Origin: Eutreptiella sp. 'Long Island Sound 2002'
Lineage: Eukaryota > Protista > Euglenida
Direction: 5' to 3'
DNA length: 64,000 nucleotides
Assembly: GCA_964036045.1 (NCBI GenBank)
Contig: OZ038378.1
Coordinates: forward strand, 174,468,001 to 174,532,000
Part shown: one piece after another, positions 1 through 64,000 of the stretch
Layout: each line of letters begins with the position of its first letter
How positions within the stretch are numbered: position 1 is the first letter of the stretch
The notes under the pieces: generated by a model
The model's input: the letters and a program-made list of their open reading frames with translations, nothing else
Told to the model about the DNA's origin: nothing
Database searches by the model: none
Program-made: the position numbers and the translations under genes

Positions 1-59
1 TCTCGTGACCATGAGTGCCCCCCCCCCCCTCCAACGCACACAGAGGGCGCACCCTTGCC

Positions 60-1560
60 GTTATCCTCCTCTGTGTGGACCCGACACAGAGCAGTAAAAC
101 AGGGACAGCCCAGGGGCTCCGTTGGCACGGCGTACCAAGGAAAAGGAAGGGTGTGCAAGGAAGGTAGGATAGGCCAGACTGGGAGATCAAGGGCACTAGG
201 TGGTGGTGGTGAGAGGCCAATGGGCACCACCACCTGTGGAGGGAAACGGTCCAAGGAAAGGACATGTGCAAGTGGCGAGAGGCCAATGGGCGCTGCCAGC
301 TTCAGACAGCAATCCATCCAGGCGTCATGCCAACCCCCCCCCCCCCCTGGGGTGGATCTTTGAGAGTGGTGAGAAATCGATTGACACCACCCACCGGTAG
401 GAGAGCAGCAAGATCTCAGGGCTTTGCCCCCCCCCCCCCCCCCATGCACACCCTGGTCCCTTGCCTCCAAAGTCTAGACAAACCTGCATCTCCTACCACA
501 ACACCCATCCCCACCCATCACCGGATGGCACACATGCCACGCATGGGGATCGACATACAGTACACACACTGTGGGCATAGGGCGCAGAGGGATGGGGTGG
601 GGCGTGGATGGTAACATGATGCGCTCGCCACAAGAAGGACAGAGCGCGTGAAAGGGCAAGTTGAAGGTTGTTATGTGTCACCGTCGGTGAACTGACGCTG
701 CAGGGGACATCCCAGGGCCCAACAACCCCCGTTGGGGAGGGTTTCCCAACTGCCGGTATGGCTTATCCGTCTGGACTCCGCTGGCCAATGGCGAGGGTCT
801 TTGTCCTCCTCTGTGTGGACCCAACACAGGGCAGCGAAACAGGGAGAGCCCTGGGGCTCTGTTGGCGCAACGTCCCAAGGGAAAGGAAGGGTGTGTAGGG
901 AGGATAGGATTGGCCAGACGGGTAGATCAAGGGCACTGGGTGGTGGGAGGCCAATGGGCACCACCACCTATGGAGGGAAAGGGTTCAAGGGTAGGGCAAG
1001 GGTAAGTGGCGAGAGGCCAATGGGCGCTGCCAGCTTCGGACAGCAATCCATCCAGGCGTCATGCCAACCTGCCCCCCTCAACGTAGCCAAACCCACATCA
1101 CATACCACAACACCAATCCCCACTCATCACCCCGGGTGGCACACATGCCACACGAGGGCATGGACATACAGTGCACGCACTATGGACGGGGGGCAATATG
1201 ATGCGCTTATCACAAGGAAGACTGGGTGCAGGAAAGGGCAAGTTGAAGGTTACTATGTGTCCCGTCGGGGAAGTCACCTGCAAGTGGACATCCCGGGGCC
1301 CTACAGCCGCCGTTGAGGATCCTCCGCCGAATGGGGTGTCTGCGCGCGCTTGGTCAACGACCTGGGGTGTTGTCCTCCTCTGCTCCATGGACACAACGTA
1401 CCAAGGAAAAAGGAAGTGAATGTAGGGAGGTACGGATAGGCAAGATCGGTGGGTCCAGGTGAGAGGCCACTGGGCACCGCACCTACGGAGGGAAAGGGGA
1501 AAGGACAAGGGCAAGTGGCGAGAAGCCAATAGGTGCTGCCAGCTTTAGACAGCCATCCAT
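60..1560. repeat. Three imperfect direct copies of a ~600-740 bp unit (shared core at ~67-335, ~807-1070, ~1377-1560)
   Basis: The blocks CCTCTGTGTGGACCC..., CCAAGGAAAAGGAAGGGTGTG, GAGAGGCCAATGGGCACCACCACCT and GGGCGCTGCCAGCTT..GACAGC..ATCCAT recur three times in the same orientation. Confidence 0.8.
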
Positions 1561-2699
1561 GGGCATGGGCATGATGCCCCCATGTCCATGCCCACTGCTC
1601 TTGCCCTCACCTCTGCCAGGTCATACAATCCGCGCAGCAAGCCCTCTCGCTTGGAGGATGTTCCCTCTGTGACAGTGGACACACCCCAGCACGCTGGGTC
1701 GCCGATGCAGTCCGCGACGTTGTGGCCCCTGACGAAGCCACCCCTGAATTCCCCCCTGGGTCAAGAGCCCCTGTTTCGGTCCCAACTGCAGAAAAAACAA
1801 TTTGTGCGGAGGAGGTCCCTGCTTCTGCCCCTGCCCCTGCCCCTTGCGTGGTTCATGAGGCCTGGTCTCAACAAACACCCCCCCCCCCCATGTTTTTGAA
1901 ACACGGTGTGTCAATTTTTTTAATGCCCCTTCATGGCCTGGTCATGTCACGCCTGTCAATACCCCAACTACCATTCCCATGTTACTGACCACTCTCCATG
2001 CCACTGATATTTGCTGAGATTGCAAGCTTTACATTTGATACGAAAGGGAACCCAACAAGGCGTCAATGTGGCAGCTCTTGACACGCCCAAGCACCTTCAA
2101 GTCCTTGAGAGGGGGGGGGTGGCGGCTCACGCACACAGAAACACAGCGAGGCAGGCTACGGACGGCCTGTGGACAGAGGCGCGTGGACAGCAAAAACAGT
2201 CAAACGACCCCGGCAACAACCAGCACATCCTCAATACGCCAATTATTGGGCGCCGCTGACGCGCAAACGGCACACCATGCCACATTCAGCACAGCCCCAA
2301 CACACCAACCACTGGGCTCCGCGAACGTGGAAAGACACCAGCAAGAGCACCAGCCGCAGCGGCCGACAGAAAGCAGCAACCCGACGCAACATGCGAAGGG
2401 AAGAACGGGTGACTGTCCAGGGCCCCGTAAAGAACCAACAACCAGACGGAATGTCACACATAGGCATGATGCCTGAGGCATGGGCATGGGGGCATGGGAG
2501 GTGCAGCTGCCGTTACAAATCCCACGATTGTTGACCATTGGTGGAGGACAAGGTTGGCAAACCTATGAAAGCGGCGACCGTGTTGTAGTATCGAACAGAG
2601 AGACGAGGAGCCAATGGTGATTGAGCGGCTCATGTTCGTGTGGCGTAAATTGTGCCCTAGACTATGTCAGGATGTTGGAGTAGACATGTCCACGTCGTC

Positions 2700-5600
2700 A
2701 ATGGCCGTGTCTTGCTGATTTACGGACAGTGCGTTCCTGGGATGTTGGAGTAGCCCAGCCGCAGGCATGGTGTAGGCTCCAGTGCGGTAAACAGCGCGGT
2801 CTCAGTCTTGGTCTCGGTGTCAGCATCAGTCTCGTCTCGGTCGTGTTCTTGGTCCCTATTGTGGTGCTGGCCACACTTCCTGCTCTCTATTCTGCCGTAG
2901 CACTGCTTGGGGAAGTCCCAAAATCCCGCAGTAATACCCAGGTGAACACCAGGTATACTGCCACCAGGACAGAGTGGGAGGCCACACGTGGCACACGACG
3001 TCCGCAATCCCATTTCTCTCTTCAATTGCCTGGTCAAAGGGCTCAATTGACCAGGTCATCAATGAATCACTGAAATTTGAAGAATATTGTTGGGTCAAAA
3101 ATGGTCAAACATTTTTACTGATTCCCAGGCAAGAGATGATTTTGCGGGACCCCTCACAGCCCTGATTCCAAAACAATATTGTCCCTTTTTCTGTCCGGGC
3201 CACCTCCGGGTCATCCTGGTGCTCTTTCAGGAGTCCAGTCCATTGAGCCCTTTTGGGGAGAGGAGGGTCCCACAAGGGGGCTCAATCTGTCCCCCCTGGA
3301 ATGACCCTGTGCATTACCATCTCCTTGCCATTTTAGGGATCCCTGGTTTGGTACGTTGTGTGGCACTGCACTTGTACGTCCCCACTATTTCCGCCATTCC
3401 ATCTGCTGTACCCAGGAGCAACGTATCAAGATCGTCATCAGCCTCTCTGGGGTCGTTCCTGCCCACGGGTCACCAGGCGTCTGCGGTCCCTGGCAGCCGC
3501 AGCATATCTCCAATTGGAAGTCCAAAGGATCTAAGAGGATCTGTTTCGTTTGATTTAGTCGAGGCAGTGGGATGCCTCGCACCAGACGAGATGCATGTTG
3601 CAGAAGATGGTTCCATCGACGAAATCGCTCCGGAAGAGCCTCAGGAGAGCGACATGCAGCAGTTCTTTGACATTCATAGCCTGGAAATTGCTGAGGCTGG
3701 CTCGGTGGATCTGGGTTGAGGTCAGAAGAGAGCCTTGAGCATGTCAGTCGTCAGTTACTAGTTCACAGCGTTCGGTGATGTGCCCGATAGCAGCGCCGGG
3801 TTGAATGGATGGTTGACCGACGGCGTGTGGCAAGAACATCACATGGGAAACAGGATCGGCATCCCCGGTGTCATTTGATGCTATTCCTTGGGCCGGTGCC
3901 ACAGAGCTTTTGCCTTGATGTCCTTTGCCTGTACGTGCTCTGCAACGACGAGGTTGAGGTGATCCTTGAGACAGCACTCCGAGGTATTGAGAACGATTTG
4001 CCTGAGCCACTACTGTCTACTGAGCAGCTACTGGATGGAAGTTGCGCAATAGTATTCCCAATAGTATGCCCCTCGGGATTCGGCCGGCTGATCAAAGTCT
4101 GCAACAGATCGTCGGTTATGAAGACCTTCGTTTTTTCTATTGCAGTGGCAGCCTCCTTGGCTTCAGGCATCAGCTTCTGCAAGATTGATATCGCAGCAGT
4201 CGCAGGGTTGCATTGAATGGCAGCCAACTTGTGTTGAAGGGGCAACCTGCTTTGAAAACGCACTGAGAGAATGGCCTGTTTGCATTGTAGCCGACGGATC
4301 TGGTGCCGACTGTCTGCACAACCAATCCCACATGACGCATCAACTCCACTCCCCCCCTGCCCAGGCACTTCCTGGGGCACGAGCAGCAGTGGCACCGCCA
4401 GTGGGGTCATTGACAAAGCCATGCGACGCGATCCTGAAGGGGCTCTTTGAAGCAACAACCATACCCAATGATGCGCCCAACTGCTTCCATGCTTTCTACC
4501 AAATGCTGCGGTGGAAGCAGTGAGGACAAAGCGTAGTAGCATCGGAACTGTTCGCCCATGTCTAAGCATTGCCCCAGGACGTGTCCGCGATTGCTGTGGG
4601 CGTTCCTTAAGGGACGGCTTTGGTTTGATTTTCTTTTTGTTCTGGAAAGTCTAGGACCGCCGCCGGCGGTTAACGTTCAACTGCCAATTTGCCCCCAACT
4701 GCCGGCCCCGGACTGCTGATTCCTAACCGCCAATCGCCGACAGTTGATGGTCAACCGATGATCAGTCACAGTTGTTGGCAGTTGTTTCCAGGTACTGCAT
4801 GCTAAAATGGCACTTTGCACACGCCGCTTTGTACTGCTTTTTTCGGGCCCACTTAAAGGGACTGGTATCAATTTTGGATCGCAAGGGAACAGGACAGGGT
4901 AGTTGCCTTTTTTTTGGGGGGGGGGGAAGTCCTTACGGTGGCATAGATATGTAGTTTGCGGGCCCCAAGACTTTCTCAGGGGGGCGGCCACCTATCAATC
5001 CCATGCGGCATGTTGTTAGCAGGGTGTTTTCTGACACCTGTGTATGGACAGCTTAAGACGATGCTGCGCAGTCAGTGCTTTTGGTTGCATGTTCTGTGCC
5101 CTGTATCCTCCACAAGTCTTAAGGATTCCCTGTGCAATTCTCTCTGTTGTTGTGACCCCAAGCATAGGTCTTTTCAAGATACGTAGTGTGCACCGCCTGT
5201 ACCAGTCATTGTGTGATGAGCATCTGTCTGACTAAGCTCATACCGTAGTGTGCACCGTTGTCCGATCCCGAGCACCAGCTTGAGCGTCCACTTCAGCCAC
5301 AGCCTCCACCTCAGCCTACATTTTCAGCTATCCCGAGCCAAGTGTAGCTTGAGCCTTGCCTTAACCATGGCTTTCACTTGAGCCCCAGCCGAAGATCCAG
5401 CTGCATCTCGAATCAGGGCCCCCGAGCTCTAGCCATCAGTAAAACTCTACTCGTCCTATTCGCACTTGTGCCACAACACTTCAACCTTATCATTGACCTG
5501 TGCCTCCTGACGATTTAGTCCAACAACCATGCCCCTGACACTGACACTGACGTTCCTGCAAGTCCGTGTACTCTCTGGTCCTCATGTAATCCCCGAAGCC

Positions 5601-8600
5601 TTTATTTTTCGGAGTCCATCGTATTTCTAGCATGCCTCGTGGTCCCGTGGCCTCGGTGCTTCGGAACAGGAGGCTCGCATTGAGTGAGGGTTTTGGGATG
5701 CTTGTGTCATGATGATGTATGCCACTTCTGTCAGGCACAGACCAGCTGAGCAGCACCCAATGCCTCTCATCATGTCCCCTTGTCCCCTGACGTCTCTTGG
5801 ATGCAACAGGCCCTCAGCGCCCTCCGCCCTGCACCACATACTCAAGCTCTGATCCCGATCCCAGTGCTGCAGCAAAATTCTTCAATGCACACGTTTGGCT
5901 CCACTTTTCTTTTCTTTCTTTGCTGCAAAACCACTCAGCCACACGTTTGTATTCCCATCCGACGCTTTCTCTTCTGGTTGGGGTTGTTTTTCCTCTGGTG
6001 GAGGGAGCGCAAAGAATAGTGACCAATTTGGGGGGAGTAGAGTACATTGGGATGTGCCAAAAGCCCACATATGCAGTTCTCCGAGAGCTTTTACAGCGCA
6101 CTCAAGAGGCCAGCATTTTGAGGTTTTCTGATGGTAGACGATTGGGCCTGGTTTTGGTCCAAAACCTGTGCACGGTCCACGCAAAAGTGCAGATACTCCC
6201 GTATGTGCACATTCGTCAAGATCACACATCTCCAACTGAAATTCCGCCCCCCCCCCCTCTTGCGAGAACCACGCCATTGTCAGAGCAACACCAGGTGTTG
6301 TTTCCGCAATTTCTGGAGGACCTCAGCCAGCCCCCGGCGAACCGCCGTTGGACCCCAGCCAGCCCCCGGTGAACCGCCGTTCCGCGGCCGCAGGCAAGCG
6401 CCCGGTGCATGCTGGATCGCCAGGGCTCTCCACCCCTAGCAAGCCCCAGCAGAGTCGCGGGGTGGCGGGGGCCAACGCGGCGAGCAGGGCCCCAGCCCAA
6501 GGACGTCACTGCCCAGCCGCAGCACGCGGCCTCTTCGCTTTGGACTTCACCACATCGGCTACTGTGACGTCGCCACAGGATGAGGGGCAGGGGAGAGCGT
6601 GGACGTCCCCGAGAGGATCGGAGAACCCGGGCCCACAGCGAAGACACCTGAGCCCTTGGTGCGGGTCCTTCTCTCGCCCCGTGTACACTGATGGTGAGGC
6701 TTGGGGGGCGGCACGGTGGCTCCGCCACGTCCTGCTTCCACGCTGACCCCTGTACGCACAGCGTGCAGGACCTAAATCGGCTAACCTGTTTCCGCAACTT
6801 CTGGAGCTGTGGAATTTGGCGGTTCCCTCTTGTAGTTACCTGTGAAGATCAAAATTTTCCTCTGATTTGGGGCTGGGGATTCTTTTTCAGGCATGCTGAT
6901 TACTGTTCCACTACTTTTTGCCCCTTCTTTCAGTACTTTCATCGTGCGCGCAAACGACGCCCTTGTTACACAACAGGAGGTGTTGGTTCCGTTTTTTCAG
7001 TGCTTGTACCGTCGTTCTCGTAAGGGGGGGGCTACTACCCCAGCCCGTGCTTTGTCCCAACCATACCTCGAAACCCAGCATCTCAGGCTGAGCCCCGGTC
7101 TCCCCAACTCTAAACATGCCAAACGAACTCTACTTGAGTCCCATCCAAACCTTTATCTAAATGAAAGTCGATATCTCGATGAGTTATAGATCAGCGGTTG
7201 TTGCTTTCGCCTGCAATTATGCGGCCCTTCTCAACTGAAATTGTCATGTACAGTGATTCTTCCCTTACATTGCCATTCTGCCACCACTATGTGCATCTGG
7301 AATTCCACCTATTGGGGGGTTGTCATCTCTGAACACAGCAGCACATGGTGTTCAGCTTTTGCACATTTGACAAGGAAAGCTGTTCTTGAAACCCTGACGC
7401 ATACCCTGTAGCAATGTACAATGATAAACGTGCTCAATCAAAGGATGAGACGTCCGCCATCACAGCACAAGTTTTTTTGATGCTCCGTGTCATCGCTTGG
7501 AATTTTGAATGCTATGCGCTGCGAGTTGACTGGACGGACGTTCTGTCTTCCACGCATTCGGAGCTGTGCATTTTCTGGGGCTGTGCATTTTTTCGTCGTC
7601 TGTTGCCTGTCCACCCGAACCGTGTGCTTTTGTATTGCAATAACTTGATTGCGCATCACTGCACTGCTTATCCCGCACGACGTGAAATAGAGGACTCCAA
7701 AGGGGACATCATAGGGGAGGGTTGGATCAGGGCATTGTGTTCATGGCGTGCAGGATCCATGAAGGACCCCAACATATACGCCTCGAAAAGTAATGTGCCT
7801 TGTGCCGACCATTTGTTGACGGAAATGTTTGCGACCCAAAACCCTTGGTAAACATTTGTTGGGAATCAGATAAAATGCAGTCCACTGCTGCAGTTCACTG
7901 CTGCACCGAGGCAAGGTGCGGCATCCCTGCGGAAGGTTCCCCAAAGCGGCGGGGTTGGGGGAGGTTTGTAGAATGGTGCCCACCATGACATCTGACTGAA
8001 CAGTTCTGTTGCTCTCCTGTGTGCCAACGTGTGCTTTCTGCAGCCACACCACAGTCACAACCGACAAGCAAACCTGCTGGGGGAGGGTTGTTGAGGGCCT
8101 CCTGGTCAGACCTGTCTTTGCAAAGCCATGTTGTTGCAGATGCAGCTGCTCAGTCCCATGCAGTGCACAAGGTTGTAGCAGGAACAAGGGGAGAGGAGAG
8201 GAGTATGGTTGTGTACCTGGGGCTGGTATTCATATCGCCATCCCTTGGTGTGACCAACACCAACACGTGTAGGTCTTCCAGTTCACGACTGGTGGGCCTC
8301 TTCACAAGGCTAGTGGGTGTGGCTGAACCCCCTCCCCCTCCCCTTGTCATCATTGTCGGACTTGCTTGAACTATGCTCTATTATGATAAACAGAGGAATC
8401 TTCAATTAACACCCCCAAGCATGTCCTGAATGCCTCGAGTGGCCACAACTGGCAAGCCAATAGTGGCTATCCAGTGACCCATGCCACTGGATGGGGCCTC
8501 CTCTAGGGAACACTGTGGCCGGTGCGATGGCAGTGCTGGCGCAGGTTCGGTTCAACGACCATGGTTGCCATAGGAAGCGCACAGCAATCTGCACAGAAAA

Positions 8601-9090
8601 TCTGTTTTTCTTGGTCAGGCACACCAAGTTCAAAGCTCTTGGGCGACAGCCTGAATCAAAGAGCAGTGTACATGGTTTAAATGAGGGTCCCACAAGTGCA
8701 ATTCACAGTGTCCTGAACTCAATCGACGGATCTCCTCTGTTCACCTGCTTAACCTACCCTCTGCATTTGCACCCACTGAGTGCCACAGCATATCCATCTG
8801 GTGGGTACCTTCATGTGGGGGTGCACGGTAATGTGAAGGCAGAGGACAGGGTAGGTAAAGGGGCGAGGGCATCATTATATCAAACGTAGGCCTACAACAA
8901 GGTGACGGACATTTGGGCAGAGCTGGGGCCAGAGGAAACGTCTGACGACCAGTCCCAAGGGAATATGAGTTGGGGGTCTTGGCTCAATGTGTCAGACAGT
9001 AAAAGTGATAGTGACAATATCACCTCTTCCTCCTCTAGTGACAGTGCTAGCTCTGCCAATTCTGACCTGTCAACCATAGGACACAACTGA
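2700..9090 (-). other. Degenerate, unassigned protein-coding remnants (probably decayed mobile element ORFs)
   Basis: Protein-like minus-strand stretches broken by stops and frameshifts (e.g. KEAATAIEKTKVFITDDLLQTLISRP ~4080-4170; LEIRWTPKNKGFGDYMRTREYT ~5560-5630); no family motif recognised with confidence. Confidence 0.25.
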
Positions 9091-9721
9091 CTGGGGCTTT
9101 AGGGGGCGCCTTAAGCGCAGTGCGCGCGCACTATTTGGGTGTTTGTCCACAGTAGAAACCCATACTTTGTGGTACTTTGGGCATCATTGTTGTTTGGTAG
9201 TATGGTTTGATGCATTGGGGATATGGCATTTTTGGACGCTCACCCTGTTTCACCCATTTCTTCCTTTTTGCGCACATTTTTTATCTAAAGTTTATAAAGT
9301 AACTTGAGTTTAAATTGGGCAAGGGGGTGGGAGGAGGGCACATTGTGCGCGCTCGCCTAGTGTTTGTTTGTTTTGTGGTGTGCCGTCGTTTTGTGTTCTC
9401 TTGTGGTGGTGACGCTGGTGGCTGCCAGCACAGCAGCCGACTGGTCACGCAACACGACATTTGTACGCTGCAGCAGTTCTTGTGCCCGTGTGCTGTGGGT
9501 CTGGTGGCAGTGGGTTCCGTGTTGGGCAATGATGAGGGGGTCGGGGGGGGGTTGGGAAAAGGGCAAGGCAGCAAGTGCCAAGCCCATGGAGGGAAAAACA
9601 ATTTAAACCATTTCTACCACATCTACTCTTTTTCTCGGTTGTTTGATATGGTGATACACTTTCAGGGTGCCTGCTACGGGACATCATACTTCCCTCCTCA
9701 TTTCTAAGGCCCACTTTCTCC

Positions 9722-10102
9722 ATGGATCTCAGTATTGGGGATACGGTGTTCTACACCCGCTCCAATGGCCTGCGAACTCCCGCCATGGTGGTTGGGACGG
9801 CTGAACAGGGACTCCTCCACTTGGAATACTACCAAGATGGGTTGAGAGTGGTGAATCGGCAATGCAAGATGGAGTCCATCTCCTTTGCCATCCCAAGTTC
9901 AGATTCGCCACCTGATTGTCCTCCATCTCCGCCTCCCAACACACAGTCAAGCCCCCCCCCAAAGGCCCTTGGTCCTTCACCACTGCCACAACAACCGGGC
10001 CACAAGAACCCTCAAGGTCCCCTCCACTCCAGTTTGGGTCGCCTAATTCTAAGGGTGTTTCCAAGGGGCGTGCCTGGGGGCTCTTCGGGGGACATAGTCT
10101 AA
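9722..10102 (+). CDS. Small ORF with an N-terminal SH3/Tudor-like beta-barrel-looking segment and a Pro/Ser-rich tail
   Basis: MDLSIGDTVFYTRSNGLRTPAMVVGTAEQGLLHLEYYQDGLRVVNRQCKMESISF shows an alternating beta-strand pattern (xxGDxV...A.VVG...LHLEY); the fold is inferred. Confidence 0.4.
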   Translation: MDLSIGDTVFYTRSNGLRTPAMVVGTAEQGLLHLEYYQDGLRVVNRQCKMESISFAIPSSDSPPDCPPSPPPNTQSSPPPKALGPSPLPQQPGHKNPQGPLHSSLGRLILRVFPRGVPGGSSGDIV

Positions 10103-10299
10103 AAGTAGCGCGCAGTGTGCGCACAGTGCAAGGATTCCCCCTGAGGAACTACTCAGATGGTCATTCTGCGCGTGTGATGGTTCAAAATTGATACCGATCG
10201 TCTGATCGTAGCATTGTGCATGGCTATTGAACCTAGGGTTTGGGGATTGACCACCATCATGCGTCCACTTCGGCGAGTGGGTGTAGATGATCCCTATCT

Positions 10300-11565
10300 T
10301 TTGGGCATATCATACACTGAGAGCTCATGTTCTTTGTCCTCACCTTCCTAAGCAAGCCAGCCCAAGAAATATTCAGCAGCCCAGAAGGACTCAAGGCAAC
10401 ACTCAGAAGTTGCTCAATGGCAATGCTCGTACACGGCACGGGGGGGGGGACTTCGCAGCGGGAATGTTTTGCCGTGGGATATTTCACGTTTCGAATTCCT
10501 GCGAAATTTCCCACACAAATTTCAGGCTGCTGTGCGAAATAAACCCGCTTCAAAATTTAGCAAAATTTCTTGTCCAACAGTTGCCTAAGCATTTGGAAAC
10601 GAGGTACGTGGAATCTGTGGGTGGAATCGGTGGGTGGGTCGCTTGGTCATGTACAATGAGGGAGCTAATATGAAGCGCCACAGCAGGACTCATCTTCAGG
10701 TGGCACAAGTCTGTTGTGCCTTTGCACAAAAGCTGAAACAGAAAAATGTTGCCATCAGTGAACAGCGGTGCATCAGAAAAATCACAGCAACCACCTGCAA
10801 GCACGGGGGAGGGATACACTTTTTTGCGCTTTTTTTGTGCTTCTAGGCGGTAGTGATTTTTTACGCTTCTTGCATTTTTTTGCGCTTTTTTGCGCTTCCT
10901 ACTTCCCTTGTCACCCTTGTTTTTCTTTGTTCCATACATGGACAAGTTCATCACACGTCCAGCAGTTGCTGAAAAAGATGAACACGAGGAAGTGCGTGGT
11001 GACAGCATGTGGTGTTGTCCATGTCCGAAGCCAGTGTGTCACAAGAGGAAATGCACTGATGATGGGCACATCACCCGGCATCACACATGAAACGCGTGAA
11101 AGGCCTTTTTGTCTAAGGTGGCCAGCAGGGCTGTGGCGCATAATAATGCTGTTATTGCGCGTAACCTTGAGCAGTGGAAATTCTACAAACGGGTCTGCAT
11201 TCTCAATCTTACCAATTTGGGTGAGATGTGCCATACTATGCGAGATTTCATGGAACTGCATTTTCCCATGGGAGATGGTGCTTTTCAAAATGAGTGGCAC
11301 CAATATTGCCAGGTGGAGAACACCACCATCGAGAGCCCTAAGGCATTGGCTACATTAATGGAGATGTTGAGGGCAGGTTCAATGCTATGTAATGGAAGCC
11401 CTCCATGCTACTCAGTGTGGCTAGCATTGCCCTGTAGGGCCTAAATGCCCCCGTGACATAGACATACAAGGGGGGCGGGACTTCGCGGCGGGAAAGTTTC
11501 GCCATGGGATATTTCGAAGCGGGTTCATTTCGCATGCAGTCCTGAATTTCCTGTGGGAAATTTCA
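10300..11565 (+). mobile_element. hAT-like transposase remnants with a duplicated terminal-type module
   Basis: FFVLTFLSKPAQEIFSSPEGLKATLRSCSM (10330-10420) resembles the decayed hAT dimerisation motif LT.P.s.A..ERsFS....K..LRS.M; further coding-like pieces at 10937-11440; repeated module at 10441-10556 and 11470-11565. Confidence 0.4.
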
Positions 11566-14141
11566 CATCGGCATTCTGTGAGCCAACCTTTTGCTGATGC
11601 TGTGTTGCTGAGTCCTAGAGGGTTGTTGTTCCTTCCTAATGAGTTGCCGGTGAGTCGTGGAGGGTTGTTGTTCCTTCGGTGGCTTGCTGCAAATTAACTC
11701 GTGGAGGGCTGCTGTCAATTCCTGGTGGCTTGCTGTTGATTGCTGGTGATTGTTGCTACTTCCGGCACGGGGGTGGGTGGGTGGGTGGGGAAGGGGGGGG
11801 GGGGGGGGGGGGCAACGTGGGATGTCAAAAAGTGCGACACAAAAAAAGCGCATAAAACGGTAGCTCTATCTATTGCTTCATCCCCCATGAAATGAAAGAA
11901 TTGGCATTTGGCATGCTCGAAGCTAGATGTGCCAAAACGGGTATGCAAGAAGCAACCATAAAGGAAGGTGAGGAGTAGGGCCTACCTCGATCATCAAGGT
12001 AAAACAGACACAGAAGCATTGAACCTTTTTGGCTTCTTGGTGCGGTTGTCAAGCTGATGACAACTCACCTGCACCCACTCACCACCCCCAAAGCGTCCTG
12101 ACACCCAAGGCAGATTTTGTCGGGTACACTAGAATATAACAAGGAAATAAACTGTCTGGGGCCTACCTTCACGGGCCCCATCCTTTGGTCTTGCCTTAAG
12201 GTTTAGCAAGGGTACAGGGGGACAAGTAGGGGGAAGCAGCAGGAGGGACCGGATCACAGGCAGAGCAGGCCACCACAGAGCCAGCACTCATGCACCTCTG
12301 TCTGTACATACTGAACTCCAAGAACCTATTGAACGCTGCAGTGGCTACGATGCCAACTTTGAGGGGCTGTGGGGAGCGTTTGAAAACCTCGAATGAGACC
12401 AAAGCGAGCTCGTTTGCACAGCAAAGGTTTTTGTGGTGCATCGGGGGAAGCAACAGCACATGGCGTACCATGGTAGCTGCGGGTCAACAAAACGAGGCAA
12501 CGAGCACCACAGGCACTGTCCAAAATGGACGAAAATCTGAAACATCTAAAACGCACAAATTTGCAACATCAAAAACTCTTTTGCCTGTGATGTTCAATAG
12601 TGATTGCAATCAACACATGTGCTTCCTCATGCAAAACTAGGCAACTTTCCCAACATCTACTTCCACAGCACTGCCATGCACATGCACCATGTGTTGCATG
12701 ATGTAAAGAAGACACCTTTGCACGCAGTTCAAAGTCTTTGTACTACCGGAGGCACTGGACCCTGTTTCAAGCCTCACGCTGCTCTAAATGAAGATCACAT
12801 CATGGGCCTAAGATGCCTCCGTGCAGGACGCCCGCACTAGGGGACACCACCGATTGGATGCTATGTTGTTGTCCCCAACAGCTTGGGGGAGTCTTGACCC
12901 TATGATGTACCACAGAGTCGTGATGCCTATGTGGGACCATTGATTAGTCATGTTGACCTCTGGGCTCAATGTGTCTGACTGTGAAGCCTTTGTTACCGCC
13001 ACACACCCCACGAAACGTTGGAATAAACGCCAGGCCATCGCCGCTATCAAGGAAGCAGAACGCATATTAGCGCAACAGCCACCAGCACATGAACTGATAC
13101 AAAATGCGGACGTTGCACTACAAGTAGTGGCAACAACAGTGTCCCTCCTTGGAAAACGCCGCAAGAAGCTGTGGAACAAACAGTCTACCCACCCATGGCA
13201 TCGCGACTTTCATGCCACCAAGAAACGACTCACTCAAGAGCTTCGGGACAATACGACAAAGTGGCTGAATACCATGCGACATTCGGCTTTGCGCAAAGAC
13301 AGCACTTTCTTCCACCTCACCAAGAAGTGACTCCGGGGCCCCCTCAAGCCAACACAAAAACAAGCAGACCCCGACCTAGTGCGGGCCCTCCTCGCTGACT
13401 TTAGTGGCAATCCTCCCTGCAATGTGCCCACCATATCCAAACTAATCAAAGAGTATATCCCAGGTCCACATCGAAGATGACCGTCCCACCTTCAATGACT
13501 TCAAACGCGCATGCCAAGGAAAACGGCGCAAGGCGGTCGGCCCGGATGGAGTACCAGATCGGCATGCTTCCGGATGAACACCTACACACACTGCATGCTG
13601 GCGTGTTAGCCATCTGGAAAGCAGGGGACATACCAACACATTGGCTGCGCTCATGAAGTAGCACTCATGAATAAAATGGGGGACCCAGAGCGCCCCAAGA
13701 ACTACCGTCCCGGGGGGGGGGGCGACTCTGTGGGTCCTAGGACGCCAACTACCCCCCCCCCCCCCCAAGGGGCCTCCGCCCAACAATTAGTTCTCAAAGG
13801 TATGAACGCAAGGAGCCAATGGGCGCCGTAGGTGCCCCGGCGCCCAATGGGGGAACGTTAGCGCACTGGGCATCTTTTTTGACCCGTGCCCCACCGGTGG
13901 CCTTTTCGGGAGTGCACTAAGGGGGCGCATTTCCCGCAGCTATTTGGGCTTTTGGCTGTATGTACTAGAGACCCATACTTTGAGATACCGGGAGCATCAT
14001 GGTGACCCCTAGCGTAGGTTTTGACTTCTGATTTTGCCCCCTTTGTCAGGGACCCCCGAGAATGCAGGGGTGAGGTAGCATTTCCGCCCTCTTTTGGGCC
14101 CCAACCTTCCGGTGCTATTGAGGAAACCGGGACAATCTCTG

Positions 14142-14412
14142 AATCCACGCTTTGTTGCGTGGCCCCTTGAGTTGGGGTTAGGGACTCACAATCCACGCTT
14201 TGTTGCGTGGCCCCTTGAGTTGGGGTTAGGAACACACCACTCACAATCGACGCTTTGTTGCGTGGCCCCTCGAGTTGGGGTGAGGGAATCGAAATACACG
14301 CTTTGTTGCGTGGCTCCTCGAGTTGGGGTTAGGGACTCACAATCCACGCTTTGTTGCGTGGCCCCTCGGATTGGGGTTAGGGACTCACAATCCACGCTTT
14401 GTTGCGGGGCCC
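14142..14412 (+). repeat. 48-bp minisatellite, ~5.5 copies, each containing GGGGTTAGGG
   Basis: AATCCACGCTTTGTTGCGTGGCCCCTCGAGTTGGGGTTAGGGACTCAC starts at 14142, 14190, 14245, 14293, 14341 and 14389. Confidence 0.92.
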
Positions 14413-14458
14413 CTCCTCCTCCTCCTCCTCCTCCTCCTCCTCCTCCTCCTCCTCCTCC
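14411..14458 (+). repeat. (CCT)n microsatellite
   Basis: About 16 consecutive CCT units. Confidence 0.95.
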
Positions 14459-14859
14459 GGGGCATCTCTCGGGGCAGAGCGTTCTGCCCCGTTGCAAAGT
14501 GTAGGGAGGATGAACCAGGTGTTTAGTTGGCAGCCAAAGAAGAGGTTGGCCACCAAAGCATATGATTCTGATAGCTCATCAAGTGAAGGTAAGTCATTTA
14601 AGTAAGGGCTTTTTCCTCTGCCCTTGTTTTTCGGTGCCCCCCCCCCCCCCTTCCCCTCTTAGGTTGATGCGTAGAAAGTGTTCCAAGGAGCCACTCTTGG
14701 TCTTAGGCCCCTTCCCCTCTTAGGTCGATGCGTTGGATATGGCTGGACAAGGTGGTTCATCAAGATGTTGAACAGGCATGCGTCCCCACAGGCGGTTCCT
14801 CGCTCGTTCTGTGGTCCACGTGCCCTCGCGTCTCTTGAGTACCGGACAGGGTGTGTGAA

Positions 14860-16430
14860 GGATGTGCCACTGCTTGCATGAATGTGCGGCAGATCCAGCC
14901 ACTGCATGAGTGAATGTGTGGTACATTGTGCAGCTACACAAGTGCCTATGTGGCACACCATACACATGCATGCATGCCTGCATGACATATTATGCAATGG
15001 TATGCATGCATATGTGGCACATAATGCAACCGTATGCATGCCTGTGTGGCAGACTAAGCACTGCATGCATACCAGTGTAGCAGATACAGCTTGTGTAGCA
15101 GAGTATGCGACTGCATGCATACATGTGTGCCAGATGGTGTGAATGTATTCATGCCTGTGTGGCAGATACAGCCTGTGTAGCAGCGTATGCGACTGCACAC
15201 ATACTTGTGTGGCAAATTATGCACATGTATTCATGCCGGTGTGGCAGATACAACGTGTGTAGCATAATATGCGATTACATGCCATGCATGCATGCCTGTG
15301 TGGCAGATTATGCAACCGCATGTGTGGCACATTCTGCAACTGCATGCTGGTCTGTGTGGCAGATAGTGCAGTGTGTGCATGCCTGCAGGGTAGATTATGC
15401 AACTGCATGCCTGCCTGTGTGGGTAATGCCACTGCATGCATGCCTATGTGGCACATACCACTAGTAAAGCAGAATGCCGCAGATTGTCCAACCGCGTGTG
15501 TGGCAGATTATGCTGCTGCATGCGTGCCAGTGTGGCGGATAATGCAGTGCGTGCATGCTTGTGTGGCAGATTGTGCGCCTGCATGCATGGCTGTGTAGCA
15601 GAGACAACCTGTGTAGCAGAATGTGCAACTGCATGTATACTTCTGTGACAGATTATGCAAATGAATTCATGCCTGTGTGGCAGATACAACCAGTGTGCAA
15701 AATGTGCGATTACATGCATATGTGTGGCAAAGTACGCAAATGTATTCATGATTGTGTGGCAGATACAACATGTGTAATAGAACGTACGGCTGCATGCGGC
15801 TGCTTGCCTGCCTGTATGGCAAAGAATGCTGTGCATGCATGCCTGTGTGGCGGATTTTGCAATCGCATGCATGCTTGTGTGGCAGATATAGCATGTGTCG
15901 CAGCATATGGGACTGCATGCAACCGCGTGCAAGCCTGTGTGGCGGATTATGTGATTGCATGCATGCGAGTGTGGCAGACCATGCGGTGCCTGTGTGGCAG
16001 ATTATGCCACTGCGAGCCTGCCTATGGGGTAGATCCAACTTGCGTAGCAGATTATGCGGCTACATGTGTGGCAGATACAATTTGTGTAGCAGAATGTGCG
16101 ACTGCATGCATGCCAGTGTGACAAATTATGCAGATGTATCCATGCTTGTGTGGCAGGTACAACCTACGTAGCAGAATATGCGATTACATGCATACCATGT
16201 GTGACAGGTTATGCAGGTGTATTCGTGCCTTTGCGGGGATCCACTGTATCATATGCTGGCGACGCCCACTTTCCCAAGCACAGTCTTGAGTACTCTTTGA
16301 ACTTCCGGAGTAAGTCAAAAAAAAGTATAGCATGCATAGCAGAATATGTGACTACATGCATGCCTGTGTGGCAGAGACAACATGTGTAGCAGAATATGTG
16401 ACCCCCTCCCTCCCTTCCTAACTCCCTCCC
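14860..16430 (+). repeat. Degenerate tandem satellite with ~50-70 bp units, rich in alternating purine-pyrimidine
   Basis: GCATGCATGCCTGTGTGGCAGA, TGTGTAGCAGA..ATGCGACT and GATTATGCAAC recur throughout ~1.6 kb. Confidence 0.88.
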
Positions 16431-19400
16431 TCGCACATGCAAGCGTGCCTACGTGGCTTATTATGCACCAGGTGCGGCCGTGTGCAAGCGGCCCTTGAGC
16501 CCCTCTCGGGATCCGCCTCAACGCTCCCTGCATGGGCTGTGCTATGCTATGCAGTGTTGTGCTTGCTCTCATTGGCTCGCGGGGGGGGGGGGGGGGGGCA
16601 CTGTGCTGTCGCTGATGGCAGCAAAGCAATATTCAGTGGTTGGATCGAGACCCTTGCGGGTAGCTAATTGTTACCTTGGAGGGCTGTGCTGTATTAACCA
16701 ATGGTCGAGTAACGGCCCTACCCAACCTTGTTGCCGCCATGGTACCGCTGAACCTTGCAACCAAAGGTCCACATACTCTTTATCCATTGCTGCAGCGAAT
16801 ATTCTACTACCGTCCGCAGAGCATTTGATCCCTTGTTGTTGTTTTTATTTTGGTCTAGACCAAGATGAGCTGGCGTAGCCTGCTCAGCGTATGGTACTCA
16901 CCCGTCGCACAGTCCCGCCCGTGTGAGAAGCGCACCCCACGTGATTCTTGCAGAGCTGTTGGGTAGCATTGCCTCAAGCACCAAAGACCCTCAAATGTTT
17001 GTTTCGAGTCAAAAATGGGTGGATGCTTTTGCAGTGGACCTCGGCACATGATATTTCTCCTTGACCCTTGTTGTGTTGATACCAAAACACCAATTTTCTT
17101 TTTTCAAGTGCAGGGTTTGGGTCACCTCTGGAGGCTGTGGTTTTGACCATGCCAATGGCCCTAGATCAGTTTTGGACACCTCCGTCTTATGGTATCTTTG
17201 AAATGCCCCGCGATTGTACCCATGCCCACTCCCGACTGCCCACTCCCGACTGCTAATACAGGGTGCAGGGTGCTTGAGGCCAGGTGCTGCCGGCCGACAT
17301 TAGTGCACCGGAGGGGCCCGGTGTACTGTCACTGCCCACCATCTGGAGGGGTCTTGTGCTCTGTCACGGTCCTCCGAGGCACCGTAGGGGGGCTTTCGGT
17401 GCTATCACTGCCCATCAGACGCCAGTTGCAGCTTAGCCTAGAACGGTGAAGTGATCACAGTCATGGCCGCATACCACAAGCTACCGCTCACCATCTTCGA
17501 GCGTGCACAAATCGTCAACTCTGTTGTCCTACCGCGATGGATCTACAAGAGCCTCTTCTTATGGGACGTATGCTGGGAAATCGGTTGGAAGCGGCTTTTG
17601 AAGATTATGTACTTGCAGCGCCTGGGGTGGAGAAATACGTGCACCATCGCATGTACACTCACACCACACACAGGGGTCTAGGTCTACACAGCGCATCGTG
17701 GGCAAGCATGTGTGCCTTGATTCAGTTGGTCTAGAAGCCGCTGCGCCTCCCCGGTCACAAGATGCCCACCCAAACCCACAACGGCCACATGCCCCACATG
17801 GTGGGGTGGTACCGTAAAGTCCTGCTCTCCATTGGTATGGAGATGGGGCGCCTGCCCAAAGCATGCTCCACAACACCGCGGAAGGCACCCAAGCGCCCGC
17901 GGGTTGAGTACGACCACCTCCATGACGATGAAGACTCAGACGACGCATGCTTCGACTCCCTCGTCCTTCAACGATACCTGCGCCCCCTCCAACCGAAGCT
18001 TGAAACATGCCCAATCATGCGCTGCCATGTGAGCAAGTGGTCCTCAGACTTGGAACTCATGCCCGGCCTTTGTTTGGCCGCTGCTCTGGCCAGGCCCATG
18101 TTTGGCCATGTCCCAATCACTTCTCTAGCTCGGCTCTAAGTCTAATTCTAAGTCATATCCAGTATTGCTCCAGCAACATCTGCAGCCTGTTTTCTTCATA
18201 CATTTTGTGTCCTAGCAGCCCAGCTTGTTCACTTCCCCTTAAGTAAGGGTCTATCTATTGTAGGGGTTCGCAGAGCTTGCAGAATGCTGCTCCTACTCAA
18301 CAACCACGTTATGCCCTCACCGGCACGTAAATGGATCATCAAAGGGACGACCCCAAAAGCTGACCCCGGACGCCCATTGGACCTCCTGGCTCCCCCTATT
18401 CGCGTTCAACCGTGATGGATGGGGACCTTGGCTTTTGGGCATCAAACGTTGGCCAGGGTATGGAGCACCGTGGGAAACCGTTCCAATTTTGTGCCCCGGG
18501 TGCAACGCACGCCACGGTATGGCTGTCTAGGAGTGCCTCCTCTTCTGCCCGACACAAGCTCTACTCCGGACCATCTGGAGGGAGGCATGGGAGGCGTGGC
18601 GACCTGAGGCTGAACGGTGGCTCCGGTCGGCAACAGAAGACGAACGCCGCATGCGCACCCGCCTTCAAGTGCCCGTCTCATTGCAACGCTCTTGTAGCGC
18701 TTTCTCCGTCCATTGGCGGGTCGTTGTGGGTACCTGGCAATTCCACGTCTTCCAGAAGGTGCAGGCCTGTAACACGACGAAATGCGAGGCGGGGCCTGTT
18801 TTTGTCTCTTCCAAGCGGCCAACATATGTGTGGTCCCACCCGTACCTGGGGCCTCCAAGCATCCAGCCAAGCCCACCAAGCACAACATGTGGAATCACAT
18901 TAGAGGGGTCACTATGGTGGCCTCCCGGGAGAAGCCACAATATCGTGATGTCGCGCCTGCTCTCCACAATCTCCGTTGGCACCTTACCCAAGTGAACTCG
19001 GCGGCCAAAAACCGCATGGGCCCTGCAGGCGCTGCAGCAACATGTAAAGACAACACGCCCCCACACTGAGCATACGGGGATGCAGGCCGCGCCGAAACAA
19101 CCATGTCCCCCCGGGCGACGCCTGCCTGGATCATCATGGCGTCAATGCCTCGACACCGCGTTTACGTTACAGACGTCCTCTACCGTCATTATAATGCGCC
19201 TCATTTTGACAACCACCGCGGACGTCTTACTACTGTCTTCGTGGAATTCCAAGCTGACGCTCATGATGGCTCACGTGGAGCGTCACCTTGCCCTGTGGTA
19301 TATGCGAGCCAAGGAGATGACACACCCACTCTTCATAGAGTCCGTACGTAACTTGCAAGAATCTGCATGGGCGGTACAGTACCACGCACTCCACTGTTAT

Positions 19401-19874
19401 GCGCATCATTGGGTTCTACCAACGACTGCGAGAGTCCCTACAAGGAAAGCGAAATCTGGCCTATTTTGCATGGATGCGAGCACGGTTACAGAGTTGGACG
19501 TTGGTACAGAGAGTGGAGCATGCCGCCCGCCTCCGCCTGGTTACACGACATGTAGGGGAGCTGGAACAAAATAGAACTTGGCCGACTTACCAGCCAGTAT
19601 GACGCCGAGACGCATGGCTTATCGCGGTGGAAGCTCAAACGGCCCAGACCCCGCCAGTCAACACCGCCCTCGAAACGACCGCATTCTGCAATAACGACCA
19701 TACTGGAGCCACCGGAGGATATACGATTTATGGAGATCCCCTTGGAGGATAGGGGAGATGCCATAGTCTTGACCGGATTGAAACGGCCTGACTGATATCC
19801 CACAAACCGGACACCCACGATTTGGGTCCGACAGGGGCAACGCTAGGTGCAGGACTCGTTCCAACCACTAGCCA

Positions 19875-19945
19875 GCCTCACCAGGGTTAGGGTCAGGGCC
19901 GCCCAAGGGTCTGACCCTTAGCCCTTAACCCTTAACCTTAAGGGT
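19875..19945. repeat. Short hairpin built from telomere-like hexamers
   Basis: AGGGTTAGGGTCAG ... CTGACCCTTAGCCCT followed by TAACCCTTAACCTTAAGGG. Confidence 0.6.
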
Positions 19946-20296
19946 CAGCGAACTTTTGCACTGCTCTGTGTACTCACACCAGACACTTGGTGGAACAATT
20001 GTTACCGGTTTAAAAAAAAAACACATCAGGGGCGAGGAGCACATGAGGATGAGATGATGAAACTGATAAATTATGTTTTGGTGCCTTTTGTTATGCTCTT
20101 GGGATGTTTGTGATTTTCATGGGTAAACAAAATGGGTTCTGGCAATGAACCTGCAAGCAGCGCCTACACAGGGCCCACAGAGTGCTCACGCAGTGCATAG
20201 TTGTCCCCAACACAACCCTTCCCCTGATTCAGCTGCTTTTTTTTCATTTCGGTGCTGGACACTCTTGCCGGACTTGACATTGACATTGCCTCTAGA

Positions 20297-20584
20297 ATGG
20301 CTGATGCTGGATCTGCCACTGGATCGGCTGGCAGGCAATCTCAATGTGATGCAGCACAACCTACCTCTACTGATCAGCTCCAGAATTTTGATGCGGTCAA
20401 GGCTCGATTCATGAAACTCTGCAAAGAGCTGCACATCTCCTTTCTGGACCAGAAGCTATATGACAAGTACATTCTGGCGGAGAGGACCTCCAGCAACCTG
20501 TACAAACTGTGCCTGCTGACCACAGAACTGCTGGAGCACAAGAGCCGCACTGTTACTGTACTGCAGTTGATCCAGCGCCGTGAG
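20297..20584 (+). CDS. Host gene exon 1, helical/coiled-coil protein of unknown function
   Basis: ATG at 20297 directly after a pyrimidine-rich tract and TAG; clean frame MADAGSATG...LCKELHISFLDQKLYDKYIL...VLQLIQRRE; phase-0 GT donor at 20585. Confidence 0.75.
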
Positions 20585-20853
20585 GTATTATCCTGTTGCA
20601 AAAGAAAAGGGACAGCCCCCTTGTGGAGCAAGGGGGAGGTAAGTGTAGGGCTGGACCCCAGCACCCCCCGCCCCCCAGACCTCCCAACCAACGCCAATGG
20701 GGGTGAGGGGACTTTCAACTGGGCACATGTCACCCTGCACTCTGGGCGTGGCCCCAATATGGCAGGGGCTATGTAGCTGGAATGTGCTAATTTTTTTGAC
20801 GAACGGTGAAAGCGTTTTTACCCCTCCCACAGACACACACACACACACAGGAA

Positions 20854-20927
20854 CCCCGGCTAACTCAACCAGGCTAAGCGTAGGTCTCGCAACCGAAAGG
20901 TCGTGTGATCAATCCCCGGATCGGGCA
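20854..20927 (+). mobile_element. tRNA-derived SINE head or pseudo-tRNA (Thr-like body)
   Basis: CCCCGGCTAACTCAACCAGGCTAAGCGTAGGTCTCGCAACCGAAAGGTCGTGTGATCAATCCCCGGATCGGGCA has decayed A and B boxes and tRNA spacing; preceded by (CA)n. Confidence 0.55.
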
Positions 20928-21849
20928 TGTCGAGAGGCGGGCGGTGGCCGCCGTGCGTCAAGGGCATCCTTTCTGGGGAAATCGCCAAATTGAGTAGGCC
21001 ATGGAGGCCACCTCGCTGCCGCGAGCACCGCCAGCTGTGAAAGCCCCCGTACGCACACAACACACGGGGTGACATGGCGATGACGGGCTGGTTGAACTAT
21101 TACCGTGGAGCTGACCCGGCGGAAGCCACGGAGCTACCACCCCACTTCCAGGGTGGTCCTGGGGCAGCGAGCCAGGTTCTGGCCTAAGTGCATATCGCAC
21201 TGGTCGAGGGGCAATACAGGGATGCACCCGTGGCCTGCACCGAAGGCTGGCTATAATGGGGAGCGACCCGACCCGAGGACGGTAGTGTGGCCATACAGGT
21301 CCAACCGAGAAGACGTGGTAAAAACGGTAGTACCACCCGACACACACACACAGACACACGGAGGTTTCTTTTCTCTTGCAGGCAGAGACAGGAGCAGCTT
21401 AGCACGAAGATACCAACACGCATGCGCCACGACAGCGTCACGTCGGTCACTCCATCGCCGAGCGCTAGCGCAGGCTCGCCCGCAGGGGCCCTGCGAAGGG
21501 AACGGGGCATGCACATGTGGGCAGTAGGGTGCGGTAGGGATGCACACATAGCCTTGTAGTGCAGAGAGGGAGGAAAGGCCGCATGGAGCGAAGCCCAAAC
21601 ATTGCTACAGTGCGAACAATGCTGTAGAGATGTGATGTATGTTAGCGAACGCTATGGAGTTTGTTGAAATGATTGGGCGTCACACACACACACACATACA
21701 CACACACACCTTTGGCACCCGCAACAGGCACGGCATGCGTCAAACACACAACATTCACATGCCTCACTTGCCGCTGACTAATACGGCTCAATCATGCTGT
21801 GATTTGGGGCATCACACGCCAGGCTATATTGCTAGGCTGCCCCTCTCAG

Positions 21850-24800
21850 ACAGGTGAATGCTGCACAATCTGCCGCCTGGTAAATAGTACCGCACCGGCG
21901 CCATGCTTGGGCCAGCGGCGGAAAGTAGTCCAGCAGAAAGCGATCCTACCGACCCCTCCGTGGGTGCGCCGGGCGCTAGCTTCCTCATTTGAAAGAGCAT
22001 TGCTGCCGGGCGCGAAACATGGCCGTTCCATACACCCCACGCACCGGAAGCCCTCCAGGGGAAGGAGGGAGTTCGCCATCCACACCTCCTTCCCCTGGAG
22101 GAGAGAGCCCGTCCGCATGTCGGGCTGCAGCCGGTCCAGCGCCTCCGTCAGCACTTGTCCCGTGGTGCACAATGTGTAGGGGAAGCGTGACCCCACACAG
22201 TTGGTGGTCGCCCGGCGCTGGTAGCACTCTGCCCGCGTAAGCCTCAAAGTCCACGGCCAGCCCCACGTGTGTGACGTGGCCCTAGCCCAAGAACCATGTG
22301 AGGCTAGCTGCCCATCGCAGTATGGCTTCCATGAAGGGGGGCTCCCACGGCCATCCCAGCGGTGTCCCAACTGGATGCACGAGTGGCGGCGCTAGCAGTG
22401 CCCTTGGCGGTGGCCCATCGCCCAGCTGCCACCAAGGATTGCCGTGGCGCGCATCTAGCGGATGTCTACATGCTGCCGCAAAGATGGAGAGGCCTGCACC
22501 TGCGTCTCGATGTGCTGTGATTTCCGCCTCCTTGCGCGCCAAGAGCACCGCCGGAAACATGCCGCACAGGCGGTACATCAACTGGCAGGCTTGCTCCGAC
22601 GGAGCGACCAGAGCCGCCGTCCAAAGGCCCGTGGCCCGGGGGCACGGCGGCCATGCGGAAGGCAGCGGCAGCCTGGCTTGCGGTGCCGCCTTCGCCAGAA
22701 CCAACGGCAGCCAGGGTGCCCGTTGTGCCTGCCAGCGCGAGCATCCCCTGAGCAGGTGTGTCTCCATTTCGGGGGGGGGGGGGGTGCACAGTACGGGCGG
22801 GTGCCCCGTGCCACGATGTTGTGAATGTGTGCATGCTTGGCCCTCCATGTGGCGCCCACCATGAGTGCCCGGAGCAGTGACAACTCCGTCTCTGTGGAGG
22901 TCACCGGGAGCCCGTAGGCGCATGCCTACCTACACACGTGCGCGCGTGCTGTGGCTGGCGTGAAAGGGGCGCATGCTAGGAGCCGGGGAGGTGCTGGCGC
23001 TGGCGGTTCGAGAGGAGAAGCGACGACCGCCCACAACGGGGTCCGTGGGGTGCTCCATGCAAGCGGTCCGTCAGCTGTGCTAGGAGCCCCAAATAGGGCT
23101 GGTGGGCATGGTGATCGCCGGGGCAGGCCAAGGAGCTACACCTCCTGCTGGAGGATTGGGGCCGCCTCTGCCACCGGCGGCGGGAGTCGCAGCAGTACAC
23201 AGCCTTGGCCGAGCCGGAGGCCCGACGTCCGGCCACAAATGTGGGCCTGGGGGCGGTGGCCACTGCAGGCGTAACTCCAGTGAGACCCAGTGCCCCGGGA
23301 CCAACACTGCGCCCGAGATATGCATGTTAGGCCCCACAATGCCCTCACGGCCGCATGCTGGAGGCACGCCAGATCATTCTCCCCAACCGCGACCAGCTCC
23401 ACGCCGTGCATGGCTTTGGCCAAGGCCGACATGCTAATGGCCACCTCCCACATGCAGAAGGTGGGCAGGCGGCTCACCCGCCGCAAGATCGCCTGTCCCC
23501 GCTCAAAGCGCACATGCAGCACCAGGCCCGTCCTGTGCTCAGTGTTGGGGCAGATCCCCACACCCGGCTGCTTGAACTCCCGTGCCAGCCGGATGGGCGC
23601 ACCCCACAGGGTCACCGGCAGCGCCAGCCGGTCGCCCATGCGCCAAGAGTTCAACTTTCCCGGTGTTTGCGTCCTGGCCGGTGTCCACTAGGCAAATGGC
23701 TTTGCGATCCCCGACCGCTTGGGCGTCGGACACCCCGATAGCCCCCCCTTGCAGCTGTAGGGTGATGGCATGGGTGTTGTCCCTGTAGCTTAACAGACAC
23801 GCATCCTCCCTCCCTAGGCCGTGTGCCCACAACCTTGGGGAAGCGGGGGGGGGGGCGGGGGGGGGCGCCCGGAGCCGCCCCCGGCGCCACCGCAAGCATT
23901 TCACGGAGCGGTGGCAGTGCGGCCATTGTGACAACCACATGCCGCCTCATCCGATCAATCACCATCTTCTACATTGTAGTTAGGAGATTGATCAGGATGA
24001 CACTGAGCGAGCACCCCTGTAGGACACCATTGGTGGCTTGCCACCAGCCTCTCAGCGCCCCCGCTGGGCGTTCTTGAGCTGGCGGTACATGGCCGCAAGG
24101 GCGTGCAGCACCCCCCCCCCCCCCGTTTAGGCCTATCTCGTGGGCGATCCCCAGGACCACTGCCTCGGGGATGAGGTCAAAGCACTTGATGAACTCAAGG
24201 CTTGCCCCTCCGGACGCTAGCCCTTGAGGTGGGCTGCACGAGAACCTCGGTCACCATGGCCGCTTCCACGGCCCCGCGCCAAGCGGAAAGTGCAGGTCTG
24301 TGGGTGGGCCCAAGTCTCCTGCTAGCACATGGCCTCCCAAACCCTCGTTCTTGCCCAACGCGAATAGACCATGGTCACGACCGTCATCGGGCGCCCGCCC
24401 ACGGGCCGCAATTTGAGAGATAGATTGAGAAAAAGTTCGCGCACTAGTTTTGGGGGAAGCGGCTTTCAAGTTGACCTATCATATGATAACGCGCAAGCAC
24501 ACCATACGAAACCATGCCACACCATGCAAGCCACTCCTAGCCTTGGCTTGTCTTCTCTTGTCGAGGCGAGGCGAGGGAGCGCGTGGGTGTCTTGAGGGGG
24601 ATGATGGAGGTGTACCCCGTGTTAGGGAACGACCGTCATGAGCTTGGCGAGCCACTGCAAGACCCAATGCGGGGGCGCCCATAGGTCTTGCAGGCTCCCT
24701 CCGTTGAGGTTCATGGACGTCGGCCTCATGGCCATCAGGTGTCGCCGCACGTAGTCCCCTGTCAGGGGCTTGGCTAGCATGGGGACTTGGTGCAATGGGT

Positions 24801-25745
24801 GCCCGAACATGGCCATGAAGGCCTCGGGTAGGGCTCGGATACTTGCGCTTGATGGGGCCCTGCACGTCTCACAACGGCCTGTCCATTTCTTGGACGTTGC
24901 TTGTGCCACCTCAAACAGCACCACCCGTTAGAAGCCTTCCTCATTCATTCACTAGTACACAGCCCCTGGTTTCGTCCTCCATTCCTCCTGGTGCCAGGGC
25001 CGCCACCCGGCAACCCGGTTACGCTCATGCTCTTGCTGGAGCTGCATCGCTGCCAGCCAGTTGAGCTGCAGCATGCACTCGTCCAACTCCACTGTCGCCA
25101 GGATTGGCGCGTGCGCGCGCGCCATGCGCGCGGGCCCATGCGGGAACCCGTGCAGCCCAAGCAACCCCAAGTCGTCCATCCTTTGTGGCTACCACCCCAT
25201 GGTGGCAGGCAGCTAGACACCGCCGCGACAGGGGAGTGCGGCCCTCTAGGGCAGGGTCGGGTTGTAGCTAGCGGGGTGCTCTTTGCCCGGCACCAGGCAC
25301 AGCCATGCCTGGCGTGCAGACAGCGGGGCCCAAGGGGGGGGGCTGGCCTGTGGTGCACACGGTGAGCGCGTGCACTCGCGCTCTACTAGCGCCTCGCGCG
25401 CTCCATGCTCCGGTGTTGGTGACTGCTCGTGCACCCGCTTGCCCAGCAGCTCCGGCCACCGGCAATGGGGTCAAGCTCTCGGCGGCTCGACGGCATTGTC
25501 ACCACCATCCTCACCACCACCCTGTGCTCGCGCCTGAGTCAGCACATGCGGTTGTCGTTATAGCGGTGGCTGTTGCGCCTAGGCCATTGATTCAGCCTCC
25601 TCATGGGGTGCCGCCGCTCCCGGACTTCCCCCCTTTGGTGGGGTTGGCTGCAGCCACACCCGCATGGTGTGCGCTCATCCCCGCGCTTGTGCCGTGTTCA
25701 TGCGGTGCCCTTTGTGGGCACCCTGGCAGCAGTGTTCCGCGCCAA
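21850..25745 (-). pseudogene. LINE ORF2, RT and C-terminal part (3' portion of an element split by the 13-kb transposon)
   Basis: GYTSIIPLK (~24600); KLRP...VYSRWA (~24380); FIKCFDLIPEAVVLG (~24160-24190); WWQATNGVLQGCSLSVILINLL (~23980-24050); TGQDAN (~23670); thumb region 23136-23600; CxxC...ETHLL..C..W knuckle (~22730-22810). Confidence 0.85.
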
Positions 25746-26391
25746 GGTACAAATCTGACATCCGAAGGTGTTAGCCTCTACCCAGGATAGGCGGTTTCAC
25801 TGTTGCAGAAAAATGACCACAAAACCCCAACAAATCCTTAGATTTCCGAAAACACCATTTTTCAACGAACACTGTTTTGGGGATTCCTCTTGTGACACCC
25901 CAACCTCCCCCAGGGTTTCACTGTCAATAGTGAAACCCTGGCGCAAGGACCCCTTTGTACTACACTCTGGGCTGTACGCAACCCCTTACACATGTCTACA
26001 TACCCGCCTTGGGATGGTGGTGGTGTTTTATTTTGCGTGGGATGGATTATATGAGCACCTAAGTGTGCTTAATAGTGCAGGGTAGTTTCAGTGTCAGCAG
26101 TGAAACTCTGCCTTGCTCCTAAGCATATGAAATAGTGTCAAGCACTGGAGCACATAGGTGCAATAACTCGATGACCGGAAGTAGTTTCACTGCTAACAGT
26201 GAAACTAGTTTTGATAATATGGTGTGTGTGTGTGTGCACTGAGAAAATGGTACCCGGCGTCAAACACTTTCACGGTTTGACGGTGAAACTATTTCCCATA
26301 TTGTGGTGTCTAGGGGTAAACAGGGAAAACGGGTAAAGTGGATTTAATTTTTGGAAGAGGCCTGTAAAGAACGGAACCGGAAATATAGCTG

Positions 26392-26465
26392 GACTGTTGT
26401 ATGGTCCAATGTTTATCACCCTTGTCTCGTACCACTAGGGGCTGGGTTCGATTCCCGGTAGATCT
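26392..26465 (+). ncRNA. Pseudo-tRNA or tRNA-derived SINE head (Glu-like 3' half) inside element E; inverted copy at ~36165-36240
   Basis: B box GGTTCGATTCCCGG preceded by GGGGCTG; A-box-like TAGTCCCATGGTTAA is clearer in the right-arm copy; the anticodon arm is degenerate. Confidence 0.55.
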
Positions 26466-27059
26466 CCCCTCCTAGGCACCATGTGGCATACCACACCAGT
26501 ACATGGTCACCAAGGAGGCATGGTAAGTGCCCCGTTGCAAGGGGGGTACACTACTAGTACTACCAAACCGGTAGTTTTCAGACATGTTTTGTAGTATATA
26601 GTTGACCATGTAGTGAGACAGCAGATTTCTAGCCCGAGTGGTAGGAAAAGTACTTCACCGGGACTTGGAGGCATCAATATGGTTGTGCCAGACCCGTCAT
26701 GTCTTTGTGGCTTCCCTGTGGTTGTGGTGCATGCAGGGACAATCGGGTGCCAAGTGAGGATCAGATTGACGATATGCCACCCCAATGTACTTGCATTCAC
26801 TCTGTTGTCCACCTCCCTCTCAGGTGGGAGGCATGCACAACACTGGATCACAAGGACTTCTTTCACTATCAATAGTGAAACCAGTTGCAGCCACTTCCTG
26901 TTAGCACCACATGTTGTCTTTCACCCTCTGCACAAGTTCCGCTAGTCTGTTATTGTGCCGGCTAACACCTTCTCACAACTAACTTTGACTGTCAACTGTG
27001 AAACCAATGGTTGTTGTCTGCTTGTTCTGATTGTATGTGATTTGCCTTTGACGCCTCAG

Positions 27060-29400
27060 AGGGCATTATGACTGACAGCGGTGCCCCCCCATTTAGTCTA
27101 CGAGACTTGTGCTCGGGGTTGTATGACGTCCTGGACCGGGCTGATATGTACCAAGACGGGGACTCACTGGTGGAGTGCGCTTTTGGGCGGAGGACCAGCT
27201 TTGACTTTTGTCGAGATAGCCCTGGAGTTGCTCCCCAATCCTCAAACAAGACGAAGTATTGCGGAACGGAAGCAGGAGTGGTCAAGTCGTGGGCCCAAGC
27301 AAGGGCTACTGCGCCTCGTGCCTGCTGAGTTCAAGCTGTTCCGCCGCATGTTGGTGCTGGCAAAGCCGATCGCAGCGGCACAAACGGTCCCTAGTACAAG
27401 GGTAATGACAGCACCGACCAAGAAACAACGGCTTGAGTTGCAGGGAAGTGGACTTGTACTCCATCGGGAACCACCATTGGTCAACCGGGTTGCCCTTGCA
27501 CAAGAGCCGATCCGCGAAGAAATGACACAAGGATGTTATGTGACATGGGCACACCAATTTTGCAAGAGCCGGTAGAGCAAAAATATCGATTGACCACGGG
27601 ACATCTCCTTGTCGTGCACTGCTGTCGCTATCCTCACAAGCCTGTCGGTGAGATTGTCGTACGCTGGGTGGCCTTCCGTAGAGAAATTGACAACATGGGT
27701 CAAGGACGTGGCACTGCATATGCGGGACTCGGTCACTGAGTTTTTGACTGTTGTGCGGGACTTGGGATCGGATCGACTGCCCCCTGGTCTTCTTCGCTGT
27801 CCGTTGGATACTCGCCGGGGCAACCCAGGACTTCATCATGGCAGCCGTACGGGTTATGGGACATCAATGTCACCAAGACGGCGGGATTGGGGGACGTGTT
27901 GGTCCGGTTATTGCAAGACAATCTTGGTAACCGGAACCCAGTGAAGGTATTACTTTGTGACATGAACAAATGGTGGAGGGTTGCAAAGGTTGTGTACAAT
28001 AGGGAGCATGCTGCTTCCCTAGTACGCGGTGCGCTCCGTGACATATGCCCTGTCTATGGGATTTGGCACGCATACAAGGCGTGTGTGTTTGCTTTATACA
28101 AGGCTTTTTCACCTTTTTTTTATCTGCCTAGAGTATGATTGCTTCTCAATGGATGCAACTGCCACACGGGTGTACCAGTACCCCCCTCTCCTTGTCTTGG
28201 AGAGGCTCATTCTCTCGTGCTACCTTGCGTATCCCGCACCGAAGTCTCAATTGGACCGTGGCTTCCGGAGTTTCACCGTTGACAATGAAACTTCCCTATG
28301 GCAGGAGCGCTAGGAGGCCCTGCGAGAATTATTGCAGGCTTATATTCGTGTTGTCTTGCAGCTAGGGATAATCGTGCGTGACTGCTCCTGGAGACATTGG
28401 GCCTGTGGCACCCGTGTTGCAGCACGCAAGGTTTTAGAATGCAGCCTGTTTGTGCTGCGGAAGATCGTGACGGCAACTATAAAAACACGTTCCGCATTGC
28501 TCTCCTTCTGTGGAGTTCCTTCCATGATGCATTGCCAAGTAATGCACTTGTCGAAGAGAAAGGGGAATCGATGCTCTGTCATCTTGTGAAAGCATCGACG
28601 CATGATCTCAGTGCTACCACACTAGAGCAATATGAGGCCTGTTTTTAGCCATCAGAAAGGCTCGACAAGGAACCACATTCCAGCAAAAGCCCCATATAAC
28701 ATTGGGATGCATCCAAATGGTGCAAGGCACGTTGCAAAATCTGTTGCACTGGTTGACTTCATGCACGGCCCCATCTATAGATATGAGACCGGATGAGATG
28801 GAGGATAATCCTAAGGCCGCTTGTGTAACAGGTACCAACATTTGGCCAGACAGCTTCAAATTTCCACCTGCCCTTATGGACTCAACAAGCCTGGTTGAGT
28901 CGGAGTATTTTCTACTGCACCAAAGCCTACACACTCTTTTTTACCGCTTTGGCAAGGCGTTTTGACAAGGCCAACCGCCGGGCTGTAGCTGACCAGATGA
29001 TCCAGCACCAGCAACCGCCCTGTGGTCTTGACTAAAAATCCTTTTTTGATGACTATGCAGGAACAGCTACACTCCTACGCGGCATGCTACCACGTGATGC
29101 TACGGCGTTGGGAATGCTCATTTGGGAAAAGGTACCCAGAAAACGCAAAAGAGCAGGTGGCGTCAGTGACCAAAACAAGTCTCACTCAAACTCCGGAGAT
29201 GATGTCCACCTTGATGCCGTGGTACCTGAGGCACCACACGCCACGCGGACGGCCACCACGTACCAGCTCCCGCAGCGGCAAATCATTCCATTGCTATTGG
29301 GCGGTCAAGACCCGTTGAGGCTCTTTGCGAAGCTGCCCAACAACGACGAGAAAATTGCCATCTCGATCTACAACAAGCACGCGGAGGAGATGCTGAAGGA
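27060..29400 (+). pseudogene. Putative transposase core of element E (RNase H-like; DUF6589/Academ-like pattern, tentative); inverted copy at ~33400-35560
   Basis: WQPYGLWDINVTKTAGLGDVL...VKVLLCDMNKWWR...ICPVYGIWHAYK...VEEKGES; the hhhhxD followed ~30 aa later by PxxGxWH layout is reminiscent of that family; frameshifted in both copies. Confidence 0.4.
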
Positions 29401-30322
29401 CCTCTAGACAGCGGAGGAGCAAGTAGCCATTGGCGTTGGGTGACAATGAGGTGCGCTATGTTGATTGTGAAAGCGATGGCGATGACTGTATATTAGTTGG
29501 GTAGGGCTGGAGATGCTCCGGAACACGGATGTATAGTGGCCAATGGACCTGTCATACCACCAATGGTTGCGGTTCCACACTGTGTCCACGTACCCCGGGT
29601 TTGCTGATGCCTGTGTGTCCAGTGCAAATGCCATCAGGACGGGGGACAGGCAATGACTTTCACTGTCAACTGTGAAACACAAGGTGAAGCAGGCTGGAAT
29701 GTATCACAGGGGGATTATGCAATGGTGAGTAGATCATAATGACACGAATAGCATATATTCACATAGCACTTTCACTGTTGATAGTGAAACCCTTCGGAAA
29801 CAAGGGTCCGAAATGGAGGACAGTGCATACTCACTGGCATCCAAGGCAACGTTCTGGCAATGTGGTACGTGACGCTTGTGGTTCTCCCCCCCTCCCTGCC
29901 TTATGTTGGTCTGTTGCCCATGTGCATCACATTCAAAAGGTGCCAGCATGATATCATTCATGGTAACATTGCACCAGTGCAAGATTGATATGCACCTTTA
30001 TTGTGCATCCTTTCGCAGAAGGCACCAGTGCAAGTAAATGAGAATTAGGTGTCACGATGTAGCAGCACGAGGGTGCACAATGTCAGTTTCAGGACCTGCT
30101 GGTTGCTCTGACTCTTGTGTTCCATAGCAAATTCATAAATTTGAAAATAGCAAGAACAAGGTGAACCCAGTATCTGGCGGGATAGTGACAAACGAAAACT
30201 AGTGCCCTGTTGATAACCAAAGACACATGCTGCTTTGAACGAAATTGCCTATAACACACTTTCACTGTTGACAGTGAACCACCGTTCCAAAAGGTTTCTC
30301 GGACAGGCAATTTCATGGTGTT

Positions 30323-32325
30323 TTGGGCTGTTTTTCTCCTACTTGTGGCTCCTCCTTGCTCTTTGCAAGATCCAGTAAAACGGAGGACCCCCGTGATCCG
30401 CATTCGGAGCCCGAGCATCCGGACTGGGCAGTCGGCCACACAACGGAATCTGGTGAAGTGCCTGCAGATGAGTCGGCCGTTAGTGGCGTTGATGGTGAAA
30501 GACAAGAAGATGACAAACAGGAGCGGAGGTTTGCCGTTGAAGTAGATGCTGGTGGTGAGGAAAGTGGTTTGGGTGAGGAGGAGGAGGAGAGTTCTAAGCC
30601 TGAAGAGGAGGAAGAGCAGGACTTTGAGGAGGAGCAGGAGGACCGGACCAAAATGAAATCGCGACCGTGCATCTTGGAGGGTGCAAACGTAGAGGCCCAT
30701 CAGGTCAAAAAATACGTTCATGTCAGCAAGCTGATCTGGGATGAGGAGCTGAAGTACGGTCGGGTCCCGACGAGTACAGCGCCCTCGCCTCGCAAGACTC
30801 CGTCGCAGTGTCGCCCACCGAGGGCTAATCGAGGAGGTCCGCGGTTGTCTGCTGGACTGAGCAGGTATATGCCGCATCTAATGCAGCCTTTTGTATTTGC
30901 AAAGTGGGATCTGGCATGTCTGATCACCGATTCTTTTACTGTTGACAGCGAAAGTCTCCTGTCCTGTGGCTGCTGTCTGCAGGAGACATCCGGTTGGTGC
31001 TCGGCAGACAACACATGTGCGCCATCGTCAAAGAACTCTTGCTCGCACTGACATCACCGATTGAGGAGGGGGGTCAAGCTAAAGCTAAAAGTGATGTACC
31101 CGAAGAAATACGATTCATCTAAGGCGTTATACCTCGTGAACACACACCAGCGGAAATATGCCGCCTTCTCGCCGGCGTGCACCGAAGGGCTTAGCGGGAA
31201 TTCTATGAGACTACTATCTCTGAGGTGGCTGTTAGATTTCTGCAACACTGTCCTAAAATAGTGAAGAGGAACGGCGAGAAGTACGCGACACCCCATGCTG
31301 GTGAGATCTGGGAAGTGGTCACAGATGTTGGGGTGCCATACAAGGAGTATATTGGCATTGACACAACGGTATGTGACAAGCAAATGTGCAATGAAAGGGC
31401 CGTATCTCTAGTGAGTTTCACTGTCAACATTGAAACTCGCTCCGTCTTGCTCCTTAGCGTACCAAGGCTGTCAATGAGTGGAGGGGTTTGGCACACCTCT
31501 GTGGGATGATACTAGATGTTGGCGACAAGTTCACCTAGGCTATTGCGGCGTTCGACGAGAAGAAGTGTTTTAGTCATCCTGCCTTGAAGGAAAGTGCTGG
31601 GCTACCGCGGCCGTACTGTTTGAAGTTCGTCAACTGGGTGGCAAGTGCAGGGTACATGATCAACACGAATATAGTCTCCCGGAAGCTGAGAAACCCGAAG
31701 TGCTGTATCGCGTACGGAGTCATGTGTTCTGCCCAAGCAATCCACAGATCCACGACAGCCAACGTATGCCTGTTTCCGTCTTGCAGCATACTCACGTTCG
31801 TTGTTTCCTGAGTCCGCTGCCGTTGCATTGTTTCACTGTCAACAGTGAAACTCCTTCGTGTCTTAGTGCAATGCAGGAACTGAAGCCACCGTGTAAATGC
31901 TGTGCAACGCAGTGAAGTGGGATGAGAGGTATTGGGCATTGGGAGCGACAGGACACCAGGCAGCGAGGTACCGGCTGGGGACTGGTCAACCGACACGTGA
32001 AACTTTGCAGAGGGCAAAGTTGTGGCAAGACTCCTTGTGCGCTGACACACGCAAGTCGCTGCGTGAAGCGCTGTGTGCGGAGGAGACTGAGGGTGTTAGT
32101 GGGGGAGCTGCATTGGAGCTGGATCAAGTGTGCACTGCTTCCTTTGCCGGAACCCAGGGGACGATCCACTTCACTGGCGACATGGGCAAGCATGTGTCTG
32201 CGAAGGCCCACCTCTTGTACATTGAGGTTCCAAAAGGAAGTGAGACATCACATCTGCCGCCGGGGTTCGGAAGGAAGCTTGCCGCTCAAGGGGTCCCAAC
32301 AATCTTGTTCGGTCCAAACGCTAGA
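30323..32325 (+). pseudogene. Central unique coding region of element E (acidic tract, Cys-rich segment, unassigned domains)
   Basis: ORFs 30323-31051 (EEEEESSKPEEEEEQDFEEEQE; CGCC...C...C) and 31897-32325 read as natural protein and are linked by interrupted frames. Confidence 0.5.
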
Positions 32326-32326
32326 A

Positions 32327-35300
32327 CTCCGCTCCCGTTTGTCATTTTCTTGTCTTTCACCATCAACGCCACCGACACGCAACTCATCGGCTGGCACTTC
32401 ACCAGATTCCGTTGTGTGGCCGACTGCCCAGTCCGGATGCTCGGGCTCCACATGCTGATCACGGGGGTCCTCCGTTTTACTGGATCCTGCAAAGAGCAAG
32501 GAGGAGCCACAAGTAGGAGAAAAACAGCCCAAAACACCATGAAATTGCCTGTCCGAGGACCTTTTGGAACGGTGGTTCATTGTCAACAGTGAAAGTGTGT
32601 TATAGGCAATTTCGTTCAAAGCAGCATGTGTCTTTGGTTATCAACAGGGCACTAGTTTTCGTTTGTCACTATCACGCCAGATACTGGGTTCACCTTGTTC
32701 TTGCTATTTTCAAATTTATGAATTTGCCATGGAACACAAGAGTGAGAGCAACCAGCAGGTCCTGAAACTGACATTGTGCACCCTCGTGCTGCTACATCGT
32801 GACACCTACTTCTCATTTACCTGCACTTGTGCCTTCTACCAAGGGATGCACAATAAAGGTGCATATTAATCTTGCACTGGTGCAATGCTACCATGAATGA
32901 TATCATGCTGGTACCTTTATAATGCGATGTACATGGACAAATTCCCACAACAGGCAGGGGGGGGGGGGGGGGGGCTCAAGCGTCATGTACCACACGCGCA
33001 GAACGTTGCACTGGATGCAAGTGAGCGTATGCACTGTCCCCTATTTTGGACCCTTGTTTTCCAAGGCTTTCATTGTCAACAGTGAAAGTGCTTTGTGAAT
33101 ATATGCTATTCGTGTCATTATAATCTACTCACCATTGCATAATCCCCCTGTGATACATTCCAGCCTGCTTCACCTTGTGTTTCACAGTTGACAGTGAAAG
33201 TCATTGCCTGTCCCCCGTCCTGATGGCAATTACACACAGGCATCAGCAAACCCGGGGTACAATATGGAACCGCAACCATTGGCCGTATGACAAGTCCACT
33301 AGCCACTATACATCTGTGTTCCGGAGCATTGCCAGCCCTACCCAACTAAGACACGGTCATCGTCGTCGCTTTCAGAATCAACATAGCACAACTAATTGTC
33401 ACCCAATGCCACGGCATCATGGTTGACATCATCTCCGGAGTTTGAGTGAGACCCGTTTTGGTCACCAACGCCACCTGCTCTTTTGCGTTTTCTGGGTACC
33501 TTTTCCCAAATGGGCATTCCCAACACCGTAGCATCTCGTGGTAGCACGCCGCATAGGCGTGCATCTGTTCCGCATAGTCATCAAAGAAGGAAGTTTAGTC
33601 AAGACCACAGGGCGGTTGCTGGTGCTGGATCATGTGGTCAGCTACAGCCAGTCAAACGCCTTGCCAGAGAGCTGCAAAAGAGTGTGTAGGCTTTGGTGCA
33701 GTAGGAAATACTGCGACTGAAGCAGGCTTGTTGAGTCCTAAGGGCAGGTGGAAATTTGAAGCTGTCTGGCCAAATGTTGGTACCTGTTACACAAGCGGCC
33801 TTAGGATTATCCTCCATCTCATCCGGTCTCATATCTATAGAAGGGGCCGTGCATGAAGTCAACCAGTGCAACAGATTTTGCAACCCACCTTCCACCATTT
33901 GGATACATCCCAATGTTATATGGGGCTTTTGCTGGAATGTGGTTCCTTGTCGAGCCTTTCTGATGGCTAAAAACTGGGACTCATATTGCTCTAATGTGGT
34001 AGCACTGAGATCATGCGTCGATGCTTTCACAAGATGACAGAGCATCGATTCCCCTTTCTCTTCAACACGTGCATTACCTGGCAATGCATCATGGAAGGAA
34101 CTCCACAGAAGGAGAGCAATGCGGAACGTGTTTTTATAGTTGCCGTCACTACGTGTCGGGCCGATCTTCCGCAGCACAAACAGGCTGCATTCTAAAGCCT
34201 TGCGTGCTGCAACACGGGTGCCACAGGCCCAATGTCTCCAGGAGCAGTCACGCACGATTATCCCTAGCTGCAAGACAACAAGAATATAAGCCTGCAATAA
34301 TTCTCGTAGGGCCTCCTAGCGCTCCTGCCACAGGGAAGTTTCATTGTCAACGGTGAAACTCCGGAAGCCACGGTCGAATTGAGACTTTGGTGCGGGATAC
34401 GCAAGGTAGCACGAGAGAATGAGCCTCTCCAAGACAAGGAGAGGGGGGTACTGGTACACCCGTGTGGTAGTTGGATCCATTAAGAAGCAGCCATACTCTA
34501 GGCAGATAAAAAAAAGGTGAAAAAGCCTTGTATAAAGCAAACACACACGCCTTGTATGCGTGCCAAATCCCATAGACAGGGCATATGTCACGGAGCGCAC
34601 CGCGTACTAGGGAAGCAGCATGCTCCCTATTGTACACAACCTTTGCAACCCTCCACCATTTGTTCATGTCACAAAGTAATACCTTCACTGGGTTCCGGTT
34701 ACCAAGATTGTCTTGCAATAACCGGACCAACACGTCCCCCAATCCCGCCGTCTTGGTGACATTGATGTCCCATAACCCGTACGGCTGCCATGATGAAGTC
34801 CTGGGGTTGCCCCGGCGAGTATCCAACGGACAGCGAAGAAGACCAGGGGGCAGTCGATCCGATCCCAAGTCCCGCACAACAGTCAAAAACTCAGTGACCG
34901 AGTCCCGCATATGCAGTGCCACGTCCTTGACCCATGCTGTCAATTTCTCTACGGAAGGCCACCCAGCGTACGACAATCTCACCGACAGGCTTGTGAGGAT
35001 AGCGACAGCAGTGCACGACAAGGAGATGTCCCGTGGTCAATCGATATTTTTGCTCTACCGGCTCTTGCAAAATTGGTGTGCCCATGTCACATAACATCCT
35101 TGTGTCATTTCTTCGCGGATCCGCTCTTGTGCAAGGGCAACCCGGTTGGCCAATGGTGGTTCCCGATGGAGTACAAGTCCACTTCCCTGCAACTCAAGCC
35201 GTTGTTCCTTGGTCGGTGCTGTCATTACCCTTGTACTGGGGACCGTTTGTGCCGCTGCGATCGGCTTTGCCAGCACCAACATGCGGCGGAACAGCTTGAA

Positions 35301-36879
35301 CTCAGCAGGCACGAGGCGCAGTAGCCCTTGCTTGGGCCCACGACTTGACCAGTCCTGCTTCCGTTCCGCAATACTTCGTCTTGTTTGAGGATTGGGGAGC
35401 AACTCCAGGGCTATCTCGACAAAAGTCAAAGCTGGTCCTCCGCCCAAAAGCGCACTCCACCAGTGAGTCCCCGTCTTGGTACATATCAGCCCGGTCCAGG
35501 ACGTCATACAACCCCGAGCACAAGTCTCGTAGACTGAATGGGGGGGCACCGCTGTCAGTCATAATGCCCTCTGAGGCGTCAAAGGCAAATCACATACAGA
35601 CAGAACAAGCATACAACAACCATTGGTTTCCCAATTGGCAATGAAAGTTAGTTGTGAGAAGGTGTTAGGTGGCACAATAACAGACTAGCGGAACTTGTGC
35701 AGAGGGTGAAAGACAACATGTGGTGCTAACAGGAAGTGGCTGCAAGTGGTTTCACTGTTGATAGTGAAAGAAGTCCTTGTGATCCAGTGCTGTGCATGCC
35801 TCCCACCTGAGAGGGAGGTGGACAACAGAGTGAATGCAAGTACATTGGGGTGGCACATCGTCAATAAGATCTTCACTTGGCACCCCACTGTCCCCGCATG
35901 CACCACAACCACAGGGAAGCCACAAAGACATGATCGGTGTGGTACAACTATATTGATGCCTCCAAGTCCTGGTGAAGTACTTTTCCTACCACTAGGGCTA
36001 GAAATCTGCTGTCTCACTACATGGTCAACTATATACTACAAAACATGTCTGAAAACTACCGGTTTGGTAGTACTAGTAGTGTACCCCCCCTGCAACGGGG
36101 CACTTACCATGCCTCCTTGGTGACCGTGTACTGGTGTGGTATGCCACATGGTGCCTAGGAGGGGGGATCTACCGGGAATCGAACCCAGCCCCCAGTGGTA
36201 CGAGACAAGGGTGTTAACCATGGGACTAGACGACAATCCAGCTATCTTTCCGGTTCCGTTCTTTACAGGCCTCTTCCAAAAATTAAATCCACTTTACCCG
36301 TTTTCCCTGTTTACCCCTAGACACCACAATATGGGAAATAGTTTCACCGTCAAACCGTGAAAGTGTTTGACGCCGGGTACCGGTCCTCAGTAGGCCCACA
36401 CGCCACAGTATCACAACTAGTTTCACTGTCAACAGTGAAACTACTTCCGGTCATCGAGTTGTTGCACCTATGTGCTCCAGTGCTTGACACTATTTCATAT
36501 GCTCAGGAGCAAGGCAGAGTTTCACTGCTGACACTGAAACTACCCTGCACTATTAAGCACACTTAGGTGCTCATATAATCCATCCCACGCAAAATAAGCC
36601 ACCAGCACCATCCCAAGGCGGGTATGTAGACAGGTGTAACGGGTTGCGTACAGCCCAGAGTGTAGTACAAAGGGGTCCTTGCGCCAGGGTTTCACTATTG
36701 ACAGTGAAACCCTGGGGGAGGTTGGGGTGTCACAAGAGGAATCCCCAAAACAGTGTTCGTTGAAAAATGGTGTTTTCGGAAATCTAAGGATTTGTTGGGG
36801 TTTTGTGGTCATTTTTCTGCAACAGTGAAACCGCCTATCCCGGGTGGAGGCCAACACCTTCGGATGTCAGATTTGCACC
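32327..36879 (-). repeat. Inverted duplication of 25746-30528 (giant palindrome arms around a 1.8 kb spacer)
   Basis: Continuous reverse-complement match with near-identical ORFs on opposite strands (e.g. 27068-27328+ vs 35302-35562-); the right arm lacks ~210 bp corresponding to ~29222-29432. Confidence 0.96.
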
Positions 36880-37235
36880 CCAAGAGGGGGGGGGGGGGGC
36901 TGGCCTGTGGTGCACACGGTGAGCGCGTGCACTCGCGCTCTACTAGCGCCTAGCGCGCTCCATGCTCCGCTGTTGGTGACTGCTCGCGCACCGGCTTGGC
37001 CAACACCTCTTGCCACCGGTAATGGGGTCAAGCTCTCGGCGGCTCGTCGGCTTTGTCACCACCATCCTCACCACCACCCTGTGCTTGCGCTTGGGTGAGC
37101 ACATGCGGCTATCGTTGTAGCAGTGGTTGTTGCGCCTAGGCCATTGGTCCGGCCTCCTCATAGGGTACAGCCGCTCCCGGACTTGCCCCCTTTGGTGGGG
37201 TTGGCTGCAGCCACACCCGCAAGGCGTGCGCTGAT
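36880..37235 (+). repeat. Direct copy of LINE segment 25330-25679
   Basis: CCAAG(A)GGGG..GCTGGCCTGTGGTGCACACGGTGAGCGCG...GCAGCCACACCCGCA matches in the same orientation. Confidence 0.93.
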
Positions 37236-37283
37236 CTGTGGACCACAAGAGGCGGAAGTTGGTTCCGAAGCAACGCGAAAAGG

Positions 37284-37871
37284 ATGAACTGGAGGGGACG
37301 ACAAAGTCATGGAAGAACAATTGTGCAAAGGCCGTTGTTGAACACAGGCAAGGAAATTAGCATCGGAGTCTCCTTGACAGCCCATTCCGAACCACCCCCA
37401 CTCCAAAAAACCGGACTGTCTGAGGAGCTTTCACTGTTGACTATGAAAGCTCAGGACAGTGTCGGTCATGAAGCTGCATCATCCAGTGTTGCTAATCCTG
37501 CGGTTCATGTGCCCCCAACTGACCCAGAACCTGCTTTCAATGCTGTCAGAGCCGATGCAAAGCCAGCTCCTGCGAAGGCAACAGGGAACAAGAAGGCGAA
37601 GTCCAAGACCACTGCCAAGACGGGTGCAAAGGTGCAGACTGAGCACACCACCCTCACTCAGATGGACCCGGAGGCTAGGGTGGATGTAGACAGTAATGAC
37701 AAGGCCCGGCAGCAGGCAATTGCAGCGCAGATCGAGGCTACCAACAATGCGGGTTCTGGCAGACGAGGAGCTCCGGGGCTGAAACGCAAACCCAAAGCAC
37801 ATGCCGTGACCATCCCCAGCGTGGCTCAGCTTGAGCAGGCTTCCCTGAGGACCCGCAATGCAAAGCAATAG
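37284..37871 (+). pseudogene. Lys/Ala-rich C-terminal coding segment of element E
   Basis: Open frame ...KPAPAKATGNKKAKSKTTAK...LKRKPKAH...RTRNAKQ*; same strand as the left arm and carries the element's palindrome. Confidence 0.5.
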
Positions 37872-38806
37872 GCTCAAATGGGAGGACCTGTCGGTTCTGC
37901 TTTTTTGAGAACTGCTTTTGTTTGGACTGTTGCTGCCCTAACAACGTCTGCTGGTCTGCTGGGTTATCACAATGTACTTTCACTGTCAAATGTGAAACAC
38001 ACTGCCATAATGACACCTGTGCCCGAAATGCCCGAAACCAATGTTATATTTTTTCCCGTCACTGCACTACTTTGTGATGACCTGCTGCTCAGCTTTGTCC
38101 AGAGGTGCACTATATTGGATTCTACTTTTGTTTTCCATCAGACAAGAACAATCATTTATAAACCATAAATTGTACCCTTCATAAACCACAAATTGTACCC
38201 TTCAGCCTTTGTCTTGGACTGCACAGACATATGCCACTGTCCTTGTGTATTTGCACTGTACTTCAGTGCAGCAGCCGCGTATTGTTTATCTTCTATCTGA
38301 GCTTCACCAGCAAGGTCATATATCCGGTCTGTTGTTTCCACGTTGCACCTCGGGCTGCAGTATAAAACTTTGTTTTACTGTTAACTGTGAACGTCTCTCC
38401 CTTGTTGATGTCATTTGCCAGTGCCAATGTTTTTCATCGCGAATATGCTTCTGCACATGCAGCTACACTGTGTGCACAAGTGCCCTACTTGTGTTTTGTG
38501 TTGCTCCTTTGCATACACTCGTTTGTCACAAGGGGAAGTTGTTTGTGGCTGCATGTGGTCCACAGCCGCAGATGGGATGGAATGGGGGAGGGGGGGGTCT
38601 GGGAATGTTGTCCATCACACCTCAATGCTTCCATGTCAGTTGCTGCTTCACTGTTGACAGTGAAACATTATAAAATATGGCCCCCACAGTGCAATTTCTG
38701 GAAATTGAATTTTTATGTGAGTTTCACTGTTGGCCACAAAGGCCACCAGTGAAACTTTTGCCCGGTTTCGGGGTCCCCGCCGGCCCGGGATGTCAAGTTT
38801 GTACCC

Positions 38807-39600
38807 CCAAGGCCCCCCCCCGGGCTCTAGGGAGAGGGCACACAGCCTGAGCGGCTCCAAGTTGCGAGGGGCGGATGGACAATGGCGGGGTGTCAATGCC
38901 CCCCCCCTCCCCCCGGCAAGGGGATGTTCAGGGCGAGACAGGGAGCTAAGCTCCTGCGGGAAGTCATGGGGGGGGGGGGGCTGCCACCCTCCACGCTGGC
39001 AGCGGGTTTCGGCCGCATTTCGGTGGACGTGGCGGCAGCGCGGCAAGCGGCAGGGGGCTCCCCCATCTATTCCCCACCACCTCCTCCACTCCTTCCCCCG
39101 CCCCTACGGGATGCGGTAGCAGAGGAGGCCGCGCTGGCGCTAGCCGACGGCGAGCTACAGAACGCCGTCGGCAATGACCCCCCCCCCCGCCACCACAAGC
39201 ACAGGGAGCGCGCTCAAAGAGGGGCCCCATGCAAACTGTGTGTGACGCGCACAAAGCACCCGCGTGCAAGGTGTGCCGGGGGCAAGGCGGGGTGCGGCAC
39301 TCCTGCTCCCGGCACCACGAGGGACACCCTCTATTGGTGCGAAACGTTGGGGGGGGGGGGGGGGGGGGGGGCTGCACGGCAGCACACACTGTTTGGGGCG
39401 GGAGTAGCCTAAGCCCTCGCCCCTGGGACCCCCCCCCCCGTGGCAACCTAGCGCAACGAAGGATAGGGGTGTCGAGGTTAGGTATCTTCCCCTTCCACCC
39501 TCCCAAGGCCCTCATGCGGGTCGCCCGTGCACCGCGTGGACACCAAATTAGCGCCCGGCCTTTGTGAGGCCATCTCCTCATACCCCCCAAGGGTGGCACG
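38807..39600 (-). pseudogene. 5' (APE-region) part of the LINE that continues at 25745
   Basis: GC-rich LINE-like sequence; LPVLVVAGG resembles the APE PVLVxGDFN motif; it joins the left part across CCAAGG to read ...LEPGGGPW|RGTLLPG. Confidence 0.55.
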
Positions 39601-41084
39601 GGCCACAAACTCCCCTAACTCCTAACCGCTAACTCTATCGTCCAAGACATTAAAAGCCACATGCCCTCATAAATAATACCAAGCACACACACATGGTGCA
39701 TGGGCTGTATGCAGGGCAATGGATGGACTGCATGACTGCACACAATCAATTGGAACATCCTAAGGCAATGTGAAGCTCCAATGCCTACCATTATACCATG
39801 CACCAAGCAAGTGGACCCCAAGCCCCATTGGTCATACCCAAAATGGCCCTTGTGCCCTGAACCCATCCCGCAAACCATACACAACTGCCCAGAACCCAAT
39901 CCCTTGTGCCACAGAAATCCTGTGTGAAGAATCCTAAAAGTAAAAAAATTGAGGTAATTTGCAAATGACACATTGCACCCTCCCATGCCATGGCAAATAG
40001 GGCCCCTTCTTAAAGACCCCCCCCCCCCCCACACACACACACTTAAGCTTGCTTGGCATGGGGGGGGGGGGGCTCCCTTTAAACGCAAATTGGTGATGCC
40101 CCAAGGGGGTCAAAGTTTTTCGGGTTTGTGGGCGAGACAAGTATGAGAGCAGGCATTGTAAAGCCAACAAGAGCACAGTATGGTTATCCGAAACCCTGCA
40201 CAAATTAATGGCAAGCCTCCAAGAGTCACGAGGAGTAAACATGCATCTGAGACCAACAACACTTAATTTGTCTGTTGTACTGTTGTACTTATGCGCGGTG
40301 CTCTTGAGCGCCTGCACTGTGTGCACAGCATGTCCACGCATCACATGACGGTGGTGAGTGGAGCATGGCTCCCTAATCGGCTACTATTGGAGACTGCTAG
40401 TGCACTACCCTGATTTCTGCACATTGGGTTTGCATGTGTCTATGCTCTTTGTCTACACTGCCTTGATCCATTACTGATGTAGAGAGTTTTGCTAGCAAAA
40501 TCGTGTTTTGGGGGCAAATCTGAAAATGGTGCTATGGTGATCAAAATTGCATTGGGACCGACGGTCTTTTCGGACATTTTCATGGGAACATATACTTCAC
40601 CAAACTTATATTTGTCATCCTCCAAGAGCCACAAGTTGTCGAGCTAGCCCCTTTATTGATTTGTAATATTACTGCACAAATGGTGGGCAAGGCTTTTTAA
40701 TGGCTGTGTGAGGTGCAACCCATGGCCTGGATGGCCGACCACTTTGCATTTACCAGCCTGTATAAGTATGCACCCCGAAGCCTTCAAGAATCATATTAGT
40801 CATCCAAAAGCTTGTGCAAATGAACAGCAAGCATCCTGAAGCCAATCCAAAATTAACAGCAATCATGGAAAAGCCTTGAAGAATTAATAGCAGGCATTTA
40901 GAAGCCCATACGAATTACTGATGGTCATCCAATAGCTAACACAAATTTGTAGCAGGCGTCCGGAAGCCACCAAGAATACGTAGTAGTCTTCCACAACTAC
41001 CCAGCAATCAATTCATTCAAGCCCCACACCCCCACTCCCAGCCTAACTAGCCTTGGGCTACCACTGGTGGGTTGACCCCCGCCC

Positions 41085-42192
41085 CCTGGGGGTGCCATAA
41101 GGACGGTCACAATCAATAAGGCACCCATTTTGTGTTTTGGTGCAGGGCATGTTCAGGGTATGAACACTCTAATGTGTATTGTTCTCAAGTAACGATGGTA
41201 GCCCAGTTGGTTGTTGTGTTAATCTTCAGGGGGAATGGTCACTGGTTCAATTCTTGGAAATCACAAACTTTCAATGTCTGTGAATAGGGGTTGTATTCAT
41301 CAAGACATTTTAGGAGCCATGGCATGCAACAACAGTTGCACTATGTTGTGCATGTGTCTTTGTGTCAAGGCACACAGGGCAGGGCACGATGGGCTTTGGC
41401 GAGGTAGGCCATATCAGACACTCACAATGTTTTTTTTTTCAAGGCGCCCCCTGCCCGCCCCCCCCCCCTCCAGGGTTGTGCTTGCCTTGAAAAATTCGAC
41501 AGACGACCCCACCCCTACCTCCCCCCCTCCAGTGCCTAGCCGCTCCAGTGCCACAAGAGTATCAACCATGACAGGTTGTTTGTGGCAAGTGTCTATTCTT
41601 GCTTGAGCGCTCCATTTGTGGTCACCATGAAGTCAAAGGTTGTCAATAGTGAGCCAAACCTTCGACGGCAAATTCTGCCTGCACCGTAGCATTTCTGTGG
41701 TAGCACCATGTGCATTCACCACAATAGTGTGCCGCGTCCATTTCAAACCAGGGATGCAGAATTTGTACCATGGTGATACCTTCTGCACCTTGCTATGGGG
41801 GCCCTCCTTTTCCGTGTGGATAGACTGTTTGGACTATATCATCAGTGTTAATGTGCTTTGGTCCGTGCTGGATGGGGTCATAGGCCGTCCCTACAGTAGT
41901 GCCACTTCTAATATACGGGGGCATAGGGACCCATATGGTCTGAAACTGTTTTTGAGACTGATTTCGTTGGGTTGGCAAGGAGGACCCCCCCACCCCCCTC
42001 TCAGAGCCCCTCCCACCAAACCCCCCATCCCCTCACCCTGCTCACAAACACCGCTGCCCCCCCCCCCCCCCCGGAGTATCTTCCCACCTTTCCCCAAATT
42101 GAGGATTCGCTCTGAAAACGCAAACCGGTACATACACCCGGAAGCATCAATTGGCATACCCATTCAGCCTTTATGGCACACACCCCCTGGGT
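41085..42192. mobile_element. Possible non-autonomous TIR element (~1.1 kb)
   Basis: CCCTGGGGGTGCCATAAGG near 41085 vs CCTTTATGGCACACACCCCCTGGG near 42170 (imperfect inverted match); no TSD established. Confidence 0.3.
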
Positions 42193-43416
42193 TAGCCCCC
42201 CTTAGAGTACCCCTCTCTTAGCGTAGCCCTCTCTCCCCAAAAGCGCATCTGGCCCACTTCTGCTCTGGGGGGGGAAGGGCATATGCACGCAGTGCTAGGC
42301 ACAGTCACCAATGATGCATTTTGGGGTTGCGGCAGGACCCTTCCCATGCCATGCTCCTTAAATGGTGGGGGGGGGGGCTATGGAGTTATGGAGGTGAGCG
42401 TTCTTCAATGGCACGGGAGGGCCCACCCCCCTGGAAATGCGAATTGGTGCCGCCCTGCTCATGCCGTGGGTTTTGAGAGCCAGAACTGGACTGGACTAAC
42501 CGGTGGCTGCACACTGTGCCAAGTTGGGATCAGGGTGGAGGAAGCAAAGCATGTGGACGGTGTTCGAAGCAGCGAACGGGACTGAAATGCCAGTGAAAGG
42601 ACTCAACACGTGGGCGTGGTAGAAGAGATGTCGCATGAGATGTCGTTTGTGATGTGTTTTGCTGAGCGGGCCTGAGCCAGAAAGGGGGGGGCCTTCCATT
42701 AGGGCTCGTAGGTTACCAGTTAGGTGTCAATTGTTCTGTCCAGCCAGTGTCTGTTGTATGTATTTTGTATGACCTGCTTATTGGCTGGAGGAGTGTAACA
42801 GGGGGCGGCAGAGACAGATTCATTGTGCCGGTTTTTGTTTTGTGGGTCACAAACCACATTCTTTGGACGGCATGTTGATCCAGTCCTCCTGCACTGCATA
42901 CGCATCCTCAGACTGAGTGTCACACTGAGTCCGAATAGTTGCCTAGGGGAAGTCTTTGCGGACAGCTCGAGGTGGGCAGATTATCCCAACCAATGATGGA
43001 CTCTGTTGGTGCATGTTTGGAGCTGTCACTGGGGCTGCGGTGACATTCTGTCCCCTTCCTCTTGTGTGTTTGGTGTTGGTTGGGTGAGGGAAAACACCCC
43101 CATAGCTTGCATTTCTTTCCTTCTAGCACAATCAAATTTGCGTGTGGCACTGGGTTGCTGTCCAATATCTATACAGGGACAGGGTTCATTTCTCACCTTT
43201 TATTTTGGGGTAAATGTTTGGAGGTTGGTTGAGCACTTGATGAAACAAATCTCGGAAATCTCCCAAGTCATTTGGATACGGCAGTGGTGTCCTTGATGGT
43301 TGGTGCATTCCCTCGCTCGCTCGCTCACTATCTCGCCCACCTGCTTGCTCACCAGTGCACCCAATTACTCCCTCACCCCACTCACCCATTCATCCCATTG
43401 CACGCCCCCCTCGCAG

Positions 43417-43776
43417 GTAGTGATCATTTGCATCTTCGCTCTGACCAATGAGTTCACCCGTGGGCAAATTGGGACGGCAGAGCTACAGAACAAGGCCACA
43501 CGGCTATTGCATAGTTTGCAGAAGATCAGCTTGAAGACCATTGAGGCCATCAGCCACTGGCGGGAGCAGCTAACGCGGCCCTTTCCATTCATGTTCCAGC
43601 GCCTCAACTACATCCTCAAGATACTTGCGGACAATCATGTCGTGTCGTCCTCGCCGCTGAATCAAGTGCTGCCCATGAGCCTCTATGATTTTCCCTTGTG
43701 CTCCCATCTCCCAACGCCGGAGCTGTTTCATCAGCAGCTGCAAGCCTCCCAAGGCCTAGCTGCGTATCCATTGCAG
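43417..43776 (+). CDS. Host gene exon 2
   Basis: CAG acceptor after a pyrimidine tract; 360 nt, phase 0-0; VVIICIFALTNEF...LQKISLKTIEAISHWREQLTRPFPF...NYILKILAD...AAYPLQ; GT donor at 43777; reads in frame from exon 1 (RRE|VVII). Confidence 0.8.
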
Positions 43777-44120
43777 GTCTGTAGGCAGACAGGCCTCCCA
43801 CCCCCACATCCAACATCCAACTTATTATCCTGCATGTTGTTGCACAAGGGATAGGGACAGGGAATGAGGAATGATGAAGGGCCGCCTGGTCTTATGAGGA
43901 GCGTTGGAACTGCTGGTTGTGGCTGAGACGCCACACTGCCTGACTGCACGTGGTTTATGCAATTGTGCAGTGTCACTGGGTGCACTGCACTGTGGTCGAT
44001 CACGGGGTTACTTGTACCTCGGACGTAGTTCACCAATGCCTTGCGGAATGCTGCATCCAGATCGATCTCCGGAGAGTTCTTCTTCTTTCAACATCATCTG
44101 TTTCACCAGAAACTCATTAG

Positions 44121-44228
44121 TACCCTATGTGGTACCTGCCCGGTCACAGAACCAGGGCACCAGCGGCCACTGAGCACAGATCGATACAGTCCACCAACGA
44201 ATGGGAGCTACAAGCTACAATTAAGAAG
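44121..44228 (+). CDS. Candidate host gene exon 3
   Basis: TAG acceptor at 44118-20; 108 nt, phase 0-0, YPMWYLPGHRTR...NEWELQATIKK; GT at 44229; alternative acceptors exist. Confidence 0.4.
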
Positions 44229-44479
44229 GTACTGATGGGGCACACAGATTAATCAAAGCTCGTATATTCTCAGCAAACGTCAACAAGGTCATTCGTATCA
44301 CGGTAAATCTGGTCAGGCTGTTGAATGGACACCAAGCCCAACCACCACGATAGTTTTCACTGACACTTCGGGGCAACGGCACTGTTACTCACGTGATATT
44401 TACTGTGGGTGTGTGATTGGTAGGGGGTTCACTATTCCTGTCAATGATCTCAATCGTTCACAATTTACATGGTTGCCAT

Positions 44480-44925
44480 GCACTGTTTCCGCTGTTTCGG
44501 GCAAAACTGAAATGGCCACGTACCCCCTGCCCTATCGGGGAAAACAGAAATGCCTACATTAACCCTGCTGTCTCGGGGACAAATGACATGGCTACGCAAC
44601 CCCTGCTGTGTCACGGGGAAATGAAAGGGCTACGTAACCCTTGCCGTACCAAGGGAAACAGAAATGGCTTTGTAACCCCTGCGTATTGGGGATTACAGAG
44701 CTATTTCAGTGTCCTCCGAGATGGCAGGGGTTACATAGCCATTTCGGTTTCCCCCCATACTTGCTTAGCTATTTCATTCCTCCCTCATACGGTCAGGGTT
44801 GGTAGCCATTTCAGTTTTTTCCTGACACAGTAGAAGTTACACAGCCATTTCATTTCTCCCCAATACAACAAGGGTTAATTAGCCATTTCAATTTTCTCCA
44901 AGACGGCTGAGGTTACGCTGCCGCC
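44480..44925. repeat. Foldback array of ~39-bp units: about 5 forward then about 6 reverse
   Basis: GAAATGGCTACGTAACCCCTG-like units at ~44509, 44548, 44587, 44623 and 44662; then GGGGTTACATAGCCATTTC-like units from ~44700 to 44920. Confidence 0.85.
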
Positions 44926-45099
44926 GTTGTCCCGCGAAGATATGTTTCAACATTAATTTTTTCTTTGGCAAAGTCTCAGTTGGGACCACTCCGCCTTAAT
45001 GTCTCGATTGGATTGTTCCAATGATGTTGATATGTGAAATGTTGCATGTGTTCGCAACTATGTGACGTGTATGAGATTCGGTGGTGCGAAAGATTGTCA

Positions 45100-46400
45100 T
45101 TTTACACTCATAACCCCCCATTCACCTATTTTGTGAGCCACTACACCGATAGCATGCCCATATGCCGCATGGATTGATCTTTGTTTGATGTGCTATTTAA
45201 TCCCAAGTACACTGGCCATGTTTATGAGCCGACTATGACTATGAACAACCTTGGGAACATAGTATGGGTTTGTGGTCTCATGCTGGGAACTGCGGATGTT
45301 ATGATTTGGGATCAGTGTAGTCCTTCTCAAAAGCATGGGCGCTTTCTGGATGGTGAAGTGGCTGCTCATGATGGTGTAATCAAAGGTTGTGTCCACACCA
45401 TTGTGCCGTATATTGGGCTTAATTTTGACTTAACTTTGATTGAAGTCCAAAAGGAAGGTAATGATATGCATGGCTTCTATGGTGCAAGGCCGGAGCACCT
45501 CTTTGCCCGCTTGTGGCAATGGAGGATTGTCTGCCATATGTGGATGGGTTGTGCTACAGAGGTGCATGGCCACGTAGAGGTGTATGGCTATGTGCATTTA
45601 GGATGCACCCTGCCAAGTGCTAGACTCAGATGTATCACAGGGATAGTGCGCACAACTAGCAATAGACGCCGTCATCATTTTCTTCTTCTTCTACGGAGGC
45701 TTCCTCCTGTGCTCGGACTAACTCAAGTACATGAGGCACAGGTCCAAGGGGCTGATACCTAGTTTGCCTTCACATGGTTTGGTTTACCGTTGCATTGTTG
45801 TATTTTGGGTACCTAATTTGATTGTTTACGCATATGTTGAAGTACAAGGTTGGAAGTACATGGTTGAAGATAATTGAAAATGGCACCCGTTGCTCGTTCT
45901 ATTTTGCCTTGTTGTACATACGCGGTTGGTGGTTTTTGGTGGGTTTTTGATATGGTAAGACTACCGCAAACAAATGTAGTGGACATGCACTGCATAAACA
46001 AAAATGAAGAGGGGGCCTCTAACGGGGCCTCGTGCACGAATGCCATGGCTTGCAGTATTGAGTGAGATGATGTGGTGAAGGATATGAGGCCATTGGGATC
46101 ACGTACTGTTTGTTGTATGTGTATAGTGGGTATACAAAGAACCTTTTAAGAGATCCTCATTCAGGTTGTTGATAGATGTCAATTCTCATGGGTATCTATG
46201 CTCCAAGATAAAATGCAAGCAGTTCGGGTGCGGTAAACCTTAGGGCTCTTGCCACTCATCCAATTAGTAGTAAAGGGTTCTGTTTGCCATCCATCAATGT
46301 TGGTGGTTTGGCTAAGTGTTGTTGCATGTGGTATGATGCCCACCCAAGTGACCCAACCCACAGATCCCATGTCGAAGGTGAGAAGGATACATAGTTTCAC
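45100..46400 (-). pseudogene. Possible highly decayed LINE RT fragment
   Basis: NIDGWQTEPFTTNW and FNYLQP segments weakly resemble RT motifs (vNG..t.pF, FxYLG); otherwise broken frames. Confidence 0.25.
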
Positions 46401-46430
46401 TGAGACCACATGCCTTGTGAAAGGAGGCGC

Positions 46431-48077
46431 ACGGGGGTGGGAGGTTTGGCGCTAATGAGGCGCATGGGGGGGCAGGGTTTGGCGCTACCGAGGCGCGCGC
46501 GGGCAGGGGGGGGGGGGGGGCGCAAAGGGGTTTGGCGCTAACGACACGCACGGGAGGGGTTTGGTGCTAACGAGGCACGCAGGGAGCACACAAACGGCCG
46601 TCCATACACAAGGCGCTGCACACACAAGGCGGTATGTAGCCACCGCAGGAGTCTTGTTATGTAAGGGGGTGCGGGGGCTGGCCCCCGCGGGTCGAGCATA
46701 GCGAGCTGTAGCGTGGGAAGGGTTGGGGGTGCACACAAAAGGCGGTCCATACACAAGGCGGTGCAAGGCATGTAGAGGGGGGGGAGTCAGAGATGCACTA
46801 GGGGGGGATCGGGGGGGGGTTGGGGGCAGAATATTTTTTCCAAGGTTTGGCACTGCTGAGGCGCATGAGGGGGGGTTTGGTGCTGGCGAGGCGCACGGGG
46901 GGGGGGTTGGCGCTATCGAGGCGCACGGGGGGGGGGGGGGCTAACAAGGCGCAAGGGGTGGGGATGTTTGGCGCCGTCGAGGCGCACAGGGGGTAGAGAT
47001 TTGACGCTAACGACGTGCACGCCGAGCTCAATTACACGAGTCACACAGTTTCAGCTAAACACGCACATTGCTTGACTTGTTCAAGCATGGCTTTCAACTC
47101 AACAGGGCTTTTTTCAACGTTGTTTGATTAATTCTTTCGGACCGTGTCGTGAGGTTGTTGGGGGACACAAAGGGGACAAGCAGCCAGAACAAGTTTGTGC
47201 TACAGCAAAAGTTGTGCATATATTTTGGTGAACTTGCCATTTTACTGATTGCTATGCTGTTTCGCTTTACAAATGTTGCCACTGAGTATGATTGTGTATG
47301 TTTGTTTGTTTTGTGGCCTTTCTACATGAACAAATTCTTGCTGTTGCATGTGTTTAGGTGCAAATGGTGAGGTGACACCCCAGATTACGGCCTACCCCCA
47401 CTGCTGCCCAGGGGCGCGTGACCTCACCGTGGTGTGGGGGTGAAACCGGGGGGGGGGGGTCCCCCCCGGGCTAACACGCAATCTGGGGGGTGGCCTGGTC
47501 CACCACTGGTCCAGCCACGGCGGCCGGGTCACGGGATCCTGCGCCCCACCCCTCGCCGGCCACCGTGGGCCAGCCACGATGGCACAGGGCGGGCTCCACC
47601 GGGGGCTGGCGGTATGCAAGTCAGCCCCGGGTCTCCCTGTGACCTAGCCCTCTCCAGGGCACATGTGTATCCCTCTTTTGTGCCCCAGCCCATGACACCG
47701 TGTGTCTTTGCACAGGTTCATCACGGGTGGGGACCGCGGACTGGAACGCCCAACCGGGCCTGGGGTCAAGCCTCAGTGCCTCGGACGGCAACTACGAGGA
47801 ATATGCGCACCGAGACCGGGGGAGGGTCCCGCGCCTACCGCTACGGTGCTCACTGCGCCGGGGCTAGGGTACCTTCCTCTCGTTTCGGCTGCGCCTTGAA
47901 ATAAGGGGAGACCCCCCGGACATGGGTACCTTGGAGATTGGTTGGAGGGGGACGGCGCCCCCTTGGCGCCCGGAAATGATCATGGAAGAAGGGGCGGCCC
48001 CCCGATCTGTCTCGTGGAGGGGCGCCATCCCCTCCCAGTGACTTGCACGAAGGGGAGGCCCCCCGTGTGGCGAGTAT
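46431..48077. repeat. 1.65-kb direct repeat, copy 1 (includes a ~30-bp GGTTTGGCGCTAATGAGGCGCACGGGG tandem array)
   Basis: Near-identical to 54023-55689 over its full length; paired ORF translations are almost identical (e.g. 47149-47370 vs 54765-54986). Confidence 0.96.
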
Positions 48078-48450
48078 TCCTTTGTCTACCATCCGTACGT
48101 TTCTGGCCGGAGGCGCGCTTTTGTGGCCCATGGTGTTGCACGTAAGGTTTTGAAAGCGCGTAGAGCGCGCACAACGCGTACAACACGTACAGACCAAGTA
48201 ACACGCACAGGACGCGTAGCACGCCGAACACGTACCTCCAGAGGCACGTGCAAAATTGAAATACCGGAACGCGCAGAACGCGCAGCACGTCGCTTTGCAC
48301 ACGGGCGCACATCGAGGAGGGGCCGGGTCCTCACAGTTGGGAAATGAATCCTACGCGGTTGTCCCCCAGGGTCCGCACTGGTCCCATGGGTAGGGATAGC
48401 ACAGGCTCCGCCTCCATGATCGTCTCGTTCAAGCCCCCCATTCCACCACA

Positions 48451-50059
48451 CTACTCCTCATCTTCCTCATCCTCCTCATCCTCCTCATCCTCCTCGTCCT
48501 CCTCATCCTCCTCATCATCCTCGTCCTCCTCATCCTCCTCATCCTCCTCGCCCTCCTCGTCCTCCTCGTCCTCCTCGTCCTCCCCGTCCTCTTCGTCCTC
48601 CTCATGGACCTCCTCCCACACCTCCTCGTCCTCATCGTCTACCTCCATGTCCCGTGCGCCTTGCACACCTCCATAGCCATGTCCCGGTGCAAAGCACAAC
48701 ACATGGAATGCCTTTCCACAACCGGTACATTCATAACCGGTTCTTCCCCTCTTGCAAAAGTGGCACACACGCCGCCGTTGTGTCGCCACCGGCACGTGTA
48801 CCTCTTGTCGGAGGGGGTGGGCAAACTACCGCCGCCGCAACACTTGCCATTGCCACTCCCACATACTAATAGTCTCCTTGCAAAGTCCCAATTGCCGGCA
48901 AGTTGCGAACGCATTCACAACCGCGTACCGGAGCACGAACGCACGCACTGCGTGGGCCCATGTCATCTGGCGGCCAACCGACCTCATCTGCAGGGCCATC
49001 TGGTTCACACCATCGACACCGCGCGACAGTGTGCGGTACGCCGCCACCACGGGGTGCACTTCGCGCCCGCTTCGCCGACGAGGTGGTCCCTTTCGGGCAA
49101 ACCACACATTCGTCAACATCGGCACAACGCGGGGGGGGTTTATGCCCGACCTTCGGATTCTTGTACACGCACAAACTGTACTTGAAATCCGCAATGGTGC
49201 ACACCGCCGTCTGCCCCTCCTGCACCTGCTCCCCGGCCCATGTCACGCCGTACGTGGACCTCTTCGTCATCATGAGGAATGCCCGCTTGTTGGCGGCCAA
49301 TTCCTTTGCGAGGCCGTGGGGCCCGAAAAAGGAGTCGGCACATAGCACCGTCCCCTCGGGTAGCAATGATGCCCACAACTTCATGATGTTTTTGTCATCA
49401 AAGTTTCCCGCCGCAGTGCCGTAGCGGCATAGCCTGCCCCGTACACCGGTGTACAAATACATGTCCACCACGTACCCCCATGTTGCGTCCGCCAGGCAAT
49501 ACAACTTTATCCCGGTTGGGTGCGGTTTCCGGGCAATGAACATTTTCAAGGGGCCCGCTAGCATCCCCTTGTGGGGCACCACCGACTCATCGCCGCAGGC
49601 CCCACCCCCCATGCACCACGCTCCCGCCCATTGGCCATTGCAGTCTTCCAGTAGCGAGACCACATCGGTACGTAGCAACCGTTGCAGCAAGTAATATTGG
49701 CGACGCGTCAGCATGTTTGCCATATAGGGATTGTATAATAGGCCCTTGCGGTCCCAAACCCCGTCAACCTGCATGGGTCGCACCATCCCCAATAGAATTA
49801 GAAATGCATTTTACCTAGGTACTAGAGGTAGCAGGTCTGGCCTTCCATGGTCCCGTAGGGCTTGGCATTGTAGATTCTCTATGGGGGCCATGATATGGTC
49901 CCACACCTCGTCCTCAGTATAGCCGATGAGCCAGGACTCCCCTGGCCGGATACCGTACTGGATATCGGCCGCACAGTCCTCCTGTGGGAGCCTATGGTCG
50001 TAGAGCGGTGGCTGAAATTTTGGTGGCATCACAAAAAAAGATTGTTGAAAAATGAGACT
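48451..50059 (-). pseudogene. piggyBac-family DDD transposase with cysteine-rich C-terminal domain and acidic tail; 2 in-frame stops and 1 frameshift
   Basis: NAFLILLGM; CGDESVVPHKG; RKPHPTGIKLYCLAD; LCADSFFG; YRTLSRGVDGVNQM; YAVVNAF; CHFC...YECTGCGKAFHVLCF..GH; stops at ~49811 and 48826, frameshift in the G-run at ~49135; ATG at 50029. Confidence 0.93.
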
Positions 50060-50636
50060 CTGTAGAACACGCAACACACCAGTGGGAGTTCCAAAGGCAA
50101 CAGCATAGGCAGCATGGGCGGAACGCGCAGAACGCGCAGCACACGCAGAACGCGTAACACGACCTCTAGAGGCAGAAGCAGAAGCGGACACGTAGAGCGC
50201 GTATCACACGAAACACACGCAGGACACGGGCTGCGGGGACATGGGCTGGGCAAAGGTTATGGGGATGGGGCAATGGGGGCGGCAGCACGAACAATTTGAT
50301 TGTTGCTTTCTTGAAACGGTGTCCATGCACCCTGCATGGTCCACGCAAAGCAGCGGTCGCAGCCGCCACCATTCATCCGAGCGTCGAAAAAGCATTCACA
50401 ACGCAATAAATACCGGCGTCGGTGCCCCAACGGAAGCGCCGCCTACCGATGCCACCACTGTGGGGTTGGCTGTCAGTGTGCTTGCTGGGCCAACGGCAAT
50501 GGCCTTGAAAAGAAGAGGGGTTGTGAGGTTTGTCTGCCGCGGACCTCATCGGTGTCGGGCCACTCATCCCCATCCGAAAACTGTGTGTTTGAAAATATGC
50601 TGCCTGGGCTGCTCCAACTTAGGTCGGACCGATTTA

Positions 50637-53436
50637 CTAAATCTGCACTATCTCGTCCTTCTCCATCTCCTCTCCCGCCGCTGCGGCTTCCTCCGGGGGC
50701 TGCTCTCCCATCTCCGCATCGCTCTTCGCCGCCCCAGCGCTCTCTTTCTCGGCTGCCTCCGGCTCTTGCGGTGGATCCACTGGCGGGGTTGACTCCTCCT
50801 CCGGCTCCGTTTTGATTGGGTGCTGCAGAACACGAAAAACGCGTGACACATGCAACCCACCTCCAGAGGCAAGCCGAGAGGCACCAAAACAAACACGTGT
50901 GGAACGCGCAGAACGCGGAGAACAAGGGGCCCACATCCAGAGGCACACCCAGAGGCTACGCGCAAATCCCCTGGAACGCATAGTACTAATGTGCAACGCG
51001 CACTTGTGCACCTTCCGTGTGCGGGGGTCCCGTCTCCGGCCCCATCTCCGGCCTGCCTTGTTGCTCCCCGGACGGTGGCGGTGGTGGTGCTTGAGGTCCC
51101 CGCGGTAGTGGCGGTGGTGGGAGTAGTGGCGCTGGTGGCATCCCCGGCGGTGGCGGTGGTGGCAGTGTTGGTTGCGGTGGAGGAGGATACGTTGGTGGCG
51201 GCGGGTACGCGGGGGGCTGGTACCTGTACGGGTCGGACCCGTACGGGAGACTCCCGGAGCTCGAAGGCATTTCCGGATCCGTCTTCATCGGCTGTTACTC
51301 GTACCGCGGCTCATACTCGTACCGCGGCTCATACTGATACCCATGATGCTGCGGCCACTCCTCCAAGCTTGTCTGCAGAACATGTAGAGCGCGCAAAACA
51401 GCTAAAACACGGGAAGGCAAATCCAGAGGCAGTCACAGAATCGAACGTGCAGACCGCGTAGAACGCGTAGGACGCGCAAAGCAGACGGGAGGCAACTCCA
51501 GAGGCAAGTGAAAAGACCCGTGCCACGACGCCCAGCACAGGAATGCACACCCGCTGCCTCTTTGCATCCTTTGTCCTCACGAGTGTCCATGCCCCTGTGT
51601 CGGGCAGGTCGACACCTCTGTCCTCCGTTAGGATGTAGGCCATGAGGCCAGCCATGCGGACCGTTCGCGACAGTTTCTCCTATAAAGACCACGCAAAGCG
51701 CGTGCAACACAGGAAGGCACCCCCAGAGGCAACGAAGAGGCGCAACATCAGGAACATGTAGCACGCGCAGAACGCGGAAAACGCGCTACACGCTGGACCG
51801 GAGGCGTTAGAGAGGGAACACGCAACACATGCAGTACACCTGCAAAGCGTCAGTGGGCATGTCGACAATGTCCTCCACACCAAACGCACTCAGTTGGTCC
51901 GTGCTGCGCCGTGGTCGGTATCCTGACGAAAGGGGCTCCCCCTTCAATTTCGCCAACGGCAGGCCTGCAGCTGCGGGGTCACCAAAGTCCGTAGGCCAGT
52001 CCGGGGCTGTGACACAGTTCGTGCACACCGACACCCCCTTGATCATCCCGATTGCGACCTGGCGGGGTGAGCTGCTGCGGTATCGCTCCTCAAACAGTTC
52101 TCTGGCAGCGGCCGTGCTTTGTGCATTCTTCGTGCCACAGCGGAGGACCATCTGCACACTGTACGCCCGCACGTCCGTCACCAGAAGCAGCGCCAGGCCC
52201 AATTCGCGGCGCGCTTGTGTTTCCTCGGCCAAACACACTTTGTAGTGTTGGCATACTCGTCCGAGTGACACTTCGTAGTCCGACTCCAGGGTGCGCCGCA
52301 TGGCCTGCACATCGTTGTCCTGGGCGGCCCCGGCTTGGTACTTCTCCCCTCGGGTTGCAACTGTGGGCATCGTCCTGTGTGGTTCGCCTTCCACTGCGTA
52401 ACGCACATGCTTGGGCTTCTCCTCCACTTTCTGCTTGCCCCTGCTCTTCTTCTTGGGTGGACTCTTCGTCTTTTCCTTCTTCTTCTTGGACAGCTCCTCC
52501 GGCTCTGGTTTTGCCTCTGGCTTCGGCTTGACAGGGGTCCCCTTTGGTTGTGCTTGTGCGGCCATGCTGGCAACCTCCAGGTGGGTGCTGCGGGGGGCGC
52601 GTTGGGCGAGGGAGGGCTCGTTCTGGTCCTTCACACTGGCAGCATCACTGCCCTCCTCCTCCTCCTCGTCCTCCTCCTCTGCCTCCTCTGCCTCCTCTTC
52701 GGACTCCTCTTCCGACTCCTCCTCATCCGAACTCTCCGTGGTTGCGTCACCTTGGATCCACGTCCATAGCCGGTCGCGCGGAATCTGTAGAACATGCAGA
52801 ACATGCAAGACACATGGAGGCAACCCCAGAGGCAACACCGGAGGCAACTGTACGAAACGCGCAAAACGCCCGGAACGCGCAAAACGCATAGCACACAACC
52901 AGAGGCAGCTCCAGAGGCAACGAAAAAGGGAACGAATAAAACGCGCAGAACGCACAGAACACCTTTTTGTATTTCAAGAAGCCATCCTTCTTGTTGCGGA
53001 CGTCTTGCACCACATGTGGCGCATGTGGCTTGCCCTTCGGGGCCCTCACCTGTAAAAGGGTGCAAGAGGCGGTAGGGGACAAAAGGCAGCGCGAAATAGT
53101 GCTCACATGAACCGCAAACCCGTGAACGGGGTACACCTGATACGTTGTGAGGTTCGTCAACCAAAATTCTTTGTCCTGCCCGTCCTTGGCCCCTTTCTTC
53201 TTCCGATTGACACATCCGGCATGCCACCCCGCTGCGACACAAGGGGTTGAGGAGGACAACGGTGCAAGGCGGGAAGCGAGACGAAAACGGAGACACACAC
53301 ACATACTGGTGGCTTATTTAATTTGAAAGACAACGAAGGCGTCGTGCTTCAGCTTCTCCGGATGCTTCCACTCTCCCAGCTTCCCACCCTTCTGCAACCA
53401 TTGAGAATGTGTGGCGGGGTACAGGGGTGCAGGCAT
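50637..53436 (-). pseudogene. Seven-exon cargo gene (~645 codons; basic N-terminal domain, acidic tract, helical domain, Pro-rich tail) with 2 in-frame stops
   Basis: Exons 53436-53307, 53231-53137, 53049-52963, 52784-51840, 51679-51551, 51372-51004 and 50822-50637; six GT..AG introns (75, 87, 178, 160, 178, 181 nt) all preserve frame; TAA at 53314-16 and at ~51294. Confidence 0.85.
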
Positions 53437-54022
53437 GCCTCCTGCACCATAAAAGCAGAGCGGCCTAGGAATGTTGAGGCAAAAACATGCTGCAGAGCAC
53501 GTAGCACGCGTACAACGGCTCCAGAGGCAACGTCAGAAGCGAAAAATGACAACACGCAAAACACCCAACACACGTGGGCAATGTAGCACCAAGGCAAAGG
53601 CATAGGCAGGAGGCAATAGTCATTCGACTACGCACGCTTGAGTTCCATTGGGAACCAGTGCAGGTGTGTGGCAGAGTACACGGGTGCAAGCATGGCAAAA
53701 AAAAAAATCGGGTGTGGTATGATAGGTGTGAAGCAATTAGCCCCTGCAGAACGCGTAGAACGCGTAGGAAGACTTCCAGAGGCAGACTCAGAGGCACCGG
53801 ACCGAAACGCGCAGGACGCGCAACACACACAGCATGCGTAGCATCAAGACAGAGGCAGAGGCAGGAGGCAATTGTGATTCTCTCTTCAAAAATAGTTGAA
53901 TGGATGTAAACGGATAGTTCCATTGCGTCGGGCACCCTCGAAAACCCCCCGGAAGCACAAAACAATGATAAAAGCAAAATCGCGAGAAAATTTCGTGCTA
54001 TGCGTTCTACGCGTGGTAGCCA

Positions 54023-55689
54023 AGGGGGTGGGAGGTTTGGCGCTAATGAGGCACATGGGGGGGCAGGGTTTGGCGCTACTGAGGCGCGCGCGGGCAGGGG
54101 GGGGGGGGGCGCAAAGGGGTTTGGCGCTAACGACACGCGCGGGAGGGGTTTGGTGCTAACGAGGCACGCAGGGAGCACACAAATGGCAGTCCATACACAA
54201 GGCGCTGCACACACAAGGCGGTATGTAGCCACCGCAGGAGTCTTGTTATGTAAGGGGGTGCAGGGGCTGGCCCCCGCGGGTCGAGCATAGCGAGCTGTAG
54301 CGTGGGAAGGGTTGGGGGTGCACACAAAAGGCGGTCCATACACAAGGCGGTGCAAGGCATGTAGAGGGGGGGGGGGTCAAAGATGCACTAGGGGGGGATC
54401 GGGGGGGGGTTGGGGGCAGAATATTTTTTCCAAGGTTTGGCACTGCCGAGGCGCATGAGGGGGGGTTTGGTGCTGGCGAGGCGCACAAAAGGGGGTTTGG
54501 CGCACGGGGGGGGGGGGGATTGGCGCTATCGAGGCGCACGGGGAGGGGGGGGGGGGCTAACAAGGCGCAAGGGCTTGGCATGTTTGGCGCTGTCGAGGCG
54601 CACGGGGGGTAGAGGTTTGACGCTAACGACGTGCACGCCGAGCTCGATTACACGAGTCACACAGTTTCAGCTAAACACTCACATTGCTTGACTTGTTCAA
54701 GCATGGCTTTCAAGTCAACAGGGCTTTTTTCAACGTTGTTTGATTAATTCTTTCGGACCGTGTCGTGAGGCTATTGGGGGACACGAAGGGGACAAGCAGC
54801 CAGAACAAGTTTGTGCTACAGCAAAAGTTGTGCATATATTTTGGTGAACTTGCCATTTTACTGATTGCTATGCTTTTTCGTTTTACAAATGTTGCCACTG
54901 AGTATGATTGTGTATGTTTGTTTGTTTTGTGGCCTTTCTACATGAACAATTTCCTGCTGTTGCATGTGTTTAGGTGCAAATGGTGAGGTGACACCCCAGA
55001 TTACGGCCTACCCCCACTGCTGCCCAGGGGCGCGTGACCTCACCGTGGTGTGGGGGTGAAACCGGGGGGGGGGTCCCCCCCGGGCTAACACGCAATCTGG
55101 GGGGTGGCCTGGTCCACCATTGGTCCAGCCACGGCGGCCGGGTCACGGGATCCTGCGCCCCACCCCTCGCCTGCCACCGTGGGCCAGCCACGATGGCACA
55201 GGGCGGGCTCCACCGGGGGGTGGCGGTATGCAAGCCAGCCCCGGGTCTCCCTGTGACCTAGCCCTCTCCAGGGCACATGTGTATCCCTCTTTTGTGCCTC
55301 AACCCATGACACCGTGTGTCTTTGCACAGGTTCATCACGGGTGGGGACCGCGGACTGGAACGCCCAACCGGGCCTGGGGTCAAGCCTCAGTGCCTCAGAC
55401 GGCAACGACGAGGAATATGCGCACCGAGACCGGGGTAGGGTCCCGCGCCTACCGCTACGGTGCTCACTGCGCCGGGGCTAGGGTACCTTCCTCTCGTTTC
55501 GGCTGCGCCTTGAAATAAGGGGAGACCCCCCGGACATGGGTACCTTGGAGATTGGTTGGAGGGGGACTGCGCTCCCTTGGCGCCCGGAAATGATCATGGA
55601 AGAAGGGGCGGCCCCCCGATCTGTCTTGTGGAGGGGCACCATCCCCTCCCAGTGACTTGCACGAAGGGGAGGCCCCCCGTGTGGCGAGT
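54023..55689. repeat. 1.65-kb direct repeat, copy 2
   Basis: Direct match to 46431-48077; both diverge after CCCCCCGTGTGGCGAGTAT. Confidence 0.96.
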
Positions 55690-56603
55690 ATGCGAGCGAA
55701 GGGGTGCGCCGACATTGCGCAACCACACCGGAAGACGTTTGAAAGAAGGGGAGGCCCCCCGATGTCACCCCATGCCGGGAATCCCACCCGGGGAGGAAAG
55801 ATGAACAAAGGGGAGGCCCCCCGTTTATACGCTACTTGTCGATGGAACCAGGGGGGGCGCCATCCCCCCCAGGAGCTAGCGCAAAACGAAGTTTTGTTGG
55901 ATTGTGGATTTCTTTCTTCTATGGAACCGAGTGGGGGCGTCATCCCCCCCAGGGGCATATATGCCGTTGATGTGTATGTATCAAGTAATGTAAGTACGTC
56001 ACCGAAAGAACCACAGCATTGTATAATGTACTCCTCCGGCCAACAACAAGGGAGGGCCGGAGGTCCTGTAAAAGCCCCGGGCCCCCCAACGGCAGCCCCA
56101 AAGGTGAGCGCACCACTGGATGGGGCATGTCTGCGGGCTAAATATTGCTCTGAGTAAATACCTAACGTAATAAATAGTGCCTACTGCCATAAATAATGCT
56201 TAACGGGTAAACCCCCCCCCCCCCGGGGCCAATTTAGTGCGCTCCCCCCAGAGCCGGACTGGACCGGCCGTGCTGAGGCGAGCCCACAAATGGGTATGAC
56301 AGGCCAGATCTAATTGCTGGCAGCCACGCCTCAGTACACTCCTCGGGCTTATAAGGCCCGAGGGGGCCCCAAATACCGTACCGTTCGGGACTTAAGCCCC
56401 GGCGGGTTTGGGGTTGTTTTGGTTAAGAGGACTCACGTTGAGTCCCACTTACTGTTACCCCGGAGTTATGACCTCCGGTACTGCCTGCCTACTTGCCTGC
56501 TGCTGCTAACAGTTAGGGTAAAAATAGCACCGGCCCCCCACGGCGGCGGTGACACCCGATCCCCCCAGGCCCTATATACTATATACTACTATATATATAC
56601 TCG

Positions 56604-58600
56604 GGCCGCGGGGGGATAGGGCCGCCCCGAGGGGGTCAGAGGACACACGGCACTGTCCACCCCCACACAGCGGCGGTTACACCCGAGTTCCTCCGGTCCT
56701 GCCTAGGCCGCGGGGGGATAGGGACGCCCCGTGGGGTATTGGGGACACACGGCACTGTCCACCCCCACACAGCGGCAGTTACACCCGAGTCCCTCCGGCC
56801 CTGCCTGGGCCGCGGACGGGTAGGGACGCCCCGTGGGGGATTGAGGGCACACGGAACTATCCACCCCCACACACCGGCGGTTACACCCGAGTCCCTCCGG
56901 TCCTGCCTGGGCCGCGGAGGGATAGGGACGCCCCGTGGGGGATTGAGGGCACACGGAACTGTCCGTCCCCACACAGCGGCGGTTACACCCGAGTCCCTCC
57001 GGTCCTGACTGGGCCGCGGAGGGATAGGGACGCCCCGTGGGGGATTGGGGACACACGGCACTACCCAACCCCACACAGCGGCGGTTACACCTGTACCCTT
57101 CATGAACCGGCGGTTTGAATCTGAGATTCACGGTACCGTGAATTTCACCTATTTTTGCTGTGTCTTGCTTGTAACTTGGTGCCATCGTGTGCTTTTGTCG
57201 TGCTATCTTCGCCCAAAGTGAGATCCAACAAATGTGTGCAAATTAGAGGTTTGAAGTAGCCACATGGTTCAACACATTTGGTGAGATTCGCGTGAATGTG
57301 AAATTCACGGACCCAAATTCACGCATAAATTCACGGGTTTTGGCACCTCTCGTTTTGGGCGCGGTTTGGGCATGGTGGATGCTTTTGGGGCGGGACCTTC
57401 ATTGGATGGTGCGTAATGAAGCCGGGGGAGGAATTTTACCCCCTCCATTCCCTCAGAACGATCCAATAATATGGTTTTTTCCCCCGAAAACCTCAAAATT
57501 TGGCTAAATTCACGTGAAATTCACGCATTTATTCAAACGGCCACTTACCCCCCGTTCACGAAGGGTACAACCTGAGTCCCTCCGGTCCTGCCTGGGCCGC
57601 AGGGGGATAGGAACGCCCCCTGGGGCATTGAGGGCACACAGAACTGTCCACCCGCACACAGCGGCAGTTACACCCGAGTCCCTCCGGTCCTGCCTGGGCC
57701 GCGGGGGGATAGGGACGCCCCGTGGGGGATTAAGGGCACACGGAACTGTCCACCCGCACACAGCGGCGGTTACACCCGAGTCCCTCCCGTCCTGCCTGGG
57801 CCGCGGAGGGATAGGGACGCCCCGTGGGGGATTGAGGGCACACGGAACTGTCCATCCCCACACAGCGGCGGTTACACCCGAGTCCCTCCGGTCCTGTCTG
57901 GGCCGCGGAGGGATAGGGACGCCCCGTGGGGGATTGAGGACACACGGCACTGTCCACCCCCACACAGCGGCGGTTACACCCGAGTTCCTCCGGTCCTGCC
58001 TGGGCCGCGGGGGGATAGGGACGCCCCGTGGGGTATTGGGGACACACGGCACTGTCCACCCCCACACAGCGGCGGTTACACCCGAGTCCCTCCGGTCCTG
58101 CCTGGGCCGCGGAGGGATAGGGACGCCCCGTGGGGTATTGGGAAACACGGCACTGTCCACCCCCACACAGCGGCGGTTACACCCAAGTCCCTCCGGTCCT
58201 GCCAGGGCCACGGGGGGATAGGGACGCCCCTTGGGGGTTTGAGGGCACACAGAACTGTCCACCCCCACACAGCGGCGGTCACACCAGTGTCCCTCCGGTC
58301 CTGACTAGGCCGCGGAGGGATAAGGGCGCCCCGTGGGGGTTTGAGGGCACACGGCACCGTCCACCCCCACATAACGAAGGTTACACCCGGGTCCCTCAGG
58401 TCCTACCTGGGCCGCGGAGGGATAGGAGCTCCCCGGGGGGGGCATGGGGGTTATACTGCAACACCCAGCCCCATACAACGGCGATTACGCACGGATCCCA
58501 CCGGTATTGTCTGGGTCACGGGGGGATGGGGACGCCTGTGGGGGGTATGGTGCCACCCCACCCCGCACAGAGGCGTTGACACTCGGGTCTTCCCGGCTCT
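56604..58600 (+). repeat. 102-bp tandem monomers (~13 good copies plus degenerate ones) upstream of LINE ORF1
   Basis: GGCCGCGG.GGGATAGGGACGCCCCGTGGGG...CACACAGCGGCGGTTACACCCGAGTCCCTCCGGTCCTGCCTG starts at 56604, 56706, 56808 and onward; interrupted at 57092-57569. Confidence 0.95.
57092..57569. mobile_element. 478-bp MITE with 16-bp TIRs and a 3-bp TSD (ACC)
   Basis: TGTACCCTTCATGAAC ... GTTCACGAAGGGTACA; ACC on both sides (57089-91, 57570-72); removing it restores the 102-bp monomer. Confidence 0.92.
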
Positions 58601-58659
58601 GCATGGACCACAAGGGACTGAGTCACCCGCAAGGTCTTTGCGGAGATTGACGTAGGCTC

Positions 58660-60273
58660 ATGGTTTCGGAACTCACCCTGCTCAGGGGCGAGGCGGGCTG
58701 CCCTAGCGGCTCCCACCTCTCCCCCGGCAGGGGGTCAGGGGAAGGCCGCCATCGGTGGATCCACTCTAGGCCCGCGTTCTGTCCTGCCGCCCTCCATCGC
58801 GGAGGGAGGGGTGCGGGGTGCTATGGTACCCCCGTCTTTGCAGGACACAGAGAACGCACAATGAGTGGCCCCATCGACCTAGCTTTCCCCGGAGAACCCG
58901 ACTACCGGGACTCCCCACTGCTGGATGCCATCCGGCAGGGGCCCTCTGAGGCGCACAGTCGCCTGAGGGATAGCTGGTCAGTGGCCAGCGACAAGGCGCT
59001 GCTACAGGCCGCCACGGACTCCCTGCCGGGGGTCGCCCGTGGGCGCCCGGAGGAGGTGCCGGACGCCCTACGCTGGGCCCGGCGCATGGGGGTGATCACC
59101 GCTATTACTTCCATGGGGGTTATCCTGACCCCGCGGGGGTTGTGCCTCATGGCCACGGTCACTGGGTCTTATGACGCCCAAACTTTCGTCTCCCAGGACG
59201 TCCCCCTTATGGTGGCCGCCGGGGGGCCCTTGGTCGAGTACCTGGGGAGTACCATGCACCCGCGCCATTTGGATCTGGCCCGTCGGGTCATCTCGGGGTG
59301 CGCCCCTTTCGACACTCTGCGCCCGCGGAAACGTTTGGCGCGGATTCTAAAAGTGGACGACACCCTGGCCGAATCGGCCAGTGCACCGCAGGTGCACCAT
59401 AGCACGGCCAACGCGGCGTTACGTCCGATTGCTCCCTTTCTCTCCCCTGGGTGCCAAGCTGATTGGGGGCGTTTGGGGGCCAAGGACCAGGTCCGAATTC
59501 TTTTGGCCCTGCCCAAACGGCCCACCGAGGTCCTACCTCACATATCCGGCACGGGGAATGAATTGTGGGCTGGGCTTATGGTGTGGGCCTCCCGTCAGGT
59601 GGGAGGCGCCAGCGCAGGGGTACCGGTGACCCCGCTACCAAAGGGGTTACCTGAAATCCGGGATTGGCCGCTAGACGTCACCCGGGGCGCATTTGAGGCT
59701 TCCACTTTACCGATTACCACGGTGGAGGCACTTGGGGAGCTGCTAGGCGATATCACGCCATCGTGGGCCTCAGCCCCCGTTCTGGCACTACTTGCCACCC
59801 GGGGCAACGAAGCCCCACTCAACGCTGCGTCTTGGACGCGGGTGTCCTCCCGCCCCGGAGGAAGTGCTGCCGCGGCGGAGCCTCCCGTCCCGGCGGGCGC
59901 TGACGCCCCGTCGGTGGTGGACGCGGACGCAGCCGGGGACGACGACCCCACGCAACCTTACGTGAACGTAGACGGCGTGGACCCAACGGTCTCCGACCCT
60001 TGGCGACTTCTTGAGCCCTCCGCGGGGATTGCAGCCGATGCGGGGAGTAACGCGGTTCCCCAGGGGGGACATACCCCAGAGGGAAAATCCCCCTCAAACC
60101 CGGTGGGGGCAGCCGCGCAATCAAATTTGGGGTTACCTCCATCTATCAGTTTGACGCGGAATCACCAATTGGGGAACATGGGGAAGACTCTCCCACCCCA
60201 TTGGCGATTCCGGGCCCCGCAGGTTCAGGTCCCGGGGGCTTGCCACGCCGGCGGACCGTCACACCACCAGTAG
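58660..60273 (+). CDS. LINE ORF1, N-terminal part (likely ATG at 58860)
   Basis: 537-codon open frame directly after the monomer array; natural composition from MSGPIDLAF; no recognised domain. Confidence 0.65.
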   Translation: MVSELTLLRGEAGCPSGSHLSPGRGSGEGRHRWIHSRPAFCPAALHRGGRGAGCYGTPVFAGHRERTMSGPIDLAFPGEPDYRDSPLLDAIRQGPSEAHSRLRDSWSVASDKALLQAATDSLPGVARGRPEEVPDALRWARRMGVITAITSMGVILTPRGLCLMATVTGSYDAQTFVSQDVPLMVAAGGPLVEYLGSTMHPRHLDLARRVISGCAPFDTLRPRKRLARILKVDDTLAESASAPQVHHSTANAALRPIAPFLSPGCQADWGRLGAKDQVRILLALPKRPTEVLPHISGTGNELWAGLMVWASRQVGGASAGVPVTPLPKGLPEIRDWPLDVTRGAFEASTLPITTVEALGELLGDITPSWASAPVLALLATRGNEAPLNAASWTRVSSRPGGSAAAAEPPVPAGADAPSVVDADAAGDDDPTQPYVNVDGVDPTVSDPWRLLEPSAGIAADAGSNAVPQGGHTPEGKSPSNPVGAAAQSNLGLPPSISLTRNHQLGNMGKTLPPHWRFRAPQVQVPGACHAGGPSHHQ

Positions 60274-60430
60274 GGTTGAAGGTCTGAATACGCCGGCCTC
60301 CAAGGGCTATACGCTGGAATCCGCACAACACGCGGCCCTGCCGGGGCTTCCCCCGCACACCACGGGTACTCCACAACTCCCCGCACGGGGTTCTCGCGCG
60401 GGCCCGGCTACCGCCAACCCACAGAGGCCC

Positions 60431-62812
60431 GTGTTCGAGGGGGCCGGGGTGGGTATATCTCGGGGCGACGGGGCCGGCCTCCCCTTCCCACCCAGCACCA
60501 CGGCGGGCGTGCCCCACCGGGACGCCACCTACGCCGGGAACCCGGGTGAACGAGGGCACCCGGGGCTCGCAGGTGCAGGGGGTCGGCCCCCATTGGACGG
60601 GGGACACTACTACCCCCCTCTTTGGGAGTCCCGCCGCCTCCAGGACCTGGAACGCGACCTGGAGGACGCCCAGGCCACGTGCCAGGCCTTATCCTCCGAG
60701 CAGGACCGCCGCCTTCAGGAGCTGCAGCGGGTCCGGGCGGACCTGCACCGCTCCCAGGGGGACTTGTCCTCCATACGGCGTGACCACGCCACGGTCAGCG
60801 GGGAACTGGTGCGGCAGCGGGCCCGCACGAGGTCCCTCGAGGAGGAGGGCAGCAGCCTCCGCCGACAGCTCGCCGACGCCCAACGGGCGGCACGCGATGT
60901 CGCGGGGGCAGTTGATGAGCGCCTCAACCGGCACCTCCCCGCCATCCTCGAGGCTGTGCACACGGTTCGAGATGAACACGTCTCACAGCCCGCAGTGGAG
61001 CGGGCCCTGCGGGGATGGGTACCCGCGGGATACGGGCCGCCCTCCACGGCCAACCCGAACTTCCGGGAGATCTGCGCGACTCTGGTCTGCGCATCGGTCC
61101 TCCGTGTGGACCCCCCTCCATCCATGGAGCAGCTCTCGCGTCGGTTGCGGGTCCGAGTCCAGCCCGTTGTGCGTTTCCCGACAGAGGCCGTGGGACAGGG
61201 GCCCCAGCTGGGGTTGCCCACGGACGCCCGCCCGACGGGCACGGCCCCAACGCCGCACGAAGGGCTAGAGGCCTCCCCGGCGGTCCGCACGGCCGGCCAG
61301 CCCCACGCCGCGGCCACCCCCGGGAACCGCTCCGGGGGGGACACCACCCCTACCGCCACGGATACGGCCGGGGTTGCATCCTCCACACCGGGGCGGGACG
61401 AGCTCCGCGCCCTTTTGGTATACCTCAACGAGGTTCCGCCGGACTCGCAGACGGGGGAGGCGCAGAAGCTCCATCTGCACCTGGCTACCAGGCTGGACCT
61501 CCCCCCGGAGTTCCCTCAAAGCAATCTGCAGAACCAATACACGGCCCTGGGCAGGCTCCTACCCACGCGGCCCGAGCTGGGCCAGCGGGTTGGGGAATTT
61601 GTCCAGGACCGCCGGGCAGCGTCCTCCGGTTCGCAGAACCCGGCCCCCGACTCCCAGGGGGCGGCCAAGGTGGCGGCCGCCTCCCGGGCCACCCAGGCTG
61701 GAGGGAGCGGCAAGTCACCCGGTAAGGGCAAGGGCGGCCCGGACTACGACACGTACTCCGAGGCCGTCATGGTCCGGTGGCACGTCAACCCGCGCGACTC
61801 CCCGGAGGCCATCTATCCCCTGTCCCCAGGTCAATTGGGCATGGTCTTGAAGAAGGCCTTCGGGGACTTCCGTGTGTCCTATATCAAGGACGAGGGGCAA
61901 CTATGCCACACGGAGGACGGGGGTTGGGCACTCGTGGGCGTGCGGCCCGAGGCGGCCTCTGCCCTGGAAGGGGGCGGCGGCGACGCTGATAAGCAGTTCA
62001 CCTATGAGTGGGCCAAGGCCAACAAGAAGCCATACTCCGGGGGGCTGTTTCGGGCCCACCATTTGGAGAAGAGCAACGGCGTACTCCAGCGTATCAGGAG
62101 TGGGGACCTTATGGCCTGGCCCAACGGCGTGACCCGGATGCGGGACCGGGACGGGGCCGGAGAAGAGGGTCGGAAGCGACGCCGCTCCACCTCCTGGTCC
62201 CGCCCACGGGCCTCCCATCGGTCTGAGGGGGACTACACCCCGCGCCGGGGAAGCAGATATCCCTCGCCGGAAGAGGAATTGCACCGTGGTGGCCCACGGC
62301 ATGCTCCCCAGCCTATGTGGGGCCCGTGGGACGGTCGTTACGATTATCGTCCACCGGCACGGGGCGAACAACCACGCCAGCCGCCGCAGTGGCTCCCCCG
62401 AGACGACGGATGGGGACAGGACCATCGGCCCTACGACCCCCACGGGGGCTATGGGGAGCGGTCCTCCTACCCGCGGTCGGAGATGCACCCGGTGAACCCG
62501 GCACTTCGGGCGCCGGGTGCCAGCCCCCCACCAACTGCCTACTCGGGGGCGTCGCCTCTGGAATCCCGCTACCCGGGGGACGGCCGGGCGCCCCCCCACG
62601 GGGCGGCCATGCCCCCGCAGGGGACGAGCATCCCACAGGCTCCGTACCAACACCAGCCGTACGTGCCGCTAGCCCCGACCGCGGATGCGGCAGCAACCCC
62701 CTCGGGGTACGCGGGGCCCTGGTACGGGGAACCAGTCCTAGCGGCCCCTGCCACAGCCCCGCCCGCCCCGGGGGGCCCGGTGGCGCCCCCCGTGTGGGGG
62801 CCCAGTCCATGA
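60431..62812 (+). CDS. LINE ORF1, C-terminal part: coiled coil, RRM-like segment, Arg/Pro-rich tail
   Basis: 793 codons; heptad stretch RRLQDLERDLEDAQ...LRRQLADAQ; alpha/beta segment AVMVRW...LGMVLKKAFGDFRVSYI...WALVGV; lies directly upstream of the APE-containing ORF. Confidence 0.75.
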   Translation: MFEGAGVGISRGDGAGLPFPPSTTAGVPHRDATYAGNPGERGHPGLAGAGGRPPLDGGHYYPPLWESRRLQDLERDLEDAQATCQALSSEQDRRLQELQRVRADLHRSQGDLSSIRRDHATVSGELVRQRARTRSLEEEGSSLRRQLADAQRAARDVAGAVDERLNRHLPAILEAVHTVRDEHVSQPAVERALRGWVPAGYGPPSTANPNFREICATLVCASVLRVDPPPSMEQLSRRLRVRVQPVVRFPTEAVGQGPQLGLPTDARPTGTAPTPHEGLEASPAVRTAGQPHAAATPGNRSGGDTTPTATDTAGVASSTPGRDELRALLVYLNEVPPDSQTGEAQKLHLHLATRLDLPPEFPQSNLQNQYTALGRLLPTRPELGQRVGEFVQDRRAASSGSQNPAPDSQGAAKVAAASRATQAGGSGKSPGKGKGGPDYDTYSEAVMVRWHVNPRDSPEAIYPLSPGQLGMVLKKAFGDFRVSYIKDEGQLCHTEDGGWALVGVRPEAASALEGGGGDADKQFTYEWAKANKKPYSGGLFRAHHLEKSNGVLQRIRSGDLMAWPNGVTRMRDRDGAGEEGRKRRRSTSWSRPRASHRSEGDYTPRRGSRYPSPEEELHRGGPRHAPQPMWGPWDGRYDYRPPARGEQPRQPPQWLPRDDGWGQDHRPYDPHGGYGERSSYPRSEMHPVNPALRAPGASPPPTAYSGASPLESRYPGDGRAPPHGAAMPPQGTSIPQAPYQHQPYVPLAPTADAAATPSGYAGPWYGEPVLAAPATAPPAPGGPVAPPVWGPSP

Positions 62813-64000
62813 GGGGCGTCCATGACGACCCTCCCCTCCCCGCACCCGTCACTTTGGGGTGGGACGCCGGGGATGTATTCTCCCCGGGGGCCGTGGCTCA
62901 CGGCCAACTCACGCGTCTGGCCCGGGACTTAGTATGCCCGGGACGTCCCTTTGCCCAGTGGGGGATCGTGTTCGGTGTGTCCGGCACCATGTGCGGCGTG
63001 CGTGACATAGCCGCAGCGCTGGAGTGCCTACCAGGTCTACACCCCACGTTGGGGCACGTGTCCCTATTCCAGGGCGACTGGCGCCTGCCTGCCATTCTGC
63101 AGCAGTGGGCGGCCCACATGGCCGTGTATCAGATCTCGGGTGGCCACTCAGTACAGGTGTACAGCGGTCGGGTGGGCGTTACCCACCCGCCCGGAGCGGA
63201 GGGGTCCGTGACGTGAATGCCCAGATCCACCTACAATCGCGGTCGTGTGGTTTTCAAGGCTGCATCCGGCAGCCCCACCGCCTATATCGCGACCAACATA
63301 GACGCACGGGCACTGGCGCGGTACTTACGGCGCTCCACGGCGTTGGAGCTCCCCGCCAAGGCCCGGCAAGCCGTCCCCCGTCCGTTGGAATACGCGGTAC
63401 ACCCCACGGGCCTGGGGACGGTCGGCCCGCTCGCTGGGGACACCGTCAGCGGTCACCGCGAGCTTGGGGGCTTACGGGCGATCACCCTGAACCTCCGGAG
63501 GGGGTTAGGGGGTAAGGTGCCGGCCCTGGGGTCTTGTTTACGCGGTTCGGGCTACCCTGACCTAGTGGGACTGCAAGAGGTGGGCAAGCTGCCCGCCCAC
63601 ATGGTGGTCCATGCCATGTACTGGGCCGCTTTCACCCAGGCAGCGCATCCGGCGGCCGGGGTTGGGGTGCTGGTGCGGTGGCACCCCACTTTTCGGGAAG
63701 TATGGAGGGACATGCACTCCAGCGGGCGAGGCATAGCCCTGGAGTACCACTGTCGGGGAGGGCACGTCCTGGCGGTGGTGGTGTATTTCCCGGCGGACCA
63801 GGACTTGGACGTTCCTCGCATGGATCCTTGGCGTTATGGCCCCCCGTCGTGGGGTGTATACCCTAATGATGGGAGACCTCAACGCCAACCCAGGTTGGGT
63901 GACAGGTTTCCGGCAGGCTCCGGCTGCCCTCACCATCCTATGGGAGGAGTTTCTGGAGGACACCAGGCTGACCCGCTGCCAGCCCGCCGCCGAGGTACCC
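62809..64000 (+). CDS. LINE ORF2 5' part with apurinic endonuclease domain (truncated by the window end); internal TGA at 63214 and a frameshift at ~63810-63860
   Basis: ITLNLRRGL (63481), PDLVGLQEV, GVGVLVR and VVVYFPA in one frame; LMMGDLNANPGW in the adjacent frame. Confidence 0.88.

Follow-up and report, generated by a model that had tools for sequence, protein, structure and literature searches.

The window, meaning here the whole 64-kb stretch of DNA that was analyzed, contains a rearranged and decayed copy of a two-gene TIR transposon (25746 to 38811, plus strand). The copy is collinear with two other copies, at L003 (8094 to 16284) and L009 (7870 to 15707), where the canonical element is 7.8 to 8.2 kb long, and it departs from that collinearity by an inserted block at 32327 to 37236 and by a missing 585 bp. 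The region from 25746 to 36884 contains a 4.6- to 4.8-kb inverted duplication of the left part of the element, the two copies of which (25746 to 30528 and 32327 to 36879) are 95.5% identical in their outer part and 90.5% identical in their inner part. The inverted duplicate of the left 4.6 kb (32327 to 36884, minus strand) has at its end, read on the minus strand, the canonical terminus CTTGGGGTGC... and is followed by A' (36885 to 37236, plus strand), a 91% copy of the G+C-rich DNA left of the element (25334 to 25679). Exact contigs span the junctions at 32327, where they come from four runs of two studies, and at 37236/37237.

The left terminus of the window copy, GGTACAAATCTGACATCC (25746 to 25764, plus strand), lacks the TIR-initial CTTGGGG of other copies, and the right terminus (38788 to 38811, minus strand) ends in ...GTACCCCCAAG; the canonical TIR is CTTGGGGGTAC.... 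The TSD is 5 bp in both L009 and L003.

Coding content of the element

The remnant of gene 1 (27041 to 29450, plus strand; mirror at approximately 33385 to 35589, minus strand) appears to derive from a DUF6589-like presumed transposase. Pfam returned weak matches to DUF6589 (E values of 0.15 and 0.02) and no other transposase family, the neighbors in ESM feature space were DUF6589 clusters (0.94), and the domain search identified no DNA-binding domain.

Gene 2 is split by the rearrangement. Its 5' part (30449 to 32318, plus strand) is a pseudogene comprising an acidic region, an N-terminal exon, an exon with the motif GGQH, and further exons, and it is damaged by a frameshift at 30763/30765 and by an in-frame stop; the 3' part (37239 to 37871, plus strand) encodes a Lys/Ala-rich tail up to the stop codon. 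Gene 2 matched nothing in Pfam, NCBIfam, or the PDB sequence profiles. An AF2 model of a homolog (P0070, residues 100 to 290; 34% identical to gene 2) has a b-b-a-b-b-a-b-a topology that matches the order of elements in the ParB N-domain. When the top-ranked PDB chains from Foldseek were aligned to this model with VIA-align, the top three were ParB N-domains (5k5d_C, Z of 4.3 and rmsd of 2.5 A over 69 residues; 7bnk_A, Z of 3.5; 6sdk_A, Z of 3.2 and 27% identity); all Z scores were below 5, and the best Foldseek matches, ParB and Noc, had E values of 0.6 to 1.4. A wide VIA search with the model gave no match beyond PadC (Z of 3.2), and an Atlas shape search gave none. The ESM feature neighbors of gene 2 include ParB_N clusters (0.95). 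Together, model and features weakly suggest a ParB-like N-terminal domain followed by a helical domain. In place of the GERR arginine motif with which ParB binds CTP, the family has the consensus LGGQH(I/M)xAA, without arginines, at a strand-helix junction whose correspondence was assigned by topology rather than by a significant alignment. Domain searches of the gene 2 open reading frames of L003, L009, L010, and L004 found no 2OG oxygenase or DNA methyltransferase domain, a result that leaves room for remote homology, and Pfam identified no ParA-type ATPase partner; only two genes are conserved between families.

A palindrome repeated along the element

Distributed through the element is a 22-bp palindromic word, GTTTCACTGT-YR-ACAGTGAAAC. 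The sequence-only reading had described an asymmetric 4-nt core, which is in fact a 2-nt pyrimidine-purine center (CA, TG, or TA; CG in the related family L006) within 10+10 arms, and the orientation of the center at each site is constant across copies. A scan of the window found 16 matches with at most two mismatches (0.00 expected from shuffles), 21 with at most three (0 in Markov shuffles), and 24, spanning 25915 to 38645, with at most four in the 18 arm positions. Inclusion of the degenerate sites, two with a 5-nt center (26267 and 36341) and one with five mismatches (35626), brings the total to 27. The only further match in the 64 kb, at 60980, has four mismatches and is G+C rich, and the scan, at up to four arm mismatches, found no credible copy in the other 51 kb. 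In L001, L002, L003, and L009, all copies of the word also lie inside the element-matching stretch. The copies listed earlier were thus recovered together with the split copy and the half-sites (25794 and 36823), and the proposed tie between motif and element held in all of these loci.

The figure of about 28 copies in one transposon was an overcount. Because the left part of the element is duplicated in inverse, 10 of the 27 window sites are mirror duplicates; the independent sites of the canonical element number about 18, and each of its ends has a half-site on the inner side. The layout of the ancestral element comprises a left sub-terminal cluster of four (25915, 26085, 26184, and 26267, covering 25915 to 26289; mirrors at 36689, 36519, 36420, and 36341); two sites upstream of gene 1 (26860 and 26983, covering 26860 to 27004; mirrors at 35749 and 35626), which precede both the first interfamily conserved block, at L003 9486, and the called start of the L009 open reading frame; a single site within a variable gene 1 linker; three in the spacer that separates the genes (29657, 29769, and 30259, covering 29657 to 30280; mirrors at 33179, 33067, and 32574); four between conserved blocks of gene 2, three of these in two GT-AG introns; and four in the 3' part (37428, 37977, 38372, and 38645, covering 37428 to 38666). 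A half-site lies in each TIR region, 47 to 48 nt inside each terminus; the presence of half-sites at both ends had been noticed from the letters. On the left it is GTTTCACTG (25794 to 25802), 47 nt from the end, with a mirror at 36823 to 36831 and conservation in L001, L003, and L009. On the right there is a split palindrome (38721 to 38755) consisting of GTTTCACTG, about 17 nt, and CAGTGAAAC. Counted from the true right end at 38811, its outer half-site lies approximately 56 nt inward, and counted from the GTACC at 38803, 48 nt.

Two of the three frames of the palindrome are open on both strands (VSLSTVK and FTVNSE, the third reading FHCQQ-stop), so that open frames easily run through the sites. 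Several sites had been taken as in-frame coding sequence; that description fits the site in the gene 1 reading frame at 28270 to 28291 (RSFTVDNET; mirror at 34338), probably the only coding one. The other three peptides correspond to noncoding positions: DSFTVDSESL to the site in gene 2 intron 1 (30933 to 30954; homologous to L003 12794, within GTATGT...TCTAG), VSFTVNIETR to that in intron 2 (31415 to 31436; the exon blocks on either side of it in L009 are read in different frames, and GTATGT stands on the 5' side), and TSFTINSETS to the 26860 site upstream of gene 1. A further, perfect copy lies between conserved gene 2 blocks (31830 to 31851). At the coding site, the gene 1 frame is open in L009 and also in L006; a single TGG became a stop twice independently, as TAG in the window and as TGA in L003. 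The gene 1 homolog of L010 aligns across this segment with one gap and has no motif there, the segments measuring 28 versus 27 residues. As the motif-less homolog is equally long within one residue, the word arose at this place by substitution rather than by insertion.

Motif arms, coding blocks, and other DNA have diverged equally among copies (0.84 to 0.87 identity), which indicates that all retrieved copies of the family are decaying neutrally. When the majority base of three to six copies is taken at each site, 327 of 340 positions agree with the ideal word, and in L009, which is preserved best, 17 sites have zero to two mismatches; the active ancestor thus carried about 18 near-perfect copies of the word. 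L009 lacks the N-terminal exons of gene 2 yet keeps perfect sites, which counts against the explanation favored below, although this copy could be served in trans. A relative that is 67% identical (L013) retains 17 of 18 arm bases at a homologous site, which we read as a trace of selection between lineages.

Sister families with different words

The comparison between families covered three: that of the window, L006 from the same assembly, and L010, a complete 6.2-kb element on a metagenome scaffold from another organism, with 35-nt perfect TIRs that start with CTTGG. All three share gene 1 and gene 2; L006 is 33% identical to the window family in gene 2 and 22 to 50% identical in blocks of gene 1. 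Each family has a word of its own. In L006 the word is TTCTACTGC-YR-GCAGTAGAA, with 11 to 14 copies against 0 in shuffles; the word of the window had no credible copy there (one chance-level match at up to three mismatches), and the L006 word was absent from L003 and the window. The L010 word, TTACG(A/C)C..G(G/T)CGTAA, occurs 12 times, and the inner end of the TIR contains a half-site.

The positions of the motifs partly coincide across families, in sub-terminal DNA, in the spacer between the genes, and in the two gene 2 introns, which carry the family's own motif in the window family, L006, and L010; in L010 these GT-AG introns are 45 to 50 nt long and almost filled by it. The sites avoid the coding blocks conserved between families, with none of 17 overlapping such a block, compared to approximately 5 expected from random placement. 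Elements of this kind combine TIRs and homologs of both genes with an array of family-specific palindromes that occupies the ends, the spacer between the genes, and introns.

Proposed recognition of the palindromes and comparison with known systems

The earlier suggestion of protein-binding sites remains the best reading of these observations, since the same two genes occur in related families with different but similarly designed motifs at partly homologous positions. We consider it fairly probable that a protein encoded by the element, probably that of gene 2, binds the palindromes as a dimer and that these sites are specific to each family. The use of one word at all sites of a family points to a single trans-acting reader rather than to local RNA or DNA hairpins. 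The word would be the recognition site of a cut-and-paste transposon that encodes the DUF6589-like presumed transposase and, as gene 2, a conserved protein of the GGQH family. The binder, which we infer to be encoded by the element, would occupy internal sites as a dimer and the half-site beside each end as a monomer, an arrangement that fits the dyad symmetry, the flexible pyrimidine-purine center, and the terminal half-sites. Such binding would label the whole element as "self," and it might serve transposition, by assembling or bridging the ends, or shield the chromatin of the element from silencing.

Gene 1 and gene 2 co-occur with the motif alike, so this association does not separate the two candidate binders, and there is perhaps a one-in-several chance that the palindromes instead bind the gene 1 transposase, in which case the internal copies would be additional landing sites or have a regulatory role and gene 2 would do something else. 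The equidistant half-sites inside both ends, the sub-terminal clustering of full sites, the half-site belonging to the L010 TIR, and the presence of gene 1 in all three families would all suit a transposase. Against this, transposase sites normally concentrate at the ends, whereas two-thirds of those seen here are internal, at positions kept across families even in gene 2 introns, and the domain search left gene 1 without an identified DNA-binding domain. Hairpins acting as RNA or DNA structures, whether in introns for the unusual splicing of the host, in transcript processing, or as cruciforms, are improbable. A 9- to 10-bp stem is possible on either strand, and some short introns have a site close to their midpoint, as is true of several sites; however, sub-terminal and intergenic DNA contains about half of the sites, one is coding, the motif-bearing introns have ordinary GT...AG ends, and hairpins need pairing rather than the identity of sequence that is found within a family.

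Two other suggestions from the sequence-only reading have fared less well. One is that a site-specific recombinase or resolvase acts on the palindromes and takes its direction from an asymmetric core; the giant inverted duplication could then be one of its products. This would agree with a nonpalindromic center (CA or TG) and with the presence of a large inversion-type rearrangement in the same element. This is nevertheless very unlikely, in that the breakpoints (30528/32327, 36884, and 37236/37237) lie 185 to 270 bp from the nearest motif copy, the orientation of the center is fixed per site across copies, and a Pfam search for a recombinase-like gene was empty. Most doubtful, and largely refuted, is a small selfish palindrome, similar to Rickettsia palindromic elements or to a MITE, that spread into the transposon and sometimes inserted in frame. 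Many near-identical short copies with both center orientations, one of them in an open reading frame, first gave that impression, but the empty sites that it predicts were not seen: among six copies there was no presence/absence polymorphism with clean ends, the lone gap (window versus L003 12752) being a ragged 17-nt deletion. The length of the motif-less homolog at the coding site, the sharing of site positions by families with different words, and the lack of copies outside the element in the window, L001, L002, L003, and L009 also argue against it.

In bacteria, the ParB-parS, Noc-NBS, and KorB systems use a palindromic site of 14 to 16 bp that is read by a dimeric protein with a ParB N-domain, the sites of Noc being spread over a large DNA. 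The resemblance to parS that had been pointed out is real insofar as the 7-nt half-sites (GTTTCAC/GTGAAAC) are identical, but a relationship is not supported and the match is probably coincidental, because the sister families use the unrelated words TTCTACTG... and TTACGCC.... The half-sites of parS abut in a 16-bp palindrome, whereas those of the window word are 8 bp apart, and the present element has a eukaryotic host, no ParA partner found by Pfam, and GGQH for the CTP-binding GERR. Among eukaryotic transposons, the En/Spm (CACTA) protein TnpA binds 12-bp sub-terminal motifs, and Ac/Ds has sub-terminal hexamers; in En/Spm, a second element-encoded protein thus binds repeated, partly inverted motifs near the ends and helps to join them. 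Those motifs are limited to a few hundred base pairs at each end, whereas the sites described here are also internal. The element also differs from CACTA/En-Spm transposons, including Plavaka, in its termini (CTTGGGGGTAC..., that is, CTTGG rather than CACTA), in its TSD of 5 bp rather than 3 bp, and in the weak DUF6589 match that Pfam gives in place of a Transposase_21-type DDE protein.

ParB-like accessory genes have been described in algal transposons, namely, PAG3 (bioRxiv 10.1101/2025.02.11.637652) and Sola1-1_Ec32 of Ectocarpus (PMC12477816). In the red-algal Plavaka element, repeats adjoin the PAG3 gene, and the authors propose binding of the protein to the element that encodes it (bioRxiv 10.1101/2025.02.11.637652). 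Both carry a fused 2OG oxygenase or DNA methyltransferase domain, unlike gene 2, in which no enzymatic domain was detected and for which ParB likeness is weakly supported; their repeats are tandem and gene adjacent rather than element-wide, and the elements belong to other transposase superfamilies. In Arabidopsis VANDAL elements, the element-encoded antisilencing protein VANC binds short motifs that accumulate along the whole noncoding DNA of the element, and both protein and motif differ between related families (PMC5735166, PMC10398659). VANDALs belong to the Mutator-like elements, VANC has no relationship to gene 2, and VANC motifs are short, nonpalindromic, and often tandem, in contrast to a dispersed and positionally conserved 22-bp palindrome that occupies introns and one coding site. 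The likeness lies in motif arrays that extend over the whole element and in families that each have words of their own, which here would be read by an element-encoded protein.

Palindromes in a rearranged element copy

The motif GTTTCACTG-WYRW-CAGTGAAAC was found 16 times in the window with at most two mismatches, all within 25915-38666 (0.00 matches in 100 shuffles), and 21 times with at most three mismatches (0 in Markov shuffles). Scanning of the 64-kb window with up to four mismatches over the 18 arm positions gave 24 matches inside the element (25746-38811) and one match outside it, a G+C-rich one at 60980 that has four mismatches. The other positions listed in the sequence-only reading are degenerate: the copies at 26267 and 36341 have a 5-nt center, and the one at 35626 differs at 5 positions. 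Also present are the two half-sites and the split copy that this reading named. That reading had counted approximately 28 copies in one transposon. The motif is real and confined to the element, but the count was overstated because, owing to an inverted duplication in the window, 10 of the 27 sites duplicate others in mirror image; a canonical element contains about 18 sites in addition to terminal half-sites. The center of the motif is CA or TG and, in one instance, TA, with the state fixed site by site, and is thus a 2-nt pyrimidine-purine step instead of the asymmetric 4-nt core that had been proposed. An origin of TCAA/TTGA by CpG decay of a TCGA center is ruled out, since the center state at each site is fixed across copies.

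The simple 13-kb transposon first described is a canonical element interrupted by an inverted-duplicate block. The canonical copies L003 (8094-16284; 8.2 kb) and L009 (7870-15707; 7.8 kb) are collinear with 25746-32318 and then with 37239-38811 of the window, where 585 bp of the canonical element are replaced by a block consisting of the inverted left 4.6 kb and A', a copy of the DNA flanking the element on the left. The segments 25746-30528 and 32327-36879 form an inverted repeat; their outer parts are 95.5% identical and their inner parts 90.5%. In the first portion of the locus (25746-36884), the element passes, after canonical position 14174 of L003, into an inverted duplicate of its own left 4.6 kb, which runs up to a complete terminus; this portion is followed by the 352-bp A' (36885-37236) and by the element resumed 585 bp further on (37237-38811). 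The source of A', a 346-bp stretch to the left of the element (25334-25679), is repeated at 36891-37236 with 91% identity.

The junction at 32327 is bridged by exact short contigs from four sequencing runs of two studies, and that at 37236/37237 is bridged by exact contigs from three of the same four runs (X1, X3, and X4), again from two studies. An assembly fold-back artifact as the source of the giant palindrome is ruled out, as the arms are 90 to 95% identical and exact contigs span both junctions; divergence of 5 to 10% between the arms, together with these contigs, indicates that the rearrangement is real. It may have originated through aberrant transposition or the capture of filler DNA. 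The left-hand copy of this flanking repeat (A) opens with CCCAAG (25329-25334, compared with 36879-36884), the last bases of an element terminus, although no element adjoins it; this start resembles a footprint and may have a bearing on the origin of the rearrangement. Runs of 14 to 18 G residues adjoin repeat boundaries (32938-32976, 36885-36898, and 39347-39368) and are the source of many spurious contig joints. Between 5 and 19% of the 31-mers of the element are present in runs labeled as another organism and in two estuary metagenomes (X4, labeled organism B; X6; X9). Both junctions of the rearranged copy are matched exactly by X4 contigs, and organism B may therefore be another name for the same strain.

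The family has CTTGGGGGTAC...GTACCCCCAAG as its true termini (8085-8100 and 16280-16295 in L003; 7860-7880 and 15700-15715 in L009), and the CCAAG past the right end therefore belongs to the terminal inverted repeat (TIR) and not to the target. The target site duplication (TSD) is 5 bp long (TTCGC in L009 and CTAAA in L003). The left end in the window (25742-25750) reads GCGCCAAG joined to GTAC, lacking CTTGGGG and having the complementary CCAAG in its place. A protein search with a single ORF piece matched solely ORF fragments from one ENA assembly, and a second search returned at least 25 such fragments, indicating that the family is multicopy. Other mobile elements are found nearby, including an open reading frame of more than 1,700 residues encoding a reverse transcriptase (L009 1-2597) and one encoding a hAT dimerization domain (L013 11486-12031).

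Two conserved genes and the placement of the sites

Comparison by tblastx of L003 with L006, which is distantly related and comes from the same assembly, identified conserved coding blocks in two collinear sets, corresponding to gene 1 (L003 ~9375-11574; window ~27041-29450) and gene 2 (L003 ~12309-15370; window 30449-32318 plus 37239-37871). Gene 1 had no Pfam family above threshold but gave weak, recurring matches to DUF6589 (E values of 0.15 and 0.02), and its ESM feature neighbors are DUF6589 clusters (0.94, with 191 to 197 features in common); it is presumed to encode the transposase. The window copy of gene 2 carries a stop codon and a frameshift (30763/30765) and is a pseudogene. When the GGQH exon of this gene was used as the query of an exhaustive search, 54 proteins were recovered, mostly ORF pieces with a few transcript-like longer forms (P0045 and P0070), with the family consensus LGGQH(I/M)xAA ... 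TPxxxCRLAAGxHQxxQ; N-terminal exon fragments, which were misplaced by MAFFT, were excluded from the alignment. The contigs of P0028, P0045, P0057, and P0070 were too short or transcript-like and were left outside the motif-array comparison. Pfam searches with 10 ORF pieces from the window, 10 from L003, 10 gene 2 homologs, and the L009 and L010 ORFs did not identify any family with significance; neither single pieces nor a profile had a match among PDB sequences, and scans of metagenome contigs with blocks of both genes found no relatives.

None of the 17 sites in L003 overlaps a block conserved across families, compared with about 5 expected at random from the 29% of the element that such blocks occupy. 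Introns were called from GT...AG ends, frame changes, and cross-family conservation. Four of the palindromes had been read as peptides in frame with the coding sequence; this most probably holds for the site at 28270 (RSFTVDNETSL), while the other three are noncoding. The site at 26860 (TSFTINSETS) is located upstream of gene 1. That at 30933 (DSFTVDSESL) lies within gene 2 intron 1, which in L003 has the form GTATGT...TCTAG, its first palindrome being in a stop-containing frame of the upstream exon. That at 31415 (VSFTVNIETR) lies within intron 2, whose flanking exon blocks in L009 are in different frames. Many ORF pieces of the gene 2 family end in (Q/T)V(C/Y), the GTATGT donor read through. 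On either strand, two frames of the palindrome are free of stops, so open frames run through noncoding copies, and annotators should be aware that open frames across such palindromes are mostly noncoding.

At 28270, the 469-residue ORF of L009 continues across the site, and the stops in this region (TAG in the window and TGA in L003) are independent changes of one TGG. In L006, too, the gene 1 reading frame stays open across the palindrome that this element has at the homologous linker. Judged from these reading frames, the 28270 site is most probably translated, as part of a variable linker of 21 to 28 residues. The gene 1 homolog of L010, a related element on a metagenome scaffold (33% identity; E = 5e-23), aligns across this segment with a single one-residue gap and has no motif there. 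A near-equal length without the motif indicates that the word at 28270 arose by substitution and not by insertion, which speaks against the suggestion of a selfish palindrome inserting in frame.

Family-specific words and copy decay

The L006 element has a different word, TTCTACTGC-YR-GCAGTAGAA, with 11 copies at up to three mismatches and 14 at up to four (shuffles, 0). The window word has one chance-level match in L006, and the L006 word has none in L003 or the window. Sites in L006 include the homologous gene 1 coding linker, gene 2 introns 1 and 2, the intergenic spacer, and the 3' part. Gene 1 of L006 is split by ~6 kb of foreign DNA (1116-7189), probably a nested insertion. The 6.36-kb L010 scaffold, from another organism, contains a complete 6.2-kb element (93-6304) with homologs of both genes, on opposite strands, and perfect 35-nt TIRs starting with CTTGG, with no obvious TSD. 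It has 12 copies, in both orientations, of the quasi-palindrome TTACG(A/C)C-5 nt-G(G/T)CGTAA; two GT-AG introns of gene 2 (45 to 50 nt) are each almost filled by one copy, another lies within the coding part of gene 1, and the TIR has a half-site as its inner end. In the 67%-identical fragment L013, 17 of 18 arm bases are kept at the homologous site. Such conservation of design and places, with a word that is uniform within families and differs between them, is the pattern characteristic of a cis-acting site that a coevolving trans factor reads. The 7-nt half-sites of the window word are identical to those of bacterial parS, as had been pointed out, but this match is probably due to chance, since the words of the sister families are unrelated.

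Identity between copies is 0.84 to 0.87 in the motif arms, 0.85 to 0.87 in coding blocks conserved across families, and 0.82 to 0.86 in other DNA; this equality indicates that the compared copies are dead and evolve by drift. Preservation is best in L009, which has 17 sites with 0 to 2 mismatches and a 469-residue gene 1 ORF that represents a cluster of 35 sequences. The per-site majority (3 to 6 copies) agrees with GTTTCACTGT-NN-ACAGTGAAAC at 327 of 340 positions, which, together with the L009 sites, indicates that the active ancestor had near-perfect palindromes. At 12152, L009 lacks 573 bp (L003 12169-12742) comprising the acidic region and N-terminal conserved exon of gene 2, with its palindromes still perfect; it may be a member of a recently amplified subfamily relying on gene 2 in trans. 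The window locus itself is a decayed, rearranged copy of an interesting system.

A candidate reader of the palindromes and known systems

A first AF2 model of gene 2 (P0045:100-345) was uninformative: its shallow N-terminal alignment yielded long helices, which drove the results of the two fold searches. A second model (P0070:100-290; pLDDT of 74) has the order strand-strand-helix-strand-strand-helix-strand-helix, which is that of the ParB N-domain. Its top Foldseek matches in the PDB were to ParB and Noc, though weak (E values of 0.6 to 1.4). Alignment of the Foldseek list with VIA placed the ParB N-domain 5k5d_C first (Z, 4.3; root mean square deviation [rmsd], 2.5 Å; 69 residues), followed by the ParB N-domains 7bnk_A (Z, 3.5) and 6sdk_A (Z, 3.2; 27% identity), and the wide VIA search gave PadC (Z, 3.2, across 104 residues) and the SopB DNA-binding domain (Z, 3.2, residues 124 to 180). 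ESM feature neighbors of gene 2 include ParB_N and DUF6551 clusters (0.93 to 0.95). The Atlas shape search with the gene 2 model gave no match, gene 2 sequence profiles had no match, and NCBIfam and Pfam searches over all 39 members of set A3 found no ParB. The GERR motif of ParB is replaced by GGQH at the place in gene 2 that corresponds by topology. Weak as these matches are, gene 2 is considered probably ParB-like.

The palindromes may be family-specific binding sites for a dimeric protein encoded by the element, and the terminal half-sites would tie this protein to the element ends. On balance, we favor binding by such a protein, with gene 2 as the most likely, putative reader. The main rival, a transposase that itself reads the palindromes, appears rather unlikely. 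Action of the palindromes as hairpins fits the data poorly and is improbable; a role as recombination sites, also a poor fit, is very improbable, and least probable of all is a selfish mini-palindrome, which fits no better and against which the motif-free L010 homolog speaks. Beyond binding by the gene 2 protein, it is possible, though speculative, that the system is a eukaryotic counterpart of parS/ParB, in which the ParB-fold protein of the element loads at about 18 private palindromes and coats or bridges the element, providing a lineage-specific code for self-recognition. The palindromes would then be kept element-wide, even in dedicated short introns and a coding linker; the code could serve in end pairing, tethering of excised DNA, or as a shield against silencing; and word and protein would coevolve upon lineage splitting.

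To our knowledge, very few transposons have their own sequence-specific reader of noncoding DNA, the cases being VANDAL/VANC and En/Spm TnpA. En/Spm TnpA is among the functionally closest systems. VANDAL/VANC holds the same position (PMC5735166; PMC10398659). Text searches of the literature found no paper on comparable palindrome arrays in euglenid or other transposons. In gene content, the closest parallels are ParB-like accessory genes found in algal transposons, namely, PAG3 of the red-algal Plavaka, which has tandem repeats adjacent to it and is proposed by its authors to bind its own element (bioRxiv 10.1101/2025.02.11.637652), and the brown-algal ParB-like accessory gene of Sola1-1_Ec32 of Ectocarpus (PMC12477816). 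These genes were published in 2025 without defined target sites (bioRxiv 10.1101/2025.02.11.637652; PMC12477816). In the present families, the putative target is explicit, namely, a long palindrome, almost perfect where the copies are young, private to the family, and kept at conserved places, including introns scarcely larger than the site itself; it offers a directly testable protein-DNA code and an approach to the question of how a mobile element distinguishes its own copies from those of its relatives.

Follow-up and report, generated by a model that had tools for sequence, protein, structure and literature searches.

In the current view, introners originate from DNA transposons that have gained splice signals. 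At a locus in the 64-kb stretch of Eutreptiella DNA analyzed here (the window), a gene carried by a mobile element is interrupted by introns that mostly resemble one another. The sequence-only reading of the locus had offered two accounts of this resemblance, local intron proliferation by an introner or homogenised intronic signals within a mobile element.

The gene lies in a piggyBac-like DNA transposon with two genes, here designated E, of which the window contains a decayed copy at positions 48076 to 54023 (all features of the element given below are on the minus strand). Its boundaries are equal to those of 12 other genomic copies showing 93-96% identity, and the full-length element measures about 5.95-5.96 kb. 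An orphan gene, referred to as the cargo gene, is placed upstream of the transposase gene, both on the minus strand. The window copy is dead: two nonsense codons interrupt the cargo gene, one interrupts the transposase, which is also frameshifted, and the 5' terminal inverted repeat has lost its first 8 bp, leaving a remnant at 54014-54023. The 3' terminal inverted repeat (...TGGTAGACAAAGGAAT) occupies positions 48076 to 48093; in intact E copies, both termini end in ATATTCCTTTGKCTACCA. The flanks of E lack TTAA, nearly all intact ends being bordered by AT or ATAT. The ATAT is palindromic and could represent a 4-bp target site duplication (TSD) or else belong to the terminal inverted repeat (TIR). 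Outside the element, the long open frames at positions 58660-62812 of the window gave no Pfam match.

The transposase gene (48451 to 50029) encodes a piggyBac-type protein whose C-terminal part comprises a putative Cys-rich domain and an Asp/Glu tail. In the window copy, this protein matches Pfam PF13843 (DDE_Tnp_1_7) with an E-value of 1.1e-13, as do two intact relatives (P0141, 2e-17; P0115, 3e-20). The Cys/His-rich segment at the C-terminus (...CxxC...CxxC...H..C...) gives weak matches to PHD and ZZ domains, with E-values from 0.003 to 0.3. The coding sequence is free of introns and is disrupted in the window copy by one TAA in addition to the frameshifts. A short intron considered at the position of a stop was rejected, the stop being a nonsense mutation within a continuous exon.

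The cargo gene contains six GT-AG introns, the removal of which restores a single frame. It starts with exon 1 (53307 to 53436, with the ATG at 53436; conserved in E2, a sister family of E), followed by intron a (53232 to 53306; 75 nt, GT-AG, phase 1), exon 1b (53137 to 53231) and intron b (53050 to 53136; 87 nt, GT-AG). Exon 2 (52963 to 53049; 87 nt) has a homologous exon in E2. Exon 3 (51840 to 52784; 945 nt) codes for one acidic and one basic tract as well as for a conserved, helical orphan domain; exon 4 (51551 to 51679; 129 nt) is conserved in E2 and colinear with the intronless proteins of two further families, E3 and E4. Pro-rich exon 5 (51004 to 51372; 369 nt) precedes exon 6 (50637 to 50822), which includes the stop codon and whose end resembles that of the last E2 exon. 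The resulting coding segments of 225 nt (130+95), 87, 945, 129 and 369 nt meet at phase-0 junctions throughout, giving a frame that is interrupted only by two TAA codons of the window copy, one in exon 1 (CAA in other copies) and one in exon 5. These data uphold the view that a multi-exon gene with these six introns and a single spliced frame sits inside a transposon. They also agree with the initial assessment that its product has no nameable family: Pfam, a PDB profile search (best E 0.72) and the ESM Atlas yielded nothing usable regarding function, and an AlphaFold model of the protein has a pLDDT of 39.

A spliced product was looked for with protein word searches, using exon 3 and residues 330-523 of P0003; every match was an unspliced open reading frame of genomic DNA in ENA, the exons having been searched one by one. 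An exhaustive profile search with the cargo protein returned 76 matches, of which those inspected are apparent fragments or diverged copies of this protein; the five that were looked up all came from ENA genomic contigs.

Introns a and b fall outside the repeated family. The other four cargo introns belong to a module family of 160-180 nt that also furnishes the leaders before both genes and the 3' subterminal region of E. Listed in the direction of transcription, the units comprise U1, a leader unit ending in CGCGTTCTGCAG (53744 to 53900); U2, a second leader unit with its acceptor 53 nt upstream of the cargo ATG (53490 to 53640); the phase-0 introns U3 (52785 to 52962; 178 nt), U4 (51680 to 51839; 160 nt), U5 (51373 to 51550; 178 nt) and U6 (50823 to 51003; 181 nt); U7, with its acceptor 30 nt upstream of the transposase ATG (50060 to 50227); and U8, which shows the same architecture in the 3' subterminal region (48118 to 48302). 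A unit equivalent to U7 precedes the transposase ATG of E2. U2 is either a 5'UTR intron or an outron for spliced-leader addition, and the same choice applies to U7. Retaining U3 or U4 in the cargo transcript would cause a frameshift or a stop, U4 containing an in-frame stop.

Each module is built of tandem GCGTTCTGC 9-mers alternating with TGCCTCTGG words, every one in sense orientation. At its start stands a 9-mer variant resembling a splice donor, GTGTTCTGY, and at its end one resembling an acceptor, GTTCTGCAG; on the minus strand, U3 to U7 start with GTG(T/C) and end with (C/T)AG. Allowing one mismatch at most, GCGTTCTGC has 17 sense matches, 16 of them in units, and TGCCTCTGG has 20, with 19 in units, about one being expected per strand in either case. 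With up to three mismatches, GAACGCGCAGAACGCG occurs 21 times against 0.42 expected, always on one strand and always inside 48163-53820. None of the 37 motif copies in introns or leaders is antisense, and conservation among the 9-mers is highest at the acceptor.

Pairwise local alignment of the eight units, scored against dinucleotide shuffles, gave a mean z of 9.0 (minimum 1.6; 26.4 for U1 and U2, the most similar pair). Control alignments were flat, with a z of -0.1 for units against exon or spacer sequence and 0.4 for units against reverse complements. The module introns are about 55% identical to each other. U3 to U6 have the donor-proximal and acceptor-proximal 9-mers in common and align over whole units, a similarity that stems from short repeats and that a low-complexity filter might remove. 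The module is thus a real, strand-specific sequence family. Two earlier proposals hold on these grounds: most cargo introns (four of six) derive from one family, and eight related units do exist before both genes and after the transposase as well as inside the cargo gene. Their similarity lies far above that of shuffled controls.

The family E2 provides a measure of the age of this arrangement, since its intron positions and motif clusters are the same as those of E. Between the two, exon 4 has 60% protein identity, with a pN of 0.27 and a pS of 0.81. The sharing of intron positions despite saturated synonymous sites (pS ~0.8) implies that the module introns are old, and the persistence of the motifs in E2 in spite of this saturation indicates that they are under selection. 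Similarity between E and E2 units (mean z 8.0) reaches the level found within E, and introns at matching positions are no more alike than others. These comparisons speak for conservation of the motif grammar and against recent copying.

More distant families lack U4 and have other introns elsewhere, indicating that the lineage gained or lost introns. In E, the protein across the spliced junction ...DALQ|EKLSRTV... aligns free of indels to open reading frames in the genomic DNA of E3 and E4, where no intron is present. E3, E4 and the family of the P0155 transposase have lineage-specific inserts made of the same kind of words; for E3 and E4, the intron gains were deduced from read-through in translated sequence and not at the DNA level. 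Such read-through also suggests that E3 uses a variant of the 9-mer (RVM/RVI, CGCGTTATG-like). As to exon 3, a 186-nt insertion in one genomic copy (L017) was considered as a new module intron and rejected, its sequence being unrelated to the module.

These comparisons bear on whether the units are introns in the first place. The element is decaying, and its units might be internal repeats with GT and AG ends by chance, separating unrelated open frames mistaken for exons. The state of the window copy, with its nonsense codons, frameshifts and truncated 5' terminal inverted repeat, would be in keeping with such a scenario, as would the failure to find a spliced product in protein databases. However, all four module junctions are in phase 0 with open frames, the exons show purifying selection between E and E2, the protein lines up exactly with that of intronless relatives over the U4 junction, and many near-identical E2 copies have intact frames. 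We regard the non-intron scenario as extremely unlikely.

A second possibility is that the module acts as a genuine introner, moving as a unit of about 170 nt and creating introns in unrelated genes, with the transposon as one host or source. Introners are intron-generating transposable elements found in Micromonas, Aureococcus, dinoflagellates, fungi and other organisms; they are operationally defined by at least four introns with similarity near both splice boundaries and copies in many non-paralogous genes, TSDs and/or TIRs at unit ends being present only in some known families (PMC9860276). The module recalls introners in that its introns are similar up to both splice boundaries, are linked to a DNA transposon and show evidence of gain or loss among related genes. 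Its similarity reaches both splice boundaries at no fewer than four non-homologous positions, the core of the operational definition (PMC9860276), and intron positions vary among related families.

The genomic distribution of the module points the other way. A joint motif pattern had 423 matches in the genome and none in a control; of these loci, the first 30 were examined and each belongs to a copy of E, E2 or an element resembling E2, in a test that relied on a strict, exact pattern which degenerate solo units in host genes could escape. The 100 joint-pattern strings among the matches listed fall into few classes, most recognizable as E or E2 units, and U8 is the commonest class among the genome-wide matches. 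Genomic matches of U3 are copies of the whole element. No module motifs were detected in the rest of the 64-kb window, in line with the initial remark that the host gene introns lack the family. Unit ends have neither TSD nor TIR: no direct repeat extends beyond AG or G and no inverted ends are seen at the boundaries AAG|GTG...CAG|ATT, CAG|GTG...TAG|GAG, CGG|GTG...CAG|ACA and CAA|GTG...CAG|CAC. Breakpoints in deletion derivatives of E do not cluster in module units.

On this sampling of 30 loci with a strict pattern, the module is private to this transposon superfamily. Unlike introners, it stays within the genes and leaders of a single superfamily, with no host-gene copy among the 30 loci sampled; its units are old, share only about 55% identity, owe their cohesion to short motifs and not to recent copying, and lack TSDs and TIRs. 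The introner explanation consequently appears very unlikely. Of the two original accounts, introner-like proliferation stands in a limited form, within the lineage, where intron positions differ between families, and finds no support at the 30 loci sampled as regards spread to unrelated genes. Homogenised intronic signals within a mobile element fit better, given the old shared positions and the conserved motif grammar.

The module is also linked to the element's ends. The sole antisense match to GCGTTCTGC in E lies at positions 54002 to 54013, where the 9-mer appears inverted, as CGCGTAGAACGC, immediately interior to what is left of the 5' terminal inverted repeat. The same 9-mer thus builds introns and leaders and lies inverted beside the 5' terminal inverted repeat. 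E and E2 have only two differences in the first 29 terminal bases, the terminal block containing the motif being conserved. Near the 3' end, the word closest to the terminal inverted repeat (CAGAAACGT) is no more than motif-like and does not mirror the 5' end.

We propose that the spliceable subterminal repeats of the element have probably been kept as its own introns and leaders, with the 9-mer as a putative docking word, and that they do not constitute a genome-wide introner. The 9-mer would be recognized by a DNA-binding protein encoded by the element, most likely through the putative Cys-rich C-terminal domain of the transposase. The subterminal array would happen to be spliceable, allowing copies to sit in the element's genes as introns. 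Module copies before both genes may supply 3' acceptors for cis-splicing or spliced-leader splicing, and new copies might occasionally seed introns in this gene lineage, though not in host genes.

Part of this evidence can be accommodated differently. The module could be a purely RNA-level splicing cassette, with splice-site, branch or enhancer words serving GC-rich introns and the two leader acceptors and no docking on DNA; its likeness to the element's ends would reflect common ancestry with the 3' subterminal region. The sense orientation of every motif copy in the units and the superior conservation of the acceptor 9-mer (...CGCGTTCTGCAG), the most conserved in both E and E2, are explained equally well by a splicing role. 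Unit limits that coincide with splice sites, and acceptors located 20-53 nt before both ATGs, also agree with it. Yet an RNA signal leaves unexplained the inverted 9-mer next to the 5' terminal inverted repeat, in a block conserved between E and E2, and U8 follows the transposase stop near the tip of the element, where no intron is needed. Moreover, RNA structure signals are absent from the units (z from -2.4 to +0.8), which also have no Rfam match, as would be given by small RNAs hosted by introns. We view a cassette acting on RNA alone as possible, if rather unlikely.

The docking proposal draws on what is known of piggyBac itself, whose Cys-rich domain binds TGCGT words in 19-bp subterminal repeats, with an internal site ~180-200 bp inside the element (PMC5861402). 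Like members of the piggyBac superfamily, E combines subterminal 9-mer arrays with short terminal inverted repeats; a GCGT-containing word is repeated near both of its ends, including beside the terminal inverted repeat, and its transposase has a candidate Cys-rich domain at the C-terminus. Comparable transposon repeats are the AAACGG words of Ac/Ds and the 12-bp subterminal repeats of En/Spm. The piggyBac site bound further inside the element offers a likeness to the internal arrays of E, where binding is putative. In contrast to piggyBac subterminal repeats, the arrays of E span the whole element and are found in spliced-out segments and leaders, in one orientation. A description of Euglena piggyBac elements was not found in the searchable literature.

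The theme of transposon-derived introns is shared with the nonconventional introns of Euglena, for which an origin from MITE-like elements has been proposed and which have non-GT-AG borders, CAG at +3, CTG at -8 and base-pairing ends (PMC12501133). The module differs from these in that all units are GT-AG, with no CAG/CTG base-pairing signature and no hairpin or excess folding. A knock-in splicing assay exists for Euglena, an organism with unusual intron biology (PMC12501133).

A bolder version of the proposal would regard the subterminal array of an autonomous piggyBac-like transposon as a portable spliceable unit that has repeatedly made introns in the transposon's own genes in diverged families, gives spliced-leader acceptors to a two-gene transcript and represents a precursor stage of introners. 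We put this forward tentatively, as a doubtful extension. If true, it would mean that transposon ends are first selected as spliceable in their own genes, before any spread to host genes.

In conclusion, one word marks the ends of this element and builds its own introns and leaders; it has been kept across deep divergence, with intron positions differing between sister families. Should the words prove to be docking sites, the transposon would accommodate numerous internal binding sites while keeping its genes intact; should they be splice signals, they would amount to a private splicing code inside a mobile element. Either way, the element is a concrete case, open to testing, of a stage intermediate between ordinary transposon ends and introners.

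E, the decayed two-gene piggyBac-like transposon at 48076-54023 on the minus strand, was searched for in the source genome (G000, 2.28 Gb, where the window corresponds to chromosome 1:174468001-174532000) and found to be multicopy. Twelve further copies, 93-96% identical to the window, match it between 48075/48077 and 54023; their flanks are unrelated. Both termini of intact copies are ATATTCCTTTGKCTACCA, adjoined by AT or ATAT, and the window copy is without the first 8 bp of its 5' terminal inverted repeat. The downstream gene (48451-50029, minus strand) encodes a piggyBac-type transposase (Pfam DDE_Tnp_1_7, E 1.1e-13) with a Cys-rich region and an Asp/Glu tail, disrupted in the window copy by one nonsense codon and frameshifts. 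A short intron in this gene was ruled out, since the stop is a TAA in place of a conserved Tyr; the E transposase coding sequence is therefore intronless. Around the window copy, 1.65-kb direct repeats (46430-48077 and 54021-55691, 95.8% identical) form an LTR-like arrangement, the 5' terminal inverted repeat being cut exactly at the repeat junction; other E copies are without these repeats. Two copies from different chromosomes, L013 and L052, are almost the same in their 3' flanks (atggttRgaacccggaattt), reflecting either two hits on the same repeat family or copying of the element together with its flank. Elsewhere, the window holds a tandem array (56600-58545, period ~102 bp, 82-93% identity among copies) and, inside a different transposon, a large inverted duplication (25746-29222 versus 33409-36879, 95.6% identity).

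For the upstream cargo gene, the sequence-only reading had proposed six introns splicing into a single continuous frame. Its unit coordinates proved exact, with units starting in GTG(T/C) and finishing in (C/T)AG on the minus strand, and the joined frame is indeed open but for two TAA codons that are CAA in other copies. All on the minus strand, exon 1 (53436-53307, 130 nt, ATG at its start), exon 1b (53231-53137, 95 nt) and exon 2 (53049-52963, 87 nt) are separated by introns a (53306-53232, 75 nt) and b (53136-53050, 87 nt), neither of the module type. The module introns, all four in phase 0, are U3 (52962-52785, 178 nt), U4 (51839-51680, 160 nt), U5 (51550-51373, 178 nt) and U6 (51003-50823, 181 nt); they precede, respectively, exon 3 (52784-51840, 945 nt), exon 4 (51679-51551, 129 nt), exon 5 (51372-51004, 369 nt) and exon 6 (50822-50637, 186 nt, stop included). 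Another E copy (L017:3797-3983; G000 C3, ~42.455 Mb) carries in its exon-3 acidic tract a 186-nt insertion that is not module sequence and may represent either a MITE or a nonconventional intron. The spliced protein, for which no family could be named at first reading, is still an orphan: searched one exon at a time, the model yielded no family in Pfam, no relative in the PDB and no match in the ESM Atlas. Its AlphaFold model is helical but unreliable (pLDDT 39). An exhaustive profile search returned 76 matches; those inspected look like pieces or diverged versions of this cargo protein, and all five whose source was looked up derive from ENA genomic contigs.

Four further units of the module lie outside the cargo coding region: leaders U1 and U2, U7 (50060-50227) before the transposase gene and U8 (48118-48302) in the 3' subterminal region. 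Allowing one mismatch, the 9-mer GCGTTCTGC has 17 sense matches in the window, 16 of them within units, and TGCCTCTGG has 20, of which 19 fall within units, against a chance expectation of ~1 match per strand for each. Both words are in essence a sense-strand feature of the units. MAFFT alignment (mean column identity 55%) gives a common layout in which a donor 9-mer is followed by TGCCTCTGG words, a 9-mer array, further TGCCTCTGG words and an acceptor 9-mer. In all-against-all local alignment, units score a mean z of 9.0 relative to dinucleotide shuffles, compared with -0.1 for units against exon or spacer and 0.4 against reverse complements. The look-alike intron family proposed from the sequence is real and statistically solid.

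We infer that these units are spliced introns. Four phase-0 junctions with open exons are unlikely to occur by chance; keeping U3 in the transcript shifts the frame, keeping U4 introduces a stop after 10 codons, and exon 4 is conserved although it lies behind U4. In the sister family E2 (copies L031 and L032, cargo P0072, transposase P0115), exons are homologous to those of E and introns occupy the same positions. Comparison of E with E2 gives pS ~0.8 (saturated) and pN 0.27-0.31, for the exon-3 domain and exon 4 alike, so the exons evolve under purifying selection. In two more distant families, E3 (cargo P0237 and P0240, adjoining transposase P0141) and E4 (cargo P0269 and P0253, adjoining transposase P0136), the protein stretch at the U4 position is coded without an intron. 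The two proteins checked, P0237 and P0269, match the source genome at 100% identity. The predicted E junction ...DALQ|EKLSRTV... is colinear with E3 ...DELKQRYKRTV... without any indel, the strongest evidence at hand for the splice sites as predicted. The E2 intron at this position (L031 reverse complement 3901-4026; P0072, P0224) measures 126 nt, keeps the frame and has no stop; ORF callers pass straight through it, and its retention would add 42 residues rather than cause truncation.

The possibility that the module is a genome-wide introner was assessed with a strict pattern and a sample of loci. Searching the genome with U3 recovers copies of the entire element. The joint pattern GCGTTCTGCGCGTT-N(5-80)-TGCCTCTGG gave 423 matches genome-wide against none in the control. 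Taken in order along chromosome 1, the first 30 loci each belong to E, to E2 or to a relative ~75% identical to E2, and the 100 strings listed form a few classes, most recognisable as E or E2 units. As first noted for host gene introns, nothing in the rest of the window matches the module, and unit ends, inspected for a TSD or TIR, show neither. On this strict pattern and sample of loci, the module is therefore private to this piggyBac-like transposon superfamily and is not a genome-wide introner.

The word marking the element ends is also the one that makes up the module introns. The sole antisense 9-mer of E adjoins what is left of the 5' terminal inverted repeat, and the first 29 terminal bases, inverted 9-mer included, show two differences between E and E2 despite saturated divergence; U8, at the other end, shows the module layout in full. 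The Cys-rich domain of T. ni piggyBac binds both TGCGT words of the subterminal repeats and an internal site some 180-200 bp into the element (PMC5861402), and a comparable docking function is plausible for the 9-mer. A role at the RNA level fits equally well, given the uniform sense orientation of the words and the coincidence of the 9-mer with the acceptor; both roles could apply at once. The acceptor of U2 is 53 nt upstream of the cargo ATG and that of U7 30 nt upstream of the transposase ATG (20 nt in E2), making both candidate sites for cis-splicing or spliced-leader splicing. A 24-nt Euglena gracilis spliced-leader stretch has 3,309 exact occurrences in the genome, scattered along the chromosomes on both strands, versus 0 in the reversed control, which identifies the genome as that of Euglena or a very close relative. 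Clustered SL-RNA gene arrays would by themselves be expected to give far fewer sites.

Units of E2 repeat these words at corresponding locations (leader, introns, unit before the transposase ATG, 3' subterminal region) and resemble E units with a mean z of 8.0. Sharing a position brings a pair no higher score (for example, 5.5 for U4 versus E2 intron i3, 20.0 for U6 versus the E2 pre-transposase unit). Because neutral sites are saturated, the shared motif grammar is not leftover ancestry; it is kept by selection or by concerted evolution. In translated read-through, 9-nt periodic GCGT-type and GCCTCTGG-type words appear in E3, E4 and the P0155 transposase family (e.g. RVMRVIRV, ARSAR, GLWR). 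E and E2 have U4, which E3 and E4 lack; protein read-through places an insert directly before KHYQVCL in E3 and a 51-residue one ahead of PDLGLAAA in E4 P0253; the P0155 family has a ~40-residue insert where other families are contiguous; and the C-terminal region holds two module introns in E2 versus one in E. Three presence patterns that exclude one another on a tree of three branches are explained more parsimoniously by at least two intron gains than by losses alone, as read from protein read-through rather than DNA. The P0155 insert lies between two conserved transposase segments and holds ARSAR (a GCGCGTTCTGCGCG-like word), so that in this diverged family a transposase gene may itself contain a module intron. 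Of the two readings first offered, local intron proliferation (an introner) or homogenised intronic signals within a mobile element, the second fits better. The transposon lineage shows intron turnover, and its module introns are old and selected.
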